NCBI GenBank assembly: GCA_031260245.1 | Contig: JAIRKH010000056.1 | Coordinates: 874 to 64,873 of the forward strand | DNA length: 64,000 bases | Source of the DNA: Treponema sp. | Lineage (GTDB): Bacteria; Spirochaetota; Spirochaetia; Treponematales; Breznakiellaceae | Direction: 5' to 3' | Part shown: piece by piece, positions 1 through 64,000 of the stretch | How positions within the stretch are numbered: the first letter of the stretch is position 1 | Layout: each line of letters starts with the position of its first letter | Position numbers and translations under genes: made by a program | Notes under the pieces: generated by a model | What the model was told of the DNA's origin: nothing | Seen by the model: only the letters and a program-made list of their open reading frames with translations | The model's database searches: none

Positions 1-1
1 T

Positions 2-391
2 ATTAAGGGAAAAAAGATGAAAGTAGAAACGTCTCATAATGACAATCTCTATCTTTTCTACGCGGACGCCTTCCCGACCGACAAATGGACGCCCCACCCG
101 CAGAACCCAATCTGCGCAGGCGTAACCAACAGCCGCATGGCCGGCGCGGTCTTTTGCGATGATTCGGAAAAGATTTACCGCCCCGCGCAAAATTGCCTGA
201 AAGACTATGGCAAAGAGACAAATATCAACAAAATTCTCGAATTGACGAAAACCTCGTATAAAGAGAGAATCGCCGCGACCGTTTCGCCCGAGAAAGAAAT
301 GGCTGCGGTCTGCACTCATACCTTGAATTTCAGCGAAAACTACACTGTCAGGGACGTCAAAACGCGGGTATGGAGAGGTAAAGACCGTTAG
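2..391 (+). CDS. C-terminal fragment of a polysaccharide-locus protein (GINT1-like family?); 5' end lies outside the window
   Basis: The frame is open from nt 2 to the stop at 389-391. The sequence ...HPQNPICAGVTNSRMAGAVF...IYRPAQNCLKDYGKE... resembles, from memory, the C-terminal part of a family found beside glycosyltransferases. Not searched. Confidence 0.35.
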   Translation: MKGKKMKVETSHNDNLYLFYADAFPTDKWTPHPQNPICAGVTNSRMAGAVFCDDSEKIYRPAQNCLKDYGKETNINKILELTKTSYKERIAATVSPEKEMAAVCTHTLNFSENYTVRDVKTRVWRGKDR

Positions 392-413
392 GTGACCTCA
401 TAGAAGGAAACTT

Positions 414-1562
414 ATGACCATACTTGGCGTTTTTTTAATCAACGAAATCCGTACTGGCGGGGACCGTCGTTACCTAGAACTACTGGAACTGCTGGCTGAA
501 CGCGGTAACCGCGTTTTCGTCGTCATGAATACGTTTTTAAATTATACGCCGAAACATTTGACGCAAATCGGGCTATCCGTGAAGTACATCCGTCATAAAT
601 TCCCGCCCGCGTCTTTCTTGTTCCGCGAAAACATAAAAAAGAACCTGCCTTTCATAAAAAGCAAGGCGCCGCAGATTGATTTTATCCACATTCACGGGGA
701 TATTTACCTCAAATCCGCGATTTTTCTGAAAAAAGTTCTGCAAGTCCCGTTGTTTTACGCCTCACGGTGCAACGATGTGGATAGGGCGCGGATTCTGCGG
801 GGAAAAGGCGGTTTACCGCCCAAAGAATACTTGTTCTCGTTTATATACGAACAGGTAAACCTGTCGCGGGAACGACAAATCGCCCGTTTTGCGGACTTGA
901 CGACGTTTCAAAACGCCGTTGACCGCGACGTTTTCGTCAAGAGGACGAAGTACCTCATAGAAAAGACTGTTCTCATACCGGGCAATATCGGTTTGCCGCG
1001 GTGCAAGCCTGAATGGGAGAACAAGAACGACTCGAAAAGCGTTCAAACCATTGTCTACATCGGTTCGCTCTCGCCTTCAAAAGGACTGCTTGACCTACTA
1101 AAAGCCCTTGCGGAACTAAAAAAACGAGGGTTCGGCGGTCTCCGCTGTTGCGCGCTTGGCAGAGCGGAAGACGCGGGGCAAACAAAGCGGCTCATTGAAA
1201 CTCTGGGTATTCGAGAGATGGTTGCCATTGAAGGCTTTCAATATCCGTTTCCCTCCCTTGCGCGATGCGATATGATGGTGTACCCTACTCTCTACGACGC
1301 TTATCCTGATACGGCGCTCGAAGCTCTGCATACGGGCTGTCCAGTGATTGCGTCTCGCGTAGGCGGTTTGACGGATTTGTTAAAGTACCCGGAACTGCTT
1401 TTTGAAATGGGCGATATTATGGAGATTGCGGACCGAATCGAGCGATGCGTCAAGGAGCCGTCGTTTTACCAGCATATCCGCCGATTATGCGCGGAACGGG
1501 CAAAAGCTCATCATTTTGACTGGGCGGCGCGGTTTGAAGAAGCGATGAAAAAGAGGAGATAA
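414..1562 (+). CDS. glycosyltransferase family 1 (GT4-type)
   Basis: 382 aa with SD GAAGGA upstream. The C-terminal half has GT1 hallmarks (YIGSLSPSKGL, EALHTGCPVIASRVGGLTDLL). Confidence 0.8.
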   Translation: MTILGVFLINEIRTGGDRRYLELLELLAERGNRVFVVMNTFLNYTPKHLTQIGLSVKYIRHKFPPASFLFRENIKKNLPFIKSKAPQIDFIHIHGDIYLKSAIFLKKVLQVPLFYASRCNDVDRARILRGKGGLPPKEYLFSFIYEQVNLSRERQIARFADLTTFQNAVDRDVFVKRTKYLIEKTVLIPGNIGLPRCKPEWENKNDSKSVQTIVYIGSLSPSKGLLDLLKALAELKKRGFGGLRCCALGRAEDAGQTKRLIETLGIREMVAIEGFQYPFPSLARCDMMVYPTLYDAYPDTALEALHTGCPVIASRVGGLTDLLKYPELLFEMGDIMEIADRIERCVKEPSFYQHIRRLCAERAKAHHFDWAARFEEAMKKRR

Positions 1563-1564
1563 CT

Positions 1565-2938
1565 ATGAATATATCGGTAGTTGGCACGGGCTATGTCGGT
1601 TCTGTATCCGGCGCGTGTCTCGCGGACTTTGGCAACAACGTGGTCTGCGTTGATAAGGACGCTTCGAAAATCGAGGCGCTAAAAAGCGGCGCCGTCCCCA
1701 TATTCGAGCCGGGTTTGGACGAAGTGGTGGGCAGAAACGTCCGCGGCGGCCGACTGCGGTTTTCTACAGATTTGGCGGAATCGGTACGAAACAGCGATGC
1801 GGTCTTTATCGCTGTCGGGACGCCGCCTGCGGAAGACGGGGCCGCGGACTTGCGGTATGTGGAGACGGTCGCCCGTGAAATTGGGCGTAATATCGAGCGT
1901 TACACCGTGGTTGTGGATAAGAGCACGGTTCCCATTGGTACCGGGCGCAAGGTCGCCGGATGGATACTGGAAGAATTGACGCTACGCGGCGGGAACGCGG
2001 CAGAAACCTCCTTTGACGTGGTTTCCAATCCAGAATTCCTGCGCGAAGGAACAGCCGTCTATGACTTTACCCACCCTGACCGCGTGGTCATCGGCGCGGG
2101 CAGTGAAAAAGCCCGCGAAATCATGAAAGAAATCTACCGCCCTCTCTACTTGAATGAAACGCCTTATATTGAAACCGACTTGGAATCCGCGGAAATGATA
2201 AAATACGCTTCAAACGCGTTTCTTGCAATGAAAATTACCTTCATCAACGAAGTGGCGAATCTGTGCGAAAAATGCGGCGCGAATGTGAGAGATGTGGCGA
2301 AGGCGGTTGGCAGGGACGGGCGCATCGGCGGTAAGTTCCTGCACCCAGGTCCTGGCTACGGCGGCTCTTGCTTTCCAAAAGATACCGCGGCCATGGCGCA
2401 AATCGCTCGCGCTTATGGGGAAACCCTGTCCCTCGTTGAAGCCACTATTGCGGCGAATGAACGCCAGAAGATGCGTATGGTTGATAAGATTGTAGCGGAA
2501 CTAGGAGGCGAGGGAAACGTTGCGGGCAGGACTATCGCCGTTCTGGGGCTTGCGTTTAAGCAGAATACAGACGATATGCGGGAATCTCCATCTATCGCCG
2601 TTTGCGAAGGGCTTGCGGCGAAAGGCGTACGTCTGCGCGTCTTTGACCCAGAGGCTCTGCGAGAGGCGGAATGGCGGCTTGCTTCCATAAGGGACAGCGT
2701 CGTCTTTTGCGCGGACGAATACATGGCCGCTGTAGGCGCGGACGCGATGGCGATTGTTACGCCGTGGAACCAGTTCCGTAACCTTGATTTGGCGCGGCTA
2801 AAGGCGGTTATGCGCGGGTCTGGGTCCGCGGATTCGTCCGCCATAGAAGAGAAGCGCCGCTTTTTCGACCTCCGTAACATTTACAAGAGGGCGGACGTCG
2901 AGCGCGCGGGATTCGCATATTTCGGGGTGGGGACATAA
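1565..2938 (+). CDS. ugd: UDP-glucose 6-dehydrogenase
   Basis: 457 aa. N-terminal Rossmann motif VVGTGYVGSVSGACLA and catalytic-Cys motif GGSCFPKD. SD AGGAGA. Starts 2 nt after the GT1 stop. Confidence 0.9.
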   Translation: MNISVVGTGYVGSVSGACLADFGNNVVCVDKDASKIEALKSGAVPIFEPGLDEVVGRNVRGGRLRFSTDLAESVRNSDAVFIAVGTPPAEDGAADLRYVETVAREIGRNIERYTVVVDKSTVPIGTGRKVAGWILEELTLRGGNAAETSFDVVSNPEFLREGTAVYDFTHPDRVVIGAGSEKAREIMKEIYRPLYLNETPYIETDLESAEMIKYASNAFLAMKITFINEVANLCEKCGANVRDVAKAVGRDGRIGGKFLHPGPGYGGSCFPKDTAAMAQIARAYGETLSLVEATIAANERQKMRMVDKIVAELGGEGNVAGRTIAVLGLAFKQNTDDMRESPSIAVCEGLAAKGVRLRVFDPEALREAEWRLASIRDSVVFCADEYMAAVGADAMAIVTPWNQFRNLDLARLKAVMRGSGSADSSAIEEKRRFFDLRNIYKRADVERAGFAYFGVGT

Positions 2939-2969
2939 GCCGTTCATTAAACGCAGATAGCTCCGATTT

Positions 2970-3404
2970 TTATTTAAATTCCCCGACCGCCCTGATTTCA
3001 TCGCAATATTCGCATCGGTATGTCCGCTGTTCCGCGTTTTCAAGGTGGAAGATATGAGGGATATAGGCTTCCGTTGACGTTATGCAACGCGGGTTCTTAC
3101 AACACAGCACGTTTTCTACCCGTTCAGGCAGAGAAAGCCGTATTTTTTCGCGGATAAGCTCGTTTTCAATGATGTTTACCGTTATGTTCGGGTCAATCAG
3201 TCCCAGAACGTCGAAGTTAATGGCGATGGCGTTGTCAATCTTGATGATGTCCTTTCTGCCCATTTGCGAAGAAGTCGCGTTGATGAGAAACGCCACTCTA
3301 TCCAATGTCTTGTCAAGTCCTAGCCAGTTAAAAACCCTTATGCCTTGTCCGGCTTTTATGTGGTCTATGACGACGCCGTTTTTGATTTTCGGTATGCTTA
3401 ACAC
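2970..3404 (-). CDS. pyrI: aspartate carbamoyltransferase regulatory chain homolog (PyrI)
   Basis: 144 aa. MLSIPKIKNGVVIDHI..., GRKDIIKI, SLPERVENVLCCKNPRCIT...YRCEYCD (4-Cys zinc domain) align along the full length with E. coli PyrI as remembered. Confidence 0.85.
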   Translation of the reverse strand: MLSIPKIKNGVVIDHIKAGQGIRVFNWLGLDKTLDRVAFLINATSSQMGRKDIIKIDNAIAINFDVLGLIDPNITVNIIENELIREKIRLSLPERVENVLCCKNPRCITSTEAYIPHIFHLENAEQRTYRCEYCDEIRAVGEFK

Positions 3405-3417
3405 TTTGCCTCCTTAT

Positions 3418-4293
3418 CTAACAACGCCCGTTATGAAGTATTGAAACAGTCTCCGCCTGTTCCTTACGCTCCCGTACTGTTTGCAGACAGGTTTGCAGAC
3501 CTTTACGGTCCCCATTTTCAATCAAAGACTTGAGCTTGTCGAGGCTTGCAGAAAACTGGACTATGCGGGTGAGAAGAGACTGGCTATTTTCCAGAAAAAG
3601 CTCGGTCCACTGCGCCGCATTGAACAAGGCGATACGGGTGAGGTCTTCAAAACTACCGCCTCCGAACCGAATGATATTGCTATCCTGCTCGCAGTCAATA
3701 AGCGCGGCCGCTATCACATGACAGAGCTGACTCGTGAACGCGATAGCGTAGTCGTGTTCCGCAGGCGTAGTTTCCGTGATACGGGAAAAACCCATCTTAT
3801 AGACGATTTCCCGAATAAGCGCCAGATTTTCCGGCTTGTTCCGCTTAAGCGGCGTCAGAATATAGTTTTTCCCTGTAAAATCGCACTTTTTCGCCTCGGA
3901 ATACCCGCCATTCTCGCTCCCCGCCATCGGATGCCCCGGCACATAGTCCACATCAGCCCGCAAATTCGCCTCTATGAAAGATGCGACGCCTGTTTTTACA
4001 CCCGCAACGTCCGTAATCAAGGATGAAGGCGCGAAAGCTCTCATATTTTCCACTATAAACCGCGGAATGACAGACGGGTTGAGGCAGAGGAATACTAGTC
4101 CGCATTGGGGAAGCATAGCTTTCGCGTCGACAAAACCTTCGTCAATCACTGCGTCCGCTTTCGCGGACGCGAGCGTGTTTTCGTCAATATCGCAAGCAAG
4201 TACGTGGACGCCTGTAAAAGCGCGGCGCAGAGCCATTGCTACAGCGCCGCCCATAAGCCCAAGCCCTGCTATGCCTATTGTCTTGATAGCCAT
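3418..4293 (-). CDS. tyrA: prephenate dehydrogenase
   Basis: 291 aa. Rossmann motif IGIAGLGLMGGAVAMAL, a GHPMAG motif and SD AAGGAGAA. Confidence 0.8.
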   Translation of the reverse strand: MAIKTIGIAGLGLMGGAVAMALRRAFTGVHVLACDIDENTLASAKADAVIDEGFVDAKAMLPQCGLVFLCLNPSVIPRFIVENMRAFAPSSLITDVAGVKTGVASFIEANLRADVDYVPGHPMAGSENGGYSEAKKCDFTGKNYILTPLKRNKPENLALIREIVYKMGFSRITETTPAEHDYAIAFTSQLCHVIAAALIDCEQDSNIIRFGGGSFEDLTRIALFNAAQWTELFLENSQSLLTRIVQFSASLDKLKSLIENGDRKGLQTCLQTVRERKEQAETVSILHNGRC

Positions 4294-4479
4294 TGTTCTC
4301 CTTTACCGCCAGACGTCCGCGTACTTGCTGAGGGGACCCAGTTTCCCGCGTTCGTTGCTGACTTTTTAGGCATAAAAGCCTCCTTGATAATAAAAATTTG
4401 CGCGCTCATACGAGTCGCTAATAGTTTTATACAAGTAGTTCATACGCACGTTTGAACCGTTCGGTTACTCACAAAAAAC

Positions 4480-5517
4480 CTACTTCCCACACGCAAAACT
4501 TTTCCCTTCTAGCTCGACATATTTTTTCAGAGTTTGCATTAAACCCGCGAAAGCGGAGGGAGTAAGGGATTGCTCTCCGTCGCTCAAGGCTTTTTCTGGG
4601 TTGTTGTGAACCTCCACGATGAGTCCGTCCGCGCCCGCGGCCACGGCCGCCTTTGAAAGGCTTTCCACCATCCAAGAAAGTCCCGCCGCATGGCTTGGGT
4701 CTACGACGACCGGCAGGTGGGACTGCCGCTGTAAGGCCGAAATCGCGCTTATGTCCAACGTGTTACGGGTGTAGGTTTCAAAGGTACGGATGCCGCGCTC
4801 GCACAGGATGACGTCTTCGTTGCCGCCCGCCATGACGTATTCGGCGGACATGAGTAGCTCGCTGACGGTCGCCGAAAGTCCCCGCTTCAGCAGAATCGGC
4901 TTTCCGCATCGTCCAAGCTCCTTCAAAAGGGTGAAATTTTGCATATTACGCGCGCCGACTTGGATAACGTCGACGTCGCCGAACAGGTACAGCTGGCTCA
5001 GGTCCATAATTTCGGTAACAATGGGTAGTCCTGTCTGTTTTTTCGCCTCCAAGAGCAACTCCAAGCCGTTTGCCCCAAGCCCCTGAAAGCTGTAAGGGCT
5101 GGTACGAGGCTTGAACGCGCCGCCGCGAAGGAAACCTGCGCCTGATTTTTTCACGGATTCGGCTATGTCTAATATCTGTTCATGGCTCTCGACCGAACAT
5201 GGTCCCGCAATGACGGAAAAATGGCCGGCTCCTACACGACGCTCTCCGTACGTGGACGCGGACACACGAACGCACGTGTCGTCAGGGTGGAACTTGCGGT
5301 TCGCCCGCTTGTAAGGCTCCTGCACTCTGACGACCTTTTCAACTAAATGGTTGGCGACGAGCGCCTCCGCATCAATTCCCGCGGCGTCGCCCACGAGTCC
5401 CAGCACGGTTTGGGTCGCGCCTTCCGAAAAATGTACCTGCACGCCCTTTTCTTCAAAGGTCTTCGCAAACTGCCTGACCTCTTCCGCAGGACTGCCCTGC
5501 TTGATAACAATTATCAC
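4480..5517 (-). CDS. aroF: 3-deoxy-7-phosphoheptulonate (DAHP) synthase, type I-beta, with an N-terminal ferredoxin-like regulatory domain
   Basis: 345 aa with a GTG start. Motifs GPCSVES, KPRTSPYSFQGLG and VVDPSHA. The ~80-aa N-terminal extension resembles that of Thermotoga-type DAHPS. Confidence 0.85.
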   Translation of the reverse strand: MIIVIKQGSPAEEVRQFAKTFEEKGVQVHFSEGATQTVLGLVGDAAGIDAEALVANHLVEKVVRVQEPYKRANRKFHPDDTCVRVSASTYGERRVGAGHFSVIAGPCSVESHEQILDIAESVKKSGAGFLRGGAFKPRTSPYSFQGLGANGLELLLEAKKQTGLPIVTEIMDLSQLYLFGDVDVIQVGARNMQNFTLLKELGRCGKPILLKRGLSATVSELLMSAEYVMAGGNEDVILCERGIRTFETYTRNTLDISAISALQRQSHLPVVVDPSHAAGLSWMVESLSKAAVAAGADGLIVEVHNNPEKALSDGEQSLTPSAFAGLMQTLKKYVELEGKSFACGK

Positions 5518-5541
5518 TCTTTTACCTCGTTCACAAAAATA

Positions 5542-6205
5542 TTATGTAGCGACGCCAGACGCCCGCGGTGTCAGACACCCGCGCCATGCCCGCCCCCGCT
5601 CTTCGGCGCTCTTCGGTGTCAGGCACCGACAAGAAATCAGTGTAATCTGTGGACAACCGCAGGAACTAATTCCGAGCCAGCCGAAACCCAAGGGCATTGC
5701 CCCCACCCGACGGGGGTCCCGTCACCCCGATAGGCGGCACGGACGAGCCGCGCCGTCCTGTTCCACGCCCCGCCGCGTACCACGCGGGCGAAGCCGCCGT
5801 CCGCGTCCCGCCAGACACGCCTCCATGCCAACGGCGCCAGACACTTCGTCTTCACCGCTTGCGTCTGACTCCCGCTGTCCCTGCTGATGCTCCCCATACT
5901 GAACGTCCCAGCGGACACCGGAACAAACCCCGCAGGCGTTCCCTCTGTCGCTTCCTCCAGCTATCCGTACGTGTTCGCAGGCGTCGGAGAACTCCCGCGC
6001 CATGCTCGGTTTGTCGACGACAGGCGCCCATTCAGCGCCGCCGCGCGAAGCTCGACACAATCGACTCCCCGTCCGTCCCGTTCCCGCCCGTAAACGGAAA
6101 CAACGCGAGGCTCTCCTTCTTCTCCCTGAAAAGGTACTATTTCTCATGTACGCACGCGGACATCGCGATAAGCGCCGCTAGTACGAATAGTAAGCGTTTT
6201 TTCAT
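5542..6205 (-). pseudogene. decayed FGE-sulfatase (SUMF1) domain lipoprotein
   Basis: An intact lipoprotein-type signal MKKRLLFVLAALIAMSAC (ATG at 6205) hits a stop after 22 codons. Other frames downstream carry the FGE motifs FVPVSAGTFSMGS and RVVRGGAWN...RAAYR, but far too close together, which implies an internal deletion. There are at least two frame breaks. The region is very GC-rich. Confidence 0.6.
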
Positions 6206-6365
6206 GCGTTTCTCCTTGTTTGAAATAGTTTTATAATTATAGTACATTTTCCCCTTCTGTCAAGTGATCCGGGAGGGGGAGAAAGCCGCGTAATGATTTG
6301 GCAGGATCAATTCGTGATATTTTAGCGATTCTTCCAATTTTTTCAAAAAAAACAAGAAATTCCCC

Positions 6366-6393
6366 TTGACTTTTTCTTTTATTTTTGTAAAGA
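6366..6393 (+). promoter_or_regulatory. sigma-70-like promoter upstream of rpsL (TTGACT-16-TAAAGA)
   Basis: -35 TTGACT at 6366-6371 and -10 TAAAGA at 6388-6393. It is preceded by CCCC, as at the tuf promoter. About 130 nt of hairpin-rich leader follows before the rpsL ATG. Confidence 0.4.
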
Positions 6394-6526
6394 TATTATT
6401 TCTGAATAGAAACCGCTTCGTGGAACGAGGCGGAAGCCGTTTCTTGGTTGAAGCGGCTTATAAAGGCGATTTTCGCGTGAATCGAAAGGATGCGGGAAGT
6501 CCTTAATAAAGGAGTTTTTTTATTAT

Positions 6527-6901
6527 ATGCCGACAATCAATCAGTTAGTCCGATTTGGAAGACAGCGGATCTCCTCGAAGACGAAATCTCCGGCCTTACA
6601 GTTCTGTCCTCAGAAGCGGGGGGTTTGTACCCGCGTCATGGTAACGACGCCGAAGAAGCCGAATTCCGCCCAGCGGAAAGTGGCGCGTGTGCGTTTGTCC
6701 CATGGAACCGAAGTAACGGCTTACATTCCGGGCGAAGGACACAACTTACAGGAACACTCCGTCGTTTTGGTGCGCGGCGGGCGCGTGAAGGACCTGCCCG
6801 GCGTGCGGTATCATATCATCCGCGGAGCCAAAGACGCGCTCGGCGTCGACGGTCGTAAACGCGGACGCTCGAAGTACGGCGCGAAGAAACCTAAGGCGTA
6901 A
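6527..6901 (+). CDS. rpsL: 30S ribosomal protein S12
   Basis: 124 aa, [13 protein letters not shown]...; SD AAAGGAG. Confidence 0.97.
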
Positions 6902-6910
6902 GGAGAAGGT

Positions 6911-7381
6911 ATGGGACGCAAGAAAAAGTCGATAGATAGAGGCGTTGCCCCTGACGCTAAGTACAACAGCGTGGTTGTTTCTAAATTCGTCAACCGTATG
7001 ATGTGGGAAGGCAAACGGTCTGTGGGAACGAAGCTCATAAACAACGCTTTTGAAGAAATTCGTAAGAAAACTGGCGAAGAACCTCTTGACATTTTTTTAA
7101 AAGCGATAGATAATGTTAAACCTCGACTTGAGGTGAAATCGCGGCGCGTGGGCGGCGCGACTTATCAAGTGCCTGTGGAAATCCGCGAGTCGCGGCGCGA
7201 AGCGCTTGCGATGCGGTGGATAATTAAAGCCGCGCGTTCTCGGAACGGACGCGGCATGGGTGAGCGTCTGGCCGTAGAATTACTAGACGCCTTCAACAAG
7301 ACAGGCGCGGCGATAAAAAAGTCGGAAGACACATTCAAAATGGCGGAGGCAAACAAGGCGTTCGCCCATTATAGATGGTAG
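6911..7381 (+). CDS. rpsG: 30S ribosomal protein S7
   Basis: 156 aa, ends ...NKAFAHYRW. Starts 9 nt after rpsL. Confidence 0.97.
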   Translation: MGRKKKSIDRGVAPDAKYNSVVVSKFVNRMMWEGKRSVGTKLINNAFEEIRKKTGEEPLDIFLKAIDNVKPRLEVKSRRVGGATYQVPVEIRESRREALAMRWIIKAARSRNGRGMGERLAVELLDAFNKTGAAIKKSEDTFKMAEANKAFAHYRW

Positions 7382-7437
7382 GTTTATTCATAAATTCACG
7401 GCGTTTCGCGGTTCCCCCGCTAGATTCCGACGAATGC

Positions 7438-7471
7438 GCTGAAGAACGAAAGTCTGTTTTCATTCTTCAGC
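7438..7471 (+). terminator. stem-loop downstream of rpsG (9-bp stem GCTGAAGAA/TTCTTCAGC, 16-nt loop); no T-tract
   Basis: The inverted repeat was read directly from the sequence. The lack of a U-tract makes intrinsic termination uncertain. Confidence 0.25.
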
Positions 7472-7539
7472 CGCCAAACCGATTATCGCGCTTTTGATGC
7501 GTTAAAAGCGGATTGAAACGATGAGATAGGTGGCGGAAT

Positions 7540-7566
7540 ATACTGATATTTCAGAAATATCAGTAT
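7540..7566. promoter_or_regulatory. perfect 12-bp inverted repeat ATACTGATATTT-cag-AAATATCAGTAT (operator-like)
   Basis: Read directly from the sequence. It ends 20 nt upstream of the tuf -35 box. Confidence 0.4.
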
Positions 7567-7586
7567 CCCCTTGTTTTTGTCCCCCC

Positions 7587-7615
7587 TTGTCAAATCGTTT
7601 TAATAACATTATAGT
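7587..7615 (+). promoter_or_regulatory. sigma-70-like promoter of tuf (TTGTCA-17-TATAGT)
   Basis: -35 at 7587-7592, a 17-nt spacer, and -10 at 7610-7615. Confidence 0.5.
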
Positions 7616-7736
7616 AAATTCCGCCGTTATGAACGGCGAAAGTTTTTAGACGGCGTGGTAGAAGCATTGGTCCAGAATAACGGATGCTTCAGTTACGGAC
7701 CCGTCGTGCAGTAATATATTTTTAGGAGGAAATACC

Positions 7737-8948
7737 GTGGCAAAAGACAAATTTAACCGCACGAAACCCCACATGAACGTGGGAACCATCGGGCATGTCG
7801 ACCATGGCAAAACGACGCTTTCCGCCGCTATTACGATGTATTGCGGAAAGAAGTATGGCGATAAGGTGATGAAATTCGATGACATTGATAACGCTCCAGA
7901 GGAAAAAGAGCGCGGCATCACCATCAACACGAGGCACCTTGAATATCAATCGGATAAGAGGCACTACGCGCATATTGACTGTCCGGGTCACGCTGACTAC
8001 ATCAAGAACATGATTACAGGCGCGGCGCAGATGGACGGGGCGGTCCTCGTCGTGTCGGCGCCGGACTCCGTTATGCCCCAGACGCGCGAACATATCATCC
8101 TCGCTCGTCAGGTGGGCGTTCCGAGCATGATAGTATTCTTGAACAAGGTCGATCTTGTTGACGACCCGGAGCTGATTGAACTGGTGGAAGAGGAAATCAA
8201 GGACGTGCTCAAGGACAATGGTTTCCCCGGAGACGAAATTCCTATTATTAAAGGTTCCGCATTTAAAGCTATGACCCAGCTTTTGGAAAACAAAGAGACG
8301 GACGATACTCGGTGCGTAGAAGAATTACTTCAGGCGATGGACTCTTATTTCCCGGACCCGATACGCGACGAGGCGAAACCTTTCCTCATGCCGATTGAAG
8401 ACGTGTTTACTATTTCCGGTCGCGGCACCGTCGTTACCGGCAAGGTAGAGCGCGGCATCATTAATCTCAACGGGGATGTTGAAATAGTCGGTATTAGACC
8501 CACTCAGAAAACGGTCGCTACCGGACTAGAGATGTTTAATAAGCTTCTCGAATCCGCCCAGGCGGGCGATAATATCGGCGTACTGCTTCGCGGCATCGAC
8601 AAGAAGGCGGTGGAACGCGGGCAAGTGCTTGCGAAACCCGGCACCATAACCCCCCACCTCAAATTCAAAGGTCAAATCGTCTGTCTTTCCAAAGAAGAAG
8701 GCGGACGCCACAGTCCATTCTTAACCGGTTACAGACCTCAGTTCTACTTCCGTACAACCGACATCACTGGTACGGTAACGATACCGGGCGAATCCAAGCC
8801 CGGTGAGAAGATGGTTATGCCCGGCGACAACACGGAAATTATCGGCGAACTGATTCACCCTATAGCCATGGAGAAAGGTCTCCGTTTCGCCATTCGCGAG
8901 GGCGGCAAGACGGTCGCTTCCGGACAGGTTACGGAGATCATCGAATAG
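7737..8948 (+). CDS. tuf: elongation factor Tu
   Basis: 403 aa with a GTG start after AGGAGGA. G-motifs [14 protein letters not shown] and NKVD. Confidence 0.98.
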
Positions 8949-9075
8949 CGTCCAAGAGGTTTTACGAGGAATGATTAACCGCAGAATCGGGAAAAAGAAT
9001 TTCTAAAAATTTTTGCGCCTTTCTCATTCTACGGTTAGTTTCAAAACAGAGTAAAACCTCCGACGAGGGAGGATA

Positions 9076-9387
9076 ATGATGGCTAAAGAGCGAATTCGTG
9101 TAAAATTGCGCGGTTTTGATATAGAGTTGATTGACCAGAGCGCGAAGTCTATTGTGCAAGCTGTACAGAAGGCGGGCGCTAATGTGACAGGACCCATTCC
9201 GTTGCCGACTAGTATCAATAAGATAACAGTACTCCGCTCGCCTCATGTGAATAAAAAGTCGCGTGAGCAGTTTGAGATGAGGACGCATAAGCGTTTGATT
9301 GACATAATAAACCCTTCGGCGGAAGTAATGGATTCGCTTATGAAGCTTGAGCTTCCCGCAGGCGTTGACGTCGGCATCAAGCAGTAG
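9076..9387 (+). CDS. rpsJ: 30S ribosomal protein S10
   Basis: 103 aa; ...[11 protein letters not shown]...; SD GAGGGAGG. Confidence 0.95.
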
Positions 9388-9401
9388 CCGTGGAGGAAAA
9401 T

Positions 9402-10022
9402 ATGTTAGGGCTTATGGCGAAGAAAGTGGGAATGACGCAGGTCTTTGATGAGCAGGGTAACCTTATTCCGGTTACCGCGCTTCGGTTTGACCCGAATGTA
9501 GTCGTCGCCCAGAAGAATAAAGAAAAAGACGGGTATAACGCGGTTGTTCTTGGAGTGGACGACAAAAAAAAGAACCGTATAACGAAACCTTACGCAGGAC
9601 AGTTTCCCGAAGGCGTCGCTCCGAAAAAACATCTGCGTGAAGTCCGCGACTTTGACGAGGAAGTGGAAGTGGGCGCATCGCTGGGTGTCGAGGTTTTCGA
9701 GGGATGTCGTTACGTTGACGTTACTGGCGTGTCTAAAGGCAAGGGCTTTCAAGGCGTTATGAAACGACACGGGTTTCAAGGCGGACGTTACTCGCACGGT
9801 TCCAAGTTTCACCGCGAACCCGGCTCAACCGGTCAATCAACTTATCCGAGCAAAACCTTCAAGAATGTGAAACTTCCCGGGCGCATGGGGCGCGAAAAGG
9901 TAACGGTTTTGAGTCAAAGAGTGGTAAAAATTGACGTTGAGAAACAGCTTATGCTCGTTCGCGGCGCGGTTCCGGGTGTAAATAAGAATATCGTGTTCGT
10001 CCGGGCCGCGGTCAAAAAATAA
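9402..10022 (+). CDS. rplC: 50S ribosomal protein L3
   Basis: ATG at 9402 follows [21 protein letters not shown] is the typical L3 N-terminus. The ORF-track start at 9390 is an upstream GTG. Confidence 0.95.
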
Positions 10023-10043
10023 TGGCGCCGTAAGGGTAAAAAA

Positions 10044-10682
10044 ATGCAAAGAGCAGTATATTCTATTGAAGGTAAGGAGTTACGGAATGTGGAGCTTGAC
10101 GATGGGGTTTTCGGACTTTTGGTGAACGAAAGCGTCGTCTGGTATGCCATAAATAACGAGCTTGCCAATAAGAGGTTAGGAACGGCTTGCACCAAGGGGC
10201 GGGGCGAAATTCACGGTTCCAACGCGAAGCCCTACAAGCAGAAAGGCGGCGGACGAGCGCGGCGCGGCGATAAGAAGTCTCCGCTCTTGCGAGGCGGCGG
10301 TACAGTTTTCGGCCCCAAACCGCGGGATTATTCGTATTCTATGCCGAAAAAGGCGAAAAGGCTGGCGTTGAAGAGCATCTTGAGCCTCAAAGCCCAGTCC
10401 GAAACCTTGAAAATAGTAGAAGATTTTTCCGTCGCGTCAGGTAAAACAAAAGATTTGGTCGAGATTCTGAAAAATTTCTCGCCTGAACAGCGGACGGTTA
10501 TCATCCTGAAAGACGACGACCCGTTAATCAAACGGGCGGGTAGAAATATTCCGCGTTTGAGTTTCTTGTCGTATAACCGACTACAAGCCCACGACCTCTT
10601 CTACGCGAGACAGGTCGTCGCCCTTGAAGGCGCGGTTAAGAACCTCAACGCTTTTTACGGTCCGCAAGGAGAGGCGAAATGA
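10044..10682 (+). CDS. rplD: 50S ribosomal protein L4
   Basis: 212 aa; ...KQKGGGRARRGDKKSPL... Confidence 0.95.
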   Translation: MQRAVYSIEGKELRNVELDDGVFGLLVNESVVWYAINNELANKRLGTACTKGRGEIHGSNAKPYKQKGGGRARRGDKKSPLLRGGGTVFGPKPRDYSYSMPKKAKRLALKSILSLKAQSETLKIVEDFSVASGKTKDLVEILKNFSPEQRTVIILKDDDPLIKRAGRNIPRLSFLSYNRLQAHDLFYARQVVALEGAVKNLNAFYGPQGEAK

Positions 10683-10963
10683 TATTGGAAAAAATTTTGA
10701 TAGAACCTGTGCTTTCGGAAAAAGCCAACCTCCTTAGGGAAGAAGGCAAATATGTGTTCCGAGTCGACCCGGCCGCCACAAAGATGCAAATTAAGGAAGC
10801 GGTGCGCAGGTTGTTCAATGTGCATCCGGTTTCTTGTACCGTTATGAATGTGGCGGGCAAACCTAAACGTCAGCGTTTCCGAGCGGGCTACACCGCTTCA
10901 TGGAAAAAAGCCATTGTGCGCCTCTCAAAGGACGAGAAAATCAGCCTTTTCGAGGGGGTTTAG
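10679..10963 (+). CDS. rplW: 50S ribosomal protein L23
   Basis: 94 aa. Its start overlaps the rplD stop (ATGA). Confidence 0.95.
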   Translation: MILEKILIEPVLSEKANLLREEGKYVFRVDPAATKMQIKEAVRRLFNVHPVSCTVMNVAGKPKRQRFRAGYTASWKKAIVRLSKDEKISLFEGV

Positions 10964-11060
10964 AGGGTAGGATTCGAGAGAATTTTGTTACAGTCATTGT
11001 TTGTTTTTCCAAGTACGTTTAGTAACAAAAACCTGTTTCCTACTTCTAATCGAGGAAAAA

Positions 11061-11888
11061 ATGGGAATAAAGACATATAAGCCGGTTACGCCGGGAATGA
11101 GACAGAGAATCAGTTTAGACTTTTCGGAAATCACTAAAAAAGAGCCGGAAAAGTCTCTGACGAAAGGACGGAAACAGAGAGCGGGACGAGACTCTAACGG
11201 GCGCATCAGCGTTCGTCATCAGGGTGGCGGACATAAGCGCCTTTATCGCGAAATTGACTTCAAACGTGATAAGATCGGTATACCCGGAAAAGTCGCGTCT
11301 ATTGAATATGACCCGAACCGGAGCGCCAACATCGCTCTTATCCACTATGTTGACGGTGAAAAACGCTATATCATAGCGCCGAAGGGGCTGAGTGTGGGAA
11401 CGACGGTACTCAGCGGCCCCGCCGCGCCCGTTGAACCGGGCAACGCTTTGCCGCTCGAAAACATACCGCTGGGTTTCGCGGTTCACAATATCGAGCTGAC
11501 CTTAGGCAAAGGCGGACAGATGGCTCGCTCCGCAGGAACGAGCGCTCTGGTCGCCGCGAAGGAAAGCGACTATGTAACGTTGAAGTTGCCCTCCGGCGAA
11601 ATGCGGATGGTGTTCAAAAAATGCCGCGCCAGTATCGGCGTGGTGGGAAACGAAGATCATATGAACACCCAGCGCGGCAAGGCGGGACGGACGCGATGGC
11701 TCGGCATTCGACCCTCTGTGCGCGGTATGGTGATGAATCCTGTTGACCACCCGCATGGAGGCGGCGAGGGTAAAAACAAAGGTATTCACCCTGTAACCCC
11801 GTGGGGACAGCCGTGCAAAGGTTTTAAAACGCGAAAAAAGCATAAACCTTCGGAACGGTTCATCGTGAGCCGTCCTAAAAAGAAATAG
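11061..11888 (+). CDS. rplB: 50S ribosomal protein L2
   Basis: ATG at 11061 ([15 protein letters not shown]) follows GAGGA. Contains the HPHGGGEG motif. The ORF-track N-terminal extension was rejected. Confidence 0.95.
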
Positions 11889-11960
11889 GCGCATAGAGGA
11901 GAAACAGCGTGGAAAACGCTTTGTGTGATATTCTGTTTATGCGCCGACAAGGAGAGAAAA

Positions 11961-12242
11961 GTGTCTAGGTCAATCAAGAAGGGACCTTTTATTGAGAAGA
12001 GTCTTTACAAAAAAGTGATGGATATGAACAAGTCGGGCGGGAGCCGGAAGATGGCGAAGACCTATTCTCGTTGCTCCACGATAATACCCGAAATGGTCGG
12101 CGGAACGATTTCCGTTCACAACGGCAAGACATGGATTCCCGTTTATATCACCGAGAATCTTGTGGGACACAAGCTCGGCGAGTTTGCGCCTACGCGAATT
12201 TTCCGCGGACACGCGGGTTCCGATAAGAAGGCGTCAAAGTAG
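11961..12242 (+). CDS. rpsS: 30S ribosomal protein S19
   Basis: GTG at 11961 follows AAGGAGAG. (M)SRSIKKGPF... is the typical S19 N-terminus. Confidence 0.93.
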
Positions 12243-12313
12243 AAAACGCGAACCGCGCGAATAGCTTCTGTAGAAACGAATAATTATCACTTCTACAGAA
12301 AAGGAAAGTGAAT

Positions 12314-12682
12314 ATGGGAAAGCAAAGCAAAAAAATTGAGAGAAGCGGATTTCGGGCGACGACTAAATTTTTAATTGGTTCGCCTTATAAGATTCGACCT
12401 GTTGCCGATGTAATACGACGCAAGCCTTACACTGACGCGGTGGCTATTCTGGAGAATATGCCGCACAAAGGAGCGAAGCTTTTGCGAAAGACCGTAAAGT
12501 CGGCCGCTTCAAACGCCCTCTCTCGAAGCAAGAAGCTTGAAGAAGATATGCTCTTCGTGCGCGAGGTGATGATTGACGATGGACCGCGTCTGAAACGGAT
12601 GTGGTTCCGTGGTAAAGGCAGGGCGGATATGCTATTGAAACGAATGTGCCACATCACCGTTGTGGTTGACGAAATCAAATAG
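12314..12682 (+). CDS. rplV: 50S ribosomal protein L22
   Basis: ATG at 12314 (GTG at 12308 is also possible). Conserved position in the cluster. Confidence 0.9.
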
Positions 12683-12692
12683 GAGTTTGACG

Positions 12693-13397
12693 ATGGGACA
12701 GAAAGTTAATCCGATAGGATTGAGAATCGGTATCAACAGAACATGGGCGTCGCGCTGGTATGTTGATTCGCGGGAATACGCCGACACCCTGCACGAGGAC
12801 ATAAAGCTCCGCAAGCTGATACTGGAAATGCCCGAAACCAAGGGCGCGGATATCGCGGAACTGGAAATTATCAGGCACCCCCAGCGTATCACTGTGACGA
12901 TTCACACGGCGCGGCCGGGCGTCGTCATAGGGGTCAAAGGCGCGACCATCGAGAAAATCAGCAACGACATCCAAAAGCAGATTTCTAAGAAGATTCAAAT
13001 CAAAATCAAAGAAGTCCGCAACGCGGAGAATAACGCCCAGATAGTCGCGCAGAACATAGCCAGACAGCTCGCGGCGCGCGCTTCGTTCAGGCGAACTATG
13101 AAGAAAGCCATAAGCGACGCCATGAAAAAAGGCAACGCCCAAGGCGTCAAGGTGAGGTTGTCCGGGCGGCTTGGAGGGGCGGAAATGTCTCGTACCGAAG
13201 AGGCGAAAGAAGGTAGAATCCCTTTGCACACTTTGCGGGCGGACATTGACTATGGTTTTGTCGAGGCGCGCACCACATTCGGCTCTATTGGCGTAAAGGT
13301 GTGGATCTTCAATGGAATGAAATACGGCAAGGAACAGAAGGACGATGCGGGCGCTCTTGTCCGCAACAAACGCCGCGACCGTTTTCATAAAGAATAA
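12693..13397 (+). CDS. rpsC: 30S ribosomal protein S3
   Basis: ATG at 12693 follows AGGAG; [13 protein letters not shown]... Confidence 0.95.
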
Positions 13398-13408
13398 AAG
13401 GGGGAAAA

Positions 13409-13834
13409 GTGTTAAGTCCGAAACGTGTAAAGCATAGAAAGGTTCAGCGCGGCAGGATAAAAGGCAACGCCACGAGAGGAAACACCGTGGCTTTCGGCGA
13501 CTACGGGCTTGTAGCGATGGAGCCGATGTGGATAACGAATCGACAGATAGAAGCCGCGCGCGTCGCTATGAATAGGCGTATCAAGCGTGGCGGTAAGTTG
13601 TGGATTCGCATATTTCCGGACAAGCCTTACACCAAGAAGCCGGCGGAAACTCGTATGGGCAAAGGCAAGGGCGCGCCCGAATACTGGGTGGCGGTCGTGA
13701 AACCCGGTACCGTGATGTTTGAACTCGGCGGCGTCGACAAGACGCTCGCGGAACAGGCTATGACGTTGGCGGGGGCGAAGCTTCCCATTAAGACGAAATT
13801 TGCTGTCCGCGCCGATTACGAGCTGGGACTGTAG
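13409..13834 (+). CDS. rplP: 50S ribosomal protein L16
   Basis: 141 aa with a GTG start; [15 protein letters not shown]. Confidence 0.95.
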
Positions 13835-13842
13835 GAGGCAAT

Positions 13843-14046
13843 GTGAAAAATTCATTCAAAAATTTGACGTTCCTTGAAATGAAAGCTAAACGAGACGAGC
13901 TTAATCGGAAATATATGGAACTTCGTTTCCAAAAGGTTATCGGACATATGGAGAATCCGCTTATCGTCCGAACTATACGTCGTCAGATAGCTCGACTCAA
14001 CACATTAATTCATCAGCAGGAAACGACTTCGGCGAAAAAGAAGTAG
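13843..14046 (+). CDS. rpmC: 50S ribosomal protein L29
   Basis: 67 aa with a GTG start after AGGAGG. Confidence 0.9.
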   Translation: MKNSFKNLTFLEMKAKRDELNRKYMELRFQKVIGHMENPLIVRTIRRQIARLNTLIHQQETTSAKKK

Positions 14047-14142
14047 GGAAAAGGGTTGTTACTAGCGGAACCGTTTGGAATAAACAGGTTTTGTTTTAAC
14101 AAAAAATCCACTCTCAACTTCTTAACCTAAAGGAGGTTTGAT

Positions 14143-14433
14143 ATGGAAGAAATGAAAGAAGCGGAGTTAGCGGTAAAGGCGAAGAAAAGCGGCAAGAAGG
14201 AGTTTGTAGGAGTTGTGAAGAGCGATAAGATGATGAAGTCTATCGTGGTTGTTATTGAAACGACTGCTTTGCATCCTCTTTATAAAAAGTATGTGAAACG
14301 GATTAAAAAGGTGAAAGCTCACGATGAAAACAATGAAGCCAAGATAGGCGACAAGGTCCGGGTCATAGAGTGCCGCCCCATCAGCAAGGAAAAATGTTGG
14401 CGATTGGTGGAAATTATCGAAAGAGCCAAATAG
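14143..14433 (+). CDS. rpsQ: 30S ribosomal protein S17
   Basis: 96 aa; ...[14 protein letters not shown]...; SD AAGGAGG. Confidence 0.93.
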
Positions 14434-14480
14434 GGCGATTTTGAATCAGTTTTAAAATCGCTATTTTAAGAGGTAGAAAA

Positions 14481-14849
14481 ATGATTCAGGTAGAGACGTT
14501 CCTGAATGTGGCGGATAATTCAGGCGCGAAACGGGTGCAATGCATCAAGGTTCTGGGCGGTTCCAAGCGTAAATACGCCGGAATCGGCGATATTATTGTT
14601 GTTGCTGTGAAGGACGCGCTCCCGACTTCCGTTATAAAAAAGGGAACCGTGGAGCGGGCTGTTGTGGTTAGGGTTCACAAAGAGTACCGCAGACCGGATG
14701 GGACGTATATCCGTTTTGACGATAATGCGTGCGTCGTCATTGACGCGGCGCTAAATCCCAAGGGAAAACGCATTTTCGGACCCGTTGCCCGGGAGTTGAG
14801 GGAAAAAGATTTTATGAAAATCGTTTCTCTCGCGCCGGAAGTTTTGTAG
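14481..14849 (+). CDS. rplN: 50S ribosomal protein L14
   Basis: 122 aa; [17 protein letters not shown]. Confidence 0.97.
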
Positions 14850-14858
14850 GAGCAGGCT

Positions 14859-15185
14859 ATGGCGGAAGTTGTTCGGCATAAATTCAAGTTGAAGAAAGAA
14901 GATACCGTTCAAGTGATGAAAGGCAAGGACAGGGGCAAGCGCGGCAAGATTTTAAGCATTTTGCGCGATAAAGATCGTGTTGTTGTCGAAGGTTTGAACA
15001 TCGTCAAGAAGGCGAGGAAACGCCGCAATCAGCAGGACAGAGGCGGCATCATCGAAATAGAAGCGGCGATTCACAGCTCGAATGTGCAGATAGTCTGTAA
15101 GAAATGTGGACCGACCCGAATCGGGATTAAGATTGACGGGGATAAGAAAACCCGTATTTGTAAGAAATGCGGCGAGGCGTTGTGA
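14859..15185 (+). CDS. rplX: 50S ribosomal protein L24
   Basis: 108 aa with a KOW motif ([15 protein letters not shown]). Confidence 0.95.
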
Positions 15186-15766
15186 TGAGTGAAACGAAAC
15201 AAAAGGTTGAAAAAGAACCCAAGTATGAACCGCGGTTAAAGAAAATTTACCGTGAGAAGGTAGCTCCCGAATTATTCAGGGAATTTGGTTACAAGACGCC
15301 TATGCAGATTCCTCGTTTAGAGAAGATTGTGGTGAGTATGGGGGTAGGCGAAGCGCTCGGCAACAAGAAACTGCTCGACGCGGCGGTAGACGACATAACC
15401 GCCATCACAGGGCAGAAGGCGGTCAAAACCAAAGCCCGTAAGAGTATCGCTAACTTCAAGGTACGCGCGGGGCAGGAAATCGGCGTGATGGTAACGTTAC
15501 GCGGCGCTATGATGTTCGAGTTTCTGGACCGACTGGTGAATGTCGCGCTCCCCCGCGTCAAGGACTTCCGCGGAGTCAACCAAAACGCCTTTGACGGACA
15601 TGGGAACTATTCGCTGGGTATAACCGAGCAAATCATCTTCCCGGAGATTGATTTTGACAAGATAGAGCGAGTCGCGGGACTGAATATCGTTATCGTTACA
15701 ACGGCGCGTACGGACGCGGAGGCGAAAGCCTTTTTAGCAAAATTCGGGATGCCGTTTAGAAAGTAA
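15185..15766 (+). CDS. rplE: 50S ribosomal protein L5
   Basis: ATG at 15185 overlaps the rplX stop (TGATG). 193 aa. Confidence 0.93.
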
Positions 15767-15900
15767 ATAGAGAATAGTGAGCGTTATATGAGAATAATTT
15801 TGAATTTTCAGACAATGGCGGTTATTCGTTCATTAACGTCCCAGAGCGAGTGATTTGATATGTTTTTCAAACACTTGAAAAAGATAAACAAGAGGTGGAT

Positions 15901-16086
15901 ATGGCAAGAAAGGCTATGATTATCAAAGCGTTGAGGACGCCCAAATATAAGACGAGGAAGGTCAACAGATGCCGCATCTGCGGCAGGGCGCGCGGGTACA
16001 TGAGGAAATTCGAGATGTGCCGTCTTTGCTTCCGCAAACTCGCAAGCGAAGGGCTTATTCCGGGCGTTACAAAATCAAGTTGGTAG
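15901..16086 (+). CDS. rpsZ: 30S ribosomal protein S14, zinc-binding type Z
   Basis: 61 aa from ATG 15901 after GAGGTGG. Contains [10 protein letters not shown]...CRLC. Confidence 0.93.
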
Positions 16087-16095
16087 GAGGGAACC

Positions 16096-16497
16096 ATGAG
16101 CATTTCTGACCCTGTTGCGGATATGCTGACCAAAATCCGGAACGCCGGAATGGCCAAGCATGAAAAGGTTGATGTTCCTTCCTCAAAACTGAAACTTGAG
16201 ATAGTTAAGATTCTCAAAGCGGAAGGGTATATCAAGAATTTCAAGAAGACGTTAATAACGGATAACTTGAATATTATCCGCGTCTATTTGAAGTATGACG
16301 ATTCTACCGTGCCGATTATTCACGGCATAGAGAAGGTATCGAAACCCGGCAGGCGCGTATACACTGGGTATAAAGATATGCCGCGGGTCTTTAACGGATA
16401 TGGTACGCTCATCGTGTCTACATCGATTGGGGTTACCACTGGGAAAAAAGCCGTCGAAAAAAAGGTCGGCGGCGAAATTATCTGTACTGTGTGGTAG
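16096..16497 (+). CDS. rpsH: 30S ribosomal protein S8
   Basis: 133 aa; [17 protein letters not shown]. Confidence 0.96.
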
Positions 16498-16509
16498 AAG
16501 AGGAAGAAA

Positions 16510-17049
16510 ATGTCGCGTATTGGAAAAATTCCGGTTAAGATTCCCGCGGGCGTCAAGATTAGTTTCAAAGACGATACTATCTTTGTGGAAGGTCCGAAGG
16601 GGAAATTATCCCAGAAGTACCATCCGGTCATTAGTTTTGAAGAAAAAGACGGCGAAATCATCGTGAATAGAGCAAATGACGAAAAGCAAACCAAGGCGTT
16701 TCATGGGCTTTACCGCAACCTGCTCAACAACATGGCGATCGGCGTATCCGTCGGTTTCTCAAAGACGTTGATTGTGACAGGCGTGGGTTATAAGGCGGAA
16801 GCTCGGGACAAATTGCTTGTTTTAAGCCTGGGTTACTCAAACGATACCTACATCTACGTGCCGGATGGAATTTCGGTCGCCGTAGAAGCGGGCGGTAAAC
16901 TCGTTATAACAGGTATTAATAAACAGGTTGTCGGCGAGTTCGCCGCGGAAGTCCGTAAGCTACGCGCTTTGGAACCTTACAAAGGCAAAGGCATCCGCTA
17001 CGAGACTGAGCGCGTTAAACTCAAAGCCGGGAAATCCGGGGTGAAATAG
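16510..17049 (+). CDS. rplF: 50S ribosomal protein L6
   Basis: 179 aa; MSRIGKIPVKIPAGV. Confidence 0.96.
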   Translation: MSRIGKIPVKIPAGVKISFKDDTIFVEGPKGKLSQKYHPVISFEEKDGEIIVNRANDEKQTKAFHGLYRNLLNNMAIGVSVGFSKTLIVTGVGYKAEARDKLLVLSLGYSNDTYIYVPDGISVAVEAGGKLVITGINKQVVGEFAAEVRKLRALEPYKGKGIRYETERVKLKAGKSGVK

Positions 17050-17051
17050 TT

Positions 17052-17137
17052 GAGAATAGGGAGGCGGGTTATCGTTAAAACGAAGCGTGAAGATTTCAAG
17101 CGGCGTTTTCAAGACAAAACCCCTATATTCCTATTCC
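17052..17137. repeat. hairpin-forming intergenic repeat, copy R1 (rplF-rplR spacer)
   Basis: The ends GAGAATAGGGAGG ... CCCCTATATTCCTATTCC are imperfectly inverted. The core cgttaaaacgaagcgtgaagatttcaagcggcg matches copy R2 at roughly three quarters of positions by eye. Confidence 0.5.
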
Positions 17138-17156
17138 TTTATAGAGGGAAAGGTAA

Positions 17157-17519
17157 ATGCTGAGAAAAATGCCGGATAAAGACCGGAAACGGTTGAAGAG
17201 AAAGATTCACATACGGAAGACCATTTTTGGGACGGTGGATAAGCCGCGTCTGACCGTTACCCGAAGCAACAAGCATCTGTCGATGCAGGCTATTGACGAT
17301 GCGAAGGGTCATACGCTTGCCGCGGCGTCCACGCTTGAGAAAGACCTTCGTTCCATCAAGCCGACAGTTGAAGGCGGCGCGCAGTTGGGTGAAATCATGG
17401 GCAAACGGCTTCTCGAACAGAACGTCAAGACCGTCGTTTTTGATAGAAACGGCTATCTCTATCATGGAGTCGTTAAAGCGCTGGCTGACGGCGCGCGCAA
17501 AGCCGGAGTTCAATTCTAG
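17157..17519 (+). CDS. rplR: 50S ribosomal protein L18
   Basis: 120 aa in the conserved position. C-terminus ...[23 protein letters not shown]. Confidence 0.95.
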
Positions 17520-17527
17520 GGGGAGAA

Positions 17528-18100
17528 ATGGCAGAAGAAAAGCAGGAAAGAACCGACCGCCAGGAACGGTCGGAGAAACCGCGCGGACGGCACGATCGGG
17601 ACAAGAGGCAGGAGAAAGACAAAGAGTTTCCTGTTTCCAAACTGGTGAAATTGAATAGAACCGCCAAAGTGGTGAAGGGGGGGCGTAGATTTTCTTTCTC
17701 CGCTCTCACGGTTGTCGGCGATAAAAAAGGGCGCGTGGGATACGGCTTTGGCAAAGCTAACGACGTGTCCGAAGCTATCCGCAAGAGCGAAGAAAAAGCG
17801 CGACGTAACATCGTGCTTATTCCAGTCAAAAACGGCACCATCCCCCACGAAGTTCATGGGATATTCAAGGCGTCCAACGTCATCCTGAAGCCGGCCTGTT
17901 CCGGCACAGGCATCATCGCGGGCGGTCCTGTACGGGCGGTTATGGAGGCGGGCGGCGTTACCGATGTGTTGAGCAAGTCCATCGGCGCTTCCAGTCAGTA
18001 TAATGTGCTGAAAGCCACTTTTGACTGCATCAAAAAAATGATGAACGCAAGGGAAATTGCCAAAGGCAGAGGGAAGCCTCTCTCGGAGCTGTGGGGCTAA
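17528..18100 (+). CDS. rpsE: 30S ribosomal protein S5 (with a charged ~30-aa N-terminal extension)
   Basis: 190 aa; ...[17 protein letters not shown]... Confidence 0.95.
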
Positions 18101-18116
18101 CGAAAAGGAGTAAATT

Positions 18117-18299
18117 ATGGCAAGAATCAGAGTGCGGCTTGTCCGTTCTACCATAGGAGTGAAGCCTAACCAACGGGCGACCGTCCGATGCTTGGGACTC
18201 CGTAAAATTGGTTCGAAGAGGGAACATGAAGCGGTTCCTGCCGTTCTGGGCATGATAAGAACCGTGTCTCATTTGGTCTCTGTAGAAGAAGTAAAATAA
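18117..18299 (+). CDS. rpmD: 50S ribosomal protein L30
   Basis: 60 aa; [14 protein letters not shown]. Confidence 0.93.
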
Positions 18300-18303
18300 T
18301 GTT

Positions 18304-18398
18304 GGAAATTGCGAGTAGGGTCTTGTTAGAAACGAATCTTGAGAAATTCAAGCGGCTTCTAAAATAACAATGAATCAAATCTCTACTCCTAATTCTCC
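18304..18398. repeat. hairpin-forming intergenic repeat, copy R2 (rpmD-rplO spacer)
   Basis: The ends GGAAATTGCGAGTAGGG ... CTCTACTCCTAATTCTCC are imperfectly inverted. The core tgttagaaacgaatcttgagaaattcaagcggct is homologous to R1. The right end shares CTACTCCTAATT with copy R4. Confidence 0.5.
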
Positions 18399-18416
18399 AA
18401 ACATGATGGAGTGAAT

Positions 18417-18908
18417 ATGCACGATTTCGATTTGCATGCGCCTAGGGGCGCGAACAAAAAAAAGAAAGTTGTCGGTAGGGGACAGGGTTGCGGACGCGGC
18501 ACCACTGCGGGCAGAGGTAACAAGGGGCAGAAAGCCCGTTCCGGCGGCAAAACCTACGTCGGTTTCGAAGGCGGACAAATGCCTCTCTACCGCAGGCTCG
18601 CCCGTCGCGGCTTTTCAAATTATCCTTTTAAAAGAGAATTTCAGATTGTCAACGTTGGAGACGTCGAAAAACGCTTTGAAGACGGCGAAACCGTTGACGC
18701 GGCGTCTTTGCTTGCCAAAGGGCTTGTCAAGGGACGCCAAGAGGTGAAAATACTTGGAGACGGCAAATTCACCAAGAAACTTTCTTTTAAATTGGGCGAA
18801 ACGTCGAGAGACGGCGCGTCCGTTTTAAAAATATCGGCTTTGTCGGCGTCGGCAAAGGAAAAGATTGAGAAAGCAGGCGGAACGATTTCCGGCGAGAAAG
18901 ACGAGTAG
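18417..18908 (+). CDS. rplO: 50S ribosomal protein L15
   Basis: ATG at 18417; ...GRGQGCGRGTTAGRGNKGQKARSG... Confidence 0.93.
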   Translation: MHDFDLHAPRGANKKKKVVGRGQGCGRGTTAGRGNKGQKARSGGKTYVGFEGGQMPLYRRLARRGFSNYPFKREFQIVNVGDVEKRFEDGETVDAASLLAKGLVKGRQEVKILGDGKFTKKLSFKLGETSRDGASVLKISALSASAKEKIEKAGGTISGEKDE

Positions 18909-18914
18909 GGTAGT

Positions 18915-20243
18915 ATGGCGAATCCTTTTATCGGTATTTTCAGGGTCAAGGAGTTACGCGAGCGCATCGTTTTCACGCTTGCGCTGTTAATCGTATTTCG
19001 TATCGGCGCGGTACTTCCAGTTCCTGGCATCAACGTCCAAGCGCTGAACAACTACTTCCTCGCGCAACAAAATTCGGGCAACGCCATCGTCGACTATCTC
19101 GACTTTTTCGCGGGCGGCGCGTTTTCCAATTTTTCTGTGTTCATGCTTGGTATTATGCCTTACATCTCAATGTCTATCATCATGCAGTTGCTCCTTATTG
19201 TATTTCCTTCGCTTAAAAAATTGTCTCAAGAAGAAGGCGGCAAGAAAAAAATACACGCCTACCAGCGCTACGGGACGATTGTCGTATGTCTGATTCAATC
19301 CTTCGCCGTTACCCAATACGCGCAGAGCATCTCCCGTCAGACCAGCGATCTCCTCACCTTGCCGATAGTACCGTTTTCGCTCATCGCCATGCTTACTGTT
19401 ACGGTAGGGACGATGTTTCTTATGTGGATGGGCGAACAAATCACTAAACGAGGCATTGGAAACGGCGTATCCCTGCTGATTTTCGCCGGTATTGTGGCGC
19501 GCCTGCCCCAGTCGGTATGGGAGCTTTTCGGACGGGTGAGAACCGGAGACCTCAACCTTGTATTTGTGATTGTGGTGTTTGTGATGTTCATCGCGGTCGT
19601 AACGTTGGTCGTGTTTGAGCAACAAGGACAGCGTAAGGTACCGGTGAATTATGCGAAACGGGTTGTGGGGCGGCGGATGTACGGCGCGCAAAGCACCTAT
19701 ATTCCCTTCAAAATCAACCCTTCGGGCGTGATTCCCGTCATTTTCGCCTCATCGCTTCTGACGTTCCCGTTGCAAATAGCGTCGACTGTCGGTGGAAACG
19801 TGCCTTGGCTTGCCACGGTGGCGCGAGTTTTGACGCCTCAGGGCTTGCTCTACAACGTTTTATATATTCTGTTAATTATATTTTTCGCGTATTTCTACAC
19901 TCAAGTCAGCCTGAATCCCATAGAAATCGCCAAGAATATACGGGAAAACGGCGGTTCCATTCCGGGTATCCGCGCCGAGAACATCGAACGTTATTTGACG
20001 AAGATTCTGAATCGCATCGTTCTGCCCGGTTCGCTCTACTTGGCGTTGATAGCCATCATCCCGTCAATTTTTCAATGGGCGTTCAAATTTCCGTCCTCGA
20101 TTTCATATCTTATGGGCGGTACCTCTCTCCTTATTCTGGTAGGCGTTGATCTTGATACGATGTCTCAAATAGAAGGCTTGCTGAAAATGCACCATCATGA
20201 AGGCTTGACTAAACACGGTAGGTTGCGTGGGAGAAATTTGTAA
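18915..20243 (+). CDS. secY: preprotein translocase subunit SecY
   Basis: 442 aa, multi-TM, in the conserved position after rplO. Confidence 0.95.
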   Translation: MANPFIGIFRVKELRERIVFTLALLIVFRIGAVLPVPGINVQALNNYFLAQQNSGNAIVDYLDFFAGGAFSNFSVFMLGIMPYISMSIIMQLLLIVFPSLKKLSQEEGGKKKIHAYQRYGTIVVCLIQSFAVTQYAQSISRQTSDLLTLPIVPFSLIAMLTVTVGTMFLMWMGEQITKRGIGNGVSLLIFAGIVARLPQSVWELFGRVRTGDLNLVFVIVVFVMFIAVVTLVVFEQQGQRKVPVNYAKRVVGRRMYGAQSTYIPFKINPSGVIPVIFASSLLTFPLQIASTVGGNVPWLATVARVLTPQGLLYNVLYILLIIFFAYFYTQVSLNPIEIAKNIRENGGSIPGIRAENIERYLTKILNRIVLPGSLYLALIAIIPSIFQWAFKFPSSISYLMGGTSLLILVGVDLDTMSQIEGLLKMHHHEGLTKHGRLRGRNL

Positions 20244-20275
20244 TCTATGAGAGAGTTTGTTAAAACTTCTTGATA

Positions 20276-20304
20276 TTGACATTTTGTAAATTTTTTGTTA
20301 GAAT
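20276..20304 (+). promoter_or_regulatory. internal sigma-70-like promoter (TTGACA-17-TAGAAT) ahead of rpmJ-rpsM-rpsK-rpsD-rpoA-rplQ
   Basis: Consensus -35 at 20276-20281, a 17-nt spacer, and near-consensus -10 at 20299-20304. Confidence 0.6.
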
Positions 20305-20349
20305 GAAAATTCTATTCTGCCTAACGGCACATATAAGGAGTGATTAAGG

Positions 20350-20463
20350 ATGAAAGTCCGAACAAGCGTAAAACCTATCTGCGACAAATGTAAGGTTATC
20401 AAGCGACGGGGCGTTATCCGCATCGTTTGCGAGAATCCCAAGCATAAGCAGAGGCAAGGTTAG
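20350..20463 (+). CDS. rpmJ: 50S ribosomal protein L36
   Basis: Absent from the ORF track (<60 aa). ATG at 20350 after AAGGAG; [37 protein letters not shown]; stop at 20461-20463. Confidence 0.95.
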
Positions 20464-20471
20464 GAGTAAAT

Positions 20472-20840
20472 ATGGCGCGTATTGCAGGGGTTGACCTCCC
20501 TAACAAACATGTGAACATTGCGTTGACTTATATTTTTGGCATCGGCAGGTCGAGTGCGGATAATATCTGCGCGAAGACAAAGATTGATCCAGTCAGGCTG
20601 ATAAACCAGTTATCCCAGGATGAAATCAATGTTTTAAGGCAGATTATTGAAAATGAGTATAAAGTTGAAGGACGTTTACGCACGGAAATTGCGTTGAATA
20701 TCAAGCGGCTTATGGATATTGGTTGTTACCGAGGTTTGCGGCATAGGAAGGGCTTACCTCTGCGGGGACAACGGACGCGCACTAACGCTCGCACCCGTAA
20801 AGGCAAAAAGAAAACCGTTGCTGGGAAAAAGAAGGCGTAG
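20472..20840 (+). CDS. rpsM: 30S ribosomal protein S13
   Basis: 122 aa; [14 protein letters not shown]. Confidence 0.96.
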
Positions 20841-20849
20841 GAGGGATAA

Positions 20850-21236
20850 ATGGCTAATACCAAGAAGCAGAAACGCAAAGAGAAAAAGTCAGTTTATGAA
20901 GGGAAGGTTTTCATCCAAGCTACCTTTAACAATACCATCGTTACGATAACAGACCTTATGGGGAATGCTATTTCTTGGGCGAGTTCTGGTCAGTTGAAAT
21001 TCAGCGGCGCAAAAAAATCTACGCCTTTCGCGGCTCAGGCGGTCACAGAGACCGCGGCCGCGAAAGCGTTGCAGTCTGGGTTGCGCGAAGTTCACGTTTA
21101 TGTGAAGGGACCAGGCATGGGACGTGAATCCGCTATCAGACAGCTCGGCAGTATGGGCATCAAGGTGCGGTCTATCAACGACGTTACGCCGATTCCGCAC
21201 AACGGTTGCAGACCCCGCAAAACGCGGCGCATTTAA
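20850..21236 (+). CDS. rpsK: 30S ribosomal protein S11
   Basis: 128 aa; ...[12 protein letters not shown] at the C-terminus. Confidence 0.96.
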
Positions 21237-21247
21237 GGGAGAAAAAC

Positions 21248-21883
21248 ATGGCGCGATATACAGGACCGGTTTGCCGTTTGTGCAGAACAGAACAGAAAAA
21301 ACTCATGCTTAAAGGAAACAAGTGCAAGAGTGATAAGTGTCCCATCAATAAGAAGCGAGCGGCTCCGGGTAAGGACCCGAAAATTCGGGCTGGGAAGCGG
21401 TCGGATTACGGCGTTCAGCTCCGCGAAAAGCAGAAACTCAAGAGGATCTATGGAATGCAGGAAAAACAGTTCAAGCTGTTTTTCGAGCGCGCTTTGCGTA
21501 TGCCTGGTATCACGGGGGAGAATTTGTTCGCTCTCTTGGAACGGCGGCTTGATAATGTGGTTTACCGACTGCGTTTCGCGACGAGCCGTAGTCAGGCGCG
21601 GCAAATCGTGCTTCATGGGCATATCACAGTGAACGGCAGGCGGGTAAATGTGCCTTCTTACCTTGTGAAGAGCGAAGATGAAATAGCCATTGGCGAGACA
21701 AGCAAGAATCTGGCGCTTGTTAAGGACGCGCTGAAAGAATCCGGCAAATCTGGAGTGATGCCCTGGCTCAATTTGGAAGCGGACGCCATGAAGGGTACAT
21801 TCCTCGCGGTCCCGCGGCGGATTGACCTCACCGATTTGGCGGATATCAAAGAACAGATGATTGTTGAATTCTATTCAAAGTAG
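21248..21883 (+). CDS. rpsD: 30S ribosomal protein S4
   Basis: ATG at 21248; MARYTGPVCRLCR... Confidence 0.95.
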   Translation: MARYTGPVCRLCRTEQKKLMLKGNKCKSDKCPINKKRAAPGKDPKIRAGKRSDYGVQLREKQKLKRIYGMQEKQFKLFFERALRMPGITGENLFALLERRLDNVVYRLRFATSRSQARQIVLHGHITVNGRRVNVPSYLVKSEDEIAIGETSKNLALVKDALKESGKSGVMPWLNLEADAMKGTFLAVPRRIDLTDLADIKEQMIVEFYSK

Positions 21884-21951
21884 TCTGTTTCGGACAAGAC
21901 AAGTCCCATAAGGATGCGTTTTACCTGAACAAAAAGGAGTTTCAATCAATA

Positions 21952-22980
21952 ATGGCCCGTAAAAACCTTTTACAAGGATTTAAACACCCTAAGAGGGTTA
22001 CTTTTGAACATGGTGAGTCTCGGCAGGATTATGGAAAGTTTATCGTTGCCCCGTTTGAACCGGGCTATGGTACAACGATAGGCAACACCTTACGCAGGAT
22101 TCTGCTTTCTTCCATACAAGGAAACGCTATTACGGCTATCAAGATAACATCCTATGGCAAAGATGGAACGCCTCACGCTATTTCCAGCGAGTTTGAGAAC
22201 ATACCTAATATCATAGAGGATACGCTTGAGGTTATCAATAACCTGAAACAAATTCGGTTTAAACTCCCAGACGACCAGGAATCCTGTACGTTTTTGTATG
22301 AGTGGTCTGGAAATCGTGAAATCAGAAGCGATGATTTTGCTAAAGAGGGGTTGTTAGAGGTTTTAAGCGGCGGCCAACATATCTTGACGATGATGGAAGA
22401 CGCTCATCTTGAGTTTGAGGCGCAAATAGATTTGGGGCGGGGTTATATGCCATCTGAAATAATTGAACAAAATGTCGAGGTTATCGGTACTATTCCCATA
22501 GACGCCATGTTTTCGCCGGTGAAGAAAGTGAAGTATGTTGTAGAACCTGTGCGCGTGGGGCAGAGGAGCGACTATGACAAGCTGACGCTTGAAATATGGA
22601 CGGACGGCACCATCAAACCGGACGATGCGCTTGCCGAGGCGGGCAAAATTGCAAAAGAGCATTTCTCGGTTTTCATCAACTTCGACGAAAATGGTTTGCT
22701 TTCGGACAATTCAGGAGAAGCCGGCGACGACGCCATTCGTTCCGTCCTTGAGACGAGTATAGAAGAATTAGAACTATCGGTGCGGTCATACAATTGCCTT
22801 AAAGGGGCGGACATTAAGACCATCGGCGAATTGATTCAAAAAAACGAAGACGACTTGAACAAAGCTCGTAATTTTGGGAGAAAGTCCCTTCAAGAAATAA
22901 TTGACAAGCTCAAAGAATGGAATTTGAGTCTCGGAACTACCGATATCTCGAGTTTAAAAATCAAAGCAAAGGAAGTTTGA
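21952..22980 (+). CDS. rpoA: DNA-directed RNA polymerase subunit alpha
   Basis: 342 aa. The C-terminal-domain motif ...[23 protein letters not shown]... is present. Confidence 0.96.
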
Positions 22981-22981
22981 A

Positions 22982-23416
22982 ATGAAACACAGACGGGGTT
23001 TTAACCCTCTTGAAATGATGTCGGCGCACCGTAAAGCCACGCGCCGTAATATGATTACGTCTCTATTCAAATATGAGAGAATCAGAACTACGAAGCCCAA
23101 GGCGCTGGAAATCCGTCGGAGCGCCGAAAAATTGATAACTCGTGCAAAAGTCGATTCTGTCCACAACCGGCGCATCGCATCGAGCCGTCTCTTTGACGAA
23201 GGCGTTGTCGCCAAGTTATTCAACGACATCGCCCCGCGTATGAAGGAACGGAAGGGAGGGTACACACGCGTCCTCAAGCTCGGTTTGAGAGGAGGAGACG
23301 CGGCGGAAATCGTCATGATGGAACTGGTTGATTTCAAACTGGACACGGAAGGCTCGAAAAAGAAGACCGAAAAAAAGACGGCGAAAAAAGAAAAAGCCGT
23401 AGGTAATAAAAAATAA
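22982..23416 (+). CDS. rplQ: 50S ribosomal protein L17 (Lys-rich C-terminal tail)
   Basis: 144 aa; [24 protein letters not shown]... Confidence 0.95.
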
Positions 23417-23424
23417 GGAGGCGA

Positions 23425-23607
23425 ATGATGTCGAAGGCGCATAGAGGCAAGGGGATAAAAGACTTGCCCTCTCATGGAAGGGCAGTGTGTCCGCTCTGCA
23501 ACAGAACAGCGAAAGTTCTTTACGAGGAAAAAACCGCGGACAAATCCGTCAAGGTCTGCAAGATATGTAAAGCGGCCGTCAAACACGGTAAAAAAAACCT
23601 GCCGTAG
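23425..23607 (+). CDS. small basic zinc-ribbon protein (CxxC...CxxC), function unknown
   Basis: 60 aa with SD AAGGAGG. Starts 8 nt after the rplQ stop. Contains CPLCNRT...CKICK. No family recognised. Confidence 0.55.
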   Translation: MMSKAHRGKGIKDLPSHGRAVCPLCNRTAKVLYEEKTADKSVKVCKICKAAVKHGKKNLP

Positions 23608-23782
23608 CGTCGACAAGAGGAAATTATGACTATCAAAAACGATGTTTCTTATTTTTATGAATAGTTCTTGACGCCATAAAAATAGATCTCCATAGCGGAA
23701 GAGAATTAGGAAAAACGATAAATGTATATAAAGATAACCGTATATAGAAATCACAGGGGCGTGAATGTCTTAAATTATAAGC

Positions 23783-23804
23783 GGGGGGAGGTCCCCCCCC
23801 CCCC
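23783..23804. repeat. G6-AGGT-C12 homopolymer hairpin / slippage-prone tract
   Basis: Read directly: GGGGGG at 23783-23788 and C12 at 23793-23804, 73 nt upstream of the first ATG of the operon. Confidence 0.9.
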
Positions 23805-23820
23805 ATTGTATTTCCCTGGG

Positions 23821-23844
23821 TGTGAACGTCTTTGTGAACGTCTT
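23821..23844 (+). repeat. perfect tandem 12-mer TGTGAACGTCTT x2 (third, imperfect copy CGTGAATGTCTT at 23760-23771)
   Basis: Read directly. The three copies bracket the G6/C12 tract. Confidence 0.9.
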
Positions 23845-23876
23845 ATTGACAATTCTTGTTAGCAAAGGATGGTCAA

Positions 23877-25820
23877 ATGTTTAGTTTACAAGATGTCAAG
23901 TGCGATACCGAAAAAAAATCACGAATTGAGCCTCTTTTGAGATTTCAAGCTTTTGATGAGAAAAATAAGCCGCTTGAGAGTATCCGCTTTGAGAATAACA
24001 CGCTCTATTTTATCATAGGCGAATCGGGCGTTGGAAAATCGACTCTGTTGAGTTTTTTGACGTCTCCCTTTTCAGAAGATCCTATAAAAAACGGCGCGAT
24101 ACATTTTGACGCTGTTGCCCTTCCATTAAAAAAAGAAGAAAACAATACAATAAAAATTGAAAACTCAACCGCAAAATCTAAAAAGCTTGAAAAGGCGTAT
24201 TTCGCCTATCTGAGAAATACCCTCGCCTTCATTCCGCAGATGACGGATTCTTTTCATCCGTCGATTCCCATCCTTGAACAGTTGAAAGAAACTTTTGAGG
24301 CGGCGGCTATCGCCCCTTCCCCCAGTAAATTCCAACGCTTACAGAATTGGGTTAAGAAAGTCGACGAACCTGTAGACTCTAAACCGTTCAGGGATTTGGT
24401 TAAAAGACTCGGTGAAAGAGCGGGATTTACGCGCGTCGAGGTATCCGAAGATCTTTCAACCCTTAAAATTTGGGATAAAAAAGAGTACGAAGACAAAGAA
24501 GGCGAGCCTTGTACCATCGTTGATATAGGCGGCGCGGAGGGGCGGACCGTCGTTCTTGAAGGCGAATTATCCAGCGGACAATTACAGCGGCTTCTTGTTT
24601 TAAAGGCGCTCATCCAATTTGAGACCGCGAATGTTTTGTTCGGAGATGAATTCCTGGTGAACTTTTCCTTTCTCGAAGGAAACAAGGTGCTGGATGGTCT
24701 CATTGAAGCGTTTAAGGAGAGAAAAGAAACCGGGCAGGCGACCGCGGCATTCGTCTTTCACGACTTGTCCTATCCGTGTATCCGTCAGCAAAAAGACGAC
24801 GTCAACGCCCGCGTCATGTTGCTTGAAGAAACGCCGGAAAGTAAAGCCGCAAGCCAGAATAAAACCATCGCGGTTAGGACCATTCCTTTGCGGGACTTTT
24901 GGTCCGAAGACCTGCCACAGGACAGTCCTTTTTTTCGATTCAGACAGAGTTATCAGTCTTTGTCCGGTGATTATATAATCAATCCAAAAAATCAACCCCC
25001 TTCGGCGCCTGTTTTTGAAAAAAACATATACGAGTCCTACACGTATCCCGGAAAGACGGAATGCGTCTACGAAAACCTACATTTTGAAATCAAAGAAAAT
25101 CGTTTCATTATCCTGACCGGTTTTTCCGGATGTGGAAAAAGCACATTCTGCAAACAGTTAATTGAAACCATACCGCAAGAAGAAAAGTGGAAATACCGCT
25201 ATTTCCCTTCTCGTACTCGTGAAGCCCTGTCTTTTGGGTCTCAGGTACGCGTTGAAGAAGACTTGCGTACCATCTATGGGTTCTACAACCATATAAAAGA
25301 CGTCCGCGATGAGAAAGAGAGAATCAGCCGCCATTTCCGCGATGTGGAATTGTTTCAAAAATTTGAGGCGTTTTTACAAAAACCTATATTCTCGCTTTCC
25401 GGCGGAGAATTACAACGCTATTGGTTCGCTCGAATCACTCTACTCGAAGATATACCTCCCGAAAAAAAACCGAAACTGCTCGTATTTGACGAAAGCGTCT
25501 CTAGCCTCGACTGCGTGACAAAAGATATTCTGATTAAGTTCGTCGTTGAGAGACTTTTTGTAGAAGAGAACTTCGCCGTTTTATTTATTACCCATGACTT
25601 GCGCGATATAGGCGTAATCTGTCAAAATTTACACAATGTCAAAAGAACGGACTTGTTTGAACATTATGAATTATTCAATAAAAAACTGTATCGCGTTAAA
25701 ACTCCCTCTTTTAAGCAATATTGGGACAATATTTTAGATAATAAATTTAACGACTACGAGGAATCAGGAACTGGTACGGTTTACCATTTTAAGCTAAAGG
25801 AGGTAATACGGAAACCATGA
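23877..25820 (+). CDS. fused two-NBD ABC ATPase, OppD-OppF-like
   Basis: ATG at 23877 follows AAAGGA. NBD1 has GESGVGKST, Q-loop-like FIPQMTDSFHP, LSSGQLQR, LFGDEF and FVFHDL. NBD2 has GFSGCGKST, LSGGELQR, LLVFDESVSSLD and FITHDL. Confidence 0.8.
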   Translation: MFSLQDVKCDTEKKSRIEPLLRFQAFDEKNKPLESIRFENNTLYFIIGESGVGKSTLLSFLTSPFSEDPIKNGAIHFDAVALPLKKEENNTIKIENSTAKSKKLEKAYFAYLRNTLAFIPQMTDSFHPSIPILEQLKETFEAAAIAPSPSKFQRLQNWVKKVDEPVDSKPFRDLVKRLGERAGFTRVEVSEDLSTLKIWDKKEYEDKEGEPCTIVDIGGAEGRTVVLEGELSSGQLQRLLVLKALIQFETANVLFGDEFLVNFSFLEGNKVLDGLIEAFKERKETGQATAAFVFHDLSYPCIRQQKDDVNARVMLLEETPESKAASQNKTIAVRTIPLRDFWSEDLPQDSPFFRFRQSYQSLSGDYIINPKNQPPSAPVFEKNIYESYTYPGKTECVYENLHFEIKENRFIILTGFSGCGKSTFCKQLIETIPQEEKWKYRYFPSRTREALSFGSQVRVEEDLRTIYGFYNHIKDVRDEKERISRHFRDVELFQKFEAFLQKPIFSLSGGELQRYWFARITLLEDIPPEKKPKLLVFDESVSSLDCVTKDILIKFVVERLFVEENFAVLFITHDLRDIGVICQNLHNVKRTDLFEHYELFNKKLYRVKTPSFKQYWDNILDNKFNDYEESGTGTVYHFKLKEVIRKP

Positions 25821-27562
25821 GAAAAATATTTACGGCGGTTCTTATTTTAATATGCGCGATTCTGCCGGCGCAACAGACTTTCGTCAAATTTGAGGAAATA
25901 AAAGCTCCTGCTTTTCAAGAATTAACGGACGAGCTTAACAGAGCTATTCAAGCCGCTCTGAAAAAAGCGTTTGGAGATATATTTATAGACATAACCAAAT
26001 ATGTCCCGCGTGAGAATAAAGTGTATTACTTTTCGTTCACGCTCTCTCAAGAGAGGACAACGGATTTTATACTCAAGATGATTATCAAACCTCGTAATGA
26101 AGAAAATGAATTTTTGTTTGACGGTATATCGTTTGATTTTGAGCGGAAAGATTCTCTGATTTCTTTTCTTCAAAAACAGTTAATCGGTGAATATATGCTT
26201 GATAACGGAGAGTTTAAAGAAGATGCGGTGCGGCAAAGGATAAATTCCATGAATTTGGAGAGAGGCGCGGTAAAAATCGCGGTAACGATTACGCCGAAAT
26301 TCGTCTTCCCCGACCAAATTTCTGCATGGAACACGCTGGATACGGCAGTTGGCGTATCGGGTTTTGAAATAAAGGAAAGCTACAACGGCGGTGAATTCGT
26401 AGTTGCGCCGTACTCTTATAACGTTGAAAAAGAGGAATTCAGCGGCGATTATTCAAGCTTTTCGCCTGAAATACAAGACTACCTTGACTCGCTCAAACCG
26501 CAAATCGCCGTTTTTGAAAACGGAGAATGGGCGCCGAAAGGCGATAAGGTTTCTCTCAAAGCGGGAATAGATGAGGAGCGGGAATATCGAACGCGTTATT
26601 CTTTTGTTCCCGAGACAGGAATAAAAGGAGATTATACTTTTGCGCTCGCGCCGCCAGTAGAAAAAACCTACACGGTCCGCCCTTTGCCTGAATACCGATT
26701 TTTCGCCGATAAAGTAACGGTTGATGAGAATGGAATATCCGTCGCCTATAGCGATAGCGATATTCTTATCTACGATATTGACGCTTTCGGGATAGGAGGC
26801 GACGCTCCGCGTGGAAGAATCCGTGAAAAATTGATTCTGTATATCCTCATAAATAAGGATATGGCGAAATTTATGAATGAGAATAGGGGGAATATTGATT
26901 TTTCCGAATCAAAGCAATTTGATATGACCGTTTCGTTGATAGAGAGTAGAAATTCATACGTACGAGAGGCGATAGCCGATAACAGCGGCGCAAGTCGAGA
27001 AGATCTACTCACGGAACTTAAGTCTGTGATGAATGACGGAATTGCGGTAGAATTAGGCGCGGAAGACATAGATGTGGAGAAAGCTGATTGGTTCATAGCG
27101 TTGACCTTTCGCCATGACGCCATTCCCGATAACGCTGTTGTCGCGTTAAAGGACGTTCGTTCCGAAAACGCGGGTATGTCTAAAGAAACCATTGACGGAA
27201 TCAGCGCTATCTTTTCTACAATGACGGAGATGGAGAAAGAATGGGTCAACATGGCGAAAGTGTTGTGTTATTTTGGGAATCGAGCAAAGACTTCGGAATT
27301 CTTGAATAAGTATGAAGAGGCGAATAAGTCGTTGCCTCCGAAAGTTAAGCGGGATATTGCGGTTCTACGGAACTGGAGTCCCATAGGACCGCGGGGCGCG
27401 CTATTAACTATTCGGAAAAAAAGCGAAGAGGAGCGCCCTGATTTCCGTTTTTCCAGAGGGAGCGTTACTGGCATGAAGATGCGTGAATATATGGAATCCG
27501 GAAAAGTCTCAGATAAAGAGAAAAAAGATTTGTATATAGTATTTTTTGGAGAAGAAATATGA
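25817..27562 (+). CDS. exported protein, no recognisable domain
   Basis: 581 aa. The start overlaps the ATPase stop (ATGA), with AAGGAGG upstream. N-terminal signal MRKIFTAVLILICAILPAQQ. Confidence 0.7.
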   Translation: MRKIFTAVLILICAILPAQQTFVKFEEIKAPAFQELTDELNRAIQAALKKAFGDIFIDITKYVPRENKVYYFSFTLSQERTTDFILKMIIKPRNEENEFLFDGISFDFERKDSLISFLQKQLIGEYMLDNGEFKEDAVRQRINSMNLERGAVKIAVTITPKFVFPDQISAWNTLDTAVGVSGFEIKESYNGGEFVVAPYSYNVEKEEFSGDYSSFSPEIQDYLDSLKPQIAVFENGEWAPKGDKVSLKAGIDEEREYRTRYSFVPETGIKGDYTFALAPPVEKTYTVRPLPEYRFFADKVTVDENGISVAYSDSDILIYDIDAFGIGGDAPRGRIREKLILYILINKDMAKFMNENRGNIDFSESKQFDMTVSLIESRNSYVREAIADNSGASREDLLTELKSVMNDGIAVELGAEDIDVEKADWFIALTFRHDAIPDNAVVALKDVRSENAGMSKETIDGISAIFSTMTEMEKEWVNMAKVLCYFGNRAKTSEFLNKYEEANKSLPPKVKRDIAVLRNWSPIGPRGALLTIRKKSEEERPDFRFSRGSVTGMKMREYMESGKVSDKEKKDLYIVFFGEEI

Positions 27563-28794
27563 CAGGCAAACAGGACGCTTTTAGTAGAGGCGGGACTTCA
27601 AAAAGAAACATGAGAAAAATAGTCGCCATAGGTATTATGTGCGCGGCGCTTATTATGTGTGAAAAAAAGTACACCGTTGCGTTCAACGCCGAGGGCGGAA
27701 CAGCCTGCGCATCTCAAGAGGTGAACGCGGGCGTGGCAGCGGTACTACCAGCGACAACACAGAACGATTATATCTTTAACGGCTGGTATACAAGCGACGG
27801 TACTAAAGCGGGCGATGCGGGCGCGTATTACACGCCGTCCAGTAGCGTTACCTTGTACGCGCGATGGACCGATAATTCCTCCGCGGTTTCTCCTACTGTT
27901 TACACCGTTGCGTTCAACGCCGAGGGCGGAACAGCCTGCGCGTCCAAAGAGGTGAACGCGGGCGCGACAGCGATACTACCAGCGACAACACGGAGCGGCT
28001 ATACCTTTAACGGCTGGTATACGAGCGGCGGTACCAGAGCGGGCGATGCGGGCGCGTCTTACGCGCCGTCCAGTAGCGTTACCCTGTACGCGCGATGGCA
28101 GGAGTCGACTCCAACAGTACCGATTTCCTTTGTGATACGCGACCAGACGACCGGTCCGATTCCCTATGGACGGATTCTGGTTGGAACGGTAACGGAGGCG
28201 GGGGCTTCCGGCGTCATTAACGGCGAAAGCGAGATGAATAAATTGATCAGAAACGCCAGAGAAAGCATTGGCGAGTTGTCGCGTCCTATTATCGGAGGAA
28301 ACCTTATTAAAGGAGGAATAGGGCTTAACGACACGCTGTTCTTTCTTTTAGTGGAACCCCCCGACAACAGAAGCGGATACGTACAGTTTGTGACGGTACC
28401 GGCTGTCCGCCCTTCGTCTCCCATACCGGTTGAATTCAATCTACGAAACAAGGAGGTTACAGTCGAGTTTTCCATTGATTATAACGGCGATAAAGATACG
28501 TTTCAAAACAACGCCGACGTTGACGTAACGTTTTTTTACCGACCTAATGACAATGAGGGAAACAACGACACTGGGAATTTCAAAACATATTCCACAAAGG
28601 TTCGACTTCAAGGGAATAATAAAGGCTTCATAAAATTGAACAGTCGCGAGTTAGAGATTTCGCCTTGGACGAGGATTGAATACCGAATCAAAGTAACCGG
28701 CAAAAAAATTTCAGGACTGCCTTTCGTTTCGGGTGAAAAGCTGCAGGTCTTCAACGAGATAAAGTCTGTGGAACTTTATTTAGGAGAAAGTTAG
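27559..28794 (+). CDS. lipoprotein with two Listeria-Bacteroides (Flg_new / InlB B-repeat) domains
   Basis: 411 aa with an ATGA overlap. Signal MRKIVAIGIMCAALIMC. There are two copies of YTVAFNAEGGTACAS.EVNAG....LPATT...Y.FNGWYTS.GT.AGDAGA.Y.PSSSVTLYARW. Confidence 0.75.
   Translation: MTGKQDAFSRGGTSKRNMRKIVAIGIMCAALIMCEKKYTVAFNAEGGTACASQEVNAGVAAVLPATTQNDYIFNGWYTSDGTKAGDAGAYYTPSSSVTLYARWTDNSSAVSPTVYTVAFNAEGGTACASKEVNAGATAILPATTRSGYTFNGWYTSGGTRAGDAGASYAPSSSVTLYARWQESTPTVPISFVIRDQTTGPIPYGRILVGTVTEAGASGVINGESEMNKLIRNARESIGELSRPIIGGNLIKGGIGLNDTLFFLLVEPPDNRSGYVQFVTVPAVRPSSPIPVEFNLRNKEVTVEFSIDYNGDKDTFQNNADVDVTFFYRPNDNEGNNDTGNFKTYSTKVRLQGNNKGFIKLNSRELEISPWTRIEYRIKVTGKKISGLPFVSGEKLQVFNEIKSVELYLGES
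27670..28098 (+). repeat. 231-bp tandem duplication (2 copies, second truncated), in frame, encoding the two Flg_new domains
   Basis: Units start at 27670 and 27901 with an identical 41-nt opening tacaccgttgcgttcaacgccgagggcggaacagcctgcgc. The remainder is highly similar by eye. Confidence 0.9.
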
Positions 28795-28806
28795 AAAAGG
28801 TAAATT

Positions 28807-30885
28807 ATGCATAAGAAATCAATCGTCTTTCTTTTTTTATTCCCCGTCATAGCGCCCCTATTCGCTGAAAGCGTTTCTTATACGCCGCGAGTCGCGGCGT
28901 CTGCCAGTGGAAACAATATCTACGCCGTATTCGTTTACAACGGCGTGCATGACGGAAAACCGGGCGGAATTACGCTATGGCGGAAAAACGGCGCCCCGCG
29001 CGTCAAGGAATTCGCGCTTGCGTCCTGTGAATTCTATGGGTTCTTCTTCTTGGAAAACTATCTATTCAGGTATAATTACTTGAGCAGCGTCCTGGATTAC
29101 TACGACGTTGAAGAACTTTTCAAGTTAAATCCCACGAATAATCTTTTTGAAGTCAAAGACGTTCTCAGTAAGCGTAAACAACAATTTAAAGACGTTAAAC
29201 AGGTCATTACGGCTGACGGTTCCGTCTATTTTTTGACAGGAAACATAGTGAAACGCCTCGTCGATATTAAAGACGGTAAAACAAAAGATATAGCGCCGCC
29301 GAAAGGGAAAAAGATTGATTTCTTCGCCGTCATAGAACAGAGCGCAAAATGGGAAGAAGAGAACAAGGCTTTCTCTGAGTTTTTAAATGACGTCAAAAGC
29401 GCGTTTACCGCAATAGACGCTCTCAAAAAAAATAGACAAATTGACCGACAAATGAAAGACGTTTTTGGCTTTACCCTCGACAGCAACAATGAAGATGTTC
29501 TTGACAAAATCAAGAATAAAGCTCAAGAGGTAAAGAGAAAATATGCGGATTACTTCGAGGAAACGGCTCTGCTTGGGAGGGACATTCCCACGATAGAGGG
29601 TAGCCCGACAACGGAGTCCGCCGTAGCGAAGCTACGTACCGCGTATGACAGTAAGGTTAAAGAGAGAGATGCGAGAGAAGGCGAATATAAGACCATAGCC
29701 AGTGAAATTCTTGCGAACTATACCGGCGAATTAAGCAATTTGTCTAAAACGGAGGAACTTAAAAAGAACCAGACGAAAAGGAAAATAAGCGCCTTAAATC
29801 TTTTTAAACAAAAAAAAGAGGAAATATGGCGGGGAGAAGTTGACCGTATCGTTGAAACCAAAACGCAGGGAACGCCTTATTCCTCAATAAAGACGCTTGA
29901 CGCTCTTACAAAAGCAAATGGGATATATGGGAAATATAGTAAATCTACAACTGATTATGACAAATTGCTTATGGATTTTGACTTCATTAACAACGTGGAA
30001 AAAGATATGGCGAAAGACTTGAACGGCTTATACAAGAAGAATAAAGATAACGTAATAATCAAAGCTGGTTTGGAAAAAACGAGAGACCTTCTTTTAGACA
30101 AAAAAAAATTTACCGGGATTTATACCGAAATCAAGAGTAAAATAGAGTCCAATGAAGACTTAAAACCATATATTAATACCAATTTATCTTTTAAGCAAGA
30201 CGCGGCGGAAACCGAATTTTATAATATTCTAACCCCTTATTTGCAGGCGGAAGCGGATGCGATACTAGCGGAGCGAGCAGTTTTACGGGCATACGCCGCC
30301 ATGTTTAAGACAGAGCTTGAGCTTGGAAAAAACAGACCCGCGGAATCGTCCCCAATCATCTATATAGCGAAAGAAAGGTTTGACGAAATAACCGTATCTA
30401 TGGAAAGAGAAACCCCGTCGATGGATATACCGCTGAAGTCGCAGTGGTTTGACGACTATCTACCGATGTATTCGAAGTTCTTCCCATTCGGGCAGGTTAT
30501 TTCGCCGGTTCTGTTTAAGCCGCGGGAAAAGAAAATGATTTCGACCGGTGATTTCGGTTTTAGGTCAGATGACGAATTTGCCCTTTTCCGGCAAGGAGAC
30601 GATGTGTATGCTGTCAAGAAGAGCTGGACTGATGATGAGTATGACGTCTTCAATAGTCAAAGTTTTACGCGTCTGTTTTCAAAAAGCGCGATTCTCGGAA
30701 CGCGGGAACGGTGGAACGGCATTCTCTACACAACGTTAGACGCAATAGTATGCGCTGGTGAAGACGACATTGTAAACATAAAAGACGGTCGGGACGTAAA
30801 TATTCTTTCCGTCAAAGCAGGCGGGAACACAATCCTGTCTATCCGTAAAGACGGCGACAGATTTAATTTAGACTCAATTAACTAA
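28807..30885 (+). CDS. exported protein, no recognisable domain (central K/E-rich helical region)
   Basis: 692 aa; signal MHKKSIVFLFLFPVIAPLFAES. Confidence 0.7.
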   Translation: MHKKSIVFLFLFPVIAPLFAESVSYTPRVAASASGNNIYAVFVYNGVHDGKPGGITLWRKNGAPRVKEFALASCEFYGFFFLENYLFRYNYLSSVLDYYDVEELFKLNPTNNLFEVKDVLSKRKQQFKDVKQVITADGSVYFLTGNIVKRLVDIKDGKTKDIAPPKGKKIDFFAVIEQSAKWEEENKAFSEFLNDVKSAFTAIDALKKNRQIDRQMKDVFGFTLDSNNEDVLDKIKNKAQEVKRKYADYFEETALLGRDIPTIEGSPTTESAVAKLRTAYDSKVKERDAREGEYKTIASEILANYTGELSNLSKTEELKKNQTKRKISALNLFKQKKEEIWRGEVDRIVETKTQGTPYSSIKTLDALTKANGIYGKYSKSTTDYDKLLMDFDFINNVEKDMAKDLNGLYKKNKDNVIIKAGLEKTRDLLLDKKKFTGIYTEIKSKIESNEDLKPYINTNLSFKQDAAETEFYNILTPYLQAEADAILAERAVLRAYAAMFKTELELGKNRPAESSPIIYIAKERFDEITVSMERETPSMDIPLKSQWFDDYLPMYSKFFPFGQVISPVLFKPREKKMISTGDFGFRSDDEFALFRQGDDVYAVKKSWTDDEYDVFNSQSFTRLFSKSAILGTRERWNGILYTTLDAIVCAGEDDIVNIKDGRDVNILSVKAGGNTILSIRKDGDRFNLDSIN

Positions 30886-30899
30886 AGGAGGGAATTAAC

Positions 30900-31964
30900 A
30901 TGAAGAACGTATTTTTTGTTGTATTCTTCTTGCTGTTTTTATGCTCCGCGTTTGCGGAGACGGAAATTAAAGAGTTTTTTGACGAGGTTTTTCAATTTGG
31001 AGTAGATATTAACAATTTAACGCCCGCGAATCGCTCTGAATTCTATGAAACAACAGCGAAAAAGATACTCGGCGAAAAAATCAGCGGCGTCAAACCAGAA
31101 AGCAGGACGAAAGGAATGCCGATAGTCTCTTTTTTAGACGTTGTGGTGAACGATTTATCCTCAAAGCAATGGGATAAAATAAAAAAGATGCAAGGGTTTG
31201 AAGAATTTATAAAATCGTTTCAGCTTACAATGCCCAGAAGTCCCAATACCAAGGACTTAGATAAAAAATATGACGATAGCTATAAACGGTGGCATACCGC
31301 CGTTACAGAGAAGGAATATTCTATCGTTAAGGCTGTATGGGACGACATTAAAGCTTTCCTTGTCAGAGACGATTCCAAGAACCGTACGGCTTTTTATTCC
31401 GCGTTGGATGGAAAGGGAGATTATAAGAAATTACTTCAAGAAGAATTAGGTAATCGGAAAGAAAGATATAACGAAAGATATAACGATTGGCTTGCATCTG
31501 CCGACAAGAAAGTGAAAGCCGCAGGCAAAGCGAAAGATTATGACGAATTTGTCAGGAAATACAATGAATTAAAGGACTATAAGAACAAAGAATACGCGGA
31601 GCTTATAGAATCTGCGGAACCAAAATTAGCGGAATTTGTCAATAAATATAAAGACAGGAAGAGCGACCCCTCTGTCAACGAAGTGTTTCTAGCGCTCTTT
31701 AAAGCGGCTGATAAATCGTTCGAAGAACTAGACAAAGATATAGGAAAGAAGCCGGAGTTTAACGAGTCCGCGGAAGAAAAAGATATAAAAGATAAATGTT
31801 GGGAGGTTGCTCGAACAGAAGACGCCTATCTCGAAATGGAAAAAACGTTACTCCGCTACGTCTATGCGGGAATATACAAGAAAATTGACAAGAAAATTTA
31901 CGAGGAAATCAAAGAGCAAAAAAAAAATGACGAAGAAAGGAAAAGCCAAAAAGGAGGCGAATAA
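30900..31964 (+). CDS. exported K/E/D-rich (coiled-coil-like) protein
   Basis: 354 aa; SD AAAGGAGGG; signal MKNVFFVVFFLLFLCSAFAET. Confidence 0.7.
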   Translation: MKNVFFVVFFLLFLCSAFAETEIKEFFDEVFQFGVDINNLTPANRSEFYETTAKKILGEKISGVKPESRTKGMPIVSFLDVVVNDLSSKQWDKIKKMQGFEEFIKSFQLTMPRSPNTKDLDKKYDDSYKRWHTAVTEKEYSIVKAVWDDIKAFLVRDDSKNRTAFYSALDGKGDYKKLLQEELGNRKERYNERYNDWLASADKKVKAAGKAKDYDEFVRKYNELKDYKNKEYAELIESAEPKLAEFVNKYKDRKSDPSVNEVFLALFKAADKSFEELDKDIGKKPEFNESAEEKDIKDKCWEVARTEDAYLEMEKTLLRYVYAGIYKKIDKKIYEEIKEQKKNDEERKSQKGGE

Positions 31965-34043
31965 ATGAAAGAAAAAATTATTGCGGGCGTATTTTGTTTT
32001 GCGGCGCTGTGCGGGTATGCGCTTAATATTAGCATACCGGTAAAGAACGACTTTTCGCTCGACCCCGTCATCGGCATAACCGGCGAGGAAAGCGACTCGG
32101 ATTCGCGTTTCGTCCAAAGGATGATATTCTCGCCCTTGGTCATGCCTACAACGGACCCGCTTATTGACCCGAACTTCAGCTACGACATATCGGTATCCAT
32201 GATTGACAAAGGTGAATATTTCTCTGAAAAGAGTAAGCAGTTCGCCGAAATATACAACCTCCAAGCGCCTTTCGAAGATCCCACGCGGATTTATCGCGCG
32301 CAGCTACGAGACGATATGAGCTTCAAATGCGGCGACTCTAAATACAACGGCAAGGTTACGGCGGAGGATGTCGTGTTTTCCTACAGAGTCGCGCAAACAA
32401 CCTTGAGTATCAAGACGAGACAAGGCGCCTATGATAATTACACCAACGCGATACTCAGGGCCCAGTTAGCGGACATGGAGCAAATAAAATATATAAACGA
32501 GAGAACCATTGAGTTCGTGTTCAAGACTCCGCGGAACACCAAGGACTTCATCAATTTTCTCGTCTACACCCCGATTCTTTCGGTGAATCAGCTCCGCGGC
32601 GCAAAAGAACAGGAGAGAAATTCTTACATTTTCGGTAAAACTGGCGACAGTAAAGATTACGACATACGGCAGTACAAGACCGTTTACGATTTTGAGACTT
32701 TGCCTGCAAGTTACGGTCAGTTTTATGTGTCTGATAAAATAGTGTATTCCTCAAATAAAAAAGGGGCGCCGCTTAAAACCGGCGCGGTCAAATTAAGAAG
32801 AAATAGAGACTGGAACCTCAACAAAGATTATGCCAAGGACGGACGCTCCTCTAAAGCTATTGAGACGTGGGAGACGATTCATAAGGATTACCAAAACGAC
32901 AGTTCCATAGTCGTTAGCAAGACGAATCAGAGTATCCTCGTAACAAACGTCGTAGGCACTTCAACTTTACTGGTAAACTATCCATTGACCGTGAATGATT
33001 ATATGTCTAATGTCAATTTCTTTAATATGAGCGGCAACTATAGGAAAATAGCCGTTGAACAGATGTTTATTTCCTACAAGCTCTATGGGCTTTTGTATTC
33101 ATCAAGCGCCCAAAACAAATATCTGTTTGATACAACCGAAGTCAGGACTTTCTTCAGAGAATGTCTCAATCGTTCCGCTCTCATGGAAAGTCTAAAGGTA
33201 GATCCTGCCATCCTCGAAAATAGACCGGCCGCGTATAAGGAATTGATAGAAGATAAGGTGGAGATTGTTCCGCTGTACTACCCGTTCTTCGCGGGTAAGG
33301 AACCGGAAGCATCGTCCCAAGATAAACTCGACAGACTTTACCGAGAGCTCCGCGAGAAGGACGTCAGTTACCAGTCTGATATTAATCTTTCTAAAGACAT
33401 AAAGAACTTTGAGACCCTGACCGGCGACCGCCAAGCCCGCCAAGCCGCCATACGGGGTTATCTAGCGGGAGAATTACCCGAAGCGATGCTAAAACATCTT
33501 GCCCAAAAACTGCCGTCCCAGATAAAAGAAGGCGTCTGGAACGTCAGGATACTCTACGACGATAACGATAAGATAGCGAAGCTCATTTGCGATAGATATG
33601 TGATTAATATAAATAAAGTGGGGCAATATTTAGAAAGGCATGGTTTTAAGACAAGAATCAAGGCGGAACCTGTAATATTATCCAAAACTAAGAAAGGAAG
33701 AATCTCCGACGTCGACAAAAAAGCGTTTGATATAGCCGTCTACGGGTGGAATTACCGGTTTGACTTCTTGGGCGAATTTATGAGCTTCCTCGATAAAAAC
33801 GCGGGCGGTTTCATATCTTCGGACCTTTACGCGGATTACGACGAATTTCTCAAAGAAATAGGCAAGAAATCGGTACCCGATAGGATGTTTGAAATAGCGG
33901 ACAAGATAGTCAGAAGTGAAATAATATCGACGCTCTTCGCTGTAAAAAATTACCTACTATACGACAAAGAGAAAGCCGAAGTCCCGACGCTGAAAGATCT
34001 CGGTCCGCCTGCCATTATGTATCCATATTATTGGGGAAAGTGA
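31965..34043 (+). CDS. oversized ABC substrate-binding protein, family 5 (OppA/DppA-like)
   Basis: 692 aa. The ATG abuts the preceding stop. Signal MKEKIIAGVFCFAALCG. Family-5 pattern SLDP...RMIFSPLV... and YRAQLRDDMSFKCGD....GKVTAEDVVFSYRV. Confidence 0.65.
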   Translation: MKEKIIAGVFCFAALCGYALNISIPVKNDFSLDPVIGITGEESDSDSRFVQRMIFSPLVMPTTDPLIDPNFSYDISVSMIDKGEYFSEKSKQFAEIYNLQAPFEDPTRIYRAQLRDDMSFKCGDSKYNGKVTAEDVVFSYRVAQTTLSIKTRQGAYDNYTNAILRAQLADMEQIKYINERTIEFVFKTPRNTKDFINFLVYTPILSVNQLRGAKEQERNSYIFGKTGDSKDYDIRQYKTVYDFETLPASYGQFYVSDKIVYSSNKKGAPLKTGAVKLRRNRDWNLNKDYAKDGRSSKAIETWETIHKDYQNDSSIVVSKTNQSILVTNVVGTSTLLVNYPLTVNDYMSNVNFFNMSGNYRKIAVEQMFISYKLYGLLYSSSAQNKYLFDTTEVRTFFRECLNRSALMESLKVDPAILENRPAAYKELIEDKVEIVPLYYPFFAGKEPEASSQDKLDRLYRELREKDVSYQSDINLSKDIKNFETLTGDRQARQAAIRGYLAGELPEAMLKHLAQKLPSQIKEGVWNVRILYDDNDKIAKLICDRYVININKVGQYLERHGFKTRIKAEPVILSKTKKGRISDVDKKAFDIAVYGWNYRFDFLGEFMSFLDKNAGGFISSDLYADYDEFLKEIGKKSVPDRMFEIADKIVRSEIISTLFAVKNYLLYDKEKAEVPTLKDLGPPAIMYPYYWGK

Positions 34044-34069
34044 CGGGGGTGTTCTTAAAGGATTACATT

Positions 34070-36397
34070 ATGTTGATTGTTAAGAGAATCGTCAAGAATT
34101 TTTTTATGTACCTTTCGTTTCTCGTTGTTATTGGTATTCTGCTCTACATAAAAGACTCGGAATTTTCAGTTTTTTCAATGCAGACGCAGATAATATTCGA
34201 GTCTATGACGAGCTTCTTTTTTATACTTGTGGCGATGCTCGTCTACCTCTGTTTTCTTTTGACCATAGGCGGCGGGATAGCCTTAAGCAGTCAGCGGTAT
34301 TTCTCAAACACGGAACTGCCGAAAATGGGTCTGTATGCGGTGAGCATCGTTCCGCCTGTTGTCGTATCGCGTTGTCTTATCGCCGGATTCCGCGACCAAA
34401 CAGTCGTCCTCGTTACAGGCTATCTCGTCTTAAGTTTCGTGTTTCACGCGGCGGTAAAGAAAAGATTCGCCATGAGACTGTGGAATTTGCTCAAGAGAAA
34501 GGCGCTTGTTTTTGCCGCGGACTTGATATGCGAAATCCTGCTCTTTATCGCTGTTTTATTTATAGTAAGTTGTACTCCCTTAATGTCTCTGCCTTTTCTT
34601 CGTTTCAATATAGACCATACTTCGGGCTGGTACGCGCGATTGTTTTTCATCGTTATTTTTAACAGCGTAAATTATCTCAGTATAGAATACATCGTTTCGA
34701 TTTTGAATATTGAAATAAAAAAATCTCATGTAAAGGCTTATTTCTTATACCACGAAAGCGCGCTCCGTCGACTGTGGTATATTGTGAGAACGAGCCTTCC
34801 GATGATTCTCAAAAAAATAAAGATGTTTCTCTCGTGGCTTATTTCGTTCATTATTCTATTTGAGATGGACAACAGCGTTTTTGACTCGATAGGACAACGG
34901 ATTAACATACAAGCCGAAAATCAGCAACTCAACAATATTTTCCCGGTATTTATCGTCATATATCTTCTACTATTTATTATAAACACGGTATTTGATATTA
35001 TTATTGACAAAAATTCTCTTGAAAAAGATTCTCAAAAACAAGAAAATGAAAAGAATGTTAAATTTCACGGTTCAAGCAATATTCTCAAAACAATAAGCGC
35101 GTTGGTTGCGGAGCGATTCTTTAATAAGAAAACTATTGGCGGAAAGATAACCGCCGCAATATTTACCGCATTTGTCGCGGCTCTGCTTTGGGGCTGTTTC
35201 TATTACGCGCCCTTCTATGTTTTCTTACAGCATTATGGGTATGACACGAGTCGGAATTTTACGGTACGCGATGTCGCGGACCAGGCTTTTATGACCGTAA
35301 CGACGACGGAGGATATGGACAAGAAGCTCTGCGTCAGGGAGAAAAAGGGCTTATGGAATATTTATTCCGTTGCGGAATTCTCTATAGTTACCTTTGACGG
35401 GGAATGTATGAAAGTCATACCGACCATGCATACAAACGTTAATAATCCCGATAATCCTCGTCCGAACATCCGCGTCATACAAGGCGGTAAGGTCGAGGAA
35501 GGAGGCGTTCATCTCGTACAATCAACGCTTAAAAACGTAACTTTCGGTAACGCCGTTGCGGTTCCAAGCATTTTTGATTCGTTTATTCCTTTCATTCCTT
35601 TTGACCTTGAAAGAAGCTCTGGTTCGGGTCCAGACAATCCGAATAAGTTATTTTTTCCTGTATTTGTTTTTTATCTATTTTATCTATGCTTGTTAATCGC
35701 TGTGGTTTATCTGGTGGTTGTCTTTGTTTACGCGCTGATTCTTCACGGCAAAGAATACAAGGCAGCCACTGCCCTTGGAAACTGGCTAAAAAGTTTTATT
35801 TTTGCGACTCCGTTTGTCATTGCGCTTTCGGTTTTAAGAACGTTTTTCCCGGACGGCAACATGGTTTCCCACATAGAAACGTTAGCCGCGTTTCCGCCTG
35901 TTTCAAATAGTCTTTTTATCAATAGTATTTTTTCATACTGTTGTTTTATTGCAGTTCTCCTGCTGTACATTCTGCCCGGAATGATAGAGGATTTATCTAG
36001 TTCCATAAAAGAACTGGTACATTCTTCTGAAATAAGTTATCTGAACAATATCGGAATGAATAAGCAGGACATATTCAACGTTATAACGCGGAAATACGGC
36101 GTTCAAAATATCAAGCGTATTTTCGTGGAAAATTTTCTGTTTATCTGCGTATTGCAATTTTTTACCGCATATTGTCTTCAGCTTAACCAGTTTTTGGATT
36201 ATTTTGGGACCGGTTCGGTTTTAAGTTTTGAGAACGTGTTTTCCAAAGTGATGAGAGCTGTGACGCCGGAACTGATAGTCTTCATGTCAAATATCGGAAA
36301 AATTACCGAGGGCGCTAAGATCGCCGTTCTGCATTGCGTCTTGATTCTGGCGATGTATGGAAGTATCTATTTCTTGATGAAAAAGGAGAAGAGATGA
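34070..36397 (+). CDS. fused OppB-OppC-like ABC permease (polytopic, 775 aa)
   Basis: ATG at 34070 follows AAAGGA. Many hydrophobic segments. Two degenerate EAA-loop-like regions: KKSHVKAYFLYHESALRRLWYIVRTSLPMIL... and SEISYLNNIGMNKQDIFNVITRKYGVQNIKRIFVEN...LDYFG. A large soluble loop separates the halves, as in the OppC N-terminus. Confidence 0.5.
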   Translation: MLIVKRIVKNFFMYLSFLVVIGILLYIKDSEFSVFSMQTQIIFESMTSFFFILVAMLVYLCFLLTIGGGIALSSQRYFSNTELPKMGLYAVSIVPPVVVSRCLIAGFRDQTVVLVTGYLVLSFVFHAAVKKRFAMRLWNLLKRKALVFAADLICEILLFIAVLFIVSCTPLMSLPFLRFNIDHTSGWYARLFFIVIFNSVNYLSIEYIVSILNIEIKKSHVKAYFLYHESALRRLWYIVRTSLPMILKKIKMFLSWLISFIILFEMDNSVFDSIGQRINIQAENQQLNNIFPVFIVIYLLLFIINTVFDIIIDKNSLEKDSQKQENEKNVKFHGSSNILKTISALVAERFFNKKTIGGKITAAIFTAFVAALLWGCFYYAPFYVFLQHYGYDTSRNFTVRDVADQAFMTVTTTEDMDKKLCVREKKGLWNIYSVAEFSIVTFDGECMKVIPTMHTNVNNPDNPRPNIRVIQGGKVEEGGVHLVQSTLKNVTFGNAVAVPSIFDSFIPFIPFDLERSSGSGPDNPNKLFFPVFVFYLFYLCLLIAVVYLVVVFVYALILHGKEYKAATALGNWLKSFIFATPFVIALSVLRTFFPDGNMVSHIETLAAFPPVSNSLFINSIFSYCCFIAVLLLYILPGMIEDLSSSIKELVHSSEISYLNNIGMNKQDIFNVITRKYGVQNIKRIFVENFLFICVLQFFTAYCLQLNQFLDYFGTGSVLSFENVFSKVMRAVTPELIVFMSNIGKITEGAKIAVLHCVLILAMYGSIYFLMKKEKR

Positions 36398-38259
36398 AAA
36401 AGGTAGTATTTATTTTTCTTATGTCCACACTGTCTGTTTTCGCACAAGACGCCGAGAAAGCGGCTGAGGACGCGGCAAAAAACGCCGTGAATGAGATGAA
36501 CGAGAGGCTGAAAAATAGACCGACTCTTGCTATCTGGGAGATAAAAGTAGAACCCGAAGGCGCTATTGACGTCAATGATAAAGGGTTTTTATCGTCTATC
36601 AGAGGAAGGTTATACGATAATTGGATAAATTATTCGGATTATACCGTTATTGACCTCCAAAATTTAGAAGGCATAAGGGGCGCGCAAGAACTGGCGGGTT
36701 CGGGCTATTTTTCAGACGATGATTTTGTAAGTAAGGGAAATATCAAAAATTTTGAGTACGTCTTATTTCCAACAATCACCAGAATCGACGACGCTCAATT
36801 TATAATAGATTTTCGTCTTAATACCGCTGCCGAAGGGGTGTCGCGCACGTCTTTCAGAAAGACGACGACCCTAGAAGAATTAAAATCAGGAAGCGTCGTA
36901 AACGAGGGGACGTTGGACCTCTTTGAAAAATTGAAAATAACGCTCAGCGAAGACGAGAAGAAAAAGCTTATGGAGACGACCGCAGCGTTCGCGCGGAGAA
37001 TCAGCAACGAGGCGAAGGAAGCCAACGACGATGTAAAAGCCGCTTTTTATGGATATGTCGCCGCCGCCTCATCAAGACAAGAACTATCCAAAAATGGAAC
37101 AGATTCTGAAATATTAAGAAATATTCAGGAAAGAGAAGATTGGTTCAATAAATTTAAATCTTGCGCGAGTATATTTAATGACATCGCCCCGTTTGAAATA
37201 GTCTATGACTCGAAACTCTCGTGGGATGGGAAAATAAGCGGCGGGAAAGAAAATGGGCGTCTGAATTTAAAGGCGCTGATAATGCTGTCGCCGTCTCCCG
37301 CCCACTTCAACTTGCTGGACCTTTTACTCTCAGATTTAGAGAAAACGAAACATCGTTCGCCGTGGGGATTCGATGGATGGCCGTTTTATGATATGGACAA
37401 GGAATACCTTGTTTTAGACGGGAAGAGGCAATTTGAGTATGATATATCCATTGAAATCATAAATGAAAAGGGGAAAAGCGTCGCGAGGGAAAAAATCAAC
37501 CTTAAAAACAATATACAATTTAAGCGCGGCGATAAAACTATCAGCGCTCCGAAAGAAGAAATTAAGGAGGTTTTATTTAAAGACATAAATACATCCGATG
37601 TGACCAATTCGCTCTTCGTTAAAATTACCATGGTAAACGGCGAATATACAGAAAATATTCTGGCTTCGGGTAAAATAAATATTAAAAGGGATGCGTTATT
37701 AACCGATAGGGAACAGAGCAGACGTGGATTAAAGCTCGATGCAAATAAAAAGGGAGAAATAATCGAATATACAGGCGAGACTAAAAACGTCATTATACCG
37801 AGAATATTAAACGATTCGCCCGTTACCGTAGTACGAGAAGGGGCGTTTGAGAAGAAACAGCTAACAAGCGTCGATATTCCGGACGGTATAAAGATTGAAA
37901 AGCGGGCTTTTTACGACAACCGCCTTACCTCAGTCGTCGTTCCGCCTGTCGCAACCATAGAGGATTGGACTTTTGCGAAAAACAACCTTGTCTCGGTAAC
38001 AATCTCTTCGGGCGTGGAGACTATCGGCGCATGGGCGTTTGCGCGAAATAGACTGACAAAGATTAACATTCCCAGTAGCGTTAAAGTCGTCAAACAGAAC
38101 GCTTTCGCGCAAAACAGACTCTCAAGTATAACTATTTACAATAATGTCGCTATTGAAAAGAACGCGTTCGACGATGATTTTGCAAAATTTTATCAACAGA
38201 ATTACGATAGTAAAGCGGGGACGTACATTTTGGAAAACAATTCTTGGACGTTGCGGTAG
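36394..38259 (+). CDS. exported protein with a BspA-type leucine-rich-repeat C-terminus and a CsgG/LpoB-like N-terminal domain
   Basis: ATG at 36394 overlaps the permease stop (ATGA) after AAAGGAG. Signal MKKVVFIFLMSTLSVFAQD. C-terminal repeats ...REGAFEKKQLTSVDIPDGIKIEKRAFYDNRLTSVVVP...IGAWAFARNRLTKINIPSSV... Confidence 0.7.
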   Translation: MKKVVFIFLMSTLSVFAQDAEKAAEDAAKNAVNEMNERLKNRPTLAIWEIKVEPEGAIDVNDKGFLSSIRGRLYDNWINYSDYTVIDLQNLEGIRGAQELAGSGYFSDDDFVSKGNIKNFEYVLFPTITRIDDAQFIIDFRLNTAAEGVSRTSFRKTTTLEELKSGSVVNEGTLDLFEKLKITLSEDEKKKLMETTAAFARRISNEAKEANDDVKAAFYGYVAAASSRQELSKNGTDSEILRNIQEREDWFNKFKSCASIFNDIAPFEIVYDSKLSWDGKISGGKENGRLNLKALIMLSPSPAHFNLLDLLLSDLEKTKHRSPWGFDGWPFYDMDKEYLVLDGKRQFEYDISIEIINEKGKSVAREKINLKNNIQFKRGDKTISAPKEEIKEVLFKDINTSDVTNSLFVKITMVNGEYTENILASGKINIKRDALLTDREQSRRGLKLDANKKGEIIEYTGETKNVIIPRILNDSPVTVVREGAFEKKQLTSVDIPDGIKIEKRAFYDNRLTSVVVPPVATIEDWTFAKNNLVSVTISSGVETIGAWAFARNRLTKINIPSSVKVVKQNAFAQNRLSSITIYNNVAIEKNAFDDDFAKFYQQNYDSKAGTYILENNSWTLR

Positions 38260-38359
38260 CGCGGCGTTGTAACAGCTAGCGTCATGCTTTCGCCGCAAAA
38301 AGAATCAGTGTTTAGCGAACTCTTTGCGAGCGCGGTAAACGCCGATTCTTCATTACCAT

Positions 38360-38432
38360 TGCCGCCAAAGGGAATTGAACCCTTGCCACAAGGATTTTCA
38401 GTCCTTTGCTCTACCAACTGAGCTACAGCGGC
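38360..38432 (-). tRNA. tRNA-Phe (anticodon GAA), no encoded CCA
   Basis: A 73-nt cloverleaf folded by hand: acceptor GCCGCTG/TGGCGGC, D-arm GCTC-AGTTGGTA-GAGC, anticodon arm AAGGA-CTGAAAA-TCCTT, T-arm AAGGG-TTCAATT-CCCTT. Confidence 0.9.
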
Positions 38433-38450
38433 TCTTTAATTATTTTATAC

Positions 38451-38479
38451 AATATATAATAATTCAGAAAAAATGTCAA
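38451..38479 (-). promoter_or_regulatory. sigma-70-like promoter of tRNA-Phe (TTGACA-17-TATATT)
   Basis: On the minus strand: -35 at 38479-38474 and -10 at 38456-38451, about 19 nt upstream of the mature 5' end. Confidence 0.55.
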
Positions 38480-38570
38480 GTAGGGCAAAGGAAAAAACGC
38501 TAAAAAGTTTATAAAAGATTTTGAAAAGAATGATAGCTGTATTATCGGACGTTTCACGTCCTCTTTGTAA

Positions 38571-40529
38571 TTATTCTTTGGGCTTTGTGTATGTGAGATA
38601 CTCGCATTTAGGATAATTTAAACAGCCGTAGAATTCGCGTCCCCTACCTCGCGTTCTACGCCGTACGAGATTGCCGCCGCATTTTGGACATTTACCCACA
38701 GGAATAGATTTAGCGTTGTGGCAGGCGGGGAAGCCGGAGCAAGCTATAAAATAACCGAACCTGCCCAATTTCTTTACCAGAGGCTTGCCGCACTTCTCGC
38801 AAAACTCGCCCGTCGGTTCGTCGAGCGAGCCTTTGTACGATTCGAGCGTCTTGGACACTTCGTCAATCCTTTTCTTGAACGGAAACCAGAAATCCCGAAT
38901 CATGTCGGACCATTGCAGTTTATCCTCTTCGACTGTGTCAAGCTTGTTCTCCATGTCCGCCGTAAACTCCGCGTTTACAACGTCGAAGAAATACTCCACC
39001 ATCATATCGTTAATGAGCCGCCCCAGCACGGTCGGCGCGAGCTGTTTGGTGGAACGCGTTACATAGTAACGGTCGAGCAGGACGGAAATGATGGGCGCAT
39101 AGGTTGAGGGTCTGCCTATACCCTTTTCCTCAAGGGTTTTAACGATTGAGGCGTCCGTATAGCGGGACGGTCCTTGGGTCCAGTGCTGTTCCTTGTGAAA
39201 GTCAATAAGCGCCACAGCCTCTCCGAGCTTCAGACGCGGATAAAAAGCGTCTTTATCTTCGGTTGACGCAAGGAATTTCAGAGCTTTCAGAAAACCTTTT
39301 TGGATAACCTTTGCGCCCGACACGCGGAAAAGCGCTTCGCCCGCCTGAATATCTATATTCACAGTCTTTGTCTTGGCGTTATTCATCTGACTCGAAACAA
39401 AGCGCTCCCAAATGATTGAATAAAGCCTGAACTGGTCATGGGACAGATAGCCTTTCATGCTGTCCGGCGTATAAGCTGTGTAGGTCGGGCGGATAGCTTC
39501 GTGCGCGTCCTGCGCCTTACCGCCTACAGCGTATACAATGGGTTGAGGCGGAAAATCTTCAGGGTAATGTTCGCCGAGCCATTCCCGCGCCTCGTCCATT
39601 GCGGATTTGGCGATACGCACCGAGTCGGTTCTCATGTAGGTAATAAGCCCAATGCGGGACGAGCCGATATTGACGCCTTCGTAGAGCATCTGAGCTATTT
39701 GCATGGTTTTTTTGCTGGTAAAGCCGAGTCTATTCGCCGCAGTCTGCTGAAGTTGAGACGTCGTGAAAGGCGGTTTAGGTCTTATAGTCTTCTCAGTTTC
39801 GCGGACGTTTGTTACCTGTCCGTCGAGGCCTTTTATTGCGTCTATGATTGCTTGAACGTCCGCCTCTTTCTTGAGGTTAGACTTTTCACCTTTCCACTGG
39901 ACGAGTTGCGCGGTAAACGCGGTTTTTCCTACTTTACAATCCACGTTCAAAGACCAGTATTCCTGAGGAACAAAAGCCTCGACTTCTTTCTCCCGCTCGC
40001 AGATGAGGCGCAACGCTACAGACTGCACTCTGCCTGCGGAAAGCCCGTTTTTCACCTTTTTCCAGAGAAGCGGAGATAAGTTATAGCCCACGAGTCTATC
40101 AAGCACACGCCGCGCTTTTTGGGCGTTGACCTTCGCTTCGTCGATGGTTCCTGGGTTGGCAACCGCGTTCCTGATTGCCTGCGGGGTGATTTCGTTGAAA
40201 CTGATACGTTGTATCTGCGCGTTGGTCTTAGGCGCGATGGCGTTGGACAGGTGCCAAGCTATAGCTTCGCCCTCGCGGTCGTTGTCGCTGGCCAGCAAGA
40301 CGCGCCCTGCTTTCTTCGCTTCGGACTGCAATTCTTTCAAGAGCTTCGCCTTACCGCGAACTGTGATATATTCAGGCGTGAAGTCGTGTTCCGTGTCTAT
40401 AGCGGTCCGCGATTTGGGTAAATCAATAAGATGCCCCATCGACGCTCGTACCTCAAAATCGGGTCCAAGATATTTTTCAATGGTTTTTGCCTTTGCAGGC
40501 GATTCTACAATAATTAGCGTTTTTTCCAT
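38571..40529 (-). CDS. topA: DNA topoisomerase I
   Basis: ATG at 40529 (MEKTLIIVESPAKAKTIEKYLG, Toprim domain). C-terminal Cys4 zinc ribbons CEKCGKPL...CSGFPAC and CPKCGG...CLNYPKC. Confidence 0.95.
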   Translation of the reverse strand: MEKTLIIVESPAKAKTIEKYLGPDFEVRASMGHLIDLPKSRTAIDTEHDFTPEYITVRGKAKLLKELQSEAKKAGRVLLASDNDREGEAIAWHLSNAIAPKTNAQIQRISFNEITPQAIRNAVANPGTIDEAKVNAQKARRVLDRLVGYNLSPLLWKKVKNGLSAGRVQSVALRLICEREKEVEAFVPQEYWSLNVDCKVGKTAFTAQLVQWKGEKSNLKKEADVQAIIDAIKGLDGQVTNVRETEKTIRPKPPFTTSQLQQTAANRLGFTSKKTMQIAQMLYEGVNIGSSRIGLITYMRTDSVRIAKSAMDEAREWLGEHYPEDFPPQPIVYAVGGKAQDAHEAIRPTYTAYTPDSMKGYLSHDQFRLYSIIWERFVSSQMNNAKTKTVNIDIQAGEALFRVSGAKVIQKGFLKALKFLASTEDKDAFYPRLKLGEAVALIDFHKEQHWTQGPSRYTDASIVKTLEEKGIGRPSTYAPIISVLLDRYYVTRSTKQLAPTVLGRLINDMMVEYFFDVVNAEFTADMENKLDTVEEDKLQWSDMIRDFWFPFKKRIDEVSKTLESYKGSLDEPTGEFCEKCGKPLVKKLGRFGYFIACSGFPACHNAKSIPVGKCPKCGGNLVRRRTRGRGREFYGCLNYPKCEYLTYTKPKE

Positions 40530-40762
40530 ATCTTTTTTTCCTATGTTTAACAAGTTTAGGAAAAAGTATGTCTCTTTTTGGAAGTTTTGTCAATGGACAA
40601 GACGGGTAATATCATAAAATAAAACCAAGTGTAATCTATGTAATCTGTGGACCTTTTTCTTCATTTACTTTGGTGTCAGACACCCGCATTTGTAGCGACG
40701 GGCTGGAGCGAGGAGGATGCTTCCTCCTCTTTATGTATAAATGAGCCGCTTGCAGAAACCTG

Positions 40763-41584
40763 TCATACTTTCTTTTCATCGCCGTGGAAGAAGTACATTT
40801 TATACGGGAGATTTCCCATTGTCCGCATAAATTCGTGAATTTCCAGTTCTCGCGTATGCCAATACTTGTAGAAAGCTCGCCTTGAATTATATATGGAGGC
40901 GAAGCGTAGGAACATACGAGGGAAATGTTCCTTGATGAGGGCAAGCACCTCTGCCCTGAAACCGCCGCGTAGATTCAGGTTTTCAAATCCGACATATGCG
41001 GCATATTTTCCAACTGCTTTGACGATAGGCTGATAATCCGAGAAAAAAGGAATAATCGGGGAGATTAAAGCGGAAACCACAATACCCGCCGAATGGAGGA
41101 CGCGCATAGCTTCTATTCGTTCCGAAGGAGGCGGGGCAAATGGTTCGGTAAGGCGGGCGATTTCGTCACTTGAGGATAGGGAGAATCCTACGACTATGTC
41201 TTTTATCCGCTTTAAAACGTCTATGTCTCGCAAAACCATAGGAGATTTGGTAAGAATTTCTATGTGAGCCGAGCTGTCCGTCAACTGTAGCAGGATGGCT
41301 CGGGTTTTCTCAAACTGTTTTTCAAAGTGGTTGTAAGGGTCGGTTGCCGAGCTTATTAAGATAGTTTTATCTTGGAATTTGTCGGATGGGAAGGTATAAT
41401 TTTCTTTTACATCAAGAAAACTACACCACTTTTCGCCTTTATGTCCGCTGAAACGCGCCATATATTCCGCACAACAGTACACGCATCCGTGTGTGCAACC
41501 GATATAGGGGTTCACCGTGTAATCCGCGTTTGGGATCTTCGTTTTTGTGATGATGTTTCGTATGTTTACGTGATTCACGTTCAT
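40763..41584 (-). CDS. radical SAM protein (SplB/DNA-photolyase-like family)
   Basis: 273 aa; SD AAGGAGAA; CxxxCxxC cluster motif GCTHGCVYC near the N-terminus. Confidence 0.7.
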   Translation of the reverse strand: MNVNHVNIRNIITKTKIPNADYTVNPYIGCTHGCVYCCAEYMARFSGHKGEKWCSFLDVKENYTFPSDKFQDKTILISSATDPYNHFEKQFEKTRAILLQLTDSSAHIEILTKSPMVLRDIDVLKRIKDIVVGFSLSSSDEIARLTEPFAPPPSERIEAMRVLHSAGIVVSALISPIIPFFSDYQPIVKAVGKYAAYVGFENLNLRGGFRAEVLALIKEHFPRMFLRFASIYNSRRAFYKYWHTRELEIHEFMRTMGNLPYKMYFFHGDEKKV

Positions 41585-42256
41585 ATAGTTCTCCTTAATA
41601 AACGTAGTGGACGCGTGAAGCGTCTCACGCGCCGCCCGTTTGATTGAATACTGTAAGAGGGATGACGATTTTAGCGCCGAGTGTCGTATTATCGAAAAGT
41701 TTAGAAGGAAACGATTATCTTTCCCTCAAAGCTTCCAAGACATAAAGCGCCGACAAGAAAGTAAAATAACGGCGAGTCCCAACGAAACAGGAATAATAAA
41801 AACAAGAGAAGCAACTACCGTAACCTGTATAGATTAGGTACCGCCATAACCCACCCAGGTTTCCGCAGAGACGACAAATAAATGACAAAAATCATCTTTA
41901 ATAGTCCATTTCTATAGATTATAATTTCAAAACAAATTGCAAGCACGCTGAGCGGCGTCGTATCGGCTATTACAAGTTCTACGCTTGTTCCAGAATAATT
42001 ATAAAACGTTCAAACAAATATAATGTCCTGTCAGAAAATAATATTAATGTATGTTTTGCAAATTTCCCATGGAAAACGCCAAGTTCGGCGTTGCGCTAAT
42101 AATTTACAACCTATTTTCATAGTATAAACTATTTCAAAAATTCTGTCAACCATGTTTGAAGGGAAAATAAAGAAAAATGAATACCGTGAAGGATTACGTT
42201 CTGTAATCAAGTTTGGGCTGTCAAACGAACGTTCGAGCCTAGACGTTTTCTTTTGC

Positions 42257-43132
42257 ATGAAGTATACTCAAGAAGTGGAAAAATTACGCATATTGATACC
42301 CAAGGGCAGGATTTTTGACAATATCGCCCTTCTTTTTAGCTCCGCCGGCTTTCCTATAAACCTTGCGGACAGGACATATAGACCGACGCTCAAGGCTGAT
42401 TGGCTGGACGCGAAGATAATGAAGCCCCAGAACGTGGGCTCTCTCTTGGAGCTTGGGCGGCACGACGCGGGTTTTACTGGGTTTGATTGGCTTGAGGAGA
42501 GCGGCGCGGACGTGGAGAAAGTGATGGACTTGGGACTCGACAAGGTTCGTATCGTGTCCGCGGTCCCCGCTGACTTTGATATGAATGGCTTGAAAGAAAA
42601 AAAGCTCACCGTAGCCACCGAATACGTGAACATCGCGGGTAAATGGCTGTCCGCTCAGGGCTATAACTACCATATCCTTCGCACTTACGGCGCGACTGAA
42701 GTGTTCCCCCCCGACGACGCGGATATGATTATAGATAATACTTCGTCAGGACAAACATTGAAGGATAACGGTTTGAAGATAACAGGAACTCTTCTTGAGT
42801 CGTCTACCCATTTCGTCGCGTCTAAAGCCGCTCTCGCGAACCCCGAAAAACGCGGGCGCATCCAAGAACTCGCTATGCTCTTCAAAGCCGTTCTCGACGG
42901 ACGGGACAAGGTTATGCTTGAAATGAACGTCGCGGAATCTCTCTTTGAAGAACTGGTCGCCGCGCTCCCCTGTATGCGAAGTCCTACGGTTTCTCCCCTC
43001 TACGGTGAAAAAGGCGGGTTCGCTGTCAAAGTTGCGGTTAAGAAAGACGAAGTACCAGAAATCATCCCTCTCCTGAAGAAGTTCGGCGCGACGGATATAG
43101 TGGAATATGACTTGCGAAAGGTGGTCCCTTGA
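42257..43132 (+). CDS. hisG: ATP phosphoribosyltransferase, long form (HisG)
   Basis: ...LRILIPKGRIFDN..., DAGFTGFDWLEE, and IDNTSSGQTLKDNGL (PRPP loop). About 290 aa from ATG 42257. The start is uncertain because no SD is visible. Confidence 0.75.
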   Translation: MKYTQEVEKLRILIPKGRIFDNIALLFSSAGFPINLADRTYRPTLKADWLDAKIMKPQNVGSLLELGRHDAGFTGFDWLEESGADVEKVMDLGLDKVRIVSAVPADFDMNGLKEKKLTVATEYVNIAGKWLSAQGYNYHILRTYGATEVFPPDDADMIIDNTSSGQTLKDNGLKITGTLLESSTHFVASKAALANPEKRGRIQELAMLFKAVLDGRDKVMLEMNVAESLFEELVAALPCMRSPTVSPLYGEKGGFAVKVAVKKDEVPEIIPLLKKFGATDIVEYDLRKVVP

Positions 43133-43851
43133 AATCATCGCTTAACGCGGACTTTAATCCGCGCCTGACAGGGACAGCGGAGTCTCCTTTCATACAGCGC
43201 TCGTTGGGAAGTTCTAGAACAGACGAAGTCTGCGAGGACAGTGGCGCCCCCTTGCAAACAGCGTCTATTGAGAAGTCCTCTAACAGGCGAAGCCTGCTGA
43301 AATGGGAAGAGGAGTCGCGGAGAGACGTCTTCCAATGCCGCGTGTTTTCAATACACGAAAGCGTATGTCGGTCGCCGGACAATACAGACACAGGCGTCTT
43401 TGTGGCTATCGACTCCGCGGACTGGGCGATTATCCTGCCAGTGATGGAAACGGAACAAGGCAAGGCTTTCGTCATGGTGAGACAGTGGCGACACGGGGCG
43501 CAGGAAATGAGCCTCGAATTCCCCGGTGGAGTCTTTGAAAGCGGCGAGACGCCAACGTCCGCGGCTCTGCGGGAGTTGGAAGAGGAAACCGCCTATACCG
43601 CGAGGAAAATCACTAGTCTAGGGATGATGAGTCCGAATCCAGCCATCATGTCAAACCATACTTATTTTTTCTTGGCGGAAGAGCTGGAAAAACTGCCCGC
43701 GCAACGCCTTGATAAAGACGAATACGTTGACGTGGAAATAGTACCGATTAACGAAGCGCTGAACAACATGGGCAAGCCGCCCTATATACACGCGCTCATG
43801 GGAACGGCCGTCGCTCTCTATATGCAAAAAGCGCGAGAAGAACGTCCTTGA
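43129..43851 (+). CDS. NUDIX hydrolase (ADP-ribose pyrophosphatase-like)
   Basis: Nudix box GGVFESGETPTSAALRELEEETAY. The longest ORF starts at a TTG overlapping the hisG stop. Internal TTG starts are possible, so the 5' end is uncertain. Confidence 0.7.
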   Translation: MKSSLNADFNPRLTGTAESPFIQRSLGSSRTDEVCEDSGAPLQTASIEKSSNRRSLLKWEEESRRDVFQCRVFSIHESVCRSPDNTDTGVFVAIDSADWAIILPVMETEQGKAFVMVRQWRHGAQEMSLEFPGGVFESGETPTSAALRELEEETAYTARKITSLGMMSPNPAIMSNHTYFFLAEELEKLPAQRLDKDEYVDVEIVPINEALNNMGKPPYIHALMGTAVALYMQKAREERP

Positions 43852-43896
43852 AAAAAGACGGAAAAACACTGTAGAATAAGGAGGGAGACGATAAAA

Positions 43897-45195
43897 ATGC
43901 GTGTTTTAGCAAAAGATATAGCGCGAGCAGCGCGGGAGAACCCAGAGAAAGATGTGGAGGTTTTCGGATGGGTACATCGTATTCGGGATATGGGCGGCGT
44001 TACATTCGTCGTCGTACGGGATAGGTCTGGTATCGTTCAGCTTGTGTTGGAAAACAAGCCGAATATAACGCTGGAATCGGTCGTTTCAGCCAAAGGAAAA
44101 CCCGCGCTTAACGAAAAGGCGCCGGGCCGCGCGGAACTGCGCGTTGCGAAACTAACCTGCTTGTCGCGCGCGGAACACGAACTGCCTTATCAGGTGAACG
44201 GCGACATAAACAAAATCGGCGTTGAAGCCACGTTGGATAACCGCGTCCTATCAGTTCGCAATCCTAAAATACGGGCGATTTTCCACATTCAATCAACTAT
44301 CATTGAGGCGTTCACCGCATACCTGCGCTCTCAAGACTTCACCGAAATCAAAACTAGCAAGCTCGTTGGAAGCGGCACCGAAGGCGGCACGGAACTATTC
44401 GAGGTTGATTACTTTGATCGCAAAGTCTACCTGGCCCAGTCCCCTCAATTCTATAAAGAAGTTATGGTGGCGAGCGGCATGGAGCGGGTTTTCGAGATTG
44501 CGCCCGCATACCGCGCCGAAAAGCACGACACTCCGCGGCATTTGAACGAATACGTGTCTATGGATGTGGAAATGGGCTTCATCGAGTCGGAGAAAGAACT
44601 AATAGAGCTTGAGAAAGGGCTTTTGACGCATATCTTTGAACAAGTCGCGTTCAAGAACGCCGCGGAACTCAAGCTGTGGGACGCGGTCGTCCCAAGCGCG
44701 GACGCGGTAGCGAAATCGCCTACCATAGGTTATGAAGCCGCGGTGAAGCTCGCAAGCGCCGAGTCCGCAAAGGCTGGCGGCGCGCGTATTTTTGACGTAA
44801 CGCCTGAAGCGGAACGTTACTTGTGCGAGTGGTCAAAACGCGAATACGGCTCGGACCTCGTGTTCGTCAACGAATTCCCCCGCCGCTACCGCCCCTTCTA
44901 CACGTACCCGCTGGACGCAAGTAGAACCATGAGTTTCGACGCGCTCTTTCGCGGCTTGGAAATCACCACCGGCGGTAGGCGGCAACACGACTACCATGCT
45001 TTTTTAGACGTACTGCCGAAATTCGGACTGCAAGCGGAAAGTTTCGGCAGCTACCTTTCCTTGCTCAAATACGGCTGTCCACCCCACGGCGGGTTCGCGG
45101 TGGGCTGTGAACGCCTGACCGCCCGTATCCTCGGCGTCTCTAACGTGAAAGAAGCGAGCCTCTTCCCCAGAGACAGAAAACGAGTGGAACCATAA
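43897..45195 (+). CDS. aspS: aspartate--tRNA ligase, archaeal/eukaryal-type class IIb (Asp versus Asn specificity not certain)
   Basis: 432 aa; SD AAGGAGGGAG. Has an OB-fold N-terminus, motif-2-like FRAEKHDTPRHLNEY, and motif 3 GGFAVGCERL. Confidence 0.7.
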   Translation: MRVLAKDIARAARENPEKDVEVFGWVHRIRDMGGVTFVVVRDRSGIVQLVLENKPNITLESVVSAKGKPALNEKAPGRAELRVAKLTCLSRAEHELPYQVNGDINKIGVEATLDNRVLSVRNPKIRAIFHIQSTIIEAFTAYLRSQDFTEIKTSKLVGSGTEGGTELFEVDYFDRKVYLAQSPQFYKEVMVASGMERVFEIAPAYRAEKHDTPRHLNEYVSMDVEMGFIESEKELIELEKGLLTHIFEQVAFKNAAELKLWDAVVPSADAVAKSPTIGYEAAVKLASAESAKAGGARIFDVTPEAERYLCEWSKREYGSDLVFVNEFPRRYRPFYTYPLDASRTMSFDALFRGLEITTGGRRQHDYHAFLDVLPKFGLQAESFGSYLSLLKYGCPPHGGFAVGCERLTARILGVSNVKEASLFPRDRKRVEP

Positions 45196-45199
45196 AGGT

Positions 45200-46351
45200 A
45201 TGGTATATCTTCTAAAACTAGGCGAGCTTACCCTCAAAGGCGGGAATCGCGGCGAGTTTGAGAAAGTCTTGAAACGCAACCTCAAAGCGCTTTTAAAAGG
45301 CGCGGCCGCGGAGATAAGAGTTACAAACGGACGCTACTTTGTGGATGTTCCTGAAGAATGCGTGAAACAAGCGGAGAACGCGTTCTCTCGGCTCTTTGGC
45401 ATAACAGGGTGGGCGTCGACGCGGGTTTGCGAGAAAACCGTCGACGCTATGCTCGCCGCGTGCATAGCAGAAGCCCGCGTTCTTGAACAAAAAGATGTAA
45501 AGACCTTCAAGATTGAAGCCCGCCGAACCGATAAGAGCTTTCCTCTGGACAGTTACGGCGTCATGGCGAACGCGGGTCGGAGCGTACTGGAAAGCGTTCC
45601 CACCCTAAAAGTTGACGTTAAAACGCCGTCAGCGGTTATTAATGTGGAGATTCGCGAGAGGATCTATGTCTATAGTAACAACGTCAAGGGGTTGCGCGGA
45701 CTGCCTGTCAGCGTGGCCGGGCGCGGCTTATTGCTTCTGTCGGGCGGCATCGACTCGCCAGTCGCGGGATTTCTTATGGCGGGGCGTGGTATGAGTATCG
45801 ACGCCGCGCATTTCCACGCGTATCCTTTTACGTCTGACGAGGCGCAACAAAAGGTTGCCAAATTAGCGGAAATACTAGGCCGCTACACGATAGGCGTCCG
45901 TTTGCACATCGTCAGATTTACAGACGTCCAGATGCGTATAAAGGAACGCGCCCCATTCCCGTGGGCAACGGTTCTTTTGCGTATGGCGATGATGAAGGCG
46001 TCTGAAAATATCGCTCTCCAATGCAAGGCTAAATGTCTCATAACCGGAGAAAGTCTTTCGCAAGTGGCGAGTCAAACCGCGGAAAACATAGCTTGTACTC
46101 AAAGCGTCGTCGCTACGCCGATTCTCCGCCCGCTCATTGGGATGGATAAGGAAGCTATCATCCGTATCTCGGAGAAAATCGGCGCCTATAGGACGTCTAT
46201 TCTCCCTTACGAAGACTGCTGTACGCTTTTCAGCCCTAAACATCCTGTTTTACGGGGAGACGTTAAGGAAGCTCTATCTCTTTTTGAGAAACTTGACATA
46301 GCCGTCTTGATAGAGCGGTCTGTTAAAGAACGCGTCGTCTATCGTTTATAG
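45200..46351 (+). CDS. thiI: tRNA 4-thiouridine synthase ThiI
   Basis: 383 aa. THUMP-type N-terminus (LKLGELTLKGGNR) and PP-loop LLLSGGIDSPVAG. Confidence 0.85.
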   Translation: MVYLLKLGELTLKGGNRGEFEKVLKRNLKALLKGAAAEIRVTNGRYFVDVPEECVKQAENAFSRLFGITGWASTRVCEKTVDAMLAACIAEARVLEQKDVKTFKIEARRTDKSFPLDSYGVMANAGRSVLESVPTLKVDVKTPSAVINVEIRERIYVYSNNVKGLRGLPVSVAGRGLLLLSGGIDSPVAGFLMAGRGMSIDAAHFHAYPFTSDEAQQKVAKLAEILGRYTIGVRLHIVRFTDVQMRIKERAPFPWATVLLRMAMMKASENIALQCKAKCLITGESLSQVASQTAENIACTQSVVATPILRPLIGMDKEAIIRISEKIGAYRTSILPYEDCCTLFSPKHPVLRGDVKEALSLFEKLDIAVLIERSVKERVVYRL

Positions 46352-46360
46352 AGTTTTATG

Positions 46361-47059
46361 CTACTTCACTGATAGGCTTATGATACGGGATTGAGCGAGG
46401 TTGGACCACACTTGGTCGTTGGGCCACTTACTCAAGAGGACGCGATAAGCTTCGAGCGCCGCGTCTTTATTGTTCTGAGACTCATTGAGTCGGCCTATGG
46501 CGAACTGGGCGCGGGAAGCGGCGGGAAAGTCAAAATCAGCGGCTTGGGCGTAAATCTCTATGGCGCGGGGGAGGTCGCCCTGTTCCTCAACCGCGACCGC
46601 CGCGTTGTAGAGCGCGACAGGCTCAATATAAGCGCCCGCCCCCGCGACCGCCGCGTTATTCCACGCTTTTTCAGCCTCTACCCAGTTATTCTTATCCACG
46701 TAGATATTCGCCATGATGGAGAAAGCCCTTGCTCCCGCATAGCCTTTGTATTTCGGAGCGAAAGCCGCCAATTCATCCAAAAGCGTCTGCACGTCCGCGG
46801 CTTTCTCTTCGCTGTTAATATCAATCTGCAAGGCGTCAAAGCGGCTTGAAAAATCCTCTACCTGTGCGATAGCTTTCGTTTTCAGCGTTCCGGCGACGCC
46901 GTTCACGATGCTGAAAGCTATTATCCCCACAATAATGACAATCAACCCAATGAGAAATCCCATACGGTTCTTCTGGATGAAGTCGCTCAACTGTTGGGCG
47001 AATCCTCCTTTGTCTTCCATTTCCACAGGTTTCATTGTCTCCAATTTTTCTTTAGTCAT
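46361..47059 (-). CDS. membrane-anchored TPR-like protein (YfgM-like)
   Basis: 232 aa. One TM segment (FLIGLIVIIVGIIAFSIV) followed by a helical-repeat region. Confidence 0.5.
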   Translation of the reverse strand: MTKEKLETMKPVEMEDKGGFAQQLSDFIQKNRMGFLIGLIVIIVGIIAFSIVNGVAGTLKTKAIAQVEDFSSRFDALQIDINSEEKAADVQTLLDELAAFAPKYKGYAGARAFSIMANIYVDKNNWVEAEKAWNNAAVAGAGAYIEPVALYNAAVAVEEQGDLPRAIEIYAQAADFDFPAASRAQFAIGRLNESQNNKDAALEAYRVLLSKWPNDQVWSNLAQSRIISLSVK

Positions 47060-47134
47060 ATAGATCTCCTTAATTGTTTTGGACGTTGGTTTTTTGTTAG
47101 CGAACAGAGTTTGTCTTCGCTTATAACGATAGAT

Positions 47135-48661
47135 TTACTCTCTTATTCCCAATTCTTGAATCAGTTTAGATAAATACGTCCGTTGAATGTCCAGAATTTT
47201 TGCCGTTTCTGTCTGGTTCCAGTTGTTTTCGTCCAGCGCTTTTTTGATGAAACGAGTTTTGAAAACGGTAATCGCGGCTTTGAGATTGCGGGTTTTCTCT
47301 TCGTTTTGAGCGGGCTTTAGGAAGAGGTCGTTTTCGCTCAAGAAGCGGGTGCCGTCGCCTGGTATGGTCGTCAAGACGCACGCGCGCTCAATGCAGTTCT
47401 CTAGTTCCCGAATGTTACCGGGCCACGGGTACGCAAGCATTGCCTCAATAGCGCCCATAGAAAAACCCTCAAATATCTTCTTCGTTTCCATCATGGTTTT
47501 TTTCAAAAAGAAATTCGCCAGTTCTGTGATGTCTTCTAGTCTCTGACGAAGGGGCGGAATGAGCAGAGGGAAGACGCTAATCCGGTAGTAGAGATCGTTC
47601 CGGAATTCGCCCTTTTTCACCATGACTTCGATGTCGCGGTTCGTCGCGGCCAAGACGCGGACGTCCACCGTTATGGGAGTCGAGTCTCCTACCCTTTCAA
47701 AGGTCTTGTCTTGTAGCACGCGCAGGAGTTTAGCCTGCATGGACAGAGATAATTCCCCAATTTCGTCTAGGAATACGGTACCGCCGTTAGCCGTTTCAAA
47801 ACGTCCCTTCCGGTCAGAAACCGCGCCGGTAAAAGCGCCCTTTTTGTGTCCGAAAAGTTCGCTCTCAAAGAGGTTATCCGGTAGAGCCGCGCAGTTCACC
47901 CGCACAAAAGGAGCTTTCTTACGTGGGCCGCGGAGGTGTATCTGTTCCGCGAAAAGCTCCTTCCCCACGCCGCTCTCCCCCAAAATCAACACTGAAGAAT
48001 TAGTCTGAGCGATGCGGTCAATCAACTCCAGTTTCTCCAAGATGACCGGACTCTTCGCAATGAATGTGTGATAGCCGTCTTCGATCTCCCGCTTGTCGAT
48101 TTTTTCTATCATCGCGACTTGTAGTTGCCGGATTTCGTTCCGCGCCTTCTTGATGTTTTGGGCGTTGATGATAGCAAGCGCGGCTTGATTCGCCAGTATC
48201 AAGAGCCAATCCATGTCGTCTCCGGAAAAAGACTGTCCGTTTTTCTTGTTGATGATTTCGATAACCCCGATACATTCATTCTTGACTTGCATGGGGACGG
48301 CAAGCATGGTTTTACAAAAATAGCCGATTTCGTTGGAAATGGAGTCGATATGGCGCTCATCGTTTTCTGCGTCGGTCAGCGCCACTGGTTCGTTGTGTTT
48401 GACGACCCAGCCCGCGATGCCTTCGTCCTTGTCAATCTGAAACCGCTTCACGTCCATACCTTTTGGACCAAGGGCGACTTCAAAGTAGAGTAAATTAGTT
48501 TTTCTGTCGAGCAGGAGAAGACTGGCTGCTTCCGCATCGCAGAGTTTTGCCGCGGAGTCGATAATTTCAGTCAGCAGACCAGTAAGGTCCTGAATACTTG
48601 AATTAATACGTGTATTAATGTCAACAAGTGTATTGAATTTCTGAATATCAACAGTCTGCAT
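47135..48661 (-). CDS. sigma-54-dependent transcriptional activator with an N-terminal GAF domain
   Basis: 508 aa. GESGVGKE Walker A, ESELFGHKKGAFTGA (GAFTGA loop), and a C-terminal Fis-type HTH (ETAKILDIQRTYLSKLI). Confidence 0.9.
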   Translation of the reverse strand: MQTVDIQKFNTLVDINTRINSSIQDLTGLLTEIIDSAAKLCDAEAASLLLLDRKTNLLYFEVALGPKGMDVKRFQIDKDEGIAGWVVKHNEPVALTDAENDERHIDSISNEIGYFCKTMLAVPMQVKNECIGVIEIINKKNGQSFSGDDMDWLLILANQAALAIINAQNIKKARNEIRQLQVAMIEKIDKREIEDGYHTFIAKSPVILEKLELIDRIAQTNSSVLILGESGVGKELFAEQIHLRGPRKKAPFVRVNCAALPDNLFESELFGHKKGAFTGAVSDRKGRFETANGGTVFLDEIGELSLSMQAKLLRVLQDKTFERVGDSTPITVDVRVLAATNRDIEVMVKKGEFRNDLYYRISVFPLLIPPLRQRLEDITELANFFLKKTMMETKKIFEGFSMGAIEAMLAYPWPGNIRELENCIERACVLTTIPGDGTRFLSENDLFLKPAQNEEKTRNLKAAITVFKTRFIKKALDENNWNQTETAKILDIQRTYLSKLIQELGIRE

Positions 48662-48670
48662 TTCTTTTCA

Positions 48671-48771
48671 GGAATAGGAAATTGGGAGGTGAGATTCTTG
48701 TTGGCAAATGGAGTCCGTTCAGACGGCACCTATAACAAAAACCTACTCCCTATTCCCCCGCTTCCTATTCC
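48671..48771. repeat. hairpin-forming intergenic repeat, copy R3
   Basis: Terminal inverted 10-mers GGAATAGGAA (48671-48680) and TTCCTATTCC (48762-48771). Internal CGTTCAGACG and CCTACTCC motifs are shared with copy R4. The right end overlaps the rpsA stop codon. Confidence 0.5.
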
Positions 48772-50510
48772 TCCTTCTGTTTCAAAAGCTCTCCGAAGGG
48801 GTTGTAGGTCGAGCCGTCTCTTTCGTCGGTGGCCATATATTGCGAAACTTCGTCGCGATGGAGCTTACGTTGGTAATCTCGAATGGAGAATGCGGCTTTC
48901 TGCCTATCAGGTTGCATTTCAATGACGACCGCTTTGATTCTGTCGCCAATCTTGTACTTCTTTATAGCTTCGTCCTGTGTTTCATTTGAGTTTTCGGGGA
49001 GATTAGATTTGTGAATCAATCCTTCAATACCGCCCAGTGTCTTGACGAAAATACCGAAATCGGTGATAGAGGAAACTTCTCCTTCCACGAACGATCCTTG
49101 CCGATAAGCGGACGCAAAAACCCGCCATGGGTCGTCGGTGAGTTGTTTCATACCGAGCCTGATGTTCCGCTTGTCTTTTTCCACCTCGATGACCATAATA
49201 TCGACTTCCTGTCCCAGCTGCAATTCGCTTCCCGGGTGCTTCACCTTCTTGTTCCATGAAATATCGTCCGCATGGAGGAATCCGTCGATGCCCTCCTCCA
49301 GCTCGATGAACGCGCCCGCATTAGTGACCTTCACCACTTTACGCGTAAGCCGCGTCCCAACAGGATACCGCTCCCCGACCGTTGACCAGGGATTTACCGT
49401 TACCTGCTTCAAACCCAGGGAAACCCTGCCGGCCTGGAGGTCGTAGCCCAGTATCATGCACTCGACTTCAGAGCCTATGGTCACCATGTCTTCGGGCTTC
49501 GGCACCTTTTTCACCCATGAAAACTCGGAGATATGAGCAAGTCCCTCAATACCTTCTTCGAGCTCGATGAACGTGCCGAAATCGGTGTTCTTCGTTACCT
49601 TGCCCTTCACGACGTCGTTGACATGGAATTTTTCCTCGAAGTGCACCCACGGGTCGTCCATGAAGTGTTTTATGGAAAGATTGATACGTTTTTCAACCGG
49701 GTCAAGACGGATAACTTTGAGTTTGATTTCTTGACCCCGCTTCACGAAGTCCTTGGGGCGGTTTACATGACCCCAGCTCATATCGTTAAGGTGAAGAAGT
49801 CCGTCGAATCCGCCCAAGTCTATGAAAGCGCCGAAGGAAGTAAAACTTTTGACGACCCCGACCACGTCCGCGCCTATAGGCGTATTCTCAAAAAAAGCGT
49901 CTCGTTTTTTCTCTATTTCTTCTTCAAGCCATTTACGGCGATTTACCACGATATTTTGCTTCCCCTCGGAGTAGAGACGTTCCACGTAGACATTGGTCTT
50001 CAAGCCGAGAAGTTTTTCCGGCTTATCAACTTTCTGTAGGTCGGATTGGCTAATGGGAAGGAAGGCGTGAGTGTCCTGTCCCATATAAACGTCAAATCCT
50101 CCTTTGACGGTTTTTTCAATTACCGCTTCGACAGGCAGATGTTCCTGAAACGCCTGGCGTAAATTCTTCCAAAAGAGCTTCACGTCAGCCTTCTGCTTCG
50201 AGATGATAACTTCTCCGTGCCTATCTTCTTTCGCCACGAGAATGACCATTACCTTATCCCCTACCTGAGGAGGGGCGGTAAACTCCGATACGGGTATCTT
50301 GCCCTCGGACTTGAGGTTAACGTCAACGAAAACATGATCATTCGCTATCTGAATGACTTCTCCTTCGACGAGTTGTCCCTCTTCAGCCAAATCGAGAGAT
50401 TTTAGATACTCCTCCTGTAACTGCATCTGGTCGGCTTTTTGTTCGACCGCCAGAGTCCCCTGATTGGTGTCCTGCGGTTCCAAGCCCGCTTCCACTTCCA
50501 TCTTATCCAT
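48765..50510 (-). CDS. rpsA: 30S ribosomal protein S1
   Basis: 581 aa with six S1-domain repeats (recurring G..V.G.V......GAF(I/V)(D/E)L pattern). Confidence 0.93.
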   Translation of the reverse strand: MDKMEVEAGLEPQDTNQGTLAVEQKADQMQLQEEYLKSLDLAEEGQLVEGEVIQIANDHVFVDVNLKSEGKIPVSEFTAPPQVGDKVMVILVAKEDRHGEVIISKQKADVKLFWKNLRQAFQEHLPVEAVIEKTVKGGFDVYMGQDTHAFLPISQSDLQKVDKPEKLLGLKTNVYVERLYSEGKQNIVVNRRKWLEEEIEKKRDAFFENTPIGADVVGVVKSFTSFGAFIDLGGFDGLLHLNDMSWGHVNRPKDFVKRGQEIKLKVIRLDPVEKRINLSIKHFMDDPWVHFEEKFHVNDVVKGKVTKNTDFGTFIELEEGIEGLAHISEFSWVKKVPKPEDMVTIGSEVECMILGYDLQAGRVSLGLKQVTVNPWSTVGERYPVGTRLTRKVVKVTNAGAFIELEEGIDGFLHADDISWNKKVKHPGSELQLGQEVDIMVIEVEKDKRNIRLGMKQLTDDPWRVFASAYRQGSFVEGEVSSITDFGIFVKTLGGIEGLIHKSNLPENSNETQDEAIKKYKIGDRIKAVVIEMQPDRQKAAFSIRDYQRKLHRDEVSQYMATDERDGSTYNPFGELLKQKEE

Positions 50511-50541
50511 ATTAATTCCTTTTTTAAAGACCGTCTTTATT

Positions 50542-51174
50542 TTACAGTCTAATATACGCTAATAATTTGTCATAAGTTTGCTCGATAGTCAAGTCCGCTG
50601 TATCCAAAACTATTACTCCGTCCACGATTTTCAGACTGCCTTCAGCTTTGTTTCGGTCGATTTCGTCCCGTTTCTGTATGGCGGCGGCGATTTCCTCAAG
50701 GGAAAGCCCGGATACGCTCTGTTCAAACCGCCGCCTTGCCCGCGTTTCAATCGAAGCGTCAAGGTAAAAACGGTGGTCCGCGTTCGGAAAAACCACGCTC
50801 GTCATGTCTCGCCCTTCAACAACGACGTCTATATCCTTCGATATCTTACGGACGAGCTCGTTGACTACGCGCCGAATCGGAATGATAGCCGACAGTAGGG
50901 GAGAATTTTTATCGATTTCATCGGAGTGGAGTAGGGCGTCGACGTTTTCCCGGTCAAGAAATATTTCTCCGTCGCCGTATGTTATGTTTGCCTGTTCTGC
51001 GAACATAACGACCGCCTCGGAGTTCTTTATATCCACGCCTTTTTTCAAACAGCCAAGTGTAAGAGCGCGGTAGATGTTTCCAGAATTGATATAGGTCAAA
51101 TGAAGCCGTTCCGCGAGAAGCCGCGCGATAGTGCTTTTCCCCGCTCCGGCCGGGCCGTCAATGGCGATTACCAT
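50542..51174 (-). CDS. cmk: cytidylate kinase
   Basis: ATG at 51174 (MVIAIDGPAGAGKSTIARLLA). The 27-aa ORF-track N-terminal extension was rejected. Confidence 0.9.
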   Translation of the reverse strand: MVIAIDGPAGAGKSTIARLLAERLHLTYINSGNIYRALTLGCLKKGVDIKNSEAVVMFAEQANITYGDGEIFLDRENVDALLHSDEIDKNSPLLSAIIPIRRVVNELVRKISKDIDVVVEGRDMTSVVFPNADHRFYLDASIETRARRRFEQSVSGLSLEEIAAAIQKRDEIDRNKAEGSLKIVDGVIVLDTADLTIEQTYDKLLAYIRL

Positions 51175-51379
51175 AAAAATACTATATATCGCTTTTGAAA
51201 AATAGTCAAGTGGGAGAAATAATATCACGGCAAAACGTGAAAGCAAAATAATCATAACGAATACAGCTTGATTTTTTTTGGGAATCGTTATACTCTAAAT
51301 AGTCTTTTTCAAACCGTTTCCCGCTTTCATACGGATGTGGGAAGGAAAACCACAATTTTTATTTTGTTTGGAGGTGTTT

Positions 51380-51946
51380 ATGAAAAAACTGGCTTTGACG
51401 GCGCTTGCGCTGTTATTGGGAACTGGGTTGTTCGCTCAGACCAAGTTCAGCGCGTCGACTTTTGACGACCGCGCAAGTCAAGGAGGAACTTCGGAGCTTA
51501 AATTGACCGAAGCTCAGGAGACCATCGCAGGGAAGGCGGTAACGACCTACACGTTTGACGGTAGGGTAACGAACAAGTACCAATACGGCTTTGCCGGCGC
51601 CGTATTCATTCCCGCCGACGACGCCACGACCGAGGCTCTTAAAACAGCCAAAGCCGTTACTTTCTGGGCGCAGGACCTCGGTTCCGCGTTCCCGCGTTTT
51701 GGACTGTCAATATGTACGCCCGCCGACATTACAGATTCCGCGTTCTATCAGAAAGAGGTGCCATTCCCCAAGCAGGCGCGGCAAATCACGGTAAAAATAC
51801 CGAACGATTTGCGGCAACCCCAATATTGGGGCGAAAAGAGGCCCTTCAATCAAGCCAACGCGACCCAGTTGCAGTTTCAGTCAACCAACAACGGTTCCCC
51901 GGGAAACGTCAAGTTCAAAATCTGGGATATTCAGTTTGTGAAGTAA
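51380..51946 (+). CDS. exported protein, beta-sandwich (CBM/CIA30-like?) guess
   Basis: ATG at 51380 follows GGAGG. Signal MKKLALTALALLLGTGLFAQ. 188 aa. Confidence 0.55.
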   Translation: MKKLALTALALLLGTGLFAQTKFSASTFDDRASQGGTSELKLTEAQETIAGKAVTTYTFDGRVTNKYQYGFAGAVFIPADDATTEALKTAKAVTFWAQDLGSAFPRFGLSICTPADITDSAFYQKEVPFPKQARQITVKIPNDLRQPQYWGEKRPFNQANATQLQFQSTNNGSPGNVKFKIWDIQFVK

Positions 51947-51967
51947 TTATTCATATCCGTATCGCGT

Positions 51968-52042
51968 AATTGGAGGAGTAGGAGAAAGGGTTTTACGGCG
52001 TTCAGACGTTGTTCCAAGGACCTCAACTTCCTACTCCTAATT
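51968..52042. repeat. hairpin-forming intergenic repeat, copy R4
   Basis: AATTGGAGGAGTAGGAG ... CTTCCTACTCCTAATT are inverted ends (10-11 bp pair). Central CGTTCAGACG is shared with R3. Confidence 0.5.
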
Positions 52043-52069
52043 TGTTGTCAGTTCGCTTTTCAAGCCCTC

Positions 52070-52098
52070 TTGAAACAAAATTGATTGTGTGGTATTAT
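52070..52098 (+). promoter_or_regulatory. sigma-70-like promoter (TTGAAA-17-TATTAT) upstream of the DRTGG gene
   Basis: -35 at 52070-52075, a 17-nt spacer, and -10 at 52093-52098. Confidence 0.45.
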
Positions 52099-52181
52099 TA
52101 CAAATAATAGACGTCTCTATAAACCTGTAGGCGCTCTAATCGCAAATCAGAAAATCTTGTTTTGAAATATGGAGGGAAAAT

Positions 52182-52538
52182 ATGACCGTAAACGACGCGG
52201 TAACAATACTTGAAGGACAGTTCTTTTCGGGCGAATCAGACGCCTCTATGGAAATAGCTTCCGCCTGCGGCGCGGATCTAATGAGCGACGTGATGGCTTT
52301 CGTAAAAGACCGAGTGGCGCTTCTCACGGGCTTGGTGAATCCGCAAGTCATTAGAACCGCCGAACTTTTAGACATTCACTGCATCATTTTTGTCCGCGGA
52401 AAAATTCCGAGCCGCGACATGATAGATATGGCTCAAGAGTCGGACATCATCCTAGCGAGCACAAAACTGCCTATGTTCATAGCGTGCGGCAAACTCTATG
52501 AAGCAGGACTCAAAGCTGGAGGAACGCGGCGTATTTAA
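52182..52538 (+). CDS. DRTGG domain protein
   Basis: 118 aa; ...VALLTGLVNPQVIRTAELLDIHCIIFVRGKIP...; SD GGAGGGA. Confidence 0.6.
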   Translation: MTVNDAVTILEGQFFSGESDASMEIASACGADLMSDVMAFVKDRVALLTGLVNPQVIRTAELLDIHCIIFVRGKIPSRDMIDMAQESDIILASTKLPMFIACGKLYEAGLKAGGTRRI

Positions 52539-52573
52539 ATATAGAAGAAGTAAAGAATCAGTTACGGCGAAGA

Positions 52574-53098
52574 ATGAAGCTACCTCCGCCTCCTGCGGCG
52601 GACGCGGAAGTTCAATTCCGTGTTGCGTATGTTACAATGCGGAAACAGTGGGCGTGTTACAAAACAGTTCTCCTTTTTCTTTCAATGAAGGACGAAATTG
52701 ACACGGAACCGCTTGTCAAGGCGGCTTTTGAAGATAAAAAAGCCGTTTTTGTCCCCAAAATCATTGGAAATAGTCTACATTTTTTTAGGATAGCCGATTT
52801 GAACAGCCTTGAAACAGGCGCTTTTGACGTCAGGGAGCCAAGGGGCGGCGTTGAGCTAACGGATAAAGATTTCCCCGTGTATATTGTTACGCCGGGGCTT
52901 GCCTTTGACAGAAACGGTAGGCGTTTGGGGCGGGGCAAGGGTTATTACGACCGTTTCTTTGCGGAAATCGACCAAAGAGGGTTGTCTTACTTGTCCGTTG
53001 GGCTCTGTTCCACGGAACGTATTGTTGACGAAGTACCGTCGACGGCTTTTGATAAAAAGATGGACGTCGTTATTGCCGTAGGCTCGCCTGTATTTTGA
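52574..53098 (+). CDS. 5-formyltetrahydrofolate cyclo-ligase (MTHFS)
   Basis: ...LAFDRNGRRLGRGKGYYDRFF... The real start is probably upstream of the first ATG (see findings). Confidence 0.8.
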   Translation: MKLPPPPAADAEVQFRVAYVTMRKQWACYKTVLLFLSMKDEIDTEPLVKAAFEDKKAVFVPKIIGNSLHFFRIADLNSLETGAFDVREPRGGVELTDKDFPVYIVTPGLAFDRNGRRLGRGKGYYDRFFAEIDQRGLSYLSVGLCSTERIVDEVPSTAFDKKMDVVIAVGSPVF

Positions 53099-53183
53099 CC
53101 GGGCGTATTTTAAGCAGCGACTATTTTTTTATTGTTTTTAAGGAACAAATTCTAATAGAGTAGCGCTTTTTAAAGGAGGTTTT

Positions 53184-53858
53184 ATGCAAAAACCGTTTTT
53201 GAAGCTTTTGTTCTTCATCATAGATTGGGACAAGGCGAAGGCAGTCTCGGATGTGTTCGGAGAACGGCGTTTTGTGTTTATGAGCAAGGGATTGGGAACT
53301 GCGAGTTCGGAGATACTCGACCTTTTGGGGTTGGGCAGTTCTGACAAGGCGGTGATTCTTTGCCTTGAGGAAGGTAAGTCTACGGAGCTGGTAGACGCGG
53401 TGCGGGCGAAGCTTGGAGCGCGGAGCGCGGGCGCGGGCATCGCGTTTACTGCGCCGCTTTCCGGTATTAACGCGCCGGTTATGCAACTCTTCATCGAATC
53501 AATCACCATTGAAGAAAAGGATGAAACAATGGAAGAAAAAGTAGAAATCAAGAACGACTTGATTGTGGCGATATTGAACCACGGGTATAGCGACGATTTT
53601 ATGGCGACCGCCCGCGACGCGGGCGCGCGGGGCGGCACAGTCATCAGCGCGCGCGGGCTTTCCCAAAAAAAGGTCAAGAAATTTTTGGGAATATCCGTAC
53701 AGGATGAAAAAGAAATCATCATCATTTTAGCGGATAGGGAAAAGAAGGTTCCCATAATGCAAGCCGCGGCGGGCGCTTTTGGCGCATCGTCAAAAGCCGA
53801 AGGCGTAGTGTTTTCCCTGCCGGTCGACCAGGTGATGAGTCTCAACCAACAGTTCTAA
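53184..53858 (+). CDS. tandem P-II-like (GlnB/PstA-like) domain protein
   Basis: 224 aa; SD AAAGGAGG. Two repeats of the pattern L(F/I)..I(I/L)......V...ARDAGA.GGTVI.ARG. Ends with ...GVVFSLPVDQV, similar to PstA/DarA as remembered. Confidence 0.45.
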   Translation: MQKPFLKLLFFIIDWDKAKAVSDVFGERRFVFMSKGLGTASSEILDLLGLGSSDKAVILCLEEGKSTELVDAVRAKLGARSAGAGIAFTAPLSGINAPVMQLFIESITIEEKDETMEEKVEIKNDLIVAILNHGYSDDFMATARDAGARGGTVISARGLSQKKVKKFLGISVQDEKEIIIILADREKKVPIMQAAAGAFGASSKAEGVVFSLPVDQVMSLNQQF

Positions 53859-53916
53859 ATTTCTATTTTTTTATCATAGACAATTTTTGTGCTATATACT
53901 GCTAAAAGGAGTAGAT

Positions 53917-55494
53917 ATGGAAAGTATTGATGTTGGAATTTGGTCGGTTTTGCCGCCTGTTATCGCTATTGCGTTGGCGCTTATTACTAAAGAGGTGATA
54001 TTCTCGTTGCTTTTCGGCATCGTCGCCGGGGCGGTCATCTATAGCGCGGCTTTGGGGCTTGGCGTTGTCGGCGTATTCACTACGACTATTGACCTTATGA
54101 TACATAAGGTAGCGGACAGCGACAACGCGGCGATGATAATCTTTCTCGCCTTGCTAGGCGCTTTGGTCGCGCTCATTACGCGGGCGGGCGGCTCGCGGGC
54201 TTACGGCGTATGGGCGTCGCGGAGAATCAAGACCCAGCGAAGCGCGGGGTTGGTAACCGCGTTGCTCGGCGTGTTGATTTTCATCGACGACTATTTCAAC
54301 TGCCTCACCGTCGGCACGGTTATGCGTCCGATAACGGACAGGCAAAAAATGTCCCGCGAGAAGTTGGCGTATTTCATAGACGCCACGGCCGCGCCCATCT
54401 GCGTCATAGCGCCGATTTCCTCATGGGCCGCGTCCGTCATCTCTTATTATCCGACAGAAACCGGCGTTACCGGAATGGAGGCGTTTATCGGTTCCATTCC
54501 TATGAATCTTTACGCGATTCTCACCATCTTCATGGTCGTCTCCCTCGCGGTGCGGAAAAACGGCGACTTCGGCCCCATGTCTGCGGCTCAACGCCGCGCG
54601 TTAGAATCGGAAATCGCCGATACTCAGCCCGCATCCGCCGACGACGAATTAAGCAAGCTCGACGTCTCCAATAAGGGCAAAGTACTAGACTTACTCTTGC
54701 CGGTCGCCTTTCTCGTTATCTTCTCGGTGCTGGCGATGCTCTGGTACGGCGGTTACTGGCAAGCGGGCGAGGACGGCGCACGCAAGTCTCTGTTCCAGGC
54801 TTTTGGGGACACTTCCGCGGGCTTCGCGCTGGCGCTTGGCGGGTTTGGCGCTCTTTTCGTGGCATTCTTCCTCTTCACGCCGCGGAAGCTCTTTTCTTTT
54901 TCCGAATTTTTCGCCTGCATAATCCAGGGCGCCAAATCCATGTTTACGGCGATTGTGATTTTGACCCTTGCGTGGACTATAAGCGGGGTATGCCGGGACC
55001 TCCTCGGAACCGGAGTATATGTGGCGGGCGTTGTGCAGGCTTCGTCGCTTCCGGTCGCCTTAATACCGGCGATTATGTTCATAGTCGCGGCCGCGCTCTC
55101 CTTCGCCACAGGCACGGCGTGGGGAACCTTCGGCATCCTCATCCCCATCACTATCAATATCTGCGACATCGTGGCGCCGTACCTTTCCATAACCGCTCTC
55201 TCCGCGGTGCTTGCGGGGTCGGTCTTCGGCGACCACTGCTCCCCGATTTCCGACACGACGATACTTTCTTCGACGGGAGCGCGTTGCAACCACATCGCCC
55301 ATGTGTCAACCCAGATCCCTTACGCGGTTACGGTGGCGTGCGTCTGCTTCGCGGGCTACATCGTCGCGGGCTTCACCGCGGCGTTGGGCTTCGCTGTAAG
55401 CGTAGCGATAACGCTCCTCTCGTCTCTGGTCGTATTGAGCGCTGTTCTCTTAATCCTGCCAAAGGTTTTTCGGACGCAGGCAAAGCCTGTTTAA
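53917..55494 (+). CDS. NhaC-family Na+/H+ antiporter-like transporter
   Basis: ATG at 53917 follows AAAGGAG. 525 aa, polytopic. Family assigned by overall resemblance only. Confidence 0.55.
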   Translation: MESIDVGIWSVLPPVIAIALALITKEVIFSLLFGIVAGAVIYSAALGLGVVGVFTTTIDLMIHKVADSDNAAMIIFLALLGALVALITRAGGSRAYGVWASRRIKTQRSAGLVTALLGVLIFIDDYFNCLTVGTVMRPITDRQKMSREKLAYFIDATAAPICVIAPISSWAASVISYYPTETGVTGMEAFIGSIPMNLYAILTIFMVVSLAVRKNGDFGPMSAAQRRALESEIADTQPASADDELSKLDVSNKGKVLDLLLPVAFLVIFSVLAMLWYGGYWQAGEDGARKSLFQAFGDTSAGFALALGGFGALFVAFFLFTPRKLFSFSEFFACIIQGAKSMFTAIVILTLAWTISGVCRDLLGTGVYVAGVVQASSLPVALIPAIMFIVAAALSFATGTAWGTFGILIPITINICDIVAPYLSITALSAVLAGSVFGDHCSPISDTTILSSTGARCNHIAHVSTQIPYAVTVACVCFAGYIVAGFTAALGFAVSVAITLLSSLVVLSAVLLILPKVFRTQAKPV

Positions 55495-55544
55495 CGACTT
55501 CGCAAACGGGCGTTGTACGAAAAAGGTCGCCGTTGACCCCGACA

Positions 55545-55572
55545 GGTAGGCTCCGTTTAAGCGGAGCCTACC
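55545..55572. terminator. strong GC-rich stem-loop (11-bp stem GGTAGGCTCCG / CGGAGCCTACC, 6-nt loop), no T-tract
   Basis: Read directly. Lies 50 nt after the transporter stop, between convergent genes. Confidence 0.4.
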
Positions 55573-55747
55573 CGATATTAGGAATGTGCGGTGTCTGACG
55601 CCCGTATCGCGCCCCGACCCCACCGAATGCCAAAGAGACAGACGATAGCTCTCAAATTTCCTATCTTTTTCGCCTTCCGCGCCTTTAAGGAAAGACCGTC
55701 CGCGGCGAAAAGAGCGAAGCGTAACGGCCTTTCCTTCCGCGCCTTGT

Positions 55748-57148
55748 TTAGAAGGGTAACATAAGCCGTACGCCGACTTTGAAGACCGGCAATTCAAAAT
55801 ATACGGAATCGCCGACTATTTCCTGAATAAAACCAGTGTCTTTCAGTCCCTTTGATGTGGATTTTTCGTAATAATTGGTCAAGATAAAGGCGGAAACGCC
55901 CGCCTCGACAAAGAATTTAAGATATAGAGGCGTTTCCCATTCATAACCCAGAGCAAGAGCGAAACTGAACGGACTAAAATCGCCAAACCAGCTCGTTTCA
56001 AACATAGTTTCAAACGTTTTCCCCCAGCCTTTCCAGTAACCGTTCCATGAATTTCTAAAAGACGGCGGGGAAGCGACATTGTTTTCGCCGATTCCATCAA
56101 GATTGAGACGCATCATAGCGGTGAACTGAAAGTAAAATTGCGGGATGTAAGGTTTTTCCAGCGAAAGAGCGCGCCACCCAACTGCAAGCCCGGGCATGAC
56201 GAGTCTCTGGCTATTGAAACTCGTCTCGAGCGGTCGACCGTCGCTATTAACGGAGAACAGTCCGAAAATCTGCTGTTGAACTCCTATGCTGAAGAACCAT
56301 CCATTTTGCGCGTACTTTGAAATCCAGAATTCCGGGAAACAGCCCTGAAGAAGCCCGACGTCAATACTTGTCGGGAAGAAACGCTGGCGCGGCAAGTCTA
56401 AAACGTTATTGTCCTTGTCCACATAGGAAACGCCTCTGCGTCTCGCGTATTTTTTGTGGAAGGTCTCCCAGTAAAACGTCGCGGGCATAGATATATCAAA
56501 ACCAATGGTTCCCGAATCCGGTATGGTGAACGGCGTCTTAAAAACGCCGTAGACTTGAAGCCCCGGAGGTCCGTTGACGACGAATTGCGGTTTCAAAGCG
56601 CCTCTGATGAAATCCCTCAAATCGGTCGCTATAGGCAGCCAAAAATAGACGAGCAAGTCCTCTTCTCGCGGGGCGCGTTCCGAAAAGACCTTCTCAAGCA
56701 CGTTCAATTCGGAGAAAAGCTCGCGGATAGAATAACGAACCGTCAGCTTGCCGTTATTAATATCGCCTGTTACATGAATATCGATAAAAATCGGTATCTT
56801 CTGATCCGTCGCTTCGGCGATGGGGTCCCCGCCCGCCGCCCCGTCTTCGTAACGGAGAATCTGAGCCGCGTTTTCCACGCCGCTCAAAGAGGCCTCTATA
56901 GAATAATTCCAAAATTCCTTGTCAGGAAAGGGACCCGTGTAGTCCCGCCAGAGAACGTCGCCCGCTTCCCGCGCCAAAAGGAAGAATTCCTCGTCGATGT
57001 TGAATCGAAACAACACGTTCATGCTCGCTTTCTGATAGTCAGGAAGTTGCTGGGCGTGAAGAGAAAGAGCGGAAACCGTCAACCATATAAAAACAAATTG
57101 TTTGAATAGCGAAGAAGTCAATTTAGCGATTTGAAGTCTTATTACCAT
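55748..57148 (-). CDS. exported protein, probable outer-membrane beta-barrel
   Basis: ATG at 57148 overlaps the upstream gene by 7 nt. Signal ...FVFIWLTVSALSLHAQQ. Aromatic-rich alternating C-terminal region ending ...GVRLMLPF. Confidence 0.5.
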   Translation of the reverse strand: MVIRLQIAKLTSSLFKQFVFIWLTVSALSLHAQQLPDYQKASMNVLFRFNIDEEFFLLAREAGDVLWRDYTGPFPDKEFWNYSIEASLSGVENAAQILRYEDGAAGGDPIAEATDQKIPIFIDIHVTGDINNGKLTVRYSIRELFSELNVLEKVFSERAPREEDLLVYFWLPIATDLRDFIRGALKPQFVVNGPPGLQVYGVFKTPFTIPDSGTIGFDISMPATFYWETFHKKYARRRGVSYVDKDNNVLDLPRQRFFPTSIDVGLLQGCFPEFWISKYAQNGWFFSIGVQQQIFGLFSVNSDGRPLETSFNSQRLVMPGLAVGWRALSLEKPYIPQFYFQFTAMMRLNLDGIGENNVASPPSFRNSWNGYWKGWGKTFETMFETSWFGDFSPFSFALALGYEWETPLYLKFFVEAGVSAFILTNYYEKSTSKGLKDTGFIQEIVGDSVYFELPVFKVGVRLMLPF

Positions 57149-58341
57149 TTTATCATCGCTCCAAAGGAAACGCACATACCGAAATCGGTTCTGTCTTCTC
57201 CGAAAGTATCCCTTTCGTACCAAAAAACTTTCGGGGACCTGAATTCGCCCACGAGGGCCCATCTTGAGAAATGATATTCCAAGCCGAGCCAGAGCGGGTC
57301 AGCCAGAATATCGTATTGAGTATCTGAAAAAACGAGAGACGCGCCCGTGCCCGCTATGATTCGCAGGGGCCACCTGTTTTTCGGGAGTAGGGAAAGCCCA
57401 GTCCCGAACCGTAACTCGCCGTGGGCTTTGTCTTTAAACGAAGACAAGGCGTCGCTCGCGTTCCACATCCCGTAATCGAGTTTGAGAAACCAACGGTCCG
57501 GATAAAGGAAGAACCTGTATTCCACGACCGCGGAATACGTCGCAAGGTCGCGCAATTCCGTCGTGAGGACGAAGCTCTGCCTGTTCTTCGCCAACAGCGG
57601 TTTTATGGTGAAAGGCTCGTCGGTTACGCCGTTAGGCAAGGTGAAGGAACGGGACCAGTAGCCTTCTTTAGTCGCGGTTCCGAAAACCGTCGCGTTTTTG
57701 ACGAAAAGGAACACGGAATCGGTCGTCAGCTCGCCGTTTTTGACGACGCCCGCGCTGACGCCGTTTTCACCGCCGTAGCGAATTTCAACGCCGTCTTGGA
57801 CGCAGAAGAAACGTTGCGGAACGCTCACAGCGAAATCCTGGTTAAACTCCATCGCGGGAAAAGACTTGTCGTATTTTTGCAACAACCGCGCCGCGGAAAT
57901 TTCAACCGTATCGTCTATGGACACGCCGCCGCCGACCGCCATAAGCGGCGTGAAGAACGTCTCGCTCGCCCGCGTCCTATTCTCCACCGCGTCGAACATA
58001 CCAAAACGCCATGAGAGCCTCCCGCCGCTGTATACGGTCCACACGGTAATAGCCCAACGAACCCCGTTTTCAACGCACAGCCGCTTCAGCTCCTCTGAAG
58101 AAAAATTTTCCGTCTTGTCGTTAATATAAGGAACTTGAACCTGTATACCCCTGTTCCAAAACGCGGCGTCAACGATGTAGGCGGTTTTTTCAACTTCTGG
58201 TCGAAGCTCCGGCGGAGTATTCTCTTCACCGTGATGGCTGTAGACGATAACAGCCGAGTCGTTGTCCAGCTCTTGCGTATAAACGCCGCTCTGACTCAGC
58301 GCAAACGCTAATATACATACAAAAAACAAAAACTTCTTCAT
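57142..58341 (-). CDS. exported protein, probable outer-membrane beta-barrel
   Basis: 399 aa. Signal MKKFLFFVCILAFALSQSGVYTQ. C-terminus ...CVSFGAMIKW. Confidence 0.5.
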   Translation of the reverse strand: MKKFLFFVCILAFALSQSGVYTQELDNDSAVIVYSHHGEENTPPELRPEVEKTAYIVDAAFWNRGIQVQVPYINDKTENFSSEELKRLCVENGVRWAITVWTVYSGGRLSWRFGMFDAVENRTRASETFFTPLMAVGGGVSIDDTVEISAARLLQKYDKSFPAMEFNQDFAVSVPQRFFCVQDGVEIRYGGENGVSAGVVKNGELTTDSVFLFVKNATVFGTATKEGYWSRSFTLPNGVTDEPFTIKPLLAKNRQSFVLTTELRDLATYSAVVEYRFFLYPDRWFLKLDYGMWNASDALSSFKDKAHGELRFGTGLSLLPKNRWPLRIIAGTGASLVFSDTQYDILADPLWLGLEYHFSRWALVGEFRSPKVFWYERDTFGEDRTDFGMCVSFGAMIKW

Positions 58342-58381
58342 TACCTATATTATACCATAAAGACGCATATAAAACAATAAT

Positions 58382-60322
58382 CTAATCGTTAGAAACGAAC
58401 CGCGTCTTTTTTAAGACCGCTTCTTTCCGCAACAGCGCCATTAACAAAGCGACGTCCCCCTGGCGCACGCCCGGCGTCCGCGCCGCCTGCCCCAGATTCA
58501 AAGGACGGACGACCGACAGCTTCTCCCTAGCTTCGACGGAAAGCCCTGTCGCCGCGCGGTAATCAAAATCCGGCGCAAGCCTGACGTTTTCCATTTTAGC
58601 GGAACGTTCCGCTACCCGGCGTTCCTTTTCAATATAACCCTCGTACCTCGCGTCGAGAGCGGCGCGAGCCGCCCATTCTGGCGGGAAATCCCGCGGCTCG
58701 CCTAGACAGGCGTAAATCTCTTCTATAAGAACCGAACCGTCTATTAAGCCTCGTTCAAGGGATTTGTTATCGCGCTTACAGACGCGCAGCAATTCGCGGA
58801 CGGCTTCGACGCCCCGTGTCTTCTCCTGAAACCGTTCCCATCTGCTGTCGTCTATCAAGCCCAAGTCCCTGCCTTTAGGCGTAAGCCGCGCGTCCGCGGC
58901 GTCGTGGCGGAGCAGAAGCCGGTACTCGGCGCGGCTTGTGAACATACGGTAAGGTTCTTTGGTCCCAAGCGTAGACAAGTCGTCTATCAACACGCCGATA
59001 TAGGCTTGGTCCCTGCCGAGTACGAAGGGCGGCTCGCCCCGCATTTTGAGCGCCGCGTTGACGCCCGCCATAAGCCCTTGCGCGGCCGCTTCCTCGTAAC
59101 CGGAAGTCCCATTGGTCTGACCCGCGGAGAAAAGCCCGCGCAGGCGTTTAGATTCGAGCGTAGGAAATAAGTCGAGCGGGTCCATGTAGTCGTATTCAAC
59201 CGCGTAAGCGGGACGCACAATCCGCGCACGTTCCAGCCCGGGAATCGCGTGGATGAAATCGCGCTGAACGTCTTCCGGGAGGGACGAAGACAGGCCGTTC
59301 AAGTACATTTCATTCGTGGACAGACCTTCCGGCTCGATAAAGACGTGGTGTCTGTCCCTTTCGGGGAACCGCGTTACCTTATCCTCGATAGAAGGGCAGT
59401 AACGCGGACCCGCGCCTTTAATCTTGCCTGTGTAAAGCGGTGAGCGGCCGATATTGGCGCGGATGATTTCGTGCGTCCGCTCGTTGGTATAGGTAATCCA
59501 GCAAGGGACCAGGGGGAGTCGAGGAAACAAGGAGGGGGAAGTCTCCCCCTCGCTCCAGCCCCGCTTGCGCGTGTCTTCCGTTCCCCCCTCTCCTAGGAGG
59601 CTTGCGCCCCCTAAAACCCCGGACTCGTTTCCGAGGGCGTCGGGTCCCCAGAAAGAAAAAGGTTCAGGCTGTTCGCCGTCTTGGCGTTCCAGAACCGAGA
59701 AGTCAATGGAAGAGCCGTCGACGCGCGCGGGCGTGCCGGTTTTGAGGCGCGCCATAGGGAAACCCAGCTCGCGCAAGCGCCGACCCAAGCCGAGCGCGGA
59801 CGGTTCGCCCATCCTCCCTTGGGGCGCGTCGAACGCGCCGATGAAGATTCGTCCTTCTAAAAAAGTGCCGGCCGTAAGAATCACTGTCCTTGCGGAGACG
59901 TTGCGTCCTCTTTCGGTAACGACGCCTTGAACAGCGCCGTCCCGAGTCAGGAGGTCTACTACGGTATCCATGAAGATATGGAGGTTGGGCTGGCGTTCCA
60001 GCGAAGATCGGGCTGCGGCTTGGTAGACCGCCTTATCCGCTTGGGCGCGGGGCGCCTGCACCGCGGGGCCGCGGGAGCGGTTCAGCACCCGGTATTGAAT
60101 CATACTTTTGTCTATGAGACGCGCCATTTCCCCGCCGAGCGCGTCCACTTCGCGCACGAGGTTGCCTTTAGCCAGCCCGCCGACGGCCGGGTTGCAAGAC
60201 ATCGCGCCGATACGGTCCGGGTTCTGCGTTACGAGAAGGACGCTGAACCCCAGTCGGCTGACGGCGAGCGCGGCTTCTATCCCCGCGTGTCCCCCGCCGA
60301 TTACAATGCTGTCGTAGTCCAT
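58382..60322 (-). CDS. mnmG: tRNA uridine 5-carboxymethylaminomethyl modification enzyme MnmG (GidA)
   Basis: ATG at 60322 ([21 protein letters not shown] motif); ...[12 protein letters not shown]... Confidence 0.93.
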
Positions 60323-60884
60323 TGGGAGAATTATACACCGAATAGCGGCTAAAGTCAAACGACGAAGAGCATGAAGATACCTACCAACATGGCCTCGATT
60401 TGGGCGCCCATTTTGGCGGGCAAATCCGCTTACTTAACTTAGCGGGAGCGTAGGCGATTTTGATACCCAATTCATGCCGCTCCACAAGATACGTCTCTAC
60501 CGTCGCCTGCGCCGTCGGCGTCGAGTCGTGCGAGTGAAGCCCCAGACTGACAAGATACGCCTCCGCGCGAGGGCGGCACGTAGAAGTACCGCTTCTTCAC
60601 CTCCCGCATCTTCGCGGTCATCGCCTCGAAAGCGGTCTTGCTATTATCCGCCCCGCGAGAGAATAGTTTGTTGCGTGTCATAATACGTTTATTATCGCCG
60701 TCTGCTCAGTGCCAGACACCGCCCCGCTATCTAACGATCGCTAATGAAATCTATATTGCATACAAGAATCCCGCTTGAGCCGATTGAACGAAAATCCCCT
60801 TGTTAAAACGTATTATTTATGTTATTATTTAAATAGCGCGTGTTTCGGTCGTCTCCGCGCGCTGAGGGAAAGATTCGTAGGAAA

Positions 60885-61925
60885 ATGCCAGAACAAATTT
60901 TTACTTTTGGAACTATTGCGTCAAAAGTCTGTATACAGGAAGAAATTCCCCTTATAGAAACGCTTTTAGAAGATACGCGGCAAGTTCTTATCGTTTGCGA
61001 CGAGAACACGCGGTATATCGCCGAAAGAGCGGCGGGCGGGTGGAATCCGCCCCGTTGCGTCTTGAAAAGCGGAGAAGAGCGCAAGAATTGGGCGAGCGTA
61101 GAGACGATTCTCCGCGCCGCGATGGACGCGGGACTCGGCAGGGACGGCGCTTTCGTGGGCGTGGGTGGCGGAGTCGTGGGCGACGCGACCGCCTTCGCCG
61201 CAAGCGTCTATATGCGCGGCGCAAGGCTGGCGCTCATGCCCACAACCTTGCTCGCAATGGTCGACGCGGCGGTCGGCGGCAAAACAGGCTTCGATCTCTT
61301 CGGCGTGAAGAATCTCGTGGGGACGTTTTACCCCGCGTCTCTCGTCGTTATGCCTGTGGACGCTCTAAAAACCCTGCCGCCCAAAGAGTTTAAGTCCGGC
61401 ATGGCGGAACTCGTCAAGACCGCGATTCTGGACGAGAACGACGACTTTCTAATAAAAATAGAAGGTAAAGGAATGGACCTCGTCGCGTTGATAGTCCGCT
61501 CCATAGAAATAAAGGGGCGTATCGTGGAGGAAGATCCGCGTGAAACCGGTAAGAAGCGGGCGCTGTTGAACTTGGGACATACTTTTGGACACGCCTTGGA
61601 AGCGGCGGTCGGACTGGGAACGCTTACGCACGGCGAAGCGGTTGCCTGGGGCGTCTCCCGCGCTTGCGCCTTGGGGCAAAGGCTGGGGCTTACTCCTTCG
61701 GCGAGAGCGGAACGGATAACCGCCCTGCTCCGTAACCTCGGTTACGAAACGGGCGCGTCCCACCCGCTCCTGCGCGATAAGGCGTTGTTTATGCGCTCGC
61801 TTCTTCATGATAAAAAGAAAAGAACCGGTAGGCCGTCCTTTGTCGTTCCGACAGAGCGCGGAGCCGCGCTGGCGTCGGTGGATAACCTGGGATCGATTGA
61901 GGACTTGATTGACGCCGCCCCTTAA
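60885..61925 (+). CDS. aroB: 3-dehydroquinate synthase
   Basis: ATG at 60885. GVGGGVVGDATAFAAS, TTLLAMVDAAVGGKTG and LNLGHTFGHALE motifs. Confidence 0.88.
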   Translation: MPEQIFTFGTIASKVCIQEEIPLIETLLEDTRQVLIVCDENTRYIAERAAGGWNPPRCVLKSGEERKNWASVETILRAAMDAGLGRDGAFVGVGGGVVGDATAFAASVYMRGARLALMPTTLLAMVDAAVGGKTGFDLFGVKNLVGTFYPASLVVMPVDALKTLPPKEFKSGMAELVKTAILDENDDFLIKIEGKGMDLVALIVRSIEIKGRIVEEDPRETGKKRALLNLGHTFGHALEAAVGLGTLTHGEAVAWGVSRACALGQRLGLTPSARAERITALLRNLGYETGASHPLLRDKALFMRSLLHDKKKRTGRPSFVVPTERGAALASVDNLGSIEDLIDAAP

Positions 61926-61952
61926 AATAATCAATAAAATAAGGAAGAGATT

Positions 61953-63536
61953 TTGAAATTACGTTTATTATTGTTATTTTTATTATTTCCCGCTCTTGTT
62001 TTCGCGCAGGATAGGGAAGAGCCTGAAGAAACGCAAACCGTTTATTATATAGGAGACATTCGGTTTGACATAACTGGCAGAACTCTTGAGACCGCCCTGC
62101 TCCGCGTGGGCGAACTAAAAAAAGGCGAGGAGTTCGTCGGCATAACAAAGTTGGAGAAATACGTCAAGGATAAGGAACAGCTTCTCAAGAATCAGCGCGT
62201 CTTGGAGAGCGTTGAAATTAGCTATGAACTGAAAGAGCCTGCGGGAGATAGGGTTCCGATAACGATTTTGGTTAAAACCGTCGACACCCGCAACTTCATC
62301 ATCCTGCCGGAGCCGAAATTCAGCACAAGCAGCGGGCTTGAGGCTGAACTTAAAGCGCGCGATTACAACCTTCTCGGCTCCATGACCCCTTTGCGTTTTG
62401 ATTTGGGTTATGCGCTTGAAGCGGACGATTTGTGGAACTGGGAGAAAGGAGCGTTGACTCTTTCTATTGATTCTGGTCTGCCTTTTCGCGCCTTAGGTCT
62501 TGACTGGGATTTCAACTTTGACCATGATTTCAAATACACCTTTGGCAAAGAGCCCCTCTACTACAAGAATATCAGCGGCATTTCAATGAACGTCCCGTGG
62601 AAACACACGACGTTTACCTTCGGCTTTGAGGAAAATTTTATCTTTAACGAGGAAAACGAGGACGCCTATAAGCCGGATTTCGGCGATATTGTCCTTTTTT
62701 ATATGTCCAGCGAGCTTTATACGGCGTGGAAAATCCCCTTCGGCTTTGACGTGGGGCCCTTCGGCGAATTGTCTTACACGCCGAAGATTTCAGGGAAAAT
62801 CAACTACGCGCCCGACGGCGTAGACGATTTGCACAGGGGAACTTCCGCTATTATGGAACATTCCCTCGCTTTCGGAAAGGCGAATTGGATTGAAAACCAC
62901 CGCGAAGGGCTTACGGCGTCTCTGGACAACTCCAATTCATTCAATTTTTACCGAGGCGACTGGTCTGTGAGTTGGGGCGCGACCGCCTCTGGTTATAAAA
63001 AAATCACGGATATTTTCGGGATTTTCGGCTTTGGCGTGTCCGGACGCGCGGTATTCAAGCAGTGGTTCTTCACCAATTCTTTCAAAGATGGTAAATATCC
63101 CGCTTATAGCAGCGTGGGAGGTTTCCTCCGCGGAGTGAAAGACAACACGGTTATCGCGGAAGACGGCGACGTTTTATTCGCGTTTAGCGCCGACTTTCCC
63201 TTGCAAGTTCTACATTTTGTGCCTTCAGAATGGTTTCACGCGCGGAGTCTCCGCTTTTTCAATTTTGACTTCCACATTTCGCCTTTCATAGACGCGGCCT
63301 TTACCAACGGCAAGAAAGACGTGGACTGGAAAAACGGCTTTTACCAAACGCCGCCCGCCAAAGACGCGGACTTTTCCCCGCTTTTAGCCGCGGGTTTGGA
63401 AGCCGTCGTGTTTCCGCTGACGTGGCGGAGTTTTTACCTGCGCGTAAGTATCGGGTACAACATAAACAAACGTATTGAAGAGCAAGACATGGTTCCTTAT
63501 GACGAAGTTTTCATCGGAGTGGGACATGAGTATTAG
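61953..63536 (+). CDS. exported protein, Omp85/BamA-like (POTRA-like N-terminus plus beta-rich C-terminus)?
   Basis: TTG start after AAGGAAGAG. Signal MKLRLLLLFLLFPALVFAQD. Function is a guess from overall architecture. Confidence 0.35.
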   Translation: MKLRLLLLFLLFPALVFAQDREEPEETQTVYYIGDIRFDITGRTLETALLRVGELKKGEEFVGITKLEKYVKDKEQLLKNQRVLESVEISYELKEPAGDRVPITILVKTVDTRNFIILPEPKFSTSSGLEAELKARDYNLLGSMTPLRFDLGYALEADDLWNWEKGALTLSIDSGLPFRALGLDWDFNFDHDFKYTFGKEPLYYKNISGISMNVPWKHTTFTFGFEENFIFNEENEDAYKPDFGDIVLFYMSSELYTAWKIPFGFDVGPFGELSYTPKISGKINYAPDGVDDLHRGTSAIMEHSLAFGKANWIENHREGLTASLDNSNSFNFYRGDWSVSWGATASGYKKITDIFGIFGFGVSGRAVFKQWFFTNSFKDGKYPAYSSVGGFLRGVKDNTVIAEDGDVLFAFSADFPLQVLHFVPSEWFHARSLRFFNFDFHISPFIDAAFTNGKKDVDWKNGFYQTPPAKDADFSPLLAAGLEAVVFPLTWRSFYLRVSIGYNINKRIEEQDMVPYDEVFIGVGHEY

Positions 63537-63566
63537 CTCGAATATAATTATTAAAAGGAGTAAATA

Positions 63567-64000
63567 ATGCAAGCGATCATTTTAGCGGCCGGGATGGGGA
63601 ATCGACTCGGTAAGTACACGGCGGACAACACTAAATGTATGTTGCCGGTAAACGGAAAGACCTTGATTGAACGGGCGCTCGACGCGCTCGACGCGGCCGG
63701 CGTCCGCGAGTGCGTGATGGTCGTCGGGTATAAAAAAGAAAACGTTATCGCGTTCTTGGGTAACCGTTACAAAAACATTAATGTCCGTTACGTTTCCAAC
63801 GACGTTTATAACAAGACGAATAATATATACTCGCTGTATTTGGCGAAGGATTTCTTAATTAACGACGATACCTTGCTCTTGGAAAGCGATTTGATTTTCG
63901 AGGAACGCCTCATTGCCGATATGCTGGCAAGCCCGGAACCTACCATAGCCGCGGTCGCGGCTTATGAGCCGTGGATGGACGGCACGGTCGTGCAGTTGGC
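63567..64000 (+). CDS. nucleotidyltransferase, LicC-like (phosphocholine/sugar-phosphate cytidylyltransferase family); 3' end lies outside the window
   Basis: SD AAAGGAG. MQAIILAAGMGNRLG (NTP-transferase G-loop); ...KTNNIYSLYLA... is typical of LicC-like enzymes. Confidence 0.7.
   Translation, partial: MQAIILAAGMGNRLGKYTADNTKCMLPVNGKTLIERALDALDAAGVRECVMVVGYKKENVIAFLGNRYKNINVRYVSNDVYNKTNNIYSLYLAKDFLINDDTLLLESDLIFEERLIADMLASPEPTIAAVAAYEPWMDGTVVQL

What the first reader, a model, noticed from the sequence alone, without database searches (positions are those of the whole stretch)
23608..23876. G6-N4-C12 homopolymer hairpin bracketed by three copies of a 12-mer, immediately upstream of the operon
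Seen in sequence: GGGGGG (23783-23788), AGGT, then twelve C (23793-23804). TGTGAACGTCTT occurs twice in perfect tandem (23821-23844), and an imperfect copy CGTGAATGTCTT lies at 23760-23771 on the other side of the tract. A TTGACA follows at 23846-23851, and the first ATG is at 23877. Established: long G/C homopolymers change length by slipped-strand mispairing. Poly-G tracts upstream of tpr genes in Treponema pallidum are known to modulate transcription. Inference: this could be a phase-variable (ON/OFF or rheostat) switch combined with a repeated transcription-factor site controlling the surface-protein/ABC operon. A 12-nt homopolymer stands out against the rest of the window.
Basis: partly seen in the sequence, partly recalled or inferred. 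Interest (0 to 1): 0.62.

Follow-up and report, generated by a model that had tools for sequence, protein, structure and literature searches.

The report
Poly-C hairpin between two Treponema operons
A real but probably ordinary boundary between two operons in a termite-gut Treponema: a G-run/C-run hairpin that looks like the stop signal of the ribosomal-protein operon, whose 12-C arm is likely to change length by slippage, though nothing here shows it switches the next operon on or off.

Summary
G6-AGGT-C12 lies at 23783-23804, TGTGAACGTCTT x2 at 23821-23844, a 10/12 copy at 23760-23771, and TTGACA at 23846-23851. C12 is far beyond chance (about 0.004 expected per window), and an independent Logan assembly of the same run reproduces it.

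The 269-nt spacer lies between rpoA-rplQ-TP_0214 and a 14.4-kb operon of an ABC ATPase, exported proteins and a BspA-type LRR protein. The source is an uncultured termite-gut Treponema.

TTGACA cannot be the -35. The ATG at 23877 is confirmed by N-terminal conservation, so the transcript would start after it. No sigma-70 promoter spans the tract.

The G-run complementary to the C-run gives an RNA hairpin of -18 kcal/mol. It has an A-rich 5' flank and a U-rich 3' flank, and sits where sister lineages carry a canonical terminator. I read it as the terminator of the upstream operon, with a slippage-extended arm.

Indirect support for lability or contingency:
- A sister strain has C5TTC10 where two others have TTCCTTT.
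- Two of the three other operons of this gene order fetched here carry different tandem arrays upstream.

Tract-length heterogeneity and transcript ends could not be tested, because only contigs and no RNA runs were available.

The parts
23425..23607 (+). Last gene of the upstream operon: a small Zn-ribbon-like protein of the TP_0214 family. It follows rpoA (21952-22980) and rplQ (22982-23416).
   Evidence: ORF. Called as 59 aa with Pfam PF27208 TP_0214 on the Logan contig. The same rpoA-rplQ-TP_0214 order is seen in L090 and L092-L097.
23714..23745 (.). Imperfect tandem 16-mer: AACGATAAATGTATAT / AAAGATAACCGTATAT (81% identity).
   Evidence: the repeat finder family D3. Function unknown.
23760..23771 (+). 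Distal imperfect copy of the 12-mer, CGTGAATGTCTT (10/12; both differences are transitions).
23772..23782 (+). A-rich 5' flank of the hairpin (AAATTATAAGC). It pairs loosely with the T-rich 3' flank.
   Evidence: Inverted repeats I1/I2, 19-20-nt arms, 70-74% complementary. RNA fold.
23783..23804 (+). G6-AGGT-C12 hairpin core. As RNA it is GGGGGG.GG / UCCC loop / CCCCCCCC, leaving C residues to spare.
   Evidence: Sequence. With its flanks (23772-23816) the RNA MFE is -18.0 kcal/mol on the + strand and -21.8 on the - strand. Flagged as terminator-like on both strands. Chance statistics.
23805..23813 (+). U-rich 3' tail ATTGTATTT (6 T in 9), directly after the C run.
   Evidence: tail criterion met for the + strand stem 23783-23802.
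23821..23844 (+). Perfect tandem pair of TGTGAACGTCTT. Candidate operator or activator site, or a neutral 12-nt duplication.
   Evidence: TRF score 48.
23846..23876 (+). Small hairpin in which TTGAC / ATTCTT pair with AAGGAT / GTCAA, burying the Shine-Dalgarno sequence (AAAGGA 23864-23869).
   Evidence: Folds (-9.1 kcal/mol, z -1.9: weak).
23877..25820 (+). First gene of the downstream operon (23877-38259): a fused double ABC ATPase, 647 aa.
   Evidence: Pfam ABC_tran, two stretches. Homologues up to 52% identity, all of termite-gut Treponema type. Start fixed by N-terminal conservation.
23633..23806 (-). Antisense ORF that begins ATG + G11 inside the tract (57 aa). Considered and rejected as a gene.
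   Evidence: In frame at tract lengths 9, 12 and 15 only. An ORF this long arises in 6% of shuffles of the spacer. No credible homologue among 1.84 billion representatives: 2 hits, both with many matched stretches (24 and 7) in much longer proteins, which I read as repetitive or low-complexity matches. No promoter-like site on the - strand.

Best explanation
The 269-nt spacer is an ordinary operon boundary in an uncultured termite-gut Treponema. The G6-AGGT-C12 hairpin most likely acts as the intrinsic, possibly leaky, terminator or insulator at the 3' end of the highly transcribed rpoA-rplQ-TP_0214 operon.

As nascent RNA, G6AGG pairs with eight of the twelve C residues. The hairpin has an A-rich stretch before it and the U-rich AUUGUAUUU after it.

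The C arm is longer than pairing requires. That is what replication slippage on a homopolymer produces, so the tract is probably length-variable in the population. Because the G arm can pair with any register of the C run, a change of one or two residues should alter termination little. I therefore expect at most a mild rheostat on read-through into the ABC/surface-protein operon, not an ON/OFF switch.

The tandem TGTGAACGTCTT pair lies 33-56 nt before the ATG, where the downstream operon's own weak, probably factor-dependent promoter must lie. It may be a regulator site or a neutral duplication.

Shown: the sequence, its non-randomness, the fold energies, the position, the lack of a usable promoter around the tract, and the terminator at the same place in relatives. 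Inferred: termination, slippage, and any regulator binding.
For: 1. Position. This is the only G+C-rich stem-loop flagged on the + strand between the TP_0214 stop (23607) and the next gene. Sister lineages L092, L093 and L094/L095 have a canonical terminator (GCCTCTC-TTGG-GAGAGGC followed by a T run) after TP_0214.

2. Structure. RNA MFE is -18.0 kcal/mol, against -12.6 for that canonical terminator. The flanks are A-rich and T-rich and partly complementary (I1/I2). The tail has 6 U in 9. The scan flags it as terminator-like on both strands.

3. Complementarity. A G run of 6 sits 4 nt from the C12 although only three G runs of 6 or more exist in 64 kb. A promoter SSR has no need of a complementary run; a hairpin does.

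4. Promoter. TTGACA is too close to the conserved ATG to be a -35, and no promoter-like pair of hexamers spans the tract. The genome does use consensus sigma-70 promoters elsewhere.

5. Lability. Poly-C tracts in this clade appear by expansion of pyrimidine seeds. They also occur upstream of a housekeeping operon: L092 has C5TTC10 27 nt before the TTGAGT-17-TATAGT promoter of an isochorismatase/NAPRTase operon.
Against: The U tail is interrupted (C-AUUGUAUUU). The hairpin lies 175 nt after the stop codon, further than in the sister lineages (about 50 nt).

Terminator-like matches are not enriched over shuffles in this genome (38 against 30.1, and 30 against 27.3), so the scan has little specificity. 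Dinucleotide-preserving shuffles fold nearly as well (z about -2 for the 45-nt core).

No transcript data exist. Twelve C residues are more than a terminator needs. Distinct tandem arrays upstream of operons with the same gene order hint that repeats here may be selected for regulation.
Confidence: 0.4

Rival explanations
1. Phase-variable (ON/OFF or rheostat) transcriptional switch. Slipped-strand changes in C12 would alter the spacing or helical phase between the distal 12-mer (23760) and the two promoter-proximal 12-mers (23821, 23833), or alter a promoter element. That would vary expression of the ABC/surface-protein operon from cell to cell.
For: C12 is far beyond chance and longer than the hairpin needs. 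It ends 73 nt before the first gene of an operon that encodes signal-peptide proteins, Flg_new repeats and a BspA-type LRR protein.

The 12-mer copies flank the tract at start-to-start distances of 61 and 73 bp. Operons with the same gene order carry other arrays upstream: (CTACA)17.8 in L001 and a 15-mer x5.9 in L002.

A sister strain shows gain or loss of a poly-C tract. There is a precedent within the genus in T. pallidum tpr and tp0126 (PMC7864442), and a poly-C precedent in the Bordetella fim promoters (PMC1891110).
Against: No promoter element overlaps or spans the tract, and TTGACA is unusable as a -35. No regulator gene lies in the operon, and the 12-mer does not recur at other promoters in the 64 kb.

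The 12-bp repeat period is off the helical repeat. The complementary G6 is left unexplained. L003 and L004, other members of the operon family, have no array. L092's tract sits before a housekeeping operon. No length variant was seen, though only contigs were available.
Confidence: 0.2
2. No selected function. The C run is a neutral slippage expansion in dispensable spacer DNA, the G6 and the 12-nt duplication are incidental, and termination and initiation happen elsewhere in the spacer or through Rho.
For: L092 shows that such tracts arise sporadically from TTCCTTT-like seeds and are absent from sister strains. Short tandem duplications are common in the window. The fold z-scores are modest. 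There is no conservation to lean on, since the nearest RplQ relative is only 90% identical and has different downstream genes.
Against: A G6 lying 4 nt from the C12 is improbable by chance. The spacer has no other terminator candidate on the + strand.
Confidence: 0.2
3. Rho-dependent termination site. A C-rich stretch on the nascent untranslated RNA after the last gene recruits Rho. Poly(C) is the classical Rho activator (established knowledge).
For: The tract reads as C on the sense strand, both here and in L092 after the same operon.
Against: There are only two cases. Here at least half of the C run is predicted to be paired with the G run, whereas rut sites are unstructured and about 70 nt long. 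In L092 a canonical intrinsic terminator already precedes the tract.
Confidence: 0.05
4. Translational phase variation of a small antisense gene. The minus-strand ORF 23806-23633 starts ATG + G11 and is open (57 aa) only when the tract is 9, 12 or 15 long.
For: The frame analysis shows the classical layout of a homopolymer right after a start codon. AGGGA lies 6 nt upstream of the ATG (read).
Against: An ORF of this length arises in 6% of shuffles of the spacer. There is no credible homologue among 1.84 billion representatives. No promoter-like site lies on the minus strand.
Confidence: 0.03
5. A tiny inserted palindromic unit. The 49 nt at 23772-23820 form a hairpin with A/T-rich ends and are flanked by 12-nt direct repeats (10/12), like a target-site duplication. 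The right-hand copy would then have duplicated once more.
For: The geometry.
Against: No second copy of any 11-mer of the unit lies at a comparable site in the window, and none is in the related loci.
Confidence: 0.04
6. Sequencing or assembly artefact: poly-G/poly-C from two-colour chemistry, or a chimeric join.
For: The data come from a metagenome, and homopolymers are error-prone.
Against: An independent k=31 (as I recall) Logan contig spans the site with 1.4 kb and 3 kb of flanks, at even word depth 30.8 and with 0 differences. Words of that length cover the whole 22-nt structure together with unique flanks. Both flanks are Treponema genes in a plausible order.
Confidence: 0.03

Closest known systems
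Intrinsic (Rho-independent) terminators, including bidirectional ones with an A tract, G+C stem and T tract
   Same: A stable G+C stem-loop (-18 kcal/mol) lies right after the last gene of an operon, with an A-rich 5' flank and a U-rich 3' flank. Relatives have a canonical terminator at the equivalent place.
   Different: The stem is made of two homopolymers, with a 3' arm twice as long as needed. The U tract is interrupted. It lies 175 nt from the stop codon. No transcript-end data exist.
Poly-G tracts in Treponema pallidum promoters (tprE/G/J, tprF/I, tprL, tp0126)
   Same: Same genus. A G/C homopolymer of 8 or more lies upstream of genes for putative surface proteins. Those tracts vary in length within isolates and modulate promoter activity (PMC7864442).
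   Different: In T. pallidum the tract lies inside the mapped promoter: between -35 and -10 in tp0126, and ending 4 nt before the start site in tprL (PMC7864442). Here no promoter contains the tract, which ends 73 nt before the ATG, reads as C on the sense strand, and is paired with a G run. No CRP-type palindrome is present, although PMC7864442 reports a CRP homologue acting at the tprE/G/J promoters.
Bordetella fim2/fim3/fimX 'C-stretch' promoters
   Same: A long poly-C (7-19) lies upstream of surface-structure genes, next to a conserved 'fim box' promoter element. Tract length sets promoter activity (PMC1891110).
   Different: In Bordetella the C-stretch is part of an experimentally defined promoter (PMC1891110). 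From my own knowledge, not checked here, it lies between the activator BvgA's binding site and the -10 element. Here the tract lies upstream of the repeated 12-mers, not between them and a -10. No activator is known.
Tandem direct-repeat operators of winged-helix (OmpR/PhoB-type) response regulators
   Same: Two head-to-tail copies of a short motif sit where a -35 would be expected, plus a distal third copy. The promoter hexamers there are weak.
   Different: The period is 12 bp rather than 10-11. No cognate regulator gene lies nearby. The motif is not found at other promoters in the window. Binding is untested.

Membership tests
SSR-driven transcriptional phase-variation locus (homopolymeric tract in a promoter) | Homopolymer long enough to be hypermutable (G/C of about 8 or more) | tested here: met
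   C12 at 23793-23804. It is the only G/C run longer than 7 in 64 kb, against 0.004 expected.
SSR-driven transcriptional phase-variation locus (homopolymeric tract in a promoter) | Tract lies within the promoter: between -35 and -10, over the -35, or between an activator site and the core promoter | tested here: not met
   No sigma-70-like hexamer pair spans or abuts the tract. TTGACA 23846-23851 would place the start site after the conserved ATG at 23877. The tract ends 73 nt before the ATG and lies upstream of the tandem 12-mers. This rests on sequence only; no start site has been mapped.
SSR-driven transcriptional phase-variation locus (homopolymeric tract in a promoter) | Tract length is polymorphic within a population or between strains | not testable with these tools
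   Only one run holds the locus and it is served as contigs, which drop rare variants. One contig was found and no variant. Indirect evidence comes from a different tract in L092, which is absent from sister strains L093 and L094/L095.
SSR-driven transcriptional phase-variation locus (homopolymeric tract in a promoter) | Expression of the downstream gene depends on tract length | not testable with these tools
   No RNA run holds the region. Reporter assays are needed.
Intrinsic terminator | Stable G+C-rich stem-loop in the transcript | tested here: met
   MFE -18.0 kcal/mol for 23772-23816 on the + strand, with 8 G-C pairs, one bulge and a 4-nt loop.
Intrinsic terminator | U-rich tract immediately 3' of the stem | tested here: inconclusive
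   The tail is C-AUUGUAUUU, 6 U in 9 but interrupted. It passes the scan's loose criterion. That scan is barely enriched over shuffles in this genome.
Intrinsic terminator | Lies downstream of the last gene of an operon, on the same strand | tested here: met
   It lies 175 nt after the TP_0214-family stop codon. Relatives carry a canonical terminator after the same gene.
Intrinsic terminator | Transcripts end at the site | not testable with these tools
   No RNA data are available.
CRP-type site (TGTGA-N6-TCACA), as reported at T. pallidum tpr promoters | Inverted TGTGA/TCACA half-sites 6 nt apart | tested here: not met
   No match with 2 or fewer mismatches lies in 23608-23876. The window total of 17 does not exceed chance at 14.6. 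The TGTGA half-sites here are direct repeats.
Tandem direct-repeat response-regulator operator | Two or more direct repeats spaced about one helical turn apart, at or near the -35 | tested here: inconclusive
   Two perfect copies with a 12-bp period lie at 23821-23844. The position relative to a start site is unknown. The only -10-like hexamer that leaves room for the SD is GACAAT at 23848-23853.
Tandem direct-repeat response-regulator operator | Cognate regulator gene nearby, or the motif recurring at other promoters | tested here: not met
   No regulator was found among the genes scanned: none in the operon, and only a GAF/sigma-54 activator at 47135-48661 among the neighbours. The only near-copy of the motif (1 mismatch) lies inside a gene at 29156.

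The most novel reading that the evidence does not exclude
Termite-gut treponemes, which are mutualists and not pathogens, may run an accessory ABC/surface-protein operon as a contingency locus. Independent hypermutable repeats have been recruited upstream of operons with the same gene order: C12 here, (CTACA)18 in L001, and a palindromic 15-mer x6 in L002. In this genome the homopolymer forms one arm of the terminator of the ribosomal-protein operon. Tract length would then tune read-through from a very strong upstream operon. That would be a phase-variable terminator rather than a phase-variable promoter.
Probability: 0.12. Interest if true: 0.6.

Novelty: new member of a known kind. Interest (0 to 1): 0.3.

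Why it matters
If the tract only forms a terminator arm, this is routine annotation of an operon boundary in an uncultured termite-gut spirochaete.

If its length does vary and tunes the downstream operon, it would extend homopolymer-based phase variation from pathogenic treponemes to gut mutualists. It would also add a terminator-based variant of the mechanism. In that case the repeat arrays upstream of operons with the same gene order would mark a family of surface or transport loci under fluctuating selection in the termite gut.

Either way, a count of tract lengths in the raw reads of the source run is cheap and decisive.

Tried and rejected
- Rfam found nothing in 22500-24500 at E up to 1. 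At gathering score, the whole window yields only tRNA-Phe.
- TTGACA as a -35 is rejected on geometry against the conserved start codon.
- A relaxed promoter scan of 23560-23900 gave only weak pairs. A sigma-54 -24/-12 motif was looked for by eye around TGG 23817-23819 and does not fit.
- There is no CRP palindrome in the spacer.
- Close relatives were sought to test conservation. The ABC ATPase has no relative above 52% identity, and RplQ has none above 90%. No same-species sequence exists, so spacer alignment is impossible.
- Read-level heterogeneity could not be tested. Only one run holds the locus and it is served as contigs. No RNA runs exist.
- A long 88-nt RNA hairpin at 23751-23838 pairs UCACAGGGGCGU with ACGUCUUUGUGA. 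With the core fixed and the flanks shuffled, z is -2.3 and p is 0.025, which is too weak to build on.
- The antisense ORF starting in the tract arises in 6% of shuffles and has no homologues.
- Island flanking repeats, or further copies of the spacer's 11-mers in the window, were not found in any meaningful form.
- The 12-mer motif in 16 related Treponema loci gave one 1-mismatch hit, in the minus-strand DeoC-family gene of L092.

Full report
**Observation**

- G6 at 23783-23788, AGGT, then C12 at 23793-23804.
- TGTGAACGTCTT twice in perfect tandem at 23821-23844.
- A 10/12 copy, CGTGAATGTCTT, at 23760-23771.
- TTGACA at 23846-23851.

The repeat finder returns the same three-copy family.

C12 is the only G/C run longer than 7 in the 64 kb. 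An order-1 Markov model expects 0.004 such runs, and none appeared in 300 simulated windows. Only three G runs of 6 or more exist in the window, so a G6 lying 4 nt from the C12 is not a coincidence.

The tandem 12-mer is less special. TRF lists 24 short arrays at score 30 or more in the window. Copies of the 12-mer with 2 or fewer mismatches occur ten more times.

One detail is wrong. An out-of-frame ATG lies at 23869. The in-frame start is 23877, preceded by AAAGGA at 23864-23869.

**Source and context**

The locus is held by one public run, a termite-gut metagenome. A Logan contig of 5859 nt, depth 30.8, matches 23300-24600 without a single difference. The tract is therefore not a quirk of one assembler, although the reads are the same.

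Upstream lie rpoA, rplQ and a 59/60-aa gene of Pfam family TP_0214. This is the tail of the ribosomal-protein cluster (S7, EF-Tu, SecY and others).

Downstream an operon runs from 23877 to 38259. It encodes:
- a fused double ABC ATPase;
- several proteins with signal-like N-termini;
- a Flg_new-repeat protein;
- a 788-aa membrane protein;
- a BspA-type LRR protein.

It ends before a tRNA-Phe gene on the other strand. The nearest RplQ is 90% identical and the nearest ABC ATPase 52% identical. All are from termite-gut Treponema assemblies. No same-species genome is available.

**Is the tract in a promoter?**

The start codon at 23877 is fixed by conservation: MFSLQDVKC here, MFSFQNIWC in L001, and full-length tblastn matches from residue 1.

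If TTGACA 23846-23851 were the -35, the -10 would be ATGGTC 23869-23874. The transcript would then start after the ATG, so this hexamer is not the -35.

The standard scan finds no promoter-like site in the spacer, and a relaxed scan finds only weak pairs. The same scan finds many consensus promoters elsewhere in the window (24 against 14.7 expected, and 35 against 18.7). The only -10-like hexamer that leaves room for the SD is GACAAT at 23848-23853. It would place the tandem 12-mers over the -35 region of a weak, factor-dependent promoter. That is inference.

No CRP-type palindrome is present.

**The hairpin as a terminator**

As RNA, 23772-23816 folds to -18.0 kcal/mol: G6AGG pairs with eight C residues around a UCCC loop. 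A canonical terminator in a relative folds to -12.6.

The flanks are A-rich on the 5' side and T-rich on the 3' side, and are partly complementary. The tail after the C run is AUUGUAUUU. The scan flags the site as terminator-like on both strands, and it is the only such site on the + strand in the spacer.

Three sister loci (L092, L093, L094/L095) have a canonical terminator shortly after TP_0214: GCCTCTC-TTGG-GAGAGGC followed by a T run. In L090 a tRNA promoter follows instead. The end of TP_0214 is thus the end of the conserved operon and a synteny break.

A hairpin explains the complementary G6, which a promoter SSR does not.

The weak points of this reading:
- The U tract is interrupted.
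- The hairpin lies 175 nt from the stop codon.
- The terminator scan has low specificity in this genome.
- No transcript data exist.

**Evidence bearing on lability and contingency**

*A sister strain.* L092 has C5TTC10 exactly where sister strains L093 and L094/L095 have TTCCTTT. The tract lies 27 nt upstream of a TTGAGT-17-TATAGT promoter of an isochorismatase/NAPRTase operon. Poly-C tracts therefore arise and disappear between close strains in this clade. They are not confined to surface-protein loci.

*The operon family.* The window, L001, L002 and L003 share the order ABC, p581, p411 C-terminal part, with a p692a match in L001 only. Of these four:
- L001 has (CTACA)17.8 in the leader, after a TTGACA-16-TATATA promoter.
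- L002 has a 15-mer x5.9 in the spacer before the ABC gene.
- L003 has none.

L004, a more distant member of the family, has an ordinary terminator and promoter. Three of five is suggestive, but the sample is small.

**Rivals checked**

*Antisense ORF.* An ORF starts ATG + G11 in the tract and is open only at tract lengths 9, 12 and 15. Such an ORF arises in 6% of shuffles. It has no credible homologue among 1.84 billion representatives and no promoter.

*Long imperfect RNA hairpin, 23751-23838.* It scores z -3.2 overall, but only z -2.3 (p 0.025) once the core is held fixed.

*SD-burying hairpin, 23846-23876.* It is weak (-9.1 kcal/mol, z -1.9).

*Other checks.* No Rfam family matches. No flanking or dispersed copies of the spacer exist in the window.

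**Comparison with known systems**

The tract resembles the poly-G tracts of T. pallidum tpr and tp0126 promoters and the poly-C stretch of the Bordetella fim promoters in length and in the kind of genes downstream (PMC7864442, PMC1891110). It fails the positional criterion of those systems, which is a tract inside the mapped promoter. The two functional criteria, length polymorphism and length-dependent expression, could not be tested.

It meets two of the four terminator criteria tested or testable here. The U tract is inconclusive, and transcript ends could not be tested.

**Verdict**

The feature is real and non-random. It is most likely the terminator hairpin at an operon boundary, with a slippage-extended C arm (confidence 0.4). 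A phase-variable switch is possible but unproven (0.2), and a neutral product is equally possible (0.2).

It is a new member of a known kind, of modest interest. The raw reads of the source run would settle the question of variability.

Noticed in passing
L001 643-731: A perfect pentanucleotide array, (CTACA)17.8 by TRF (visible as CACTA repeats in the sequence). It lies after a TTGACA-16-TATATA promoter at about 558-585 and before a small lipoprotein gene (878-1366), which precedes the closest homologue of the ABC operon found (52% identity). This is a strong candidate simple-sequence contingency repeat in another termite-gut Treponema.
   Followed up: partly
L002 3792-3878: A 15-nt unit (CTAAAGTCCGGCGGA by TRF) x5.9. 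Each unit holds the small palindrome CGGACT-AA-AGTCCG. It fills the spacer between a VWA-domain gene and the ABC ATPase gene. Sister locus L003 lacks the spacer, and there the ABC gene abuts the VWA gene.
   Followed up: partly
L092 4984-4999 (against L093 about 4866-4872 and L094 about 3366-3372): C5TTC10 in one strain where two sister strains have TTCCTTT. It lies 27 nt upstream of the TTGAGT-17-TATAGT promoter of an isochorismatase/NAPRTase operon, and is again in the spacer that follows rpoA-rplQ-TP_0214.
   Followed up: partly
window 5520-6240: A stretch of 65-72% G+C in a 48.5% G+C window, with no clean ORF. Minus-strand fragments in different frames read like FGE-sulfatase/SUMF1 motifs (RVVRGGAWN...AAYRG and GFRLAR; recognised from memory). 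This suggests a frameshifted pseudogene. A perfect TTGACA-16-TATAAT promoter on the minus strand at 6263-6236 points into it.
   Followed up: partly
window 27670-28098: A 231-nt tandem duplication (1.9 copies, 90% identity) inside the Flg_new (Listeria-Bacteroides repeat) protein gene 27559-28794. It corresponds to its two repeat domains.
   Followed up: no
L002 1-3740 and L003 1-3892: In these two relatives the ABC/surface operon is preceded by a Tubulin_2 (PF13809) gene and a VWA-domain gene. The window lacks this pair at that position.
   Followed up: no
window 23714-23745 and 23626-23664: The same spacer holds an imperfect tandem 16-mer (81% identity). It also holds a 12-codon ORF, ATGACTATCAAAAACGATGTTTCTTATTTTTATGAATAG, preceded by AAGAGGA. 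Neither was tested.
   Followed up: no

Follow-up and report, generated by a model that had tools for sequence, protein, structure and literature searches.

A predicted, highly divergent ABC importer operon interleaved with exported-protein genes in Treponema sp.

Described systems closest to the locus

The Opp/Dpp/Nik importers of peptides, nickel and opines (TC 3.A.1.5) are among the closest described counterparts of an eight-gene operon-like unit (g1 to g8; Table 1) in a 64-kb stretch of Treponema sp. DNA, here called the window. The predicted binding protein g6 shares their cluster C (family-5) fold, Opp/Dpp permease chains are the best fold neighbours of the polytopic protein g7, and NikE and NikD are the top NCBIfam matches of the ATPase g1. 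As in M. tuberculosis DppABCD and OppABCD, g1 is a single-chain ATPase with two nucleotide-binding domains (NBDs). The locus differs from the Opp/Dpp/Nik systems in that g6 and g7 of the window have no Pfam-level match, both transmembrane domains would reside in the single g7 chain, to which a 150-residue periplasmic beta domain is added, and g6 is approximately 150 to 200 residues longer than its matched solved homologs of about 500 residues. Furthermore, two to four exported-protein genes lie between the ATPase and binding-protein genes.

Like g7, the type I permease of MalFGK2 has a large folded periplasmic domain between transmembrane (TM) helices, and MalF (3pv0_F) is among the listed fold matches of g7. 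MalF has eight helices, the same number as the N-terminal half of g7, and its P2 domain docks the binding protein. MalFGK2 differs in its class of binding protein and has no sequence similarity to the locus; in g7 the insertion separates helices 1 and 2 of the second domain, and docking there is putative.

BspA-type LRR and Listeria-Bacteroides repeat surface proteins of oral and gut bacteria have LRR_5 in common with g8 and Flg_new in common with g3. In contrast to those proteins, the repeats here are appended to a g3 C-terminal domain and to the N-terminal 450 residues of g8, they are encoded within a transporter operon, and Flg_new is missing from the g3 homologs of two related loci (L005 and L014).

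FtsZl1-vWA operons have been proposed to encode a membrane-remodelling system, and a reviewer's remark in the same paper ties them to binding proteins (Makarova and Koonin 2010, PMC2875224). Four loci related to that of the window (L005, L007, L009 and L015) start with FtsZl1, the ABC module standing immediately after it. In that paper, too, the neighbours of FtsZl1-vWA are mostly lineage-specific membrane or exported proteins. The window differs in having neither FtsZl1 nor vWA (tblastn of all 64 kb with the relatives' proteins). Its conserved partners (a divergent GTPase, protein kinases and OmpA-family proteins) are absent here, and a module of two-NBD ATPase, binding protein and fused permease is not among the partners reported in the available part of the paper. 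No description of the present architecture was found in the literature, in line with the earlier note, which did not recognise it as a described one.

Table 1. Features of the locus, with positions in the window and the basis of each assignment
Feature	Position	Strand	Basis
Control region candidate	23761..23844	+	Repeats and hairpin; function putative
g1, cytoplasmic ABC ATPase, two nucleotide-binding domains in one chain, 647 aa	23877..25820	+	Pfam ABC_tran
g2, exported protein, 581 aa	25817..27562	+	Signal peptide MRKIFTAVLILICAILPAQQ, by eye
g3, probable lipoprotein with Flg_new repeats, 411 aa	27559..28794	+	Pfam; lipobox-like LIMC, by eye
g4, exported protein, 692 aa	28807..30885	+	Export signal, by eye
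g5, exported protein, 354 aa	30900..31964	+	27% Lys+Glu
g6, predicted lipoprotein-type substrate-binding protein, 692 aa	31965..34043	+	PF00496 in orthologs; fold search
g7, polytopic inner-membrane protein, 775 aa	34070..36397	+	Hydropathy, AF2 model, Foldseek
g8, exported LRR protein, 621 aa	36394..38259	+	Pfam LRR_5
tRNA-Phe	38360..38432	-	ARAGORN and Rfam agree; right-hand boundary of low-GC block

The eight-gene unit and its predicted importer core

The eight-gene arrangement described in the earlier note, and there read as translationally coupled, was reproduced: eight ORFs on the forward strand (23877-38259), with the same coordinates, sizes, overlaps and gaps. Recomputed junctions gave 4-nt ATGA overlaps at g1/g2, g2/g3 and g7/g8, an abutting g5 stop and g6 start (31964/31965), and gaps of 12, 14 and 26 nt elsewhere. 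Each of the eight start codons is preceded by a Shine-Dalgarno-like GGAG/AGGA motif. Signal-peptide-like or lipobox-like N-termini, all judged by eye, are present on g2, g3, g4, g5, g6 and g8. The GC content is 42.7% within the operon, compared with 49.8% and 50.6% in the flanks, and the upstream neighbour is a ribosomal/rpoA operon. No strong internal terminator stood out in the operon region, where terminator-like sites numbered 30 (17.4 expected from shuffles). The junctions support g1 to g8 as one operon-like unit.

A candidate control region lies upstream of g1. The motif GTGAAYGTCTT occurs there in three exact copies (23761, 23822 and 23834), the sole matches in the 64 kb (0.06 expected), and the copies surround a G6AGGTC12 hairpin at 23783-23805. 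Its C12 run (23793-23804) is the only G/C homopolymer of at least 9 nt in the window. A TTGACA is found at 23848, also upstream of g1.

The fused two-NBD ATPase proposed previously was borne out, as ABC_tran covered two stretches of g1 (E 4e-21, Pfam) and two sets of motifs were found. NBD1 carries Walker A (GESGVGKST), Q-loop (IPQ), signature (LSSGQ), Walker B (FGDEF) and H-switch (HDLS) motifs. NBD2 carries Walker A (GFSGCGKST), signature (LSGGE), Walker B (FDES), D-loop (SSLD) and H-switch (THDL) motifs, and its Q-loop is degenerate (FPS). The fusion had been contrasted with canonical Opp/Dpp loci; it is real, but already known in the solved M. tuberculosis proteins DppD (548 aa) and Rv1281c (612 aa), both single-chain two-NBD ATPases matched by the g1 profile. 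The label 'Opp-type' fared worse. NikE and NikD lay far under their cut-offs, CmpD/NrtD and ABCB4 ranked above DppD in the PDB profile search, and the proposed search for PF08352 detected no oligo_HPY-type tail on g1 (Pfam), a further difference from Opp/Dpp/Nik systems. Thus g1 is not specifically Opp-like; it is not placeable in the Opp/Dpp/Nik subfamily on its sequence, and 'Opp-type' is not established for the ATPase.

PF00496 (SBP_bac_5) did not match g6 of the window (Pfam), for which NCBIfam gave a weak SapA match (E 1.3e-4). However, four of eight g6 family members matched PF00496 (best E 1.4e-11). A fold search with the AF2 model (pLDDT 57) returned 151 PDB matches at E ≤ 1e-3, and the best 50 of these were almost all named family-5 binding proteins (NikA, OppA, AliC/D, AppA, CntA, SapA and DppA), the best being of NikA/OppA type (E 5e-11, probability 1.00). 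Although the window protein itself escapes PF00496, the earlier assignment stands, though only because orthologs match this family and the fold search gives NikA/OppA. The evidence supports a family-5 (cluster C) binding-protein assignment for g6, whose sequence is very divergent and whose N-terminus resembles a lipobox by eye. Its ligand pocket is putative, since the model is of low confidence and the family profile matched no PDB sequence at E ≤ 0.01.

Hydropathy gave 14 TM helices in g7. The N-terminal half has eight, with an EAA-like loop at about 215-245; the C-terminal half has one (360-378), a beta-rich periplasmic domain of about 150 residues (approximately 385-535) inserted between its helices 1 and 2, and then five more, with a second EAA-like loop at about 652-680. 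In the AF2 model (pLDDT 76, pTM 0.78), short helices at 219-227 and 653-660 lie between long TM helices in the cytoplasmic EAA-loop position. Foldseek matches listed with a probability of at least 0.2 were all type I importer chains and almost all permease subunits. The best was OppBCDF (8z21_A; probability 0.90, TM-score normalised to target 0.49), and others came from DppBCDF, M. tuberculosis Dpp/Opp, PstSCAB, CmpBCD and OpuA; none reached E ≤ 1e-3, and TM-scores to targets were only 0.4-0.5. Among PDB sequences the sole match was CmpB (E 2.4), at the helix following the EAA loop. No Pfam family, PF00528 (BPD_transp_1) included, matched any of 18 g7 family members, and no similarity was detectable between the two halves of g7. 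The family itself has 33 members among 1.84 billion representatives. The previously proposed fused permease lacks PF00528, and the HMM test set beforehand for the earlier reading, PF00496 and PF00528 matches to the window proteins, formally failed. Topology, the two EAA-like loops and the sub-threshold Foldseek matches nonetheless favour the fused permease, and g7 fits two fused type I importer transmembrane domains.

Related loci and the accessory exported proteins

Approximately 14 metagenomic loci, mostly partial, share one gene order: ATPase first, then exported proteins, binding protein and permease. Since this order is kept across independent loci, the arrangement is not due to chance. 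The binding-protein gene is directly 5' of the permease gene in all 13 loci showing both, and in each of the six showing the ATPase gene it occupies the 5' end (the window and L005, L007, L009, L014 and L015, in the last five of which the g1 ortholog leads the ABC module). The idea of an ABC-importer core interleaved with exported proteins is supported. As for conservation of the block as a unit, gene order and the trio are maintained in relatives, but the accessory set varies.

The gene for FtsZl1, a tubulin-like protein (PF13809, with a GGTGCG signature), is directly 5' of the ABC module in four of the five loci whose upstream region is visible, the window being the exception. Three of these four also have, between FtsZl1 and the ATPase, a full gene for a vWA protein that crosses the membrane several times and whose DxSxS motif is intact; the junctions are overlapping, abutting or short. 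This FtsZl1 link was absent from the earlier note.

No Pfam, NCBIfam, PADLOC or PDB sequence match was found for g2, and a search of 5.8 billion proteins retrieved only g2 itself. L005 (E 2e-22) and L014 (E 4e-25) each encode a homolog at the corresponding place, and g2 is a predicted accessory component kept in the closer loci. The presence of Flg_new repeats in g3 and LRRs in g8 proved correct. The probable lipoprotein g3 has two Flg_new (Listeria-Bacteroides) repeats (E 4e-30, Pfam); its C-terminal beta-rich domain (approximately 190-411) has homologs in L005 (452 aa, E 2e-7) and L014 (370 aa, E 7e-13). By eye, g4 has beta-rich-looking ends and a helical-looking, K/E-rich middle, and it had no Pfam or PDB match. 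It resembles a partial protein of L003 (phmmer, E 6e-12) and the family of the L005 849-aa and L014 830-aa proteins (hhalign, probability 84%, E 7.5e-6), which in turn matches a 793-aa protein of L008 (probability 95%). Thus g4 is a predicted divergent member of a family encoded immediately 5' of the binding protein.

No Pfam or NCBIfam family and no homolog among the related loci was found for g5, and relatedness to the proteins in its position in L003 (402 aa) and L014 (343 aa) is not demonstrable; it may be a lineage-specific filler or scaffold. In g8, a C-terminal BspA-type LRR_5 region (residues 480-594, E 5e-23) follows some 450 residues of unknown type. Only the two closest loci (L002 and L003) have an ortholog 3' of the permease gene. 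Elsewhere this position holds unrelated proteins of 461-635 aa, small proteins of about 100 aa (some with a lipobox-like N-terminus) or both. NCBIfam weakly ties the repeat proteins g3 and g8 to the LRR adhesin HupY/LrrG and to internalins. The five exported proteins had been presented as one set, but they are not conserved together: the closer loci retain g2, g4 and the C-terminal domain of g3, g8 is limited to the two nearest, and g5 was detected nowhere.

Alternative readings and the proposed role

The ABC-like trio might be the energy and transmission module of an FtsZl1/vWA envelope-spanning machine rather than a nutrient importer. ATP hydrolysis at the inner membrane would act through g7 and g6 on the exported partners, a structure of the envelope or surface being built, moved or remodelled, and the window locus would be a derivative whose FtsZl1 and vWA were lost or are encoded elsewhere. 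This would account for FtsZl1 5' of the ATPase in four of five loci, with vWA in three, and for exported accessory proteins that are always present and fast-evolving, and it agrees with g6 and g7 being too divergent for Pfam and with the remodelling proposal and binding-protein remark in the available part of PMC2875224. It is nevertheless rather unlikely, given a window with neither gene and a ribosomal/rpoA operon upstream, importer permeases as the neighbours of g7, and the classical import signature of a binding protein with a type I fold. Known mechanotransmitting ABC systems have a different transmembrane fold from that of g7, which weakens it further, and the function of FtsZl1 is itself putative.

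Overlapping or abutting stop and start codons across the whole block, with no strong internal terminator standing out, make it improbable that the block simply brings together independent units in a low-GC island by a tRNA gene, namely an orphan ABC transporter and surface or adhesin genes that have nothing to do with it (Flg_new, LRR and K/E-rich proteins). L005, L014 and L008 retain homologs of g2, g4 and the C-terminal domain of g3 at the corresponding places, and exported-protein genes split the ATPase from the binding protein and permease in every locus, so that any insertion must have been an old one that was kept. The low GC, the tRNA-Phe at the end, the distribution of g5 and g8, the lack of Flg_new in g3 homologs and the accessory proteins of the more distant loci, for which homology to the window's own is not demonstrable, speak for such a gathering. 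Outward sorting is very improbable: here the ABC system would release the lipoproteins and surface proteins encoded alongside it, or localise them to the outer membrane, in a Lol-like or surface-lipoprotein sorting role, with g6 as a periplasmic carrier and not a nutrient receptor. Lipobox-like N-termini on g3, g6 and small proteins of L005, L014 and L015 point that way, and it gains some ground because sorting of spirochete surface lipoproteins is incompletely understood. However, no similarity to LolC/D/E or other exporter folds was found (Pfam, NCBIfam and Foldseek), and it is weakened because family-5 binding proteins are known only from importers and sensors.

The best explanation, held at about an even chance, is that the operon encodes envelope partner proteins together with a type I ABC importer that depends on a binding protein and is highly divergent. 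It is favoured by the operon structure, the g1 motifs, the g6 fold, the topology and fold neighbours of g7, the conserved adjacency of the trio and the retained positions of g2, the g3 C-terminal domain and g4 in closer loci. It is weakened by the failure of all 18 g7 family members compared to reach any BPD_transp_1 threshold, the want of g7 Foldseek matches at E ≤ 1e-3, the dissimilar g7 halves, the low pLDDT of the g6 model, the degenerate NBD2 Q-loop and the unplaced subfamily of g1. Nor would a plain nutrient importer be expected to be fused to an FtsZl1 operon, as the module is in four loci.

In such an importer, g6 would capture a periplasmic ligand and dock on the periplasmic domain of g7, possibly as happens at the P2 loop of MalF. 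The two EAA-like helices of g7 would engage g1, and ATP binding and hydrolysis would power import. The binding-protein family alone suggests, by analogy, a peptide or metallophore-like ligand. Proteins g2 and g4 and the C-terminal domain of g3 may be dedicated partners in the periplasm or outer membrane that capture, process or hand over a bulky ligand from the envelope or the host. The Flg_new repeats of g3 and the LRRs of g8 would be additions of the window lineage that place part of the system at the cell surface.

The probable ABC transporter core

The operon is an undescribed, extremely divergent form of a known kind of transporter. The earlier note had read its eight genes (g1 to g8, in order) as an Opp-type importer operon with interleaved exported proteins. 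This interpretation is partly supported: it stands as far as a divergent transporter operon is concerned, but sequence comparisons do not support the Opp type for the ATPase.

The first gene encodes a two-NBD ATPase, as had been claimed. ABC_tran (PF00005) matches g1 in two stretches (E 4e-21, Pfam) and, in an alignment with four orthologs, Walker A, signature, Walker B and H-switch are kept in both NBDs. The Q-loop of NBD2 (FPS) is the sole motif degenerate across both domains. An insertion in NBD1 (see table) is recognizable in broad outline in every ortholog, and that of the window protein has about 19 extra residues. The fusion itself is not new, since DppD and Rv1281c of solved M. tuberculosis Opp/Dpp complexes are likewise single-chain two-NBD ATPases. 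The label 'Opp-type' had to be dropped for the ATPase. Its top NCBIfam matches, NikE and NikD, scored 89 and 76 bits against cut-offs of > 300, and a g1 profile searched against the PDB ranked CmpD, NrtD and ABCB4 above M. tuberculosis DppD. Neither the NCBIfam scores nor this ranking groups g1 specifically with OppD/F, DppD/F or NikD/E. PF08352 (oligo_HPY) was absent among the best 25 of 49 Pfam matches (E ≤ 1.3e-3), with a weaker match possible.

From family matches and a structural model, g6 is probably an extracytoplasmic family-5 (PF00496, cluster C) substrate-binding protein. The protein itself does not match PF00496 in Pfam, but its homology to family 5 is indicated by the fact that four of eight g6 family members do (best E 1.4e-11). 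One of the four, P0005, shares 43% identity with g6 along the entire protein. Although the AF2 model of g6 is of low confidence (pLDDT 57), a fold search with it gave 151 PDB matches at E ≤ 1e-3, the best being NikA (E 5e-11), and the 50 of these that were listed are nearly all named family-5 binding proteins. NCBIfam returned a weak SapA match (E 1.3e-4) and profile searches against PDB sequences gave nothing significant. The proposed family-5 assignment thus stands on the orthologs and the NikA-type fold, and not on a PF00496 match of g6.

The membrane protein g7 may, with moderate confidence, be regarded as a fused type I importer permease. Hydropathy indicates 8+6 helices. In the AF2 model (pLDDT 76, pTM 0.78) short helices at 219-227 and 653-660 lie between long ones, at the positions expected of EAA coupling helices, and a beta-rich domain spans approximately 385-535. 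No Foldseek match of g7 reached E ≤ 1e-3; all listed matches with a probability of at least 0.2 were type I importer chains, nearly all of them permease subunits. They include OppBCDF (0.90), DppBCDF (0.80), M. tuberculosis Dpp/Opp, PstSCAB, CmpBCD and OpuA. The better matches had probabilities of 0.63-0.90 and TM-scores normalised to target (TMt) of 0.40-0.50, and low-probability matches (for example, acyl-CoA dehydrogenases) had TM-scores near 0.1. Topology, EAA-like helices and these sub-threshold fold neighbours agree with a permease fold, as the earlier note had proposed, but none of 18 family members (g7 and 17 relatives) matches PF00528 at E ≤ 1, nor is there any Pfam match. Searches of PDB sequences with g7 profiles gave nothing significant. 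The sole PDB sequence match of g7 was CmpB (E 2.4), aligned over the helix directly after the EAA-like loop of the N half, the equivalent place. An internal duplication was not detectable when the N half was compared with the C half (hhalign, E 0.16).

The g7 family is small: when 1.84 billion representatives were searched exhaustively with HMMER, only 33 proteins were found and, judged by length or count, none of these looks like a canonical permease. Scans of genome and metagenome collections with g7 profiles added one new locus each, and nothing on this protein family was found in the literature. A plasmid origin was rejected, as tblastn with g6 and g7 gave no match, and so no plasmid-borne relative, among 72,556 plasmids.

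Gene arrangement and the upstream region

The genes of the window bear locus tags LBE74_049xx (uncultured Treponema MAG). The same-strand block of eight genes was found as first described, and so were its seven junctions: three are ATGA overlaps of 4 nt, at one the two genes abut, and the remaining gaps measure 12, 14 and 26 nt. A Shine-Dalgarno-like motif is present at every start codon of g1 to g8. The end of a ribosomal-protein/rpoA operon (SecY, S13, S11, S4, RpoA) lies 5' of the operon, followed by two small ORFs, the second of which encodes a putative product resembling a small zinc-ribbon protein. A minus-strand ORF was taken as spurious, since it has no Pfam match and overlaps the 144-aa plus-strand ORF. 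A tRNA-Phe gene and then topA lie 3' of the operon.

Features of the operon region and of related loci
Feature	Locus	Coordinates	Strand	Remarks
266-aa ORF	Window	22954-23754	-	Taken as spurious
144-aa ORF	Window	22982-23416	+	rplQ position, after rpoA
59-aa Cys-rich ORF	Window	23428-23607		Between 144-aa ORF and operon; unannotated-looking; two Cys-x2-Cys pairs
GTGAAYGTCTT repeats	Window	23761-23844		Three exact copies within 116 nt, directly 5' of g1
G6AGGTC12 hairpin	Window	23783-23805
C12 run	Window	23793-23804		73 nt 5' of g1 start
Operon	Window	23877-38259	+	Eight ORFs
NBD1 insertion of g1	Window	24000-24600	+	~100 residues (residues ~130-235) between Q-loop and signature
tRNA-Phe	Window	38360-38432	-
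FtsZl1-linked region	L005	1-2107
FtsZl1-linked region	L007	1-4515
FtsZl1-linked region	L009	1-1958
FtsZl1-linked region	L015	1-1920
Nitrogenase cluster	L009	14751-22334		AnfO, NifH-like, two P-II, four Oxidored_nitro; adjoins FtsZl1-linked locus
Split permease homolog	L004	264-2558		ORFs 264-1028 and 1032-2558; Bacteroidales-binned contig

The operon has a GC content of 42.7%, compared with 49.8% and 50.6% in its flanks, and the low-GC block ends beside tRNA-Phe. GC in the related loci ranges from 21% to 47%; one of these loci is Bacteroidales-binned and two others are in Treponema MAGs. The low GC of the operon, the range among its relatives and the Bacteroidales-binned contig together suggest horizontal spread.

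Two sequence elements precede g1. The GTGAAYGTCTT repeats, three copies against 0.06 expected, occur nowhere else in the 64 kb; a regulator of the operon may bind to them. The C12 run is the sole G/C homopolymer of at least 9 nt within the window, and the hairpin that contains it could terminate transcription of the preceding operon, be subject to slipped-strand phase variation or have arisen as an assembly artefact. Phase variation has been reported for poly-G tracts that precede tpr genes of Treponema pallidum.

Related loci, accessory proteins and the FtsZl1 linkage

Fourteen related loci (L002-L015; L001 is the window sequence) came from metagenomes and MAGs, L006 having the same proteins as L005. 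All examples are from uncultured organisms and lie on short contigs; that the samples came from termite gut is a guess. The ATPase gene is first wherever visible, between it and the binding-protein gene lie two to four genes for exported proteins, and the binding-protein gene is directly 5' of the permease gene wherever both are visible. Conservation as a unit in relatives, the lack of which would have counted against the reading of the earlier note, was found for gene order and for the trio of ATPase, binding protein and permease, but not for the accessory set: homologs of g8 are present in L002 and L003 only, and of g5 in none of the related loci. In L004 the permease homolog is split, whether by a frameshift, by pseudogene formation or through a sequencing error.

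A window-like group (L002, L003, L005/L006, L008, L012, L014 and L004) shares homologs of g2, g4 and the C-terminal domain of g3 (g3C) in part. Positional homologs of g2 are found in L005 (E 2e-22) and L014 (E 4e-25), and g3C homologs without Flg_new in the same two loci (E 2e-7 and 7e-13, respectively). By hhalign, g4 joins a family of 793-849-aa proteins from L005, L014 and L008 (probability 84% and 95%). The more distant group (L007, L009, L010, L011, L013 and L015) has its own accessory set, with proteins of about 457-576, 703-714, 547-635 and 105 aa that show no demonstrable homology to those of the window. Between the two groups hhalign gave weak hints only, with the small lipoproteins at E 8e-4 and a probability of 25%.

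Domain searches were of little help with these proteins. Pfam and NCBIfam gave no usable match for g2, g4, g5, g6 or g7, and Pfam found nothing in 10 homologs of the accessory proteins. Profiles of g2 and g4 had no significant match among PDB sequences, and a word-index homolog search with g2 recovered only itself. The earlier description of g8 as an LRR protein was correct: LRR_5 (PF13306) matches residues 480-594 (E 5e-23) and a signal peptide was recognized by eye, so that, judged from sequence, g8 would have the LRR_5 domain in an exported protein seen in BspA-type LRR surface proteins. PADLOC gave no matches for g2 to g8 or for the L007 FtsZl1 and vWA proteins, and generic ABC/AAA matches only for g1. 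An anti-phage defence origin was rejected, since these matches reflect just the generic ATPase similarity of g1.

The genomic linkage of four relatives is intriguing. In L005, L007, L009 and L015 a gene for a tubulin-like protein of about 900 aa, FtsZl1 (PF13809 Tubulin_2, GGTGCG signature), is directly 5' of the ATPase gene. Between the two, L005, L007 and L009 encode a multi-pass membrane vWA-domain protein with a DxSxS motif, of which L015 has only a 129-aa N-terminal remnant. In L005 the junctions between the FtsZl1, vWA and ATPase genes are short, and in L007 and L009 they consist of overlaps or abutting ends. L007 also encodes a membrane protein with an SH3 domain, and the nitrogenase cluster in L009 is consistent with a nitrogen-fixing host.

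The 2010 description of FtsZl1-vWA operons put them forward as a putative system for membrane remodelling, and a reviewer suggested roles in transport or signalling (PMC2875224). Compared with that system, the same-operon FtsZl1 found in L005, L007, L009 and L015 is absent from the window, as is the vWA protein with a MIDAS motif found beside it in the first three. Queried by tblastn, the 64 kb gave no match to FtsZl1 of L005 or L007, and of the loci whose upstream region is visible only the window has neither gene. No functional work on FtsZl1 after the 2010 description was found in the literature, nor any report of an ABC module as its partner.

Possible roles of the operon

The reading to which we give about an even chance is that the operon encodes a divergent binding-protein-dependent importer. 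The exported partners would capture a bulky ligand or hand it over, with the periplasmic domain of g7 as the presumed docking site of g6. Alternatively, the trio could be the motor of an FtsZl1/vWA-associated envelope machine, of which the window holds a derivative; this main rival is rather unlikely. A broader version, in which the trio and its fast-evolving exported partners form an undescribed envelope-spanning machine ancestrally driven or positioned by FtsZl1 and the membrane vWA protein, is unlikely. Instead of nutrient uptake, the recruited importer fold would then serve signalling or the remodelling of the envelope or surface, and the window would be an FtsZl1-less derivative that has gained LRR and Flg_new surface modules.

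Independent juxtaposition of the units would account for an accessory set that varies between loci, but it is disfavoured because the junctions are coupled and the gene order is conserved, and is considered improbable. An outward role of the module, in lipoprotein sorting, is very improbable.

For a divergent importer the data would have three consequences. A complete ABC importer core could diverge until curated HMMs miss its permease and binding protein. The exported partners always sit between the ATPase and binding-protein genes, an arrangement that suggests an envelope complex exceeding the five subunits of textbook importers. Finally, the repeated, translationally coupled linkage to FtsZl1 in relatives, usually together with vWA, provides a concrete, testable partner set for the tubulin-like family described in 2010.
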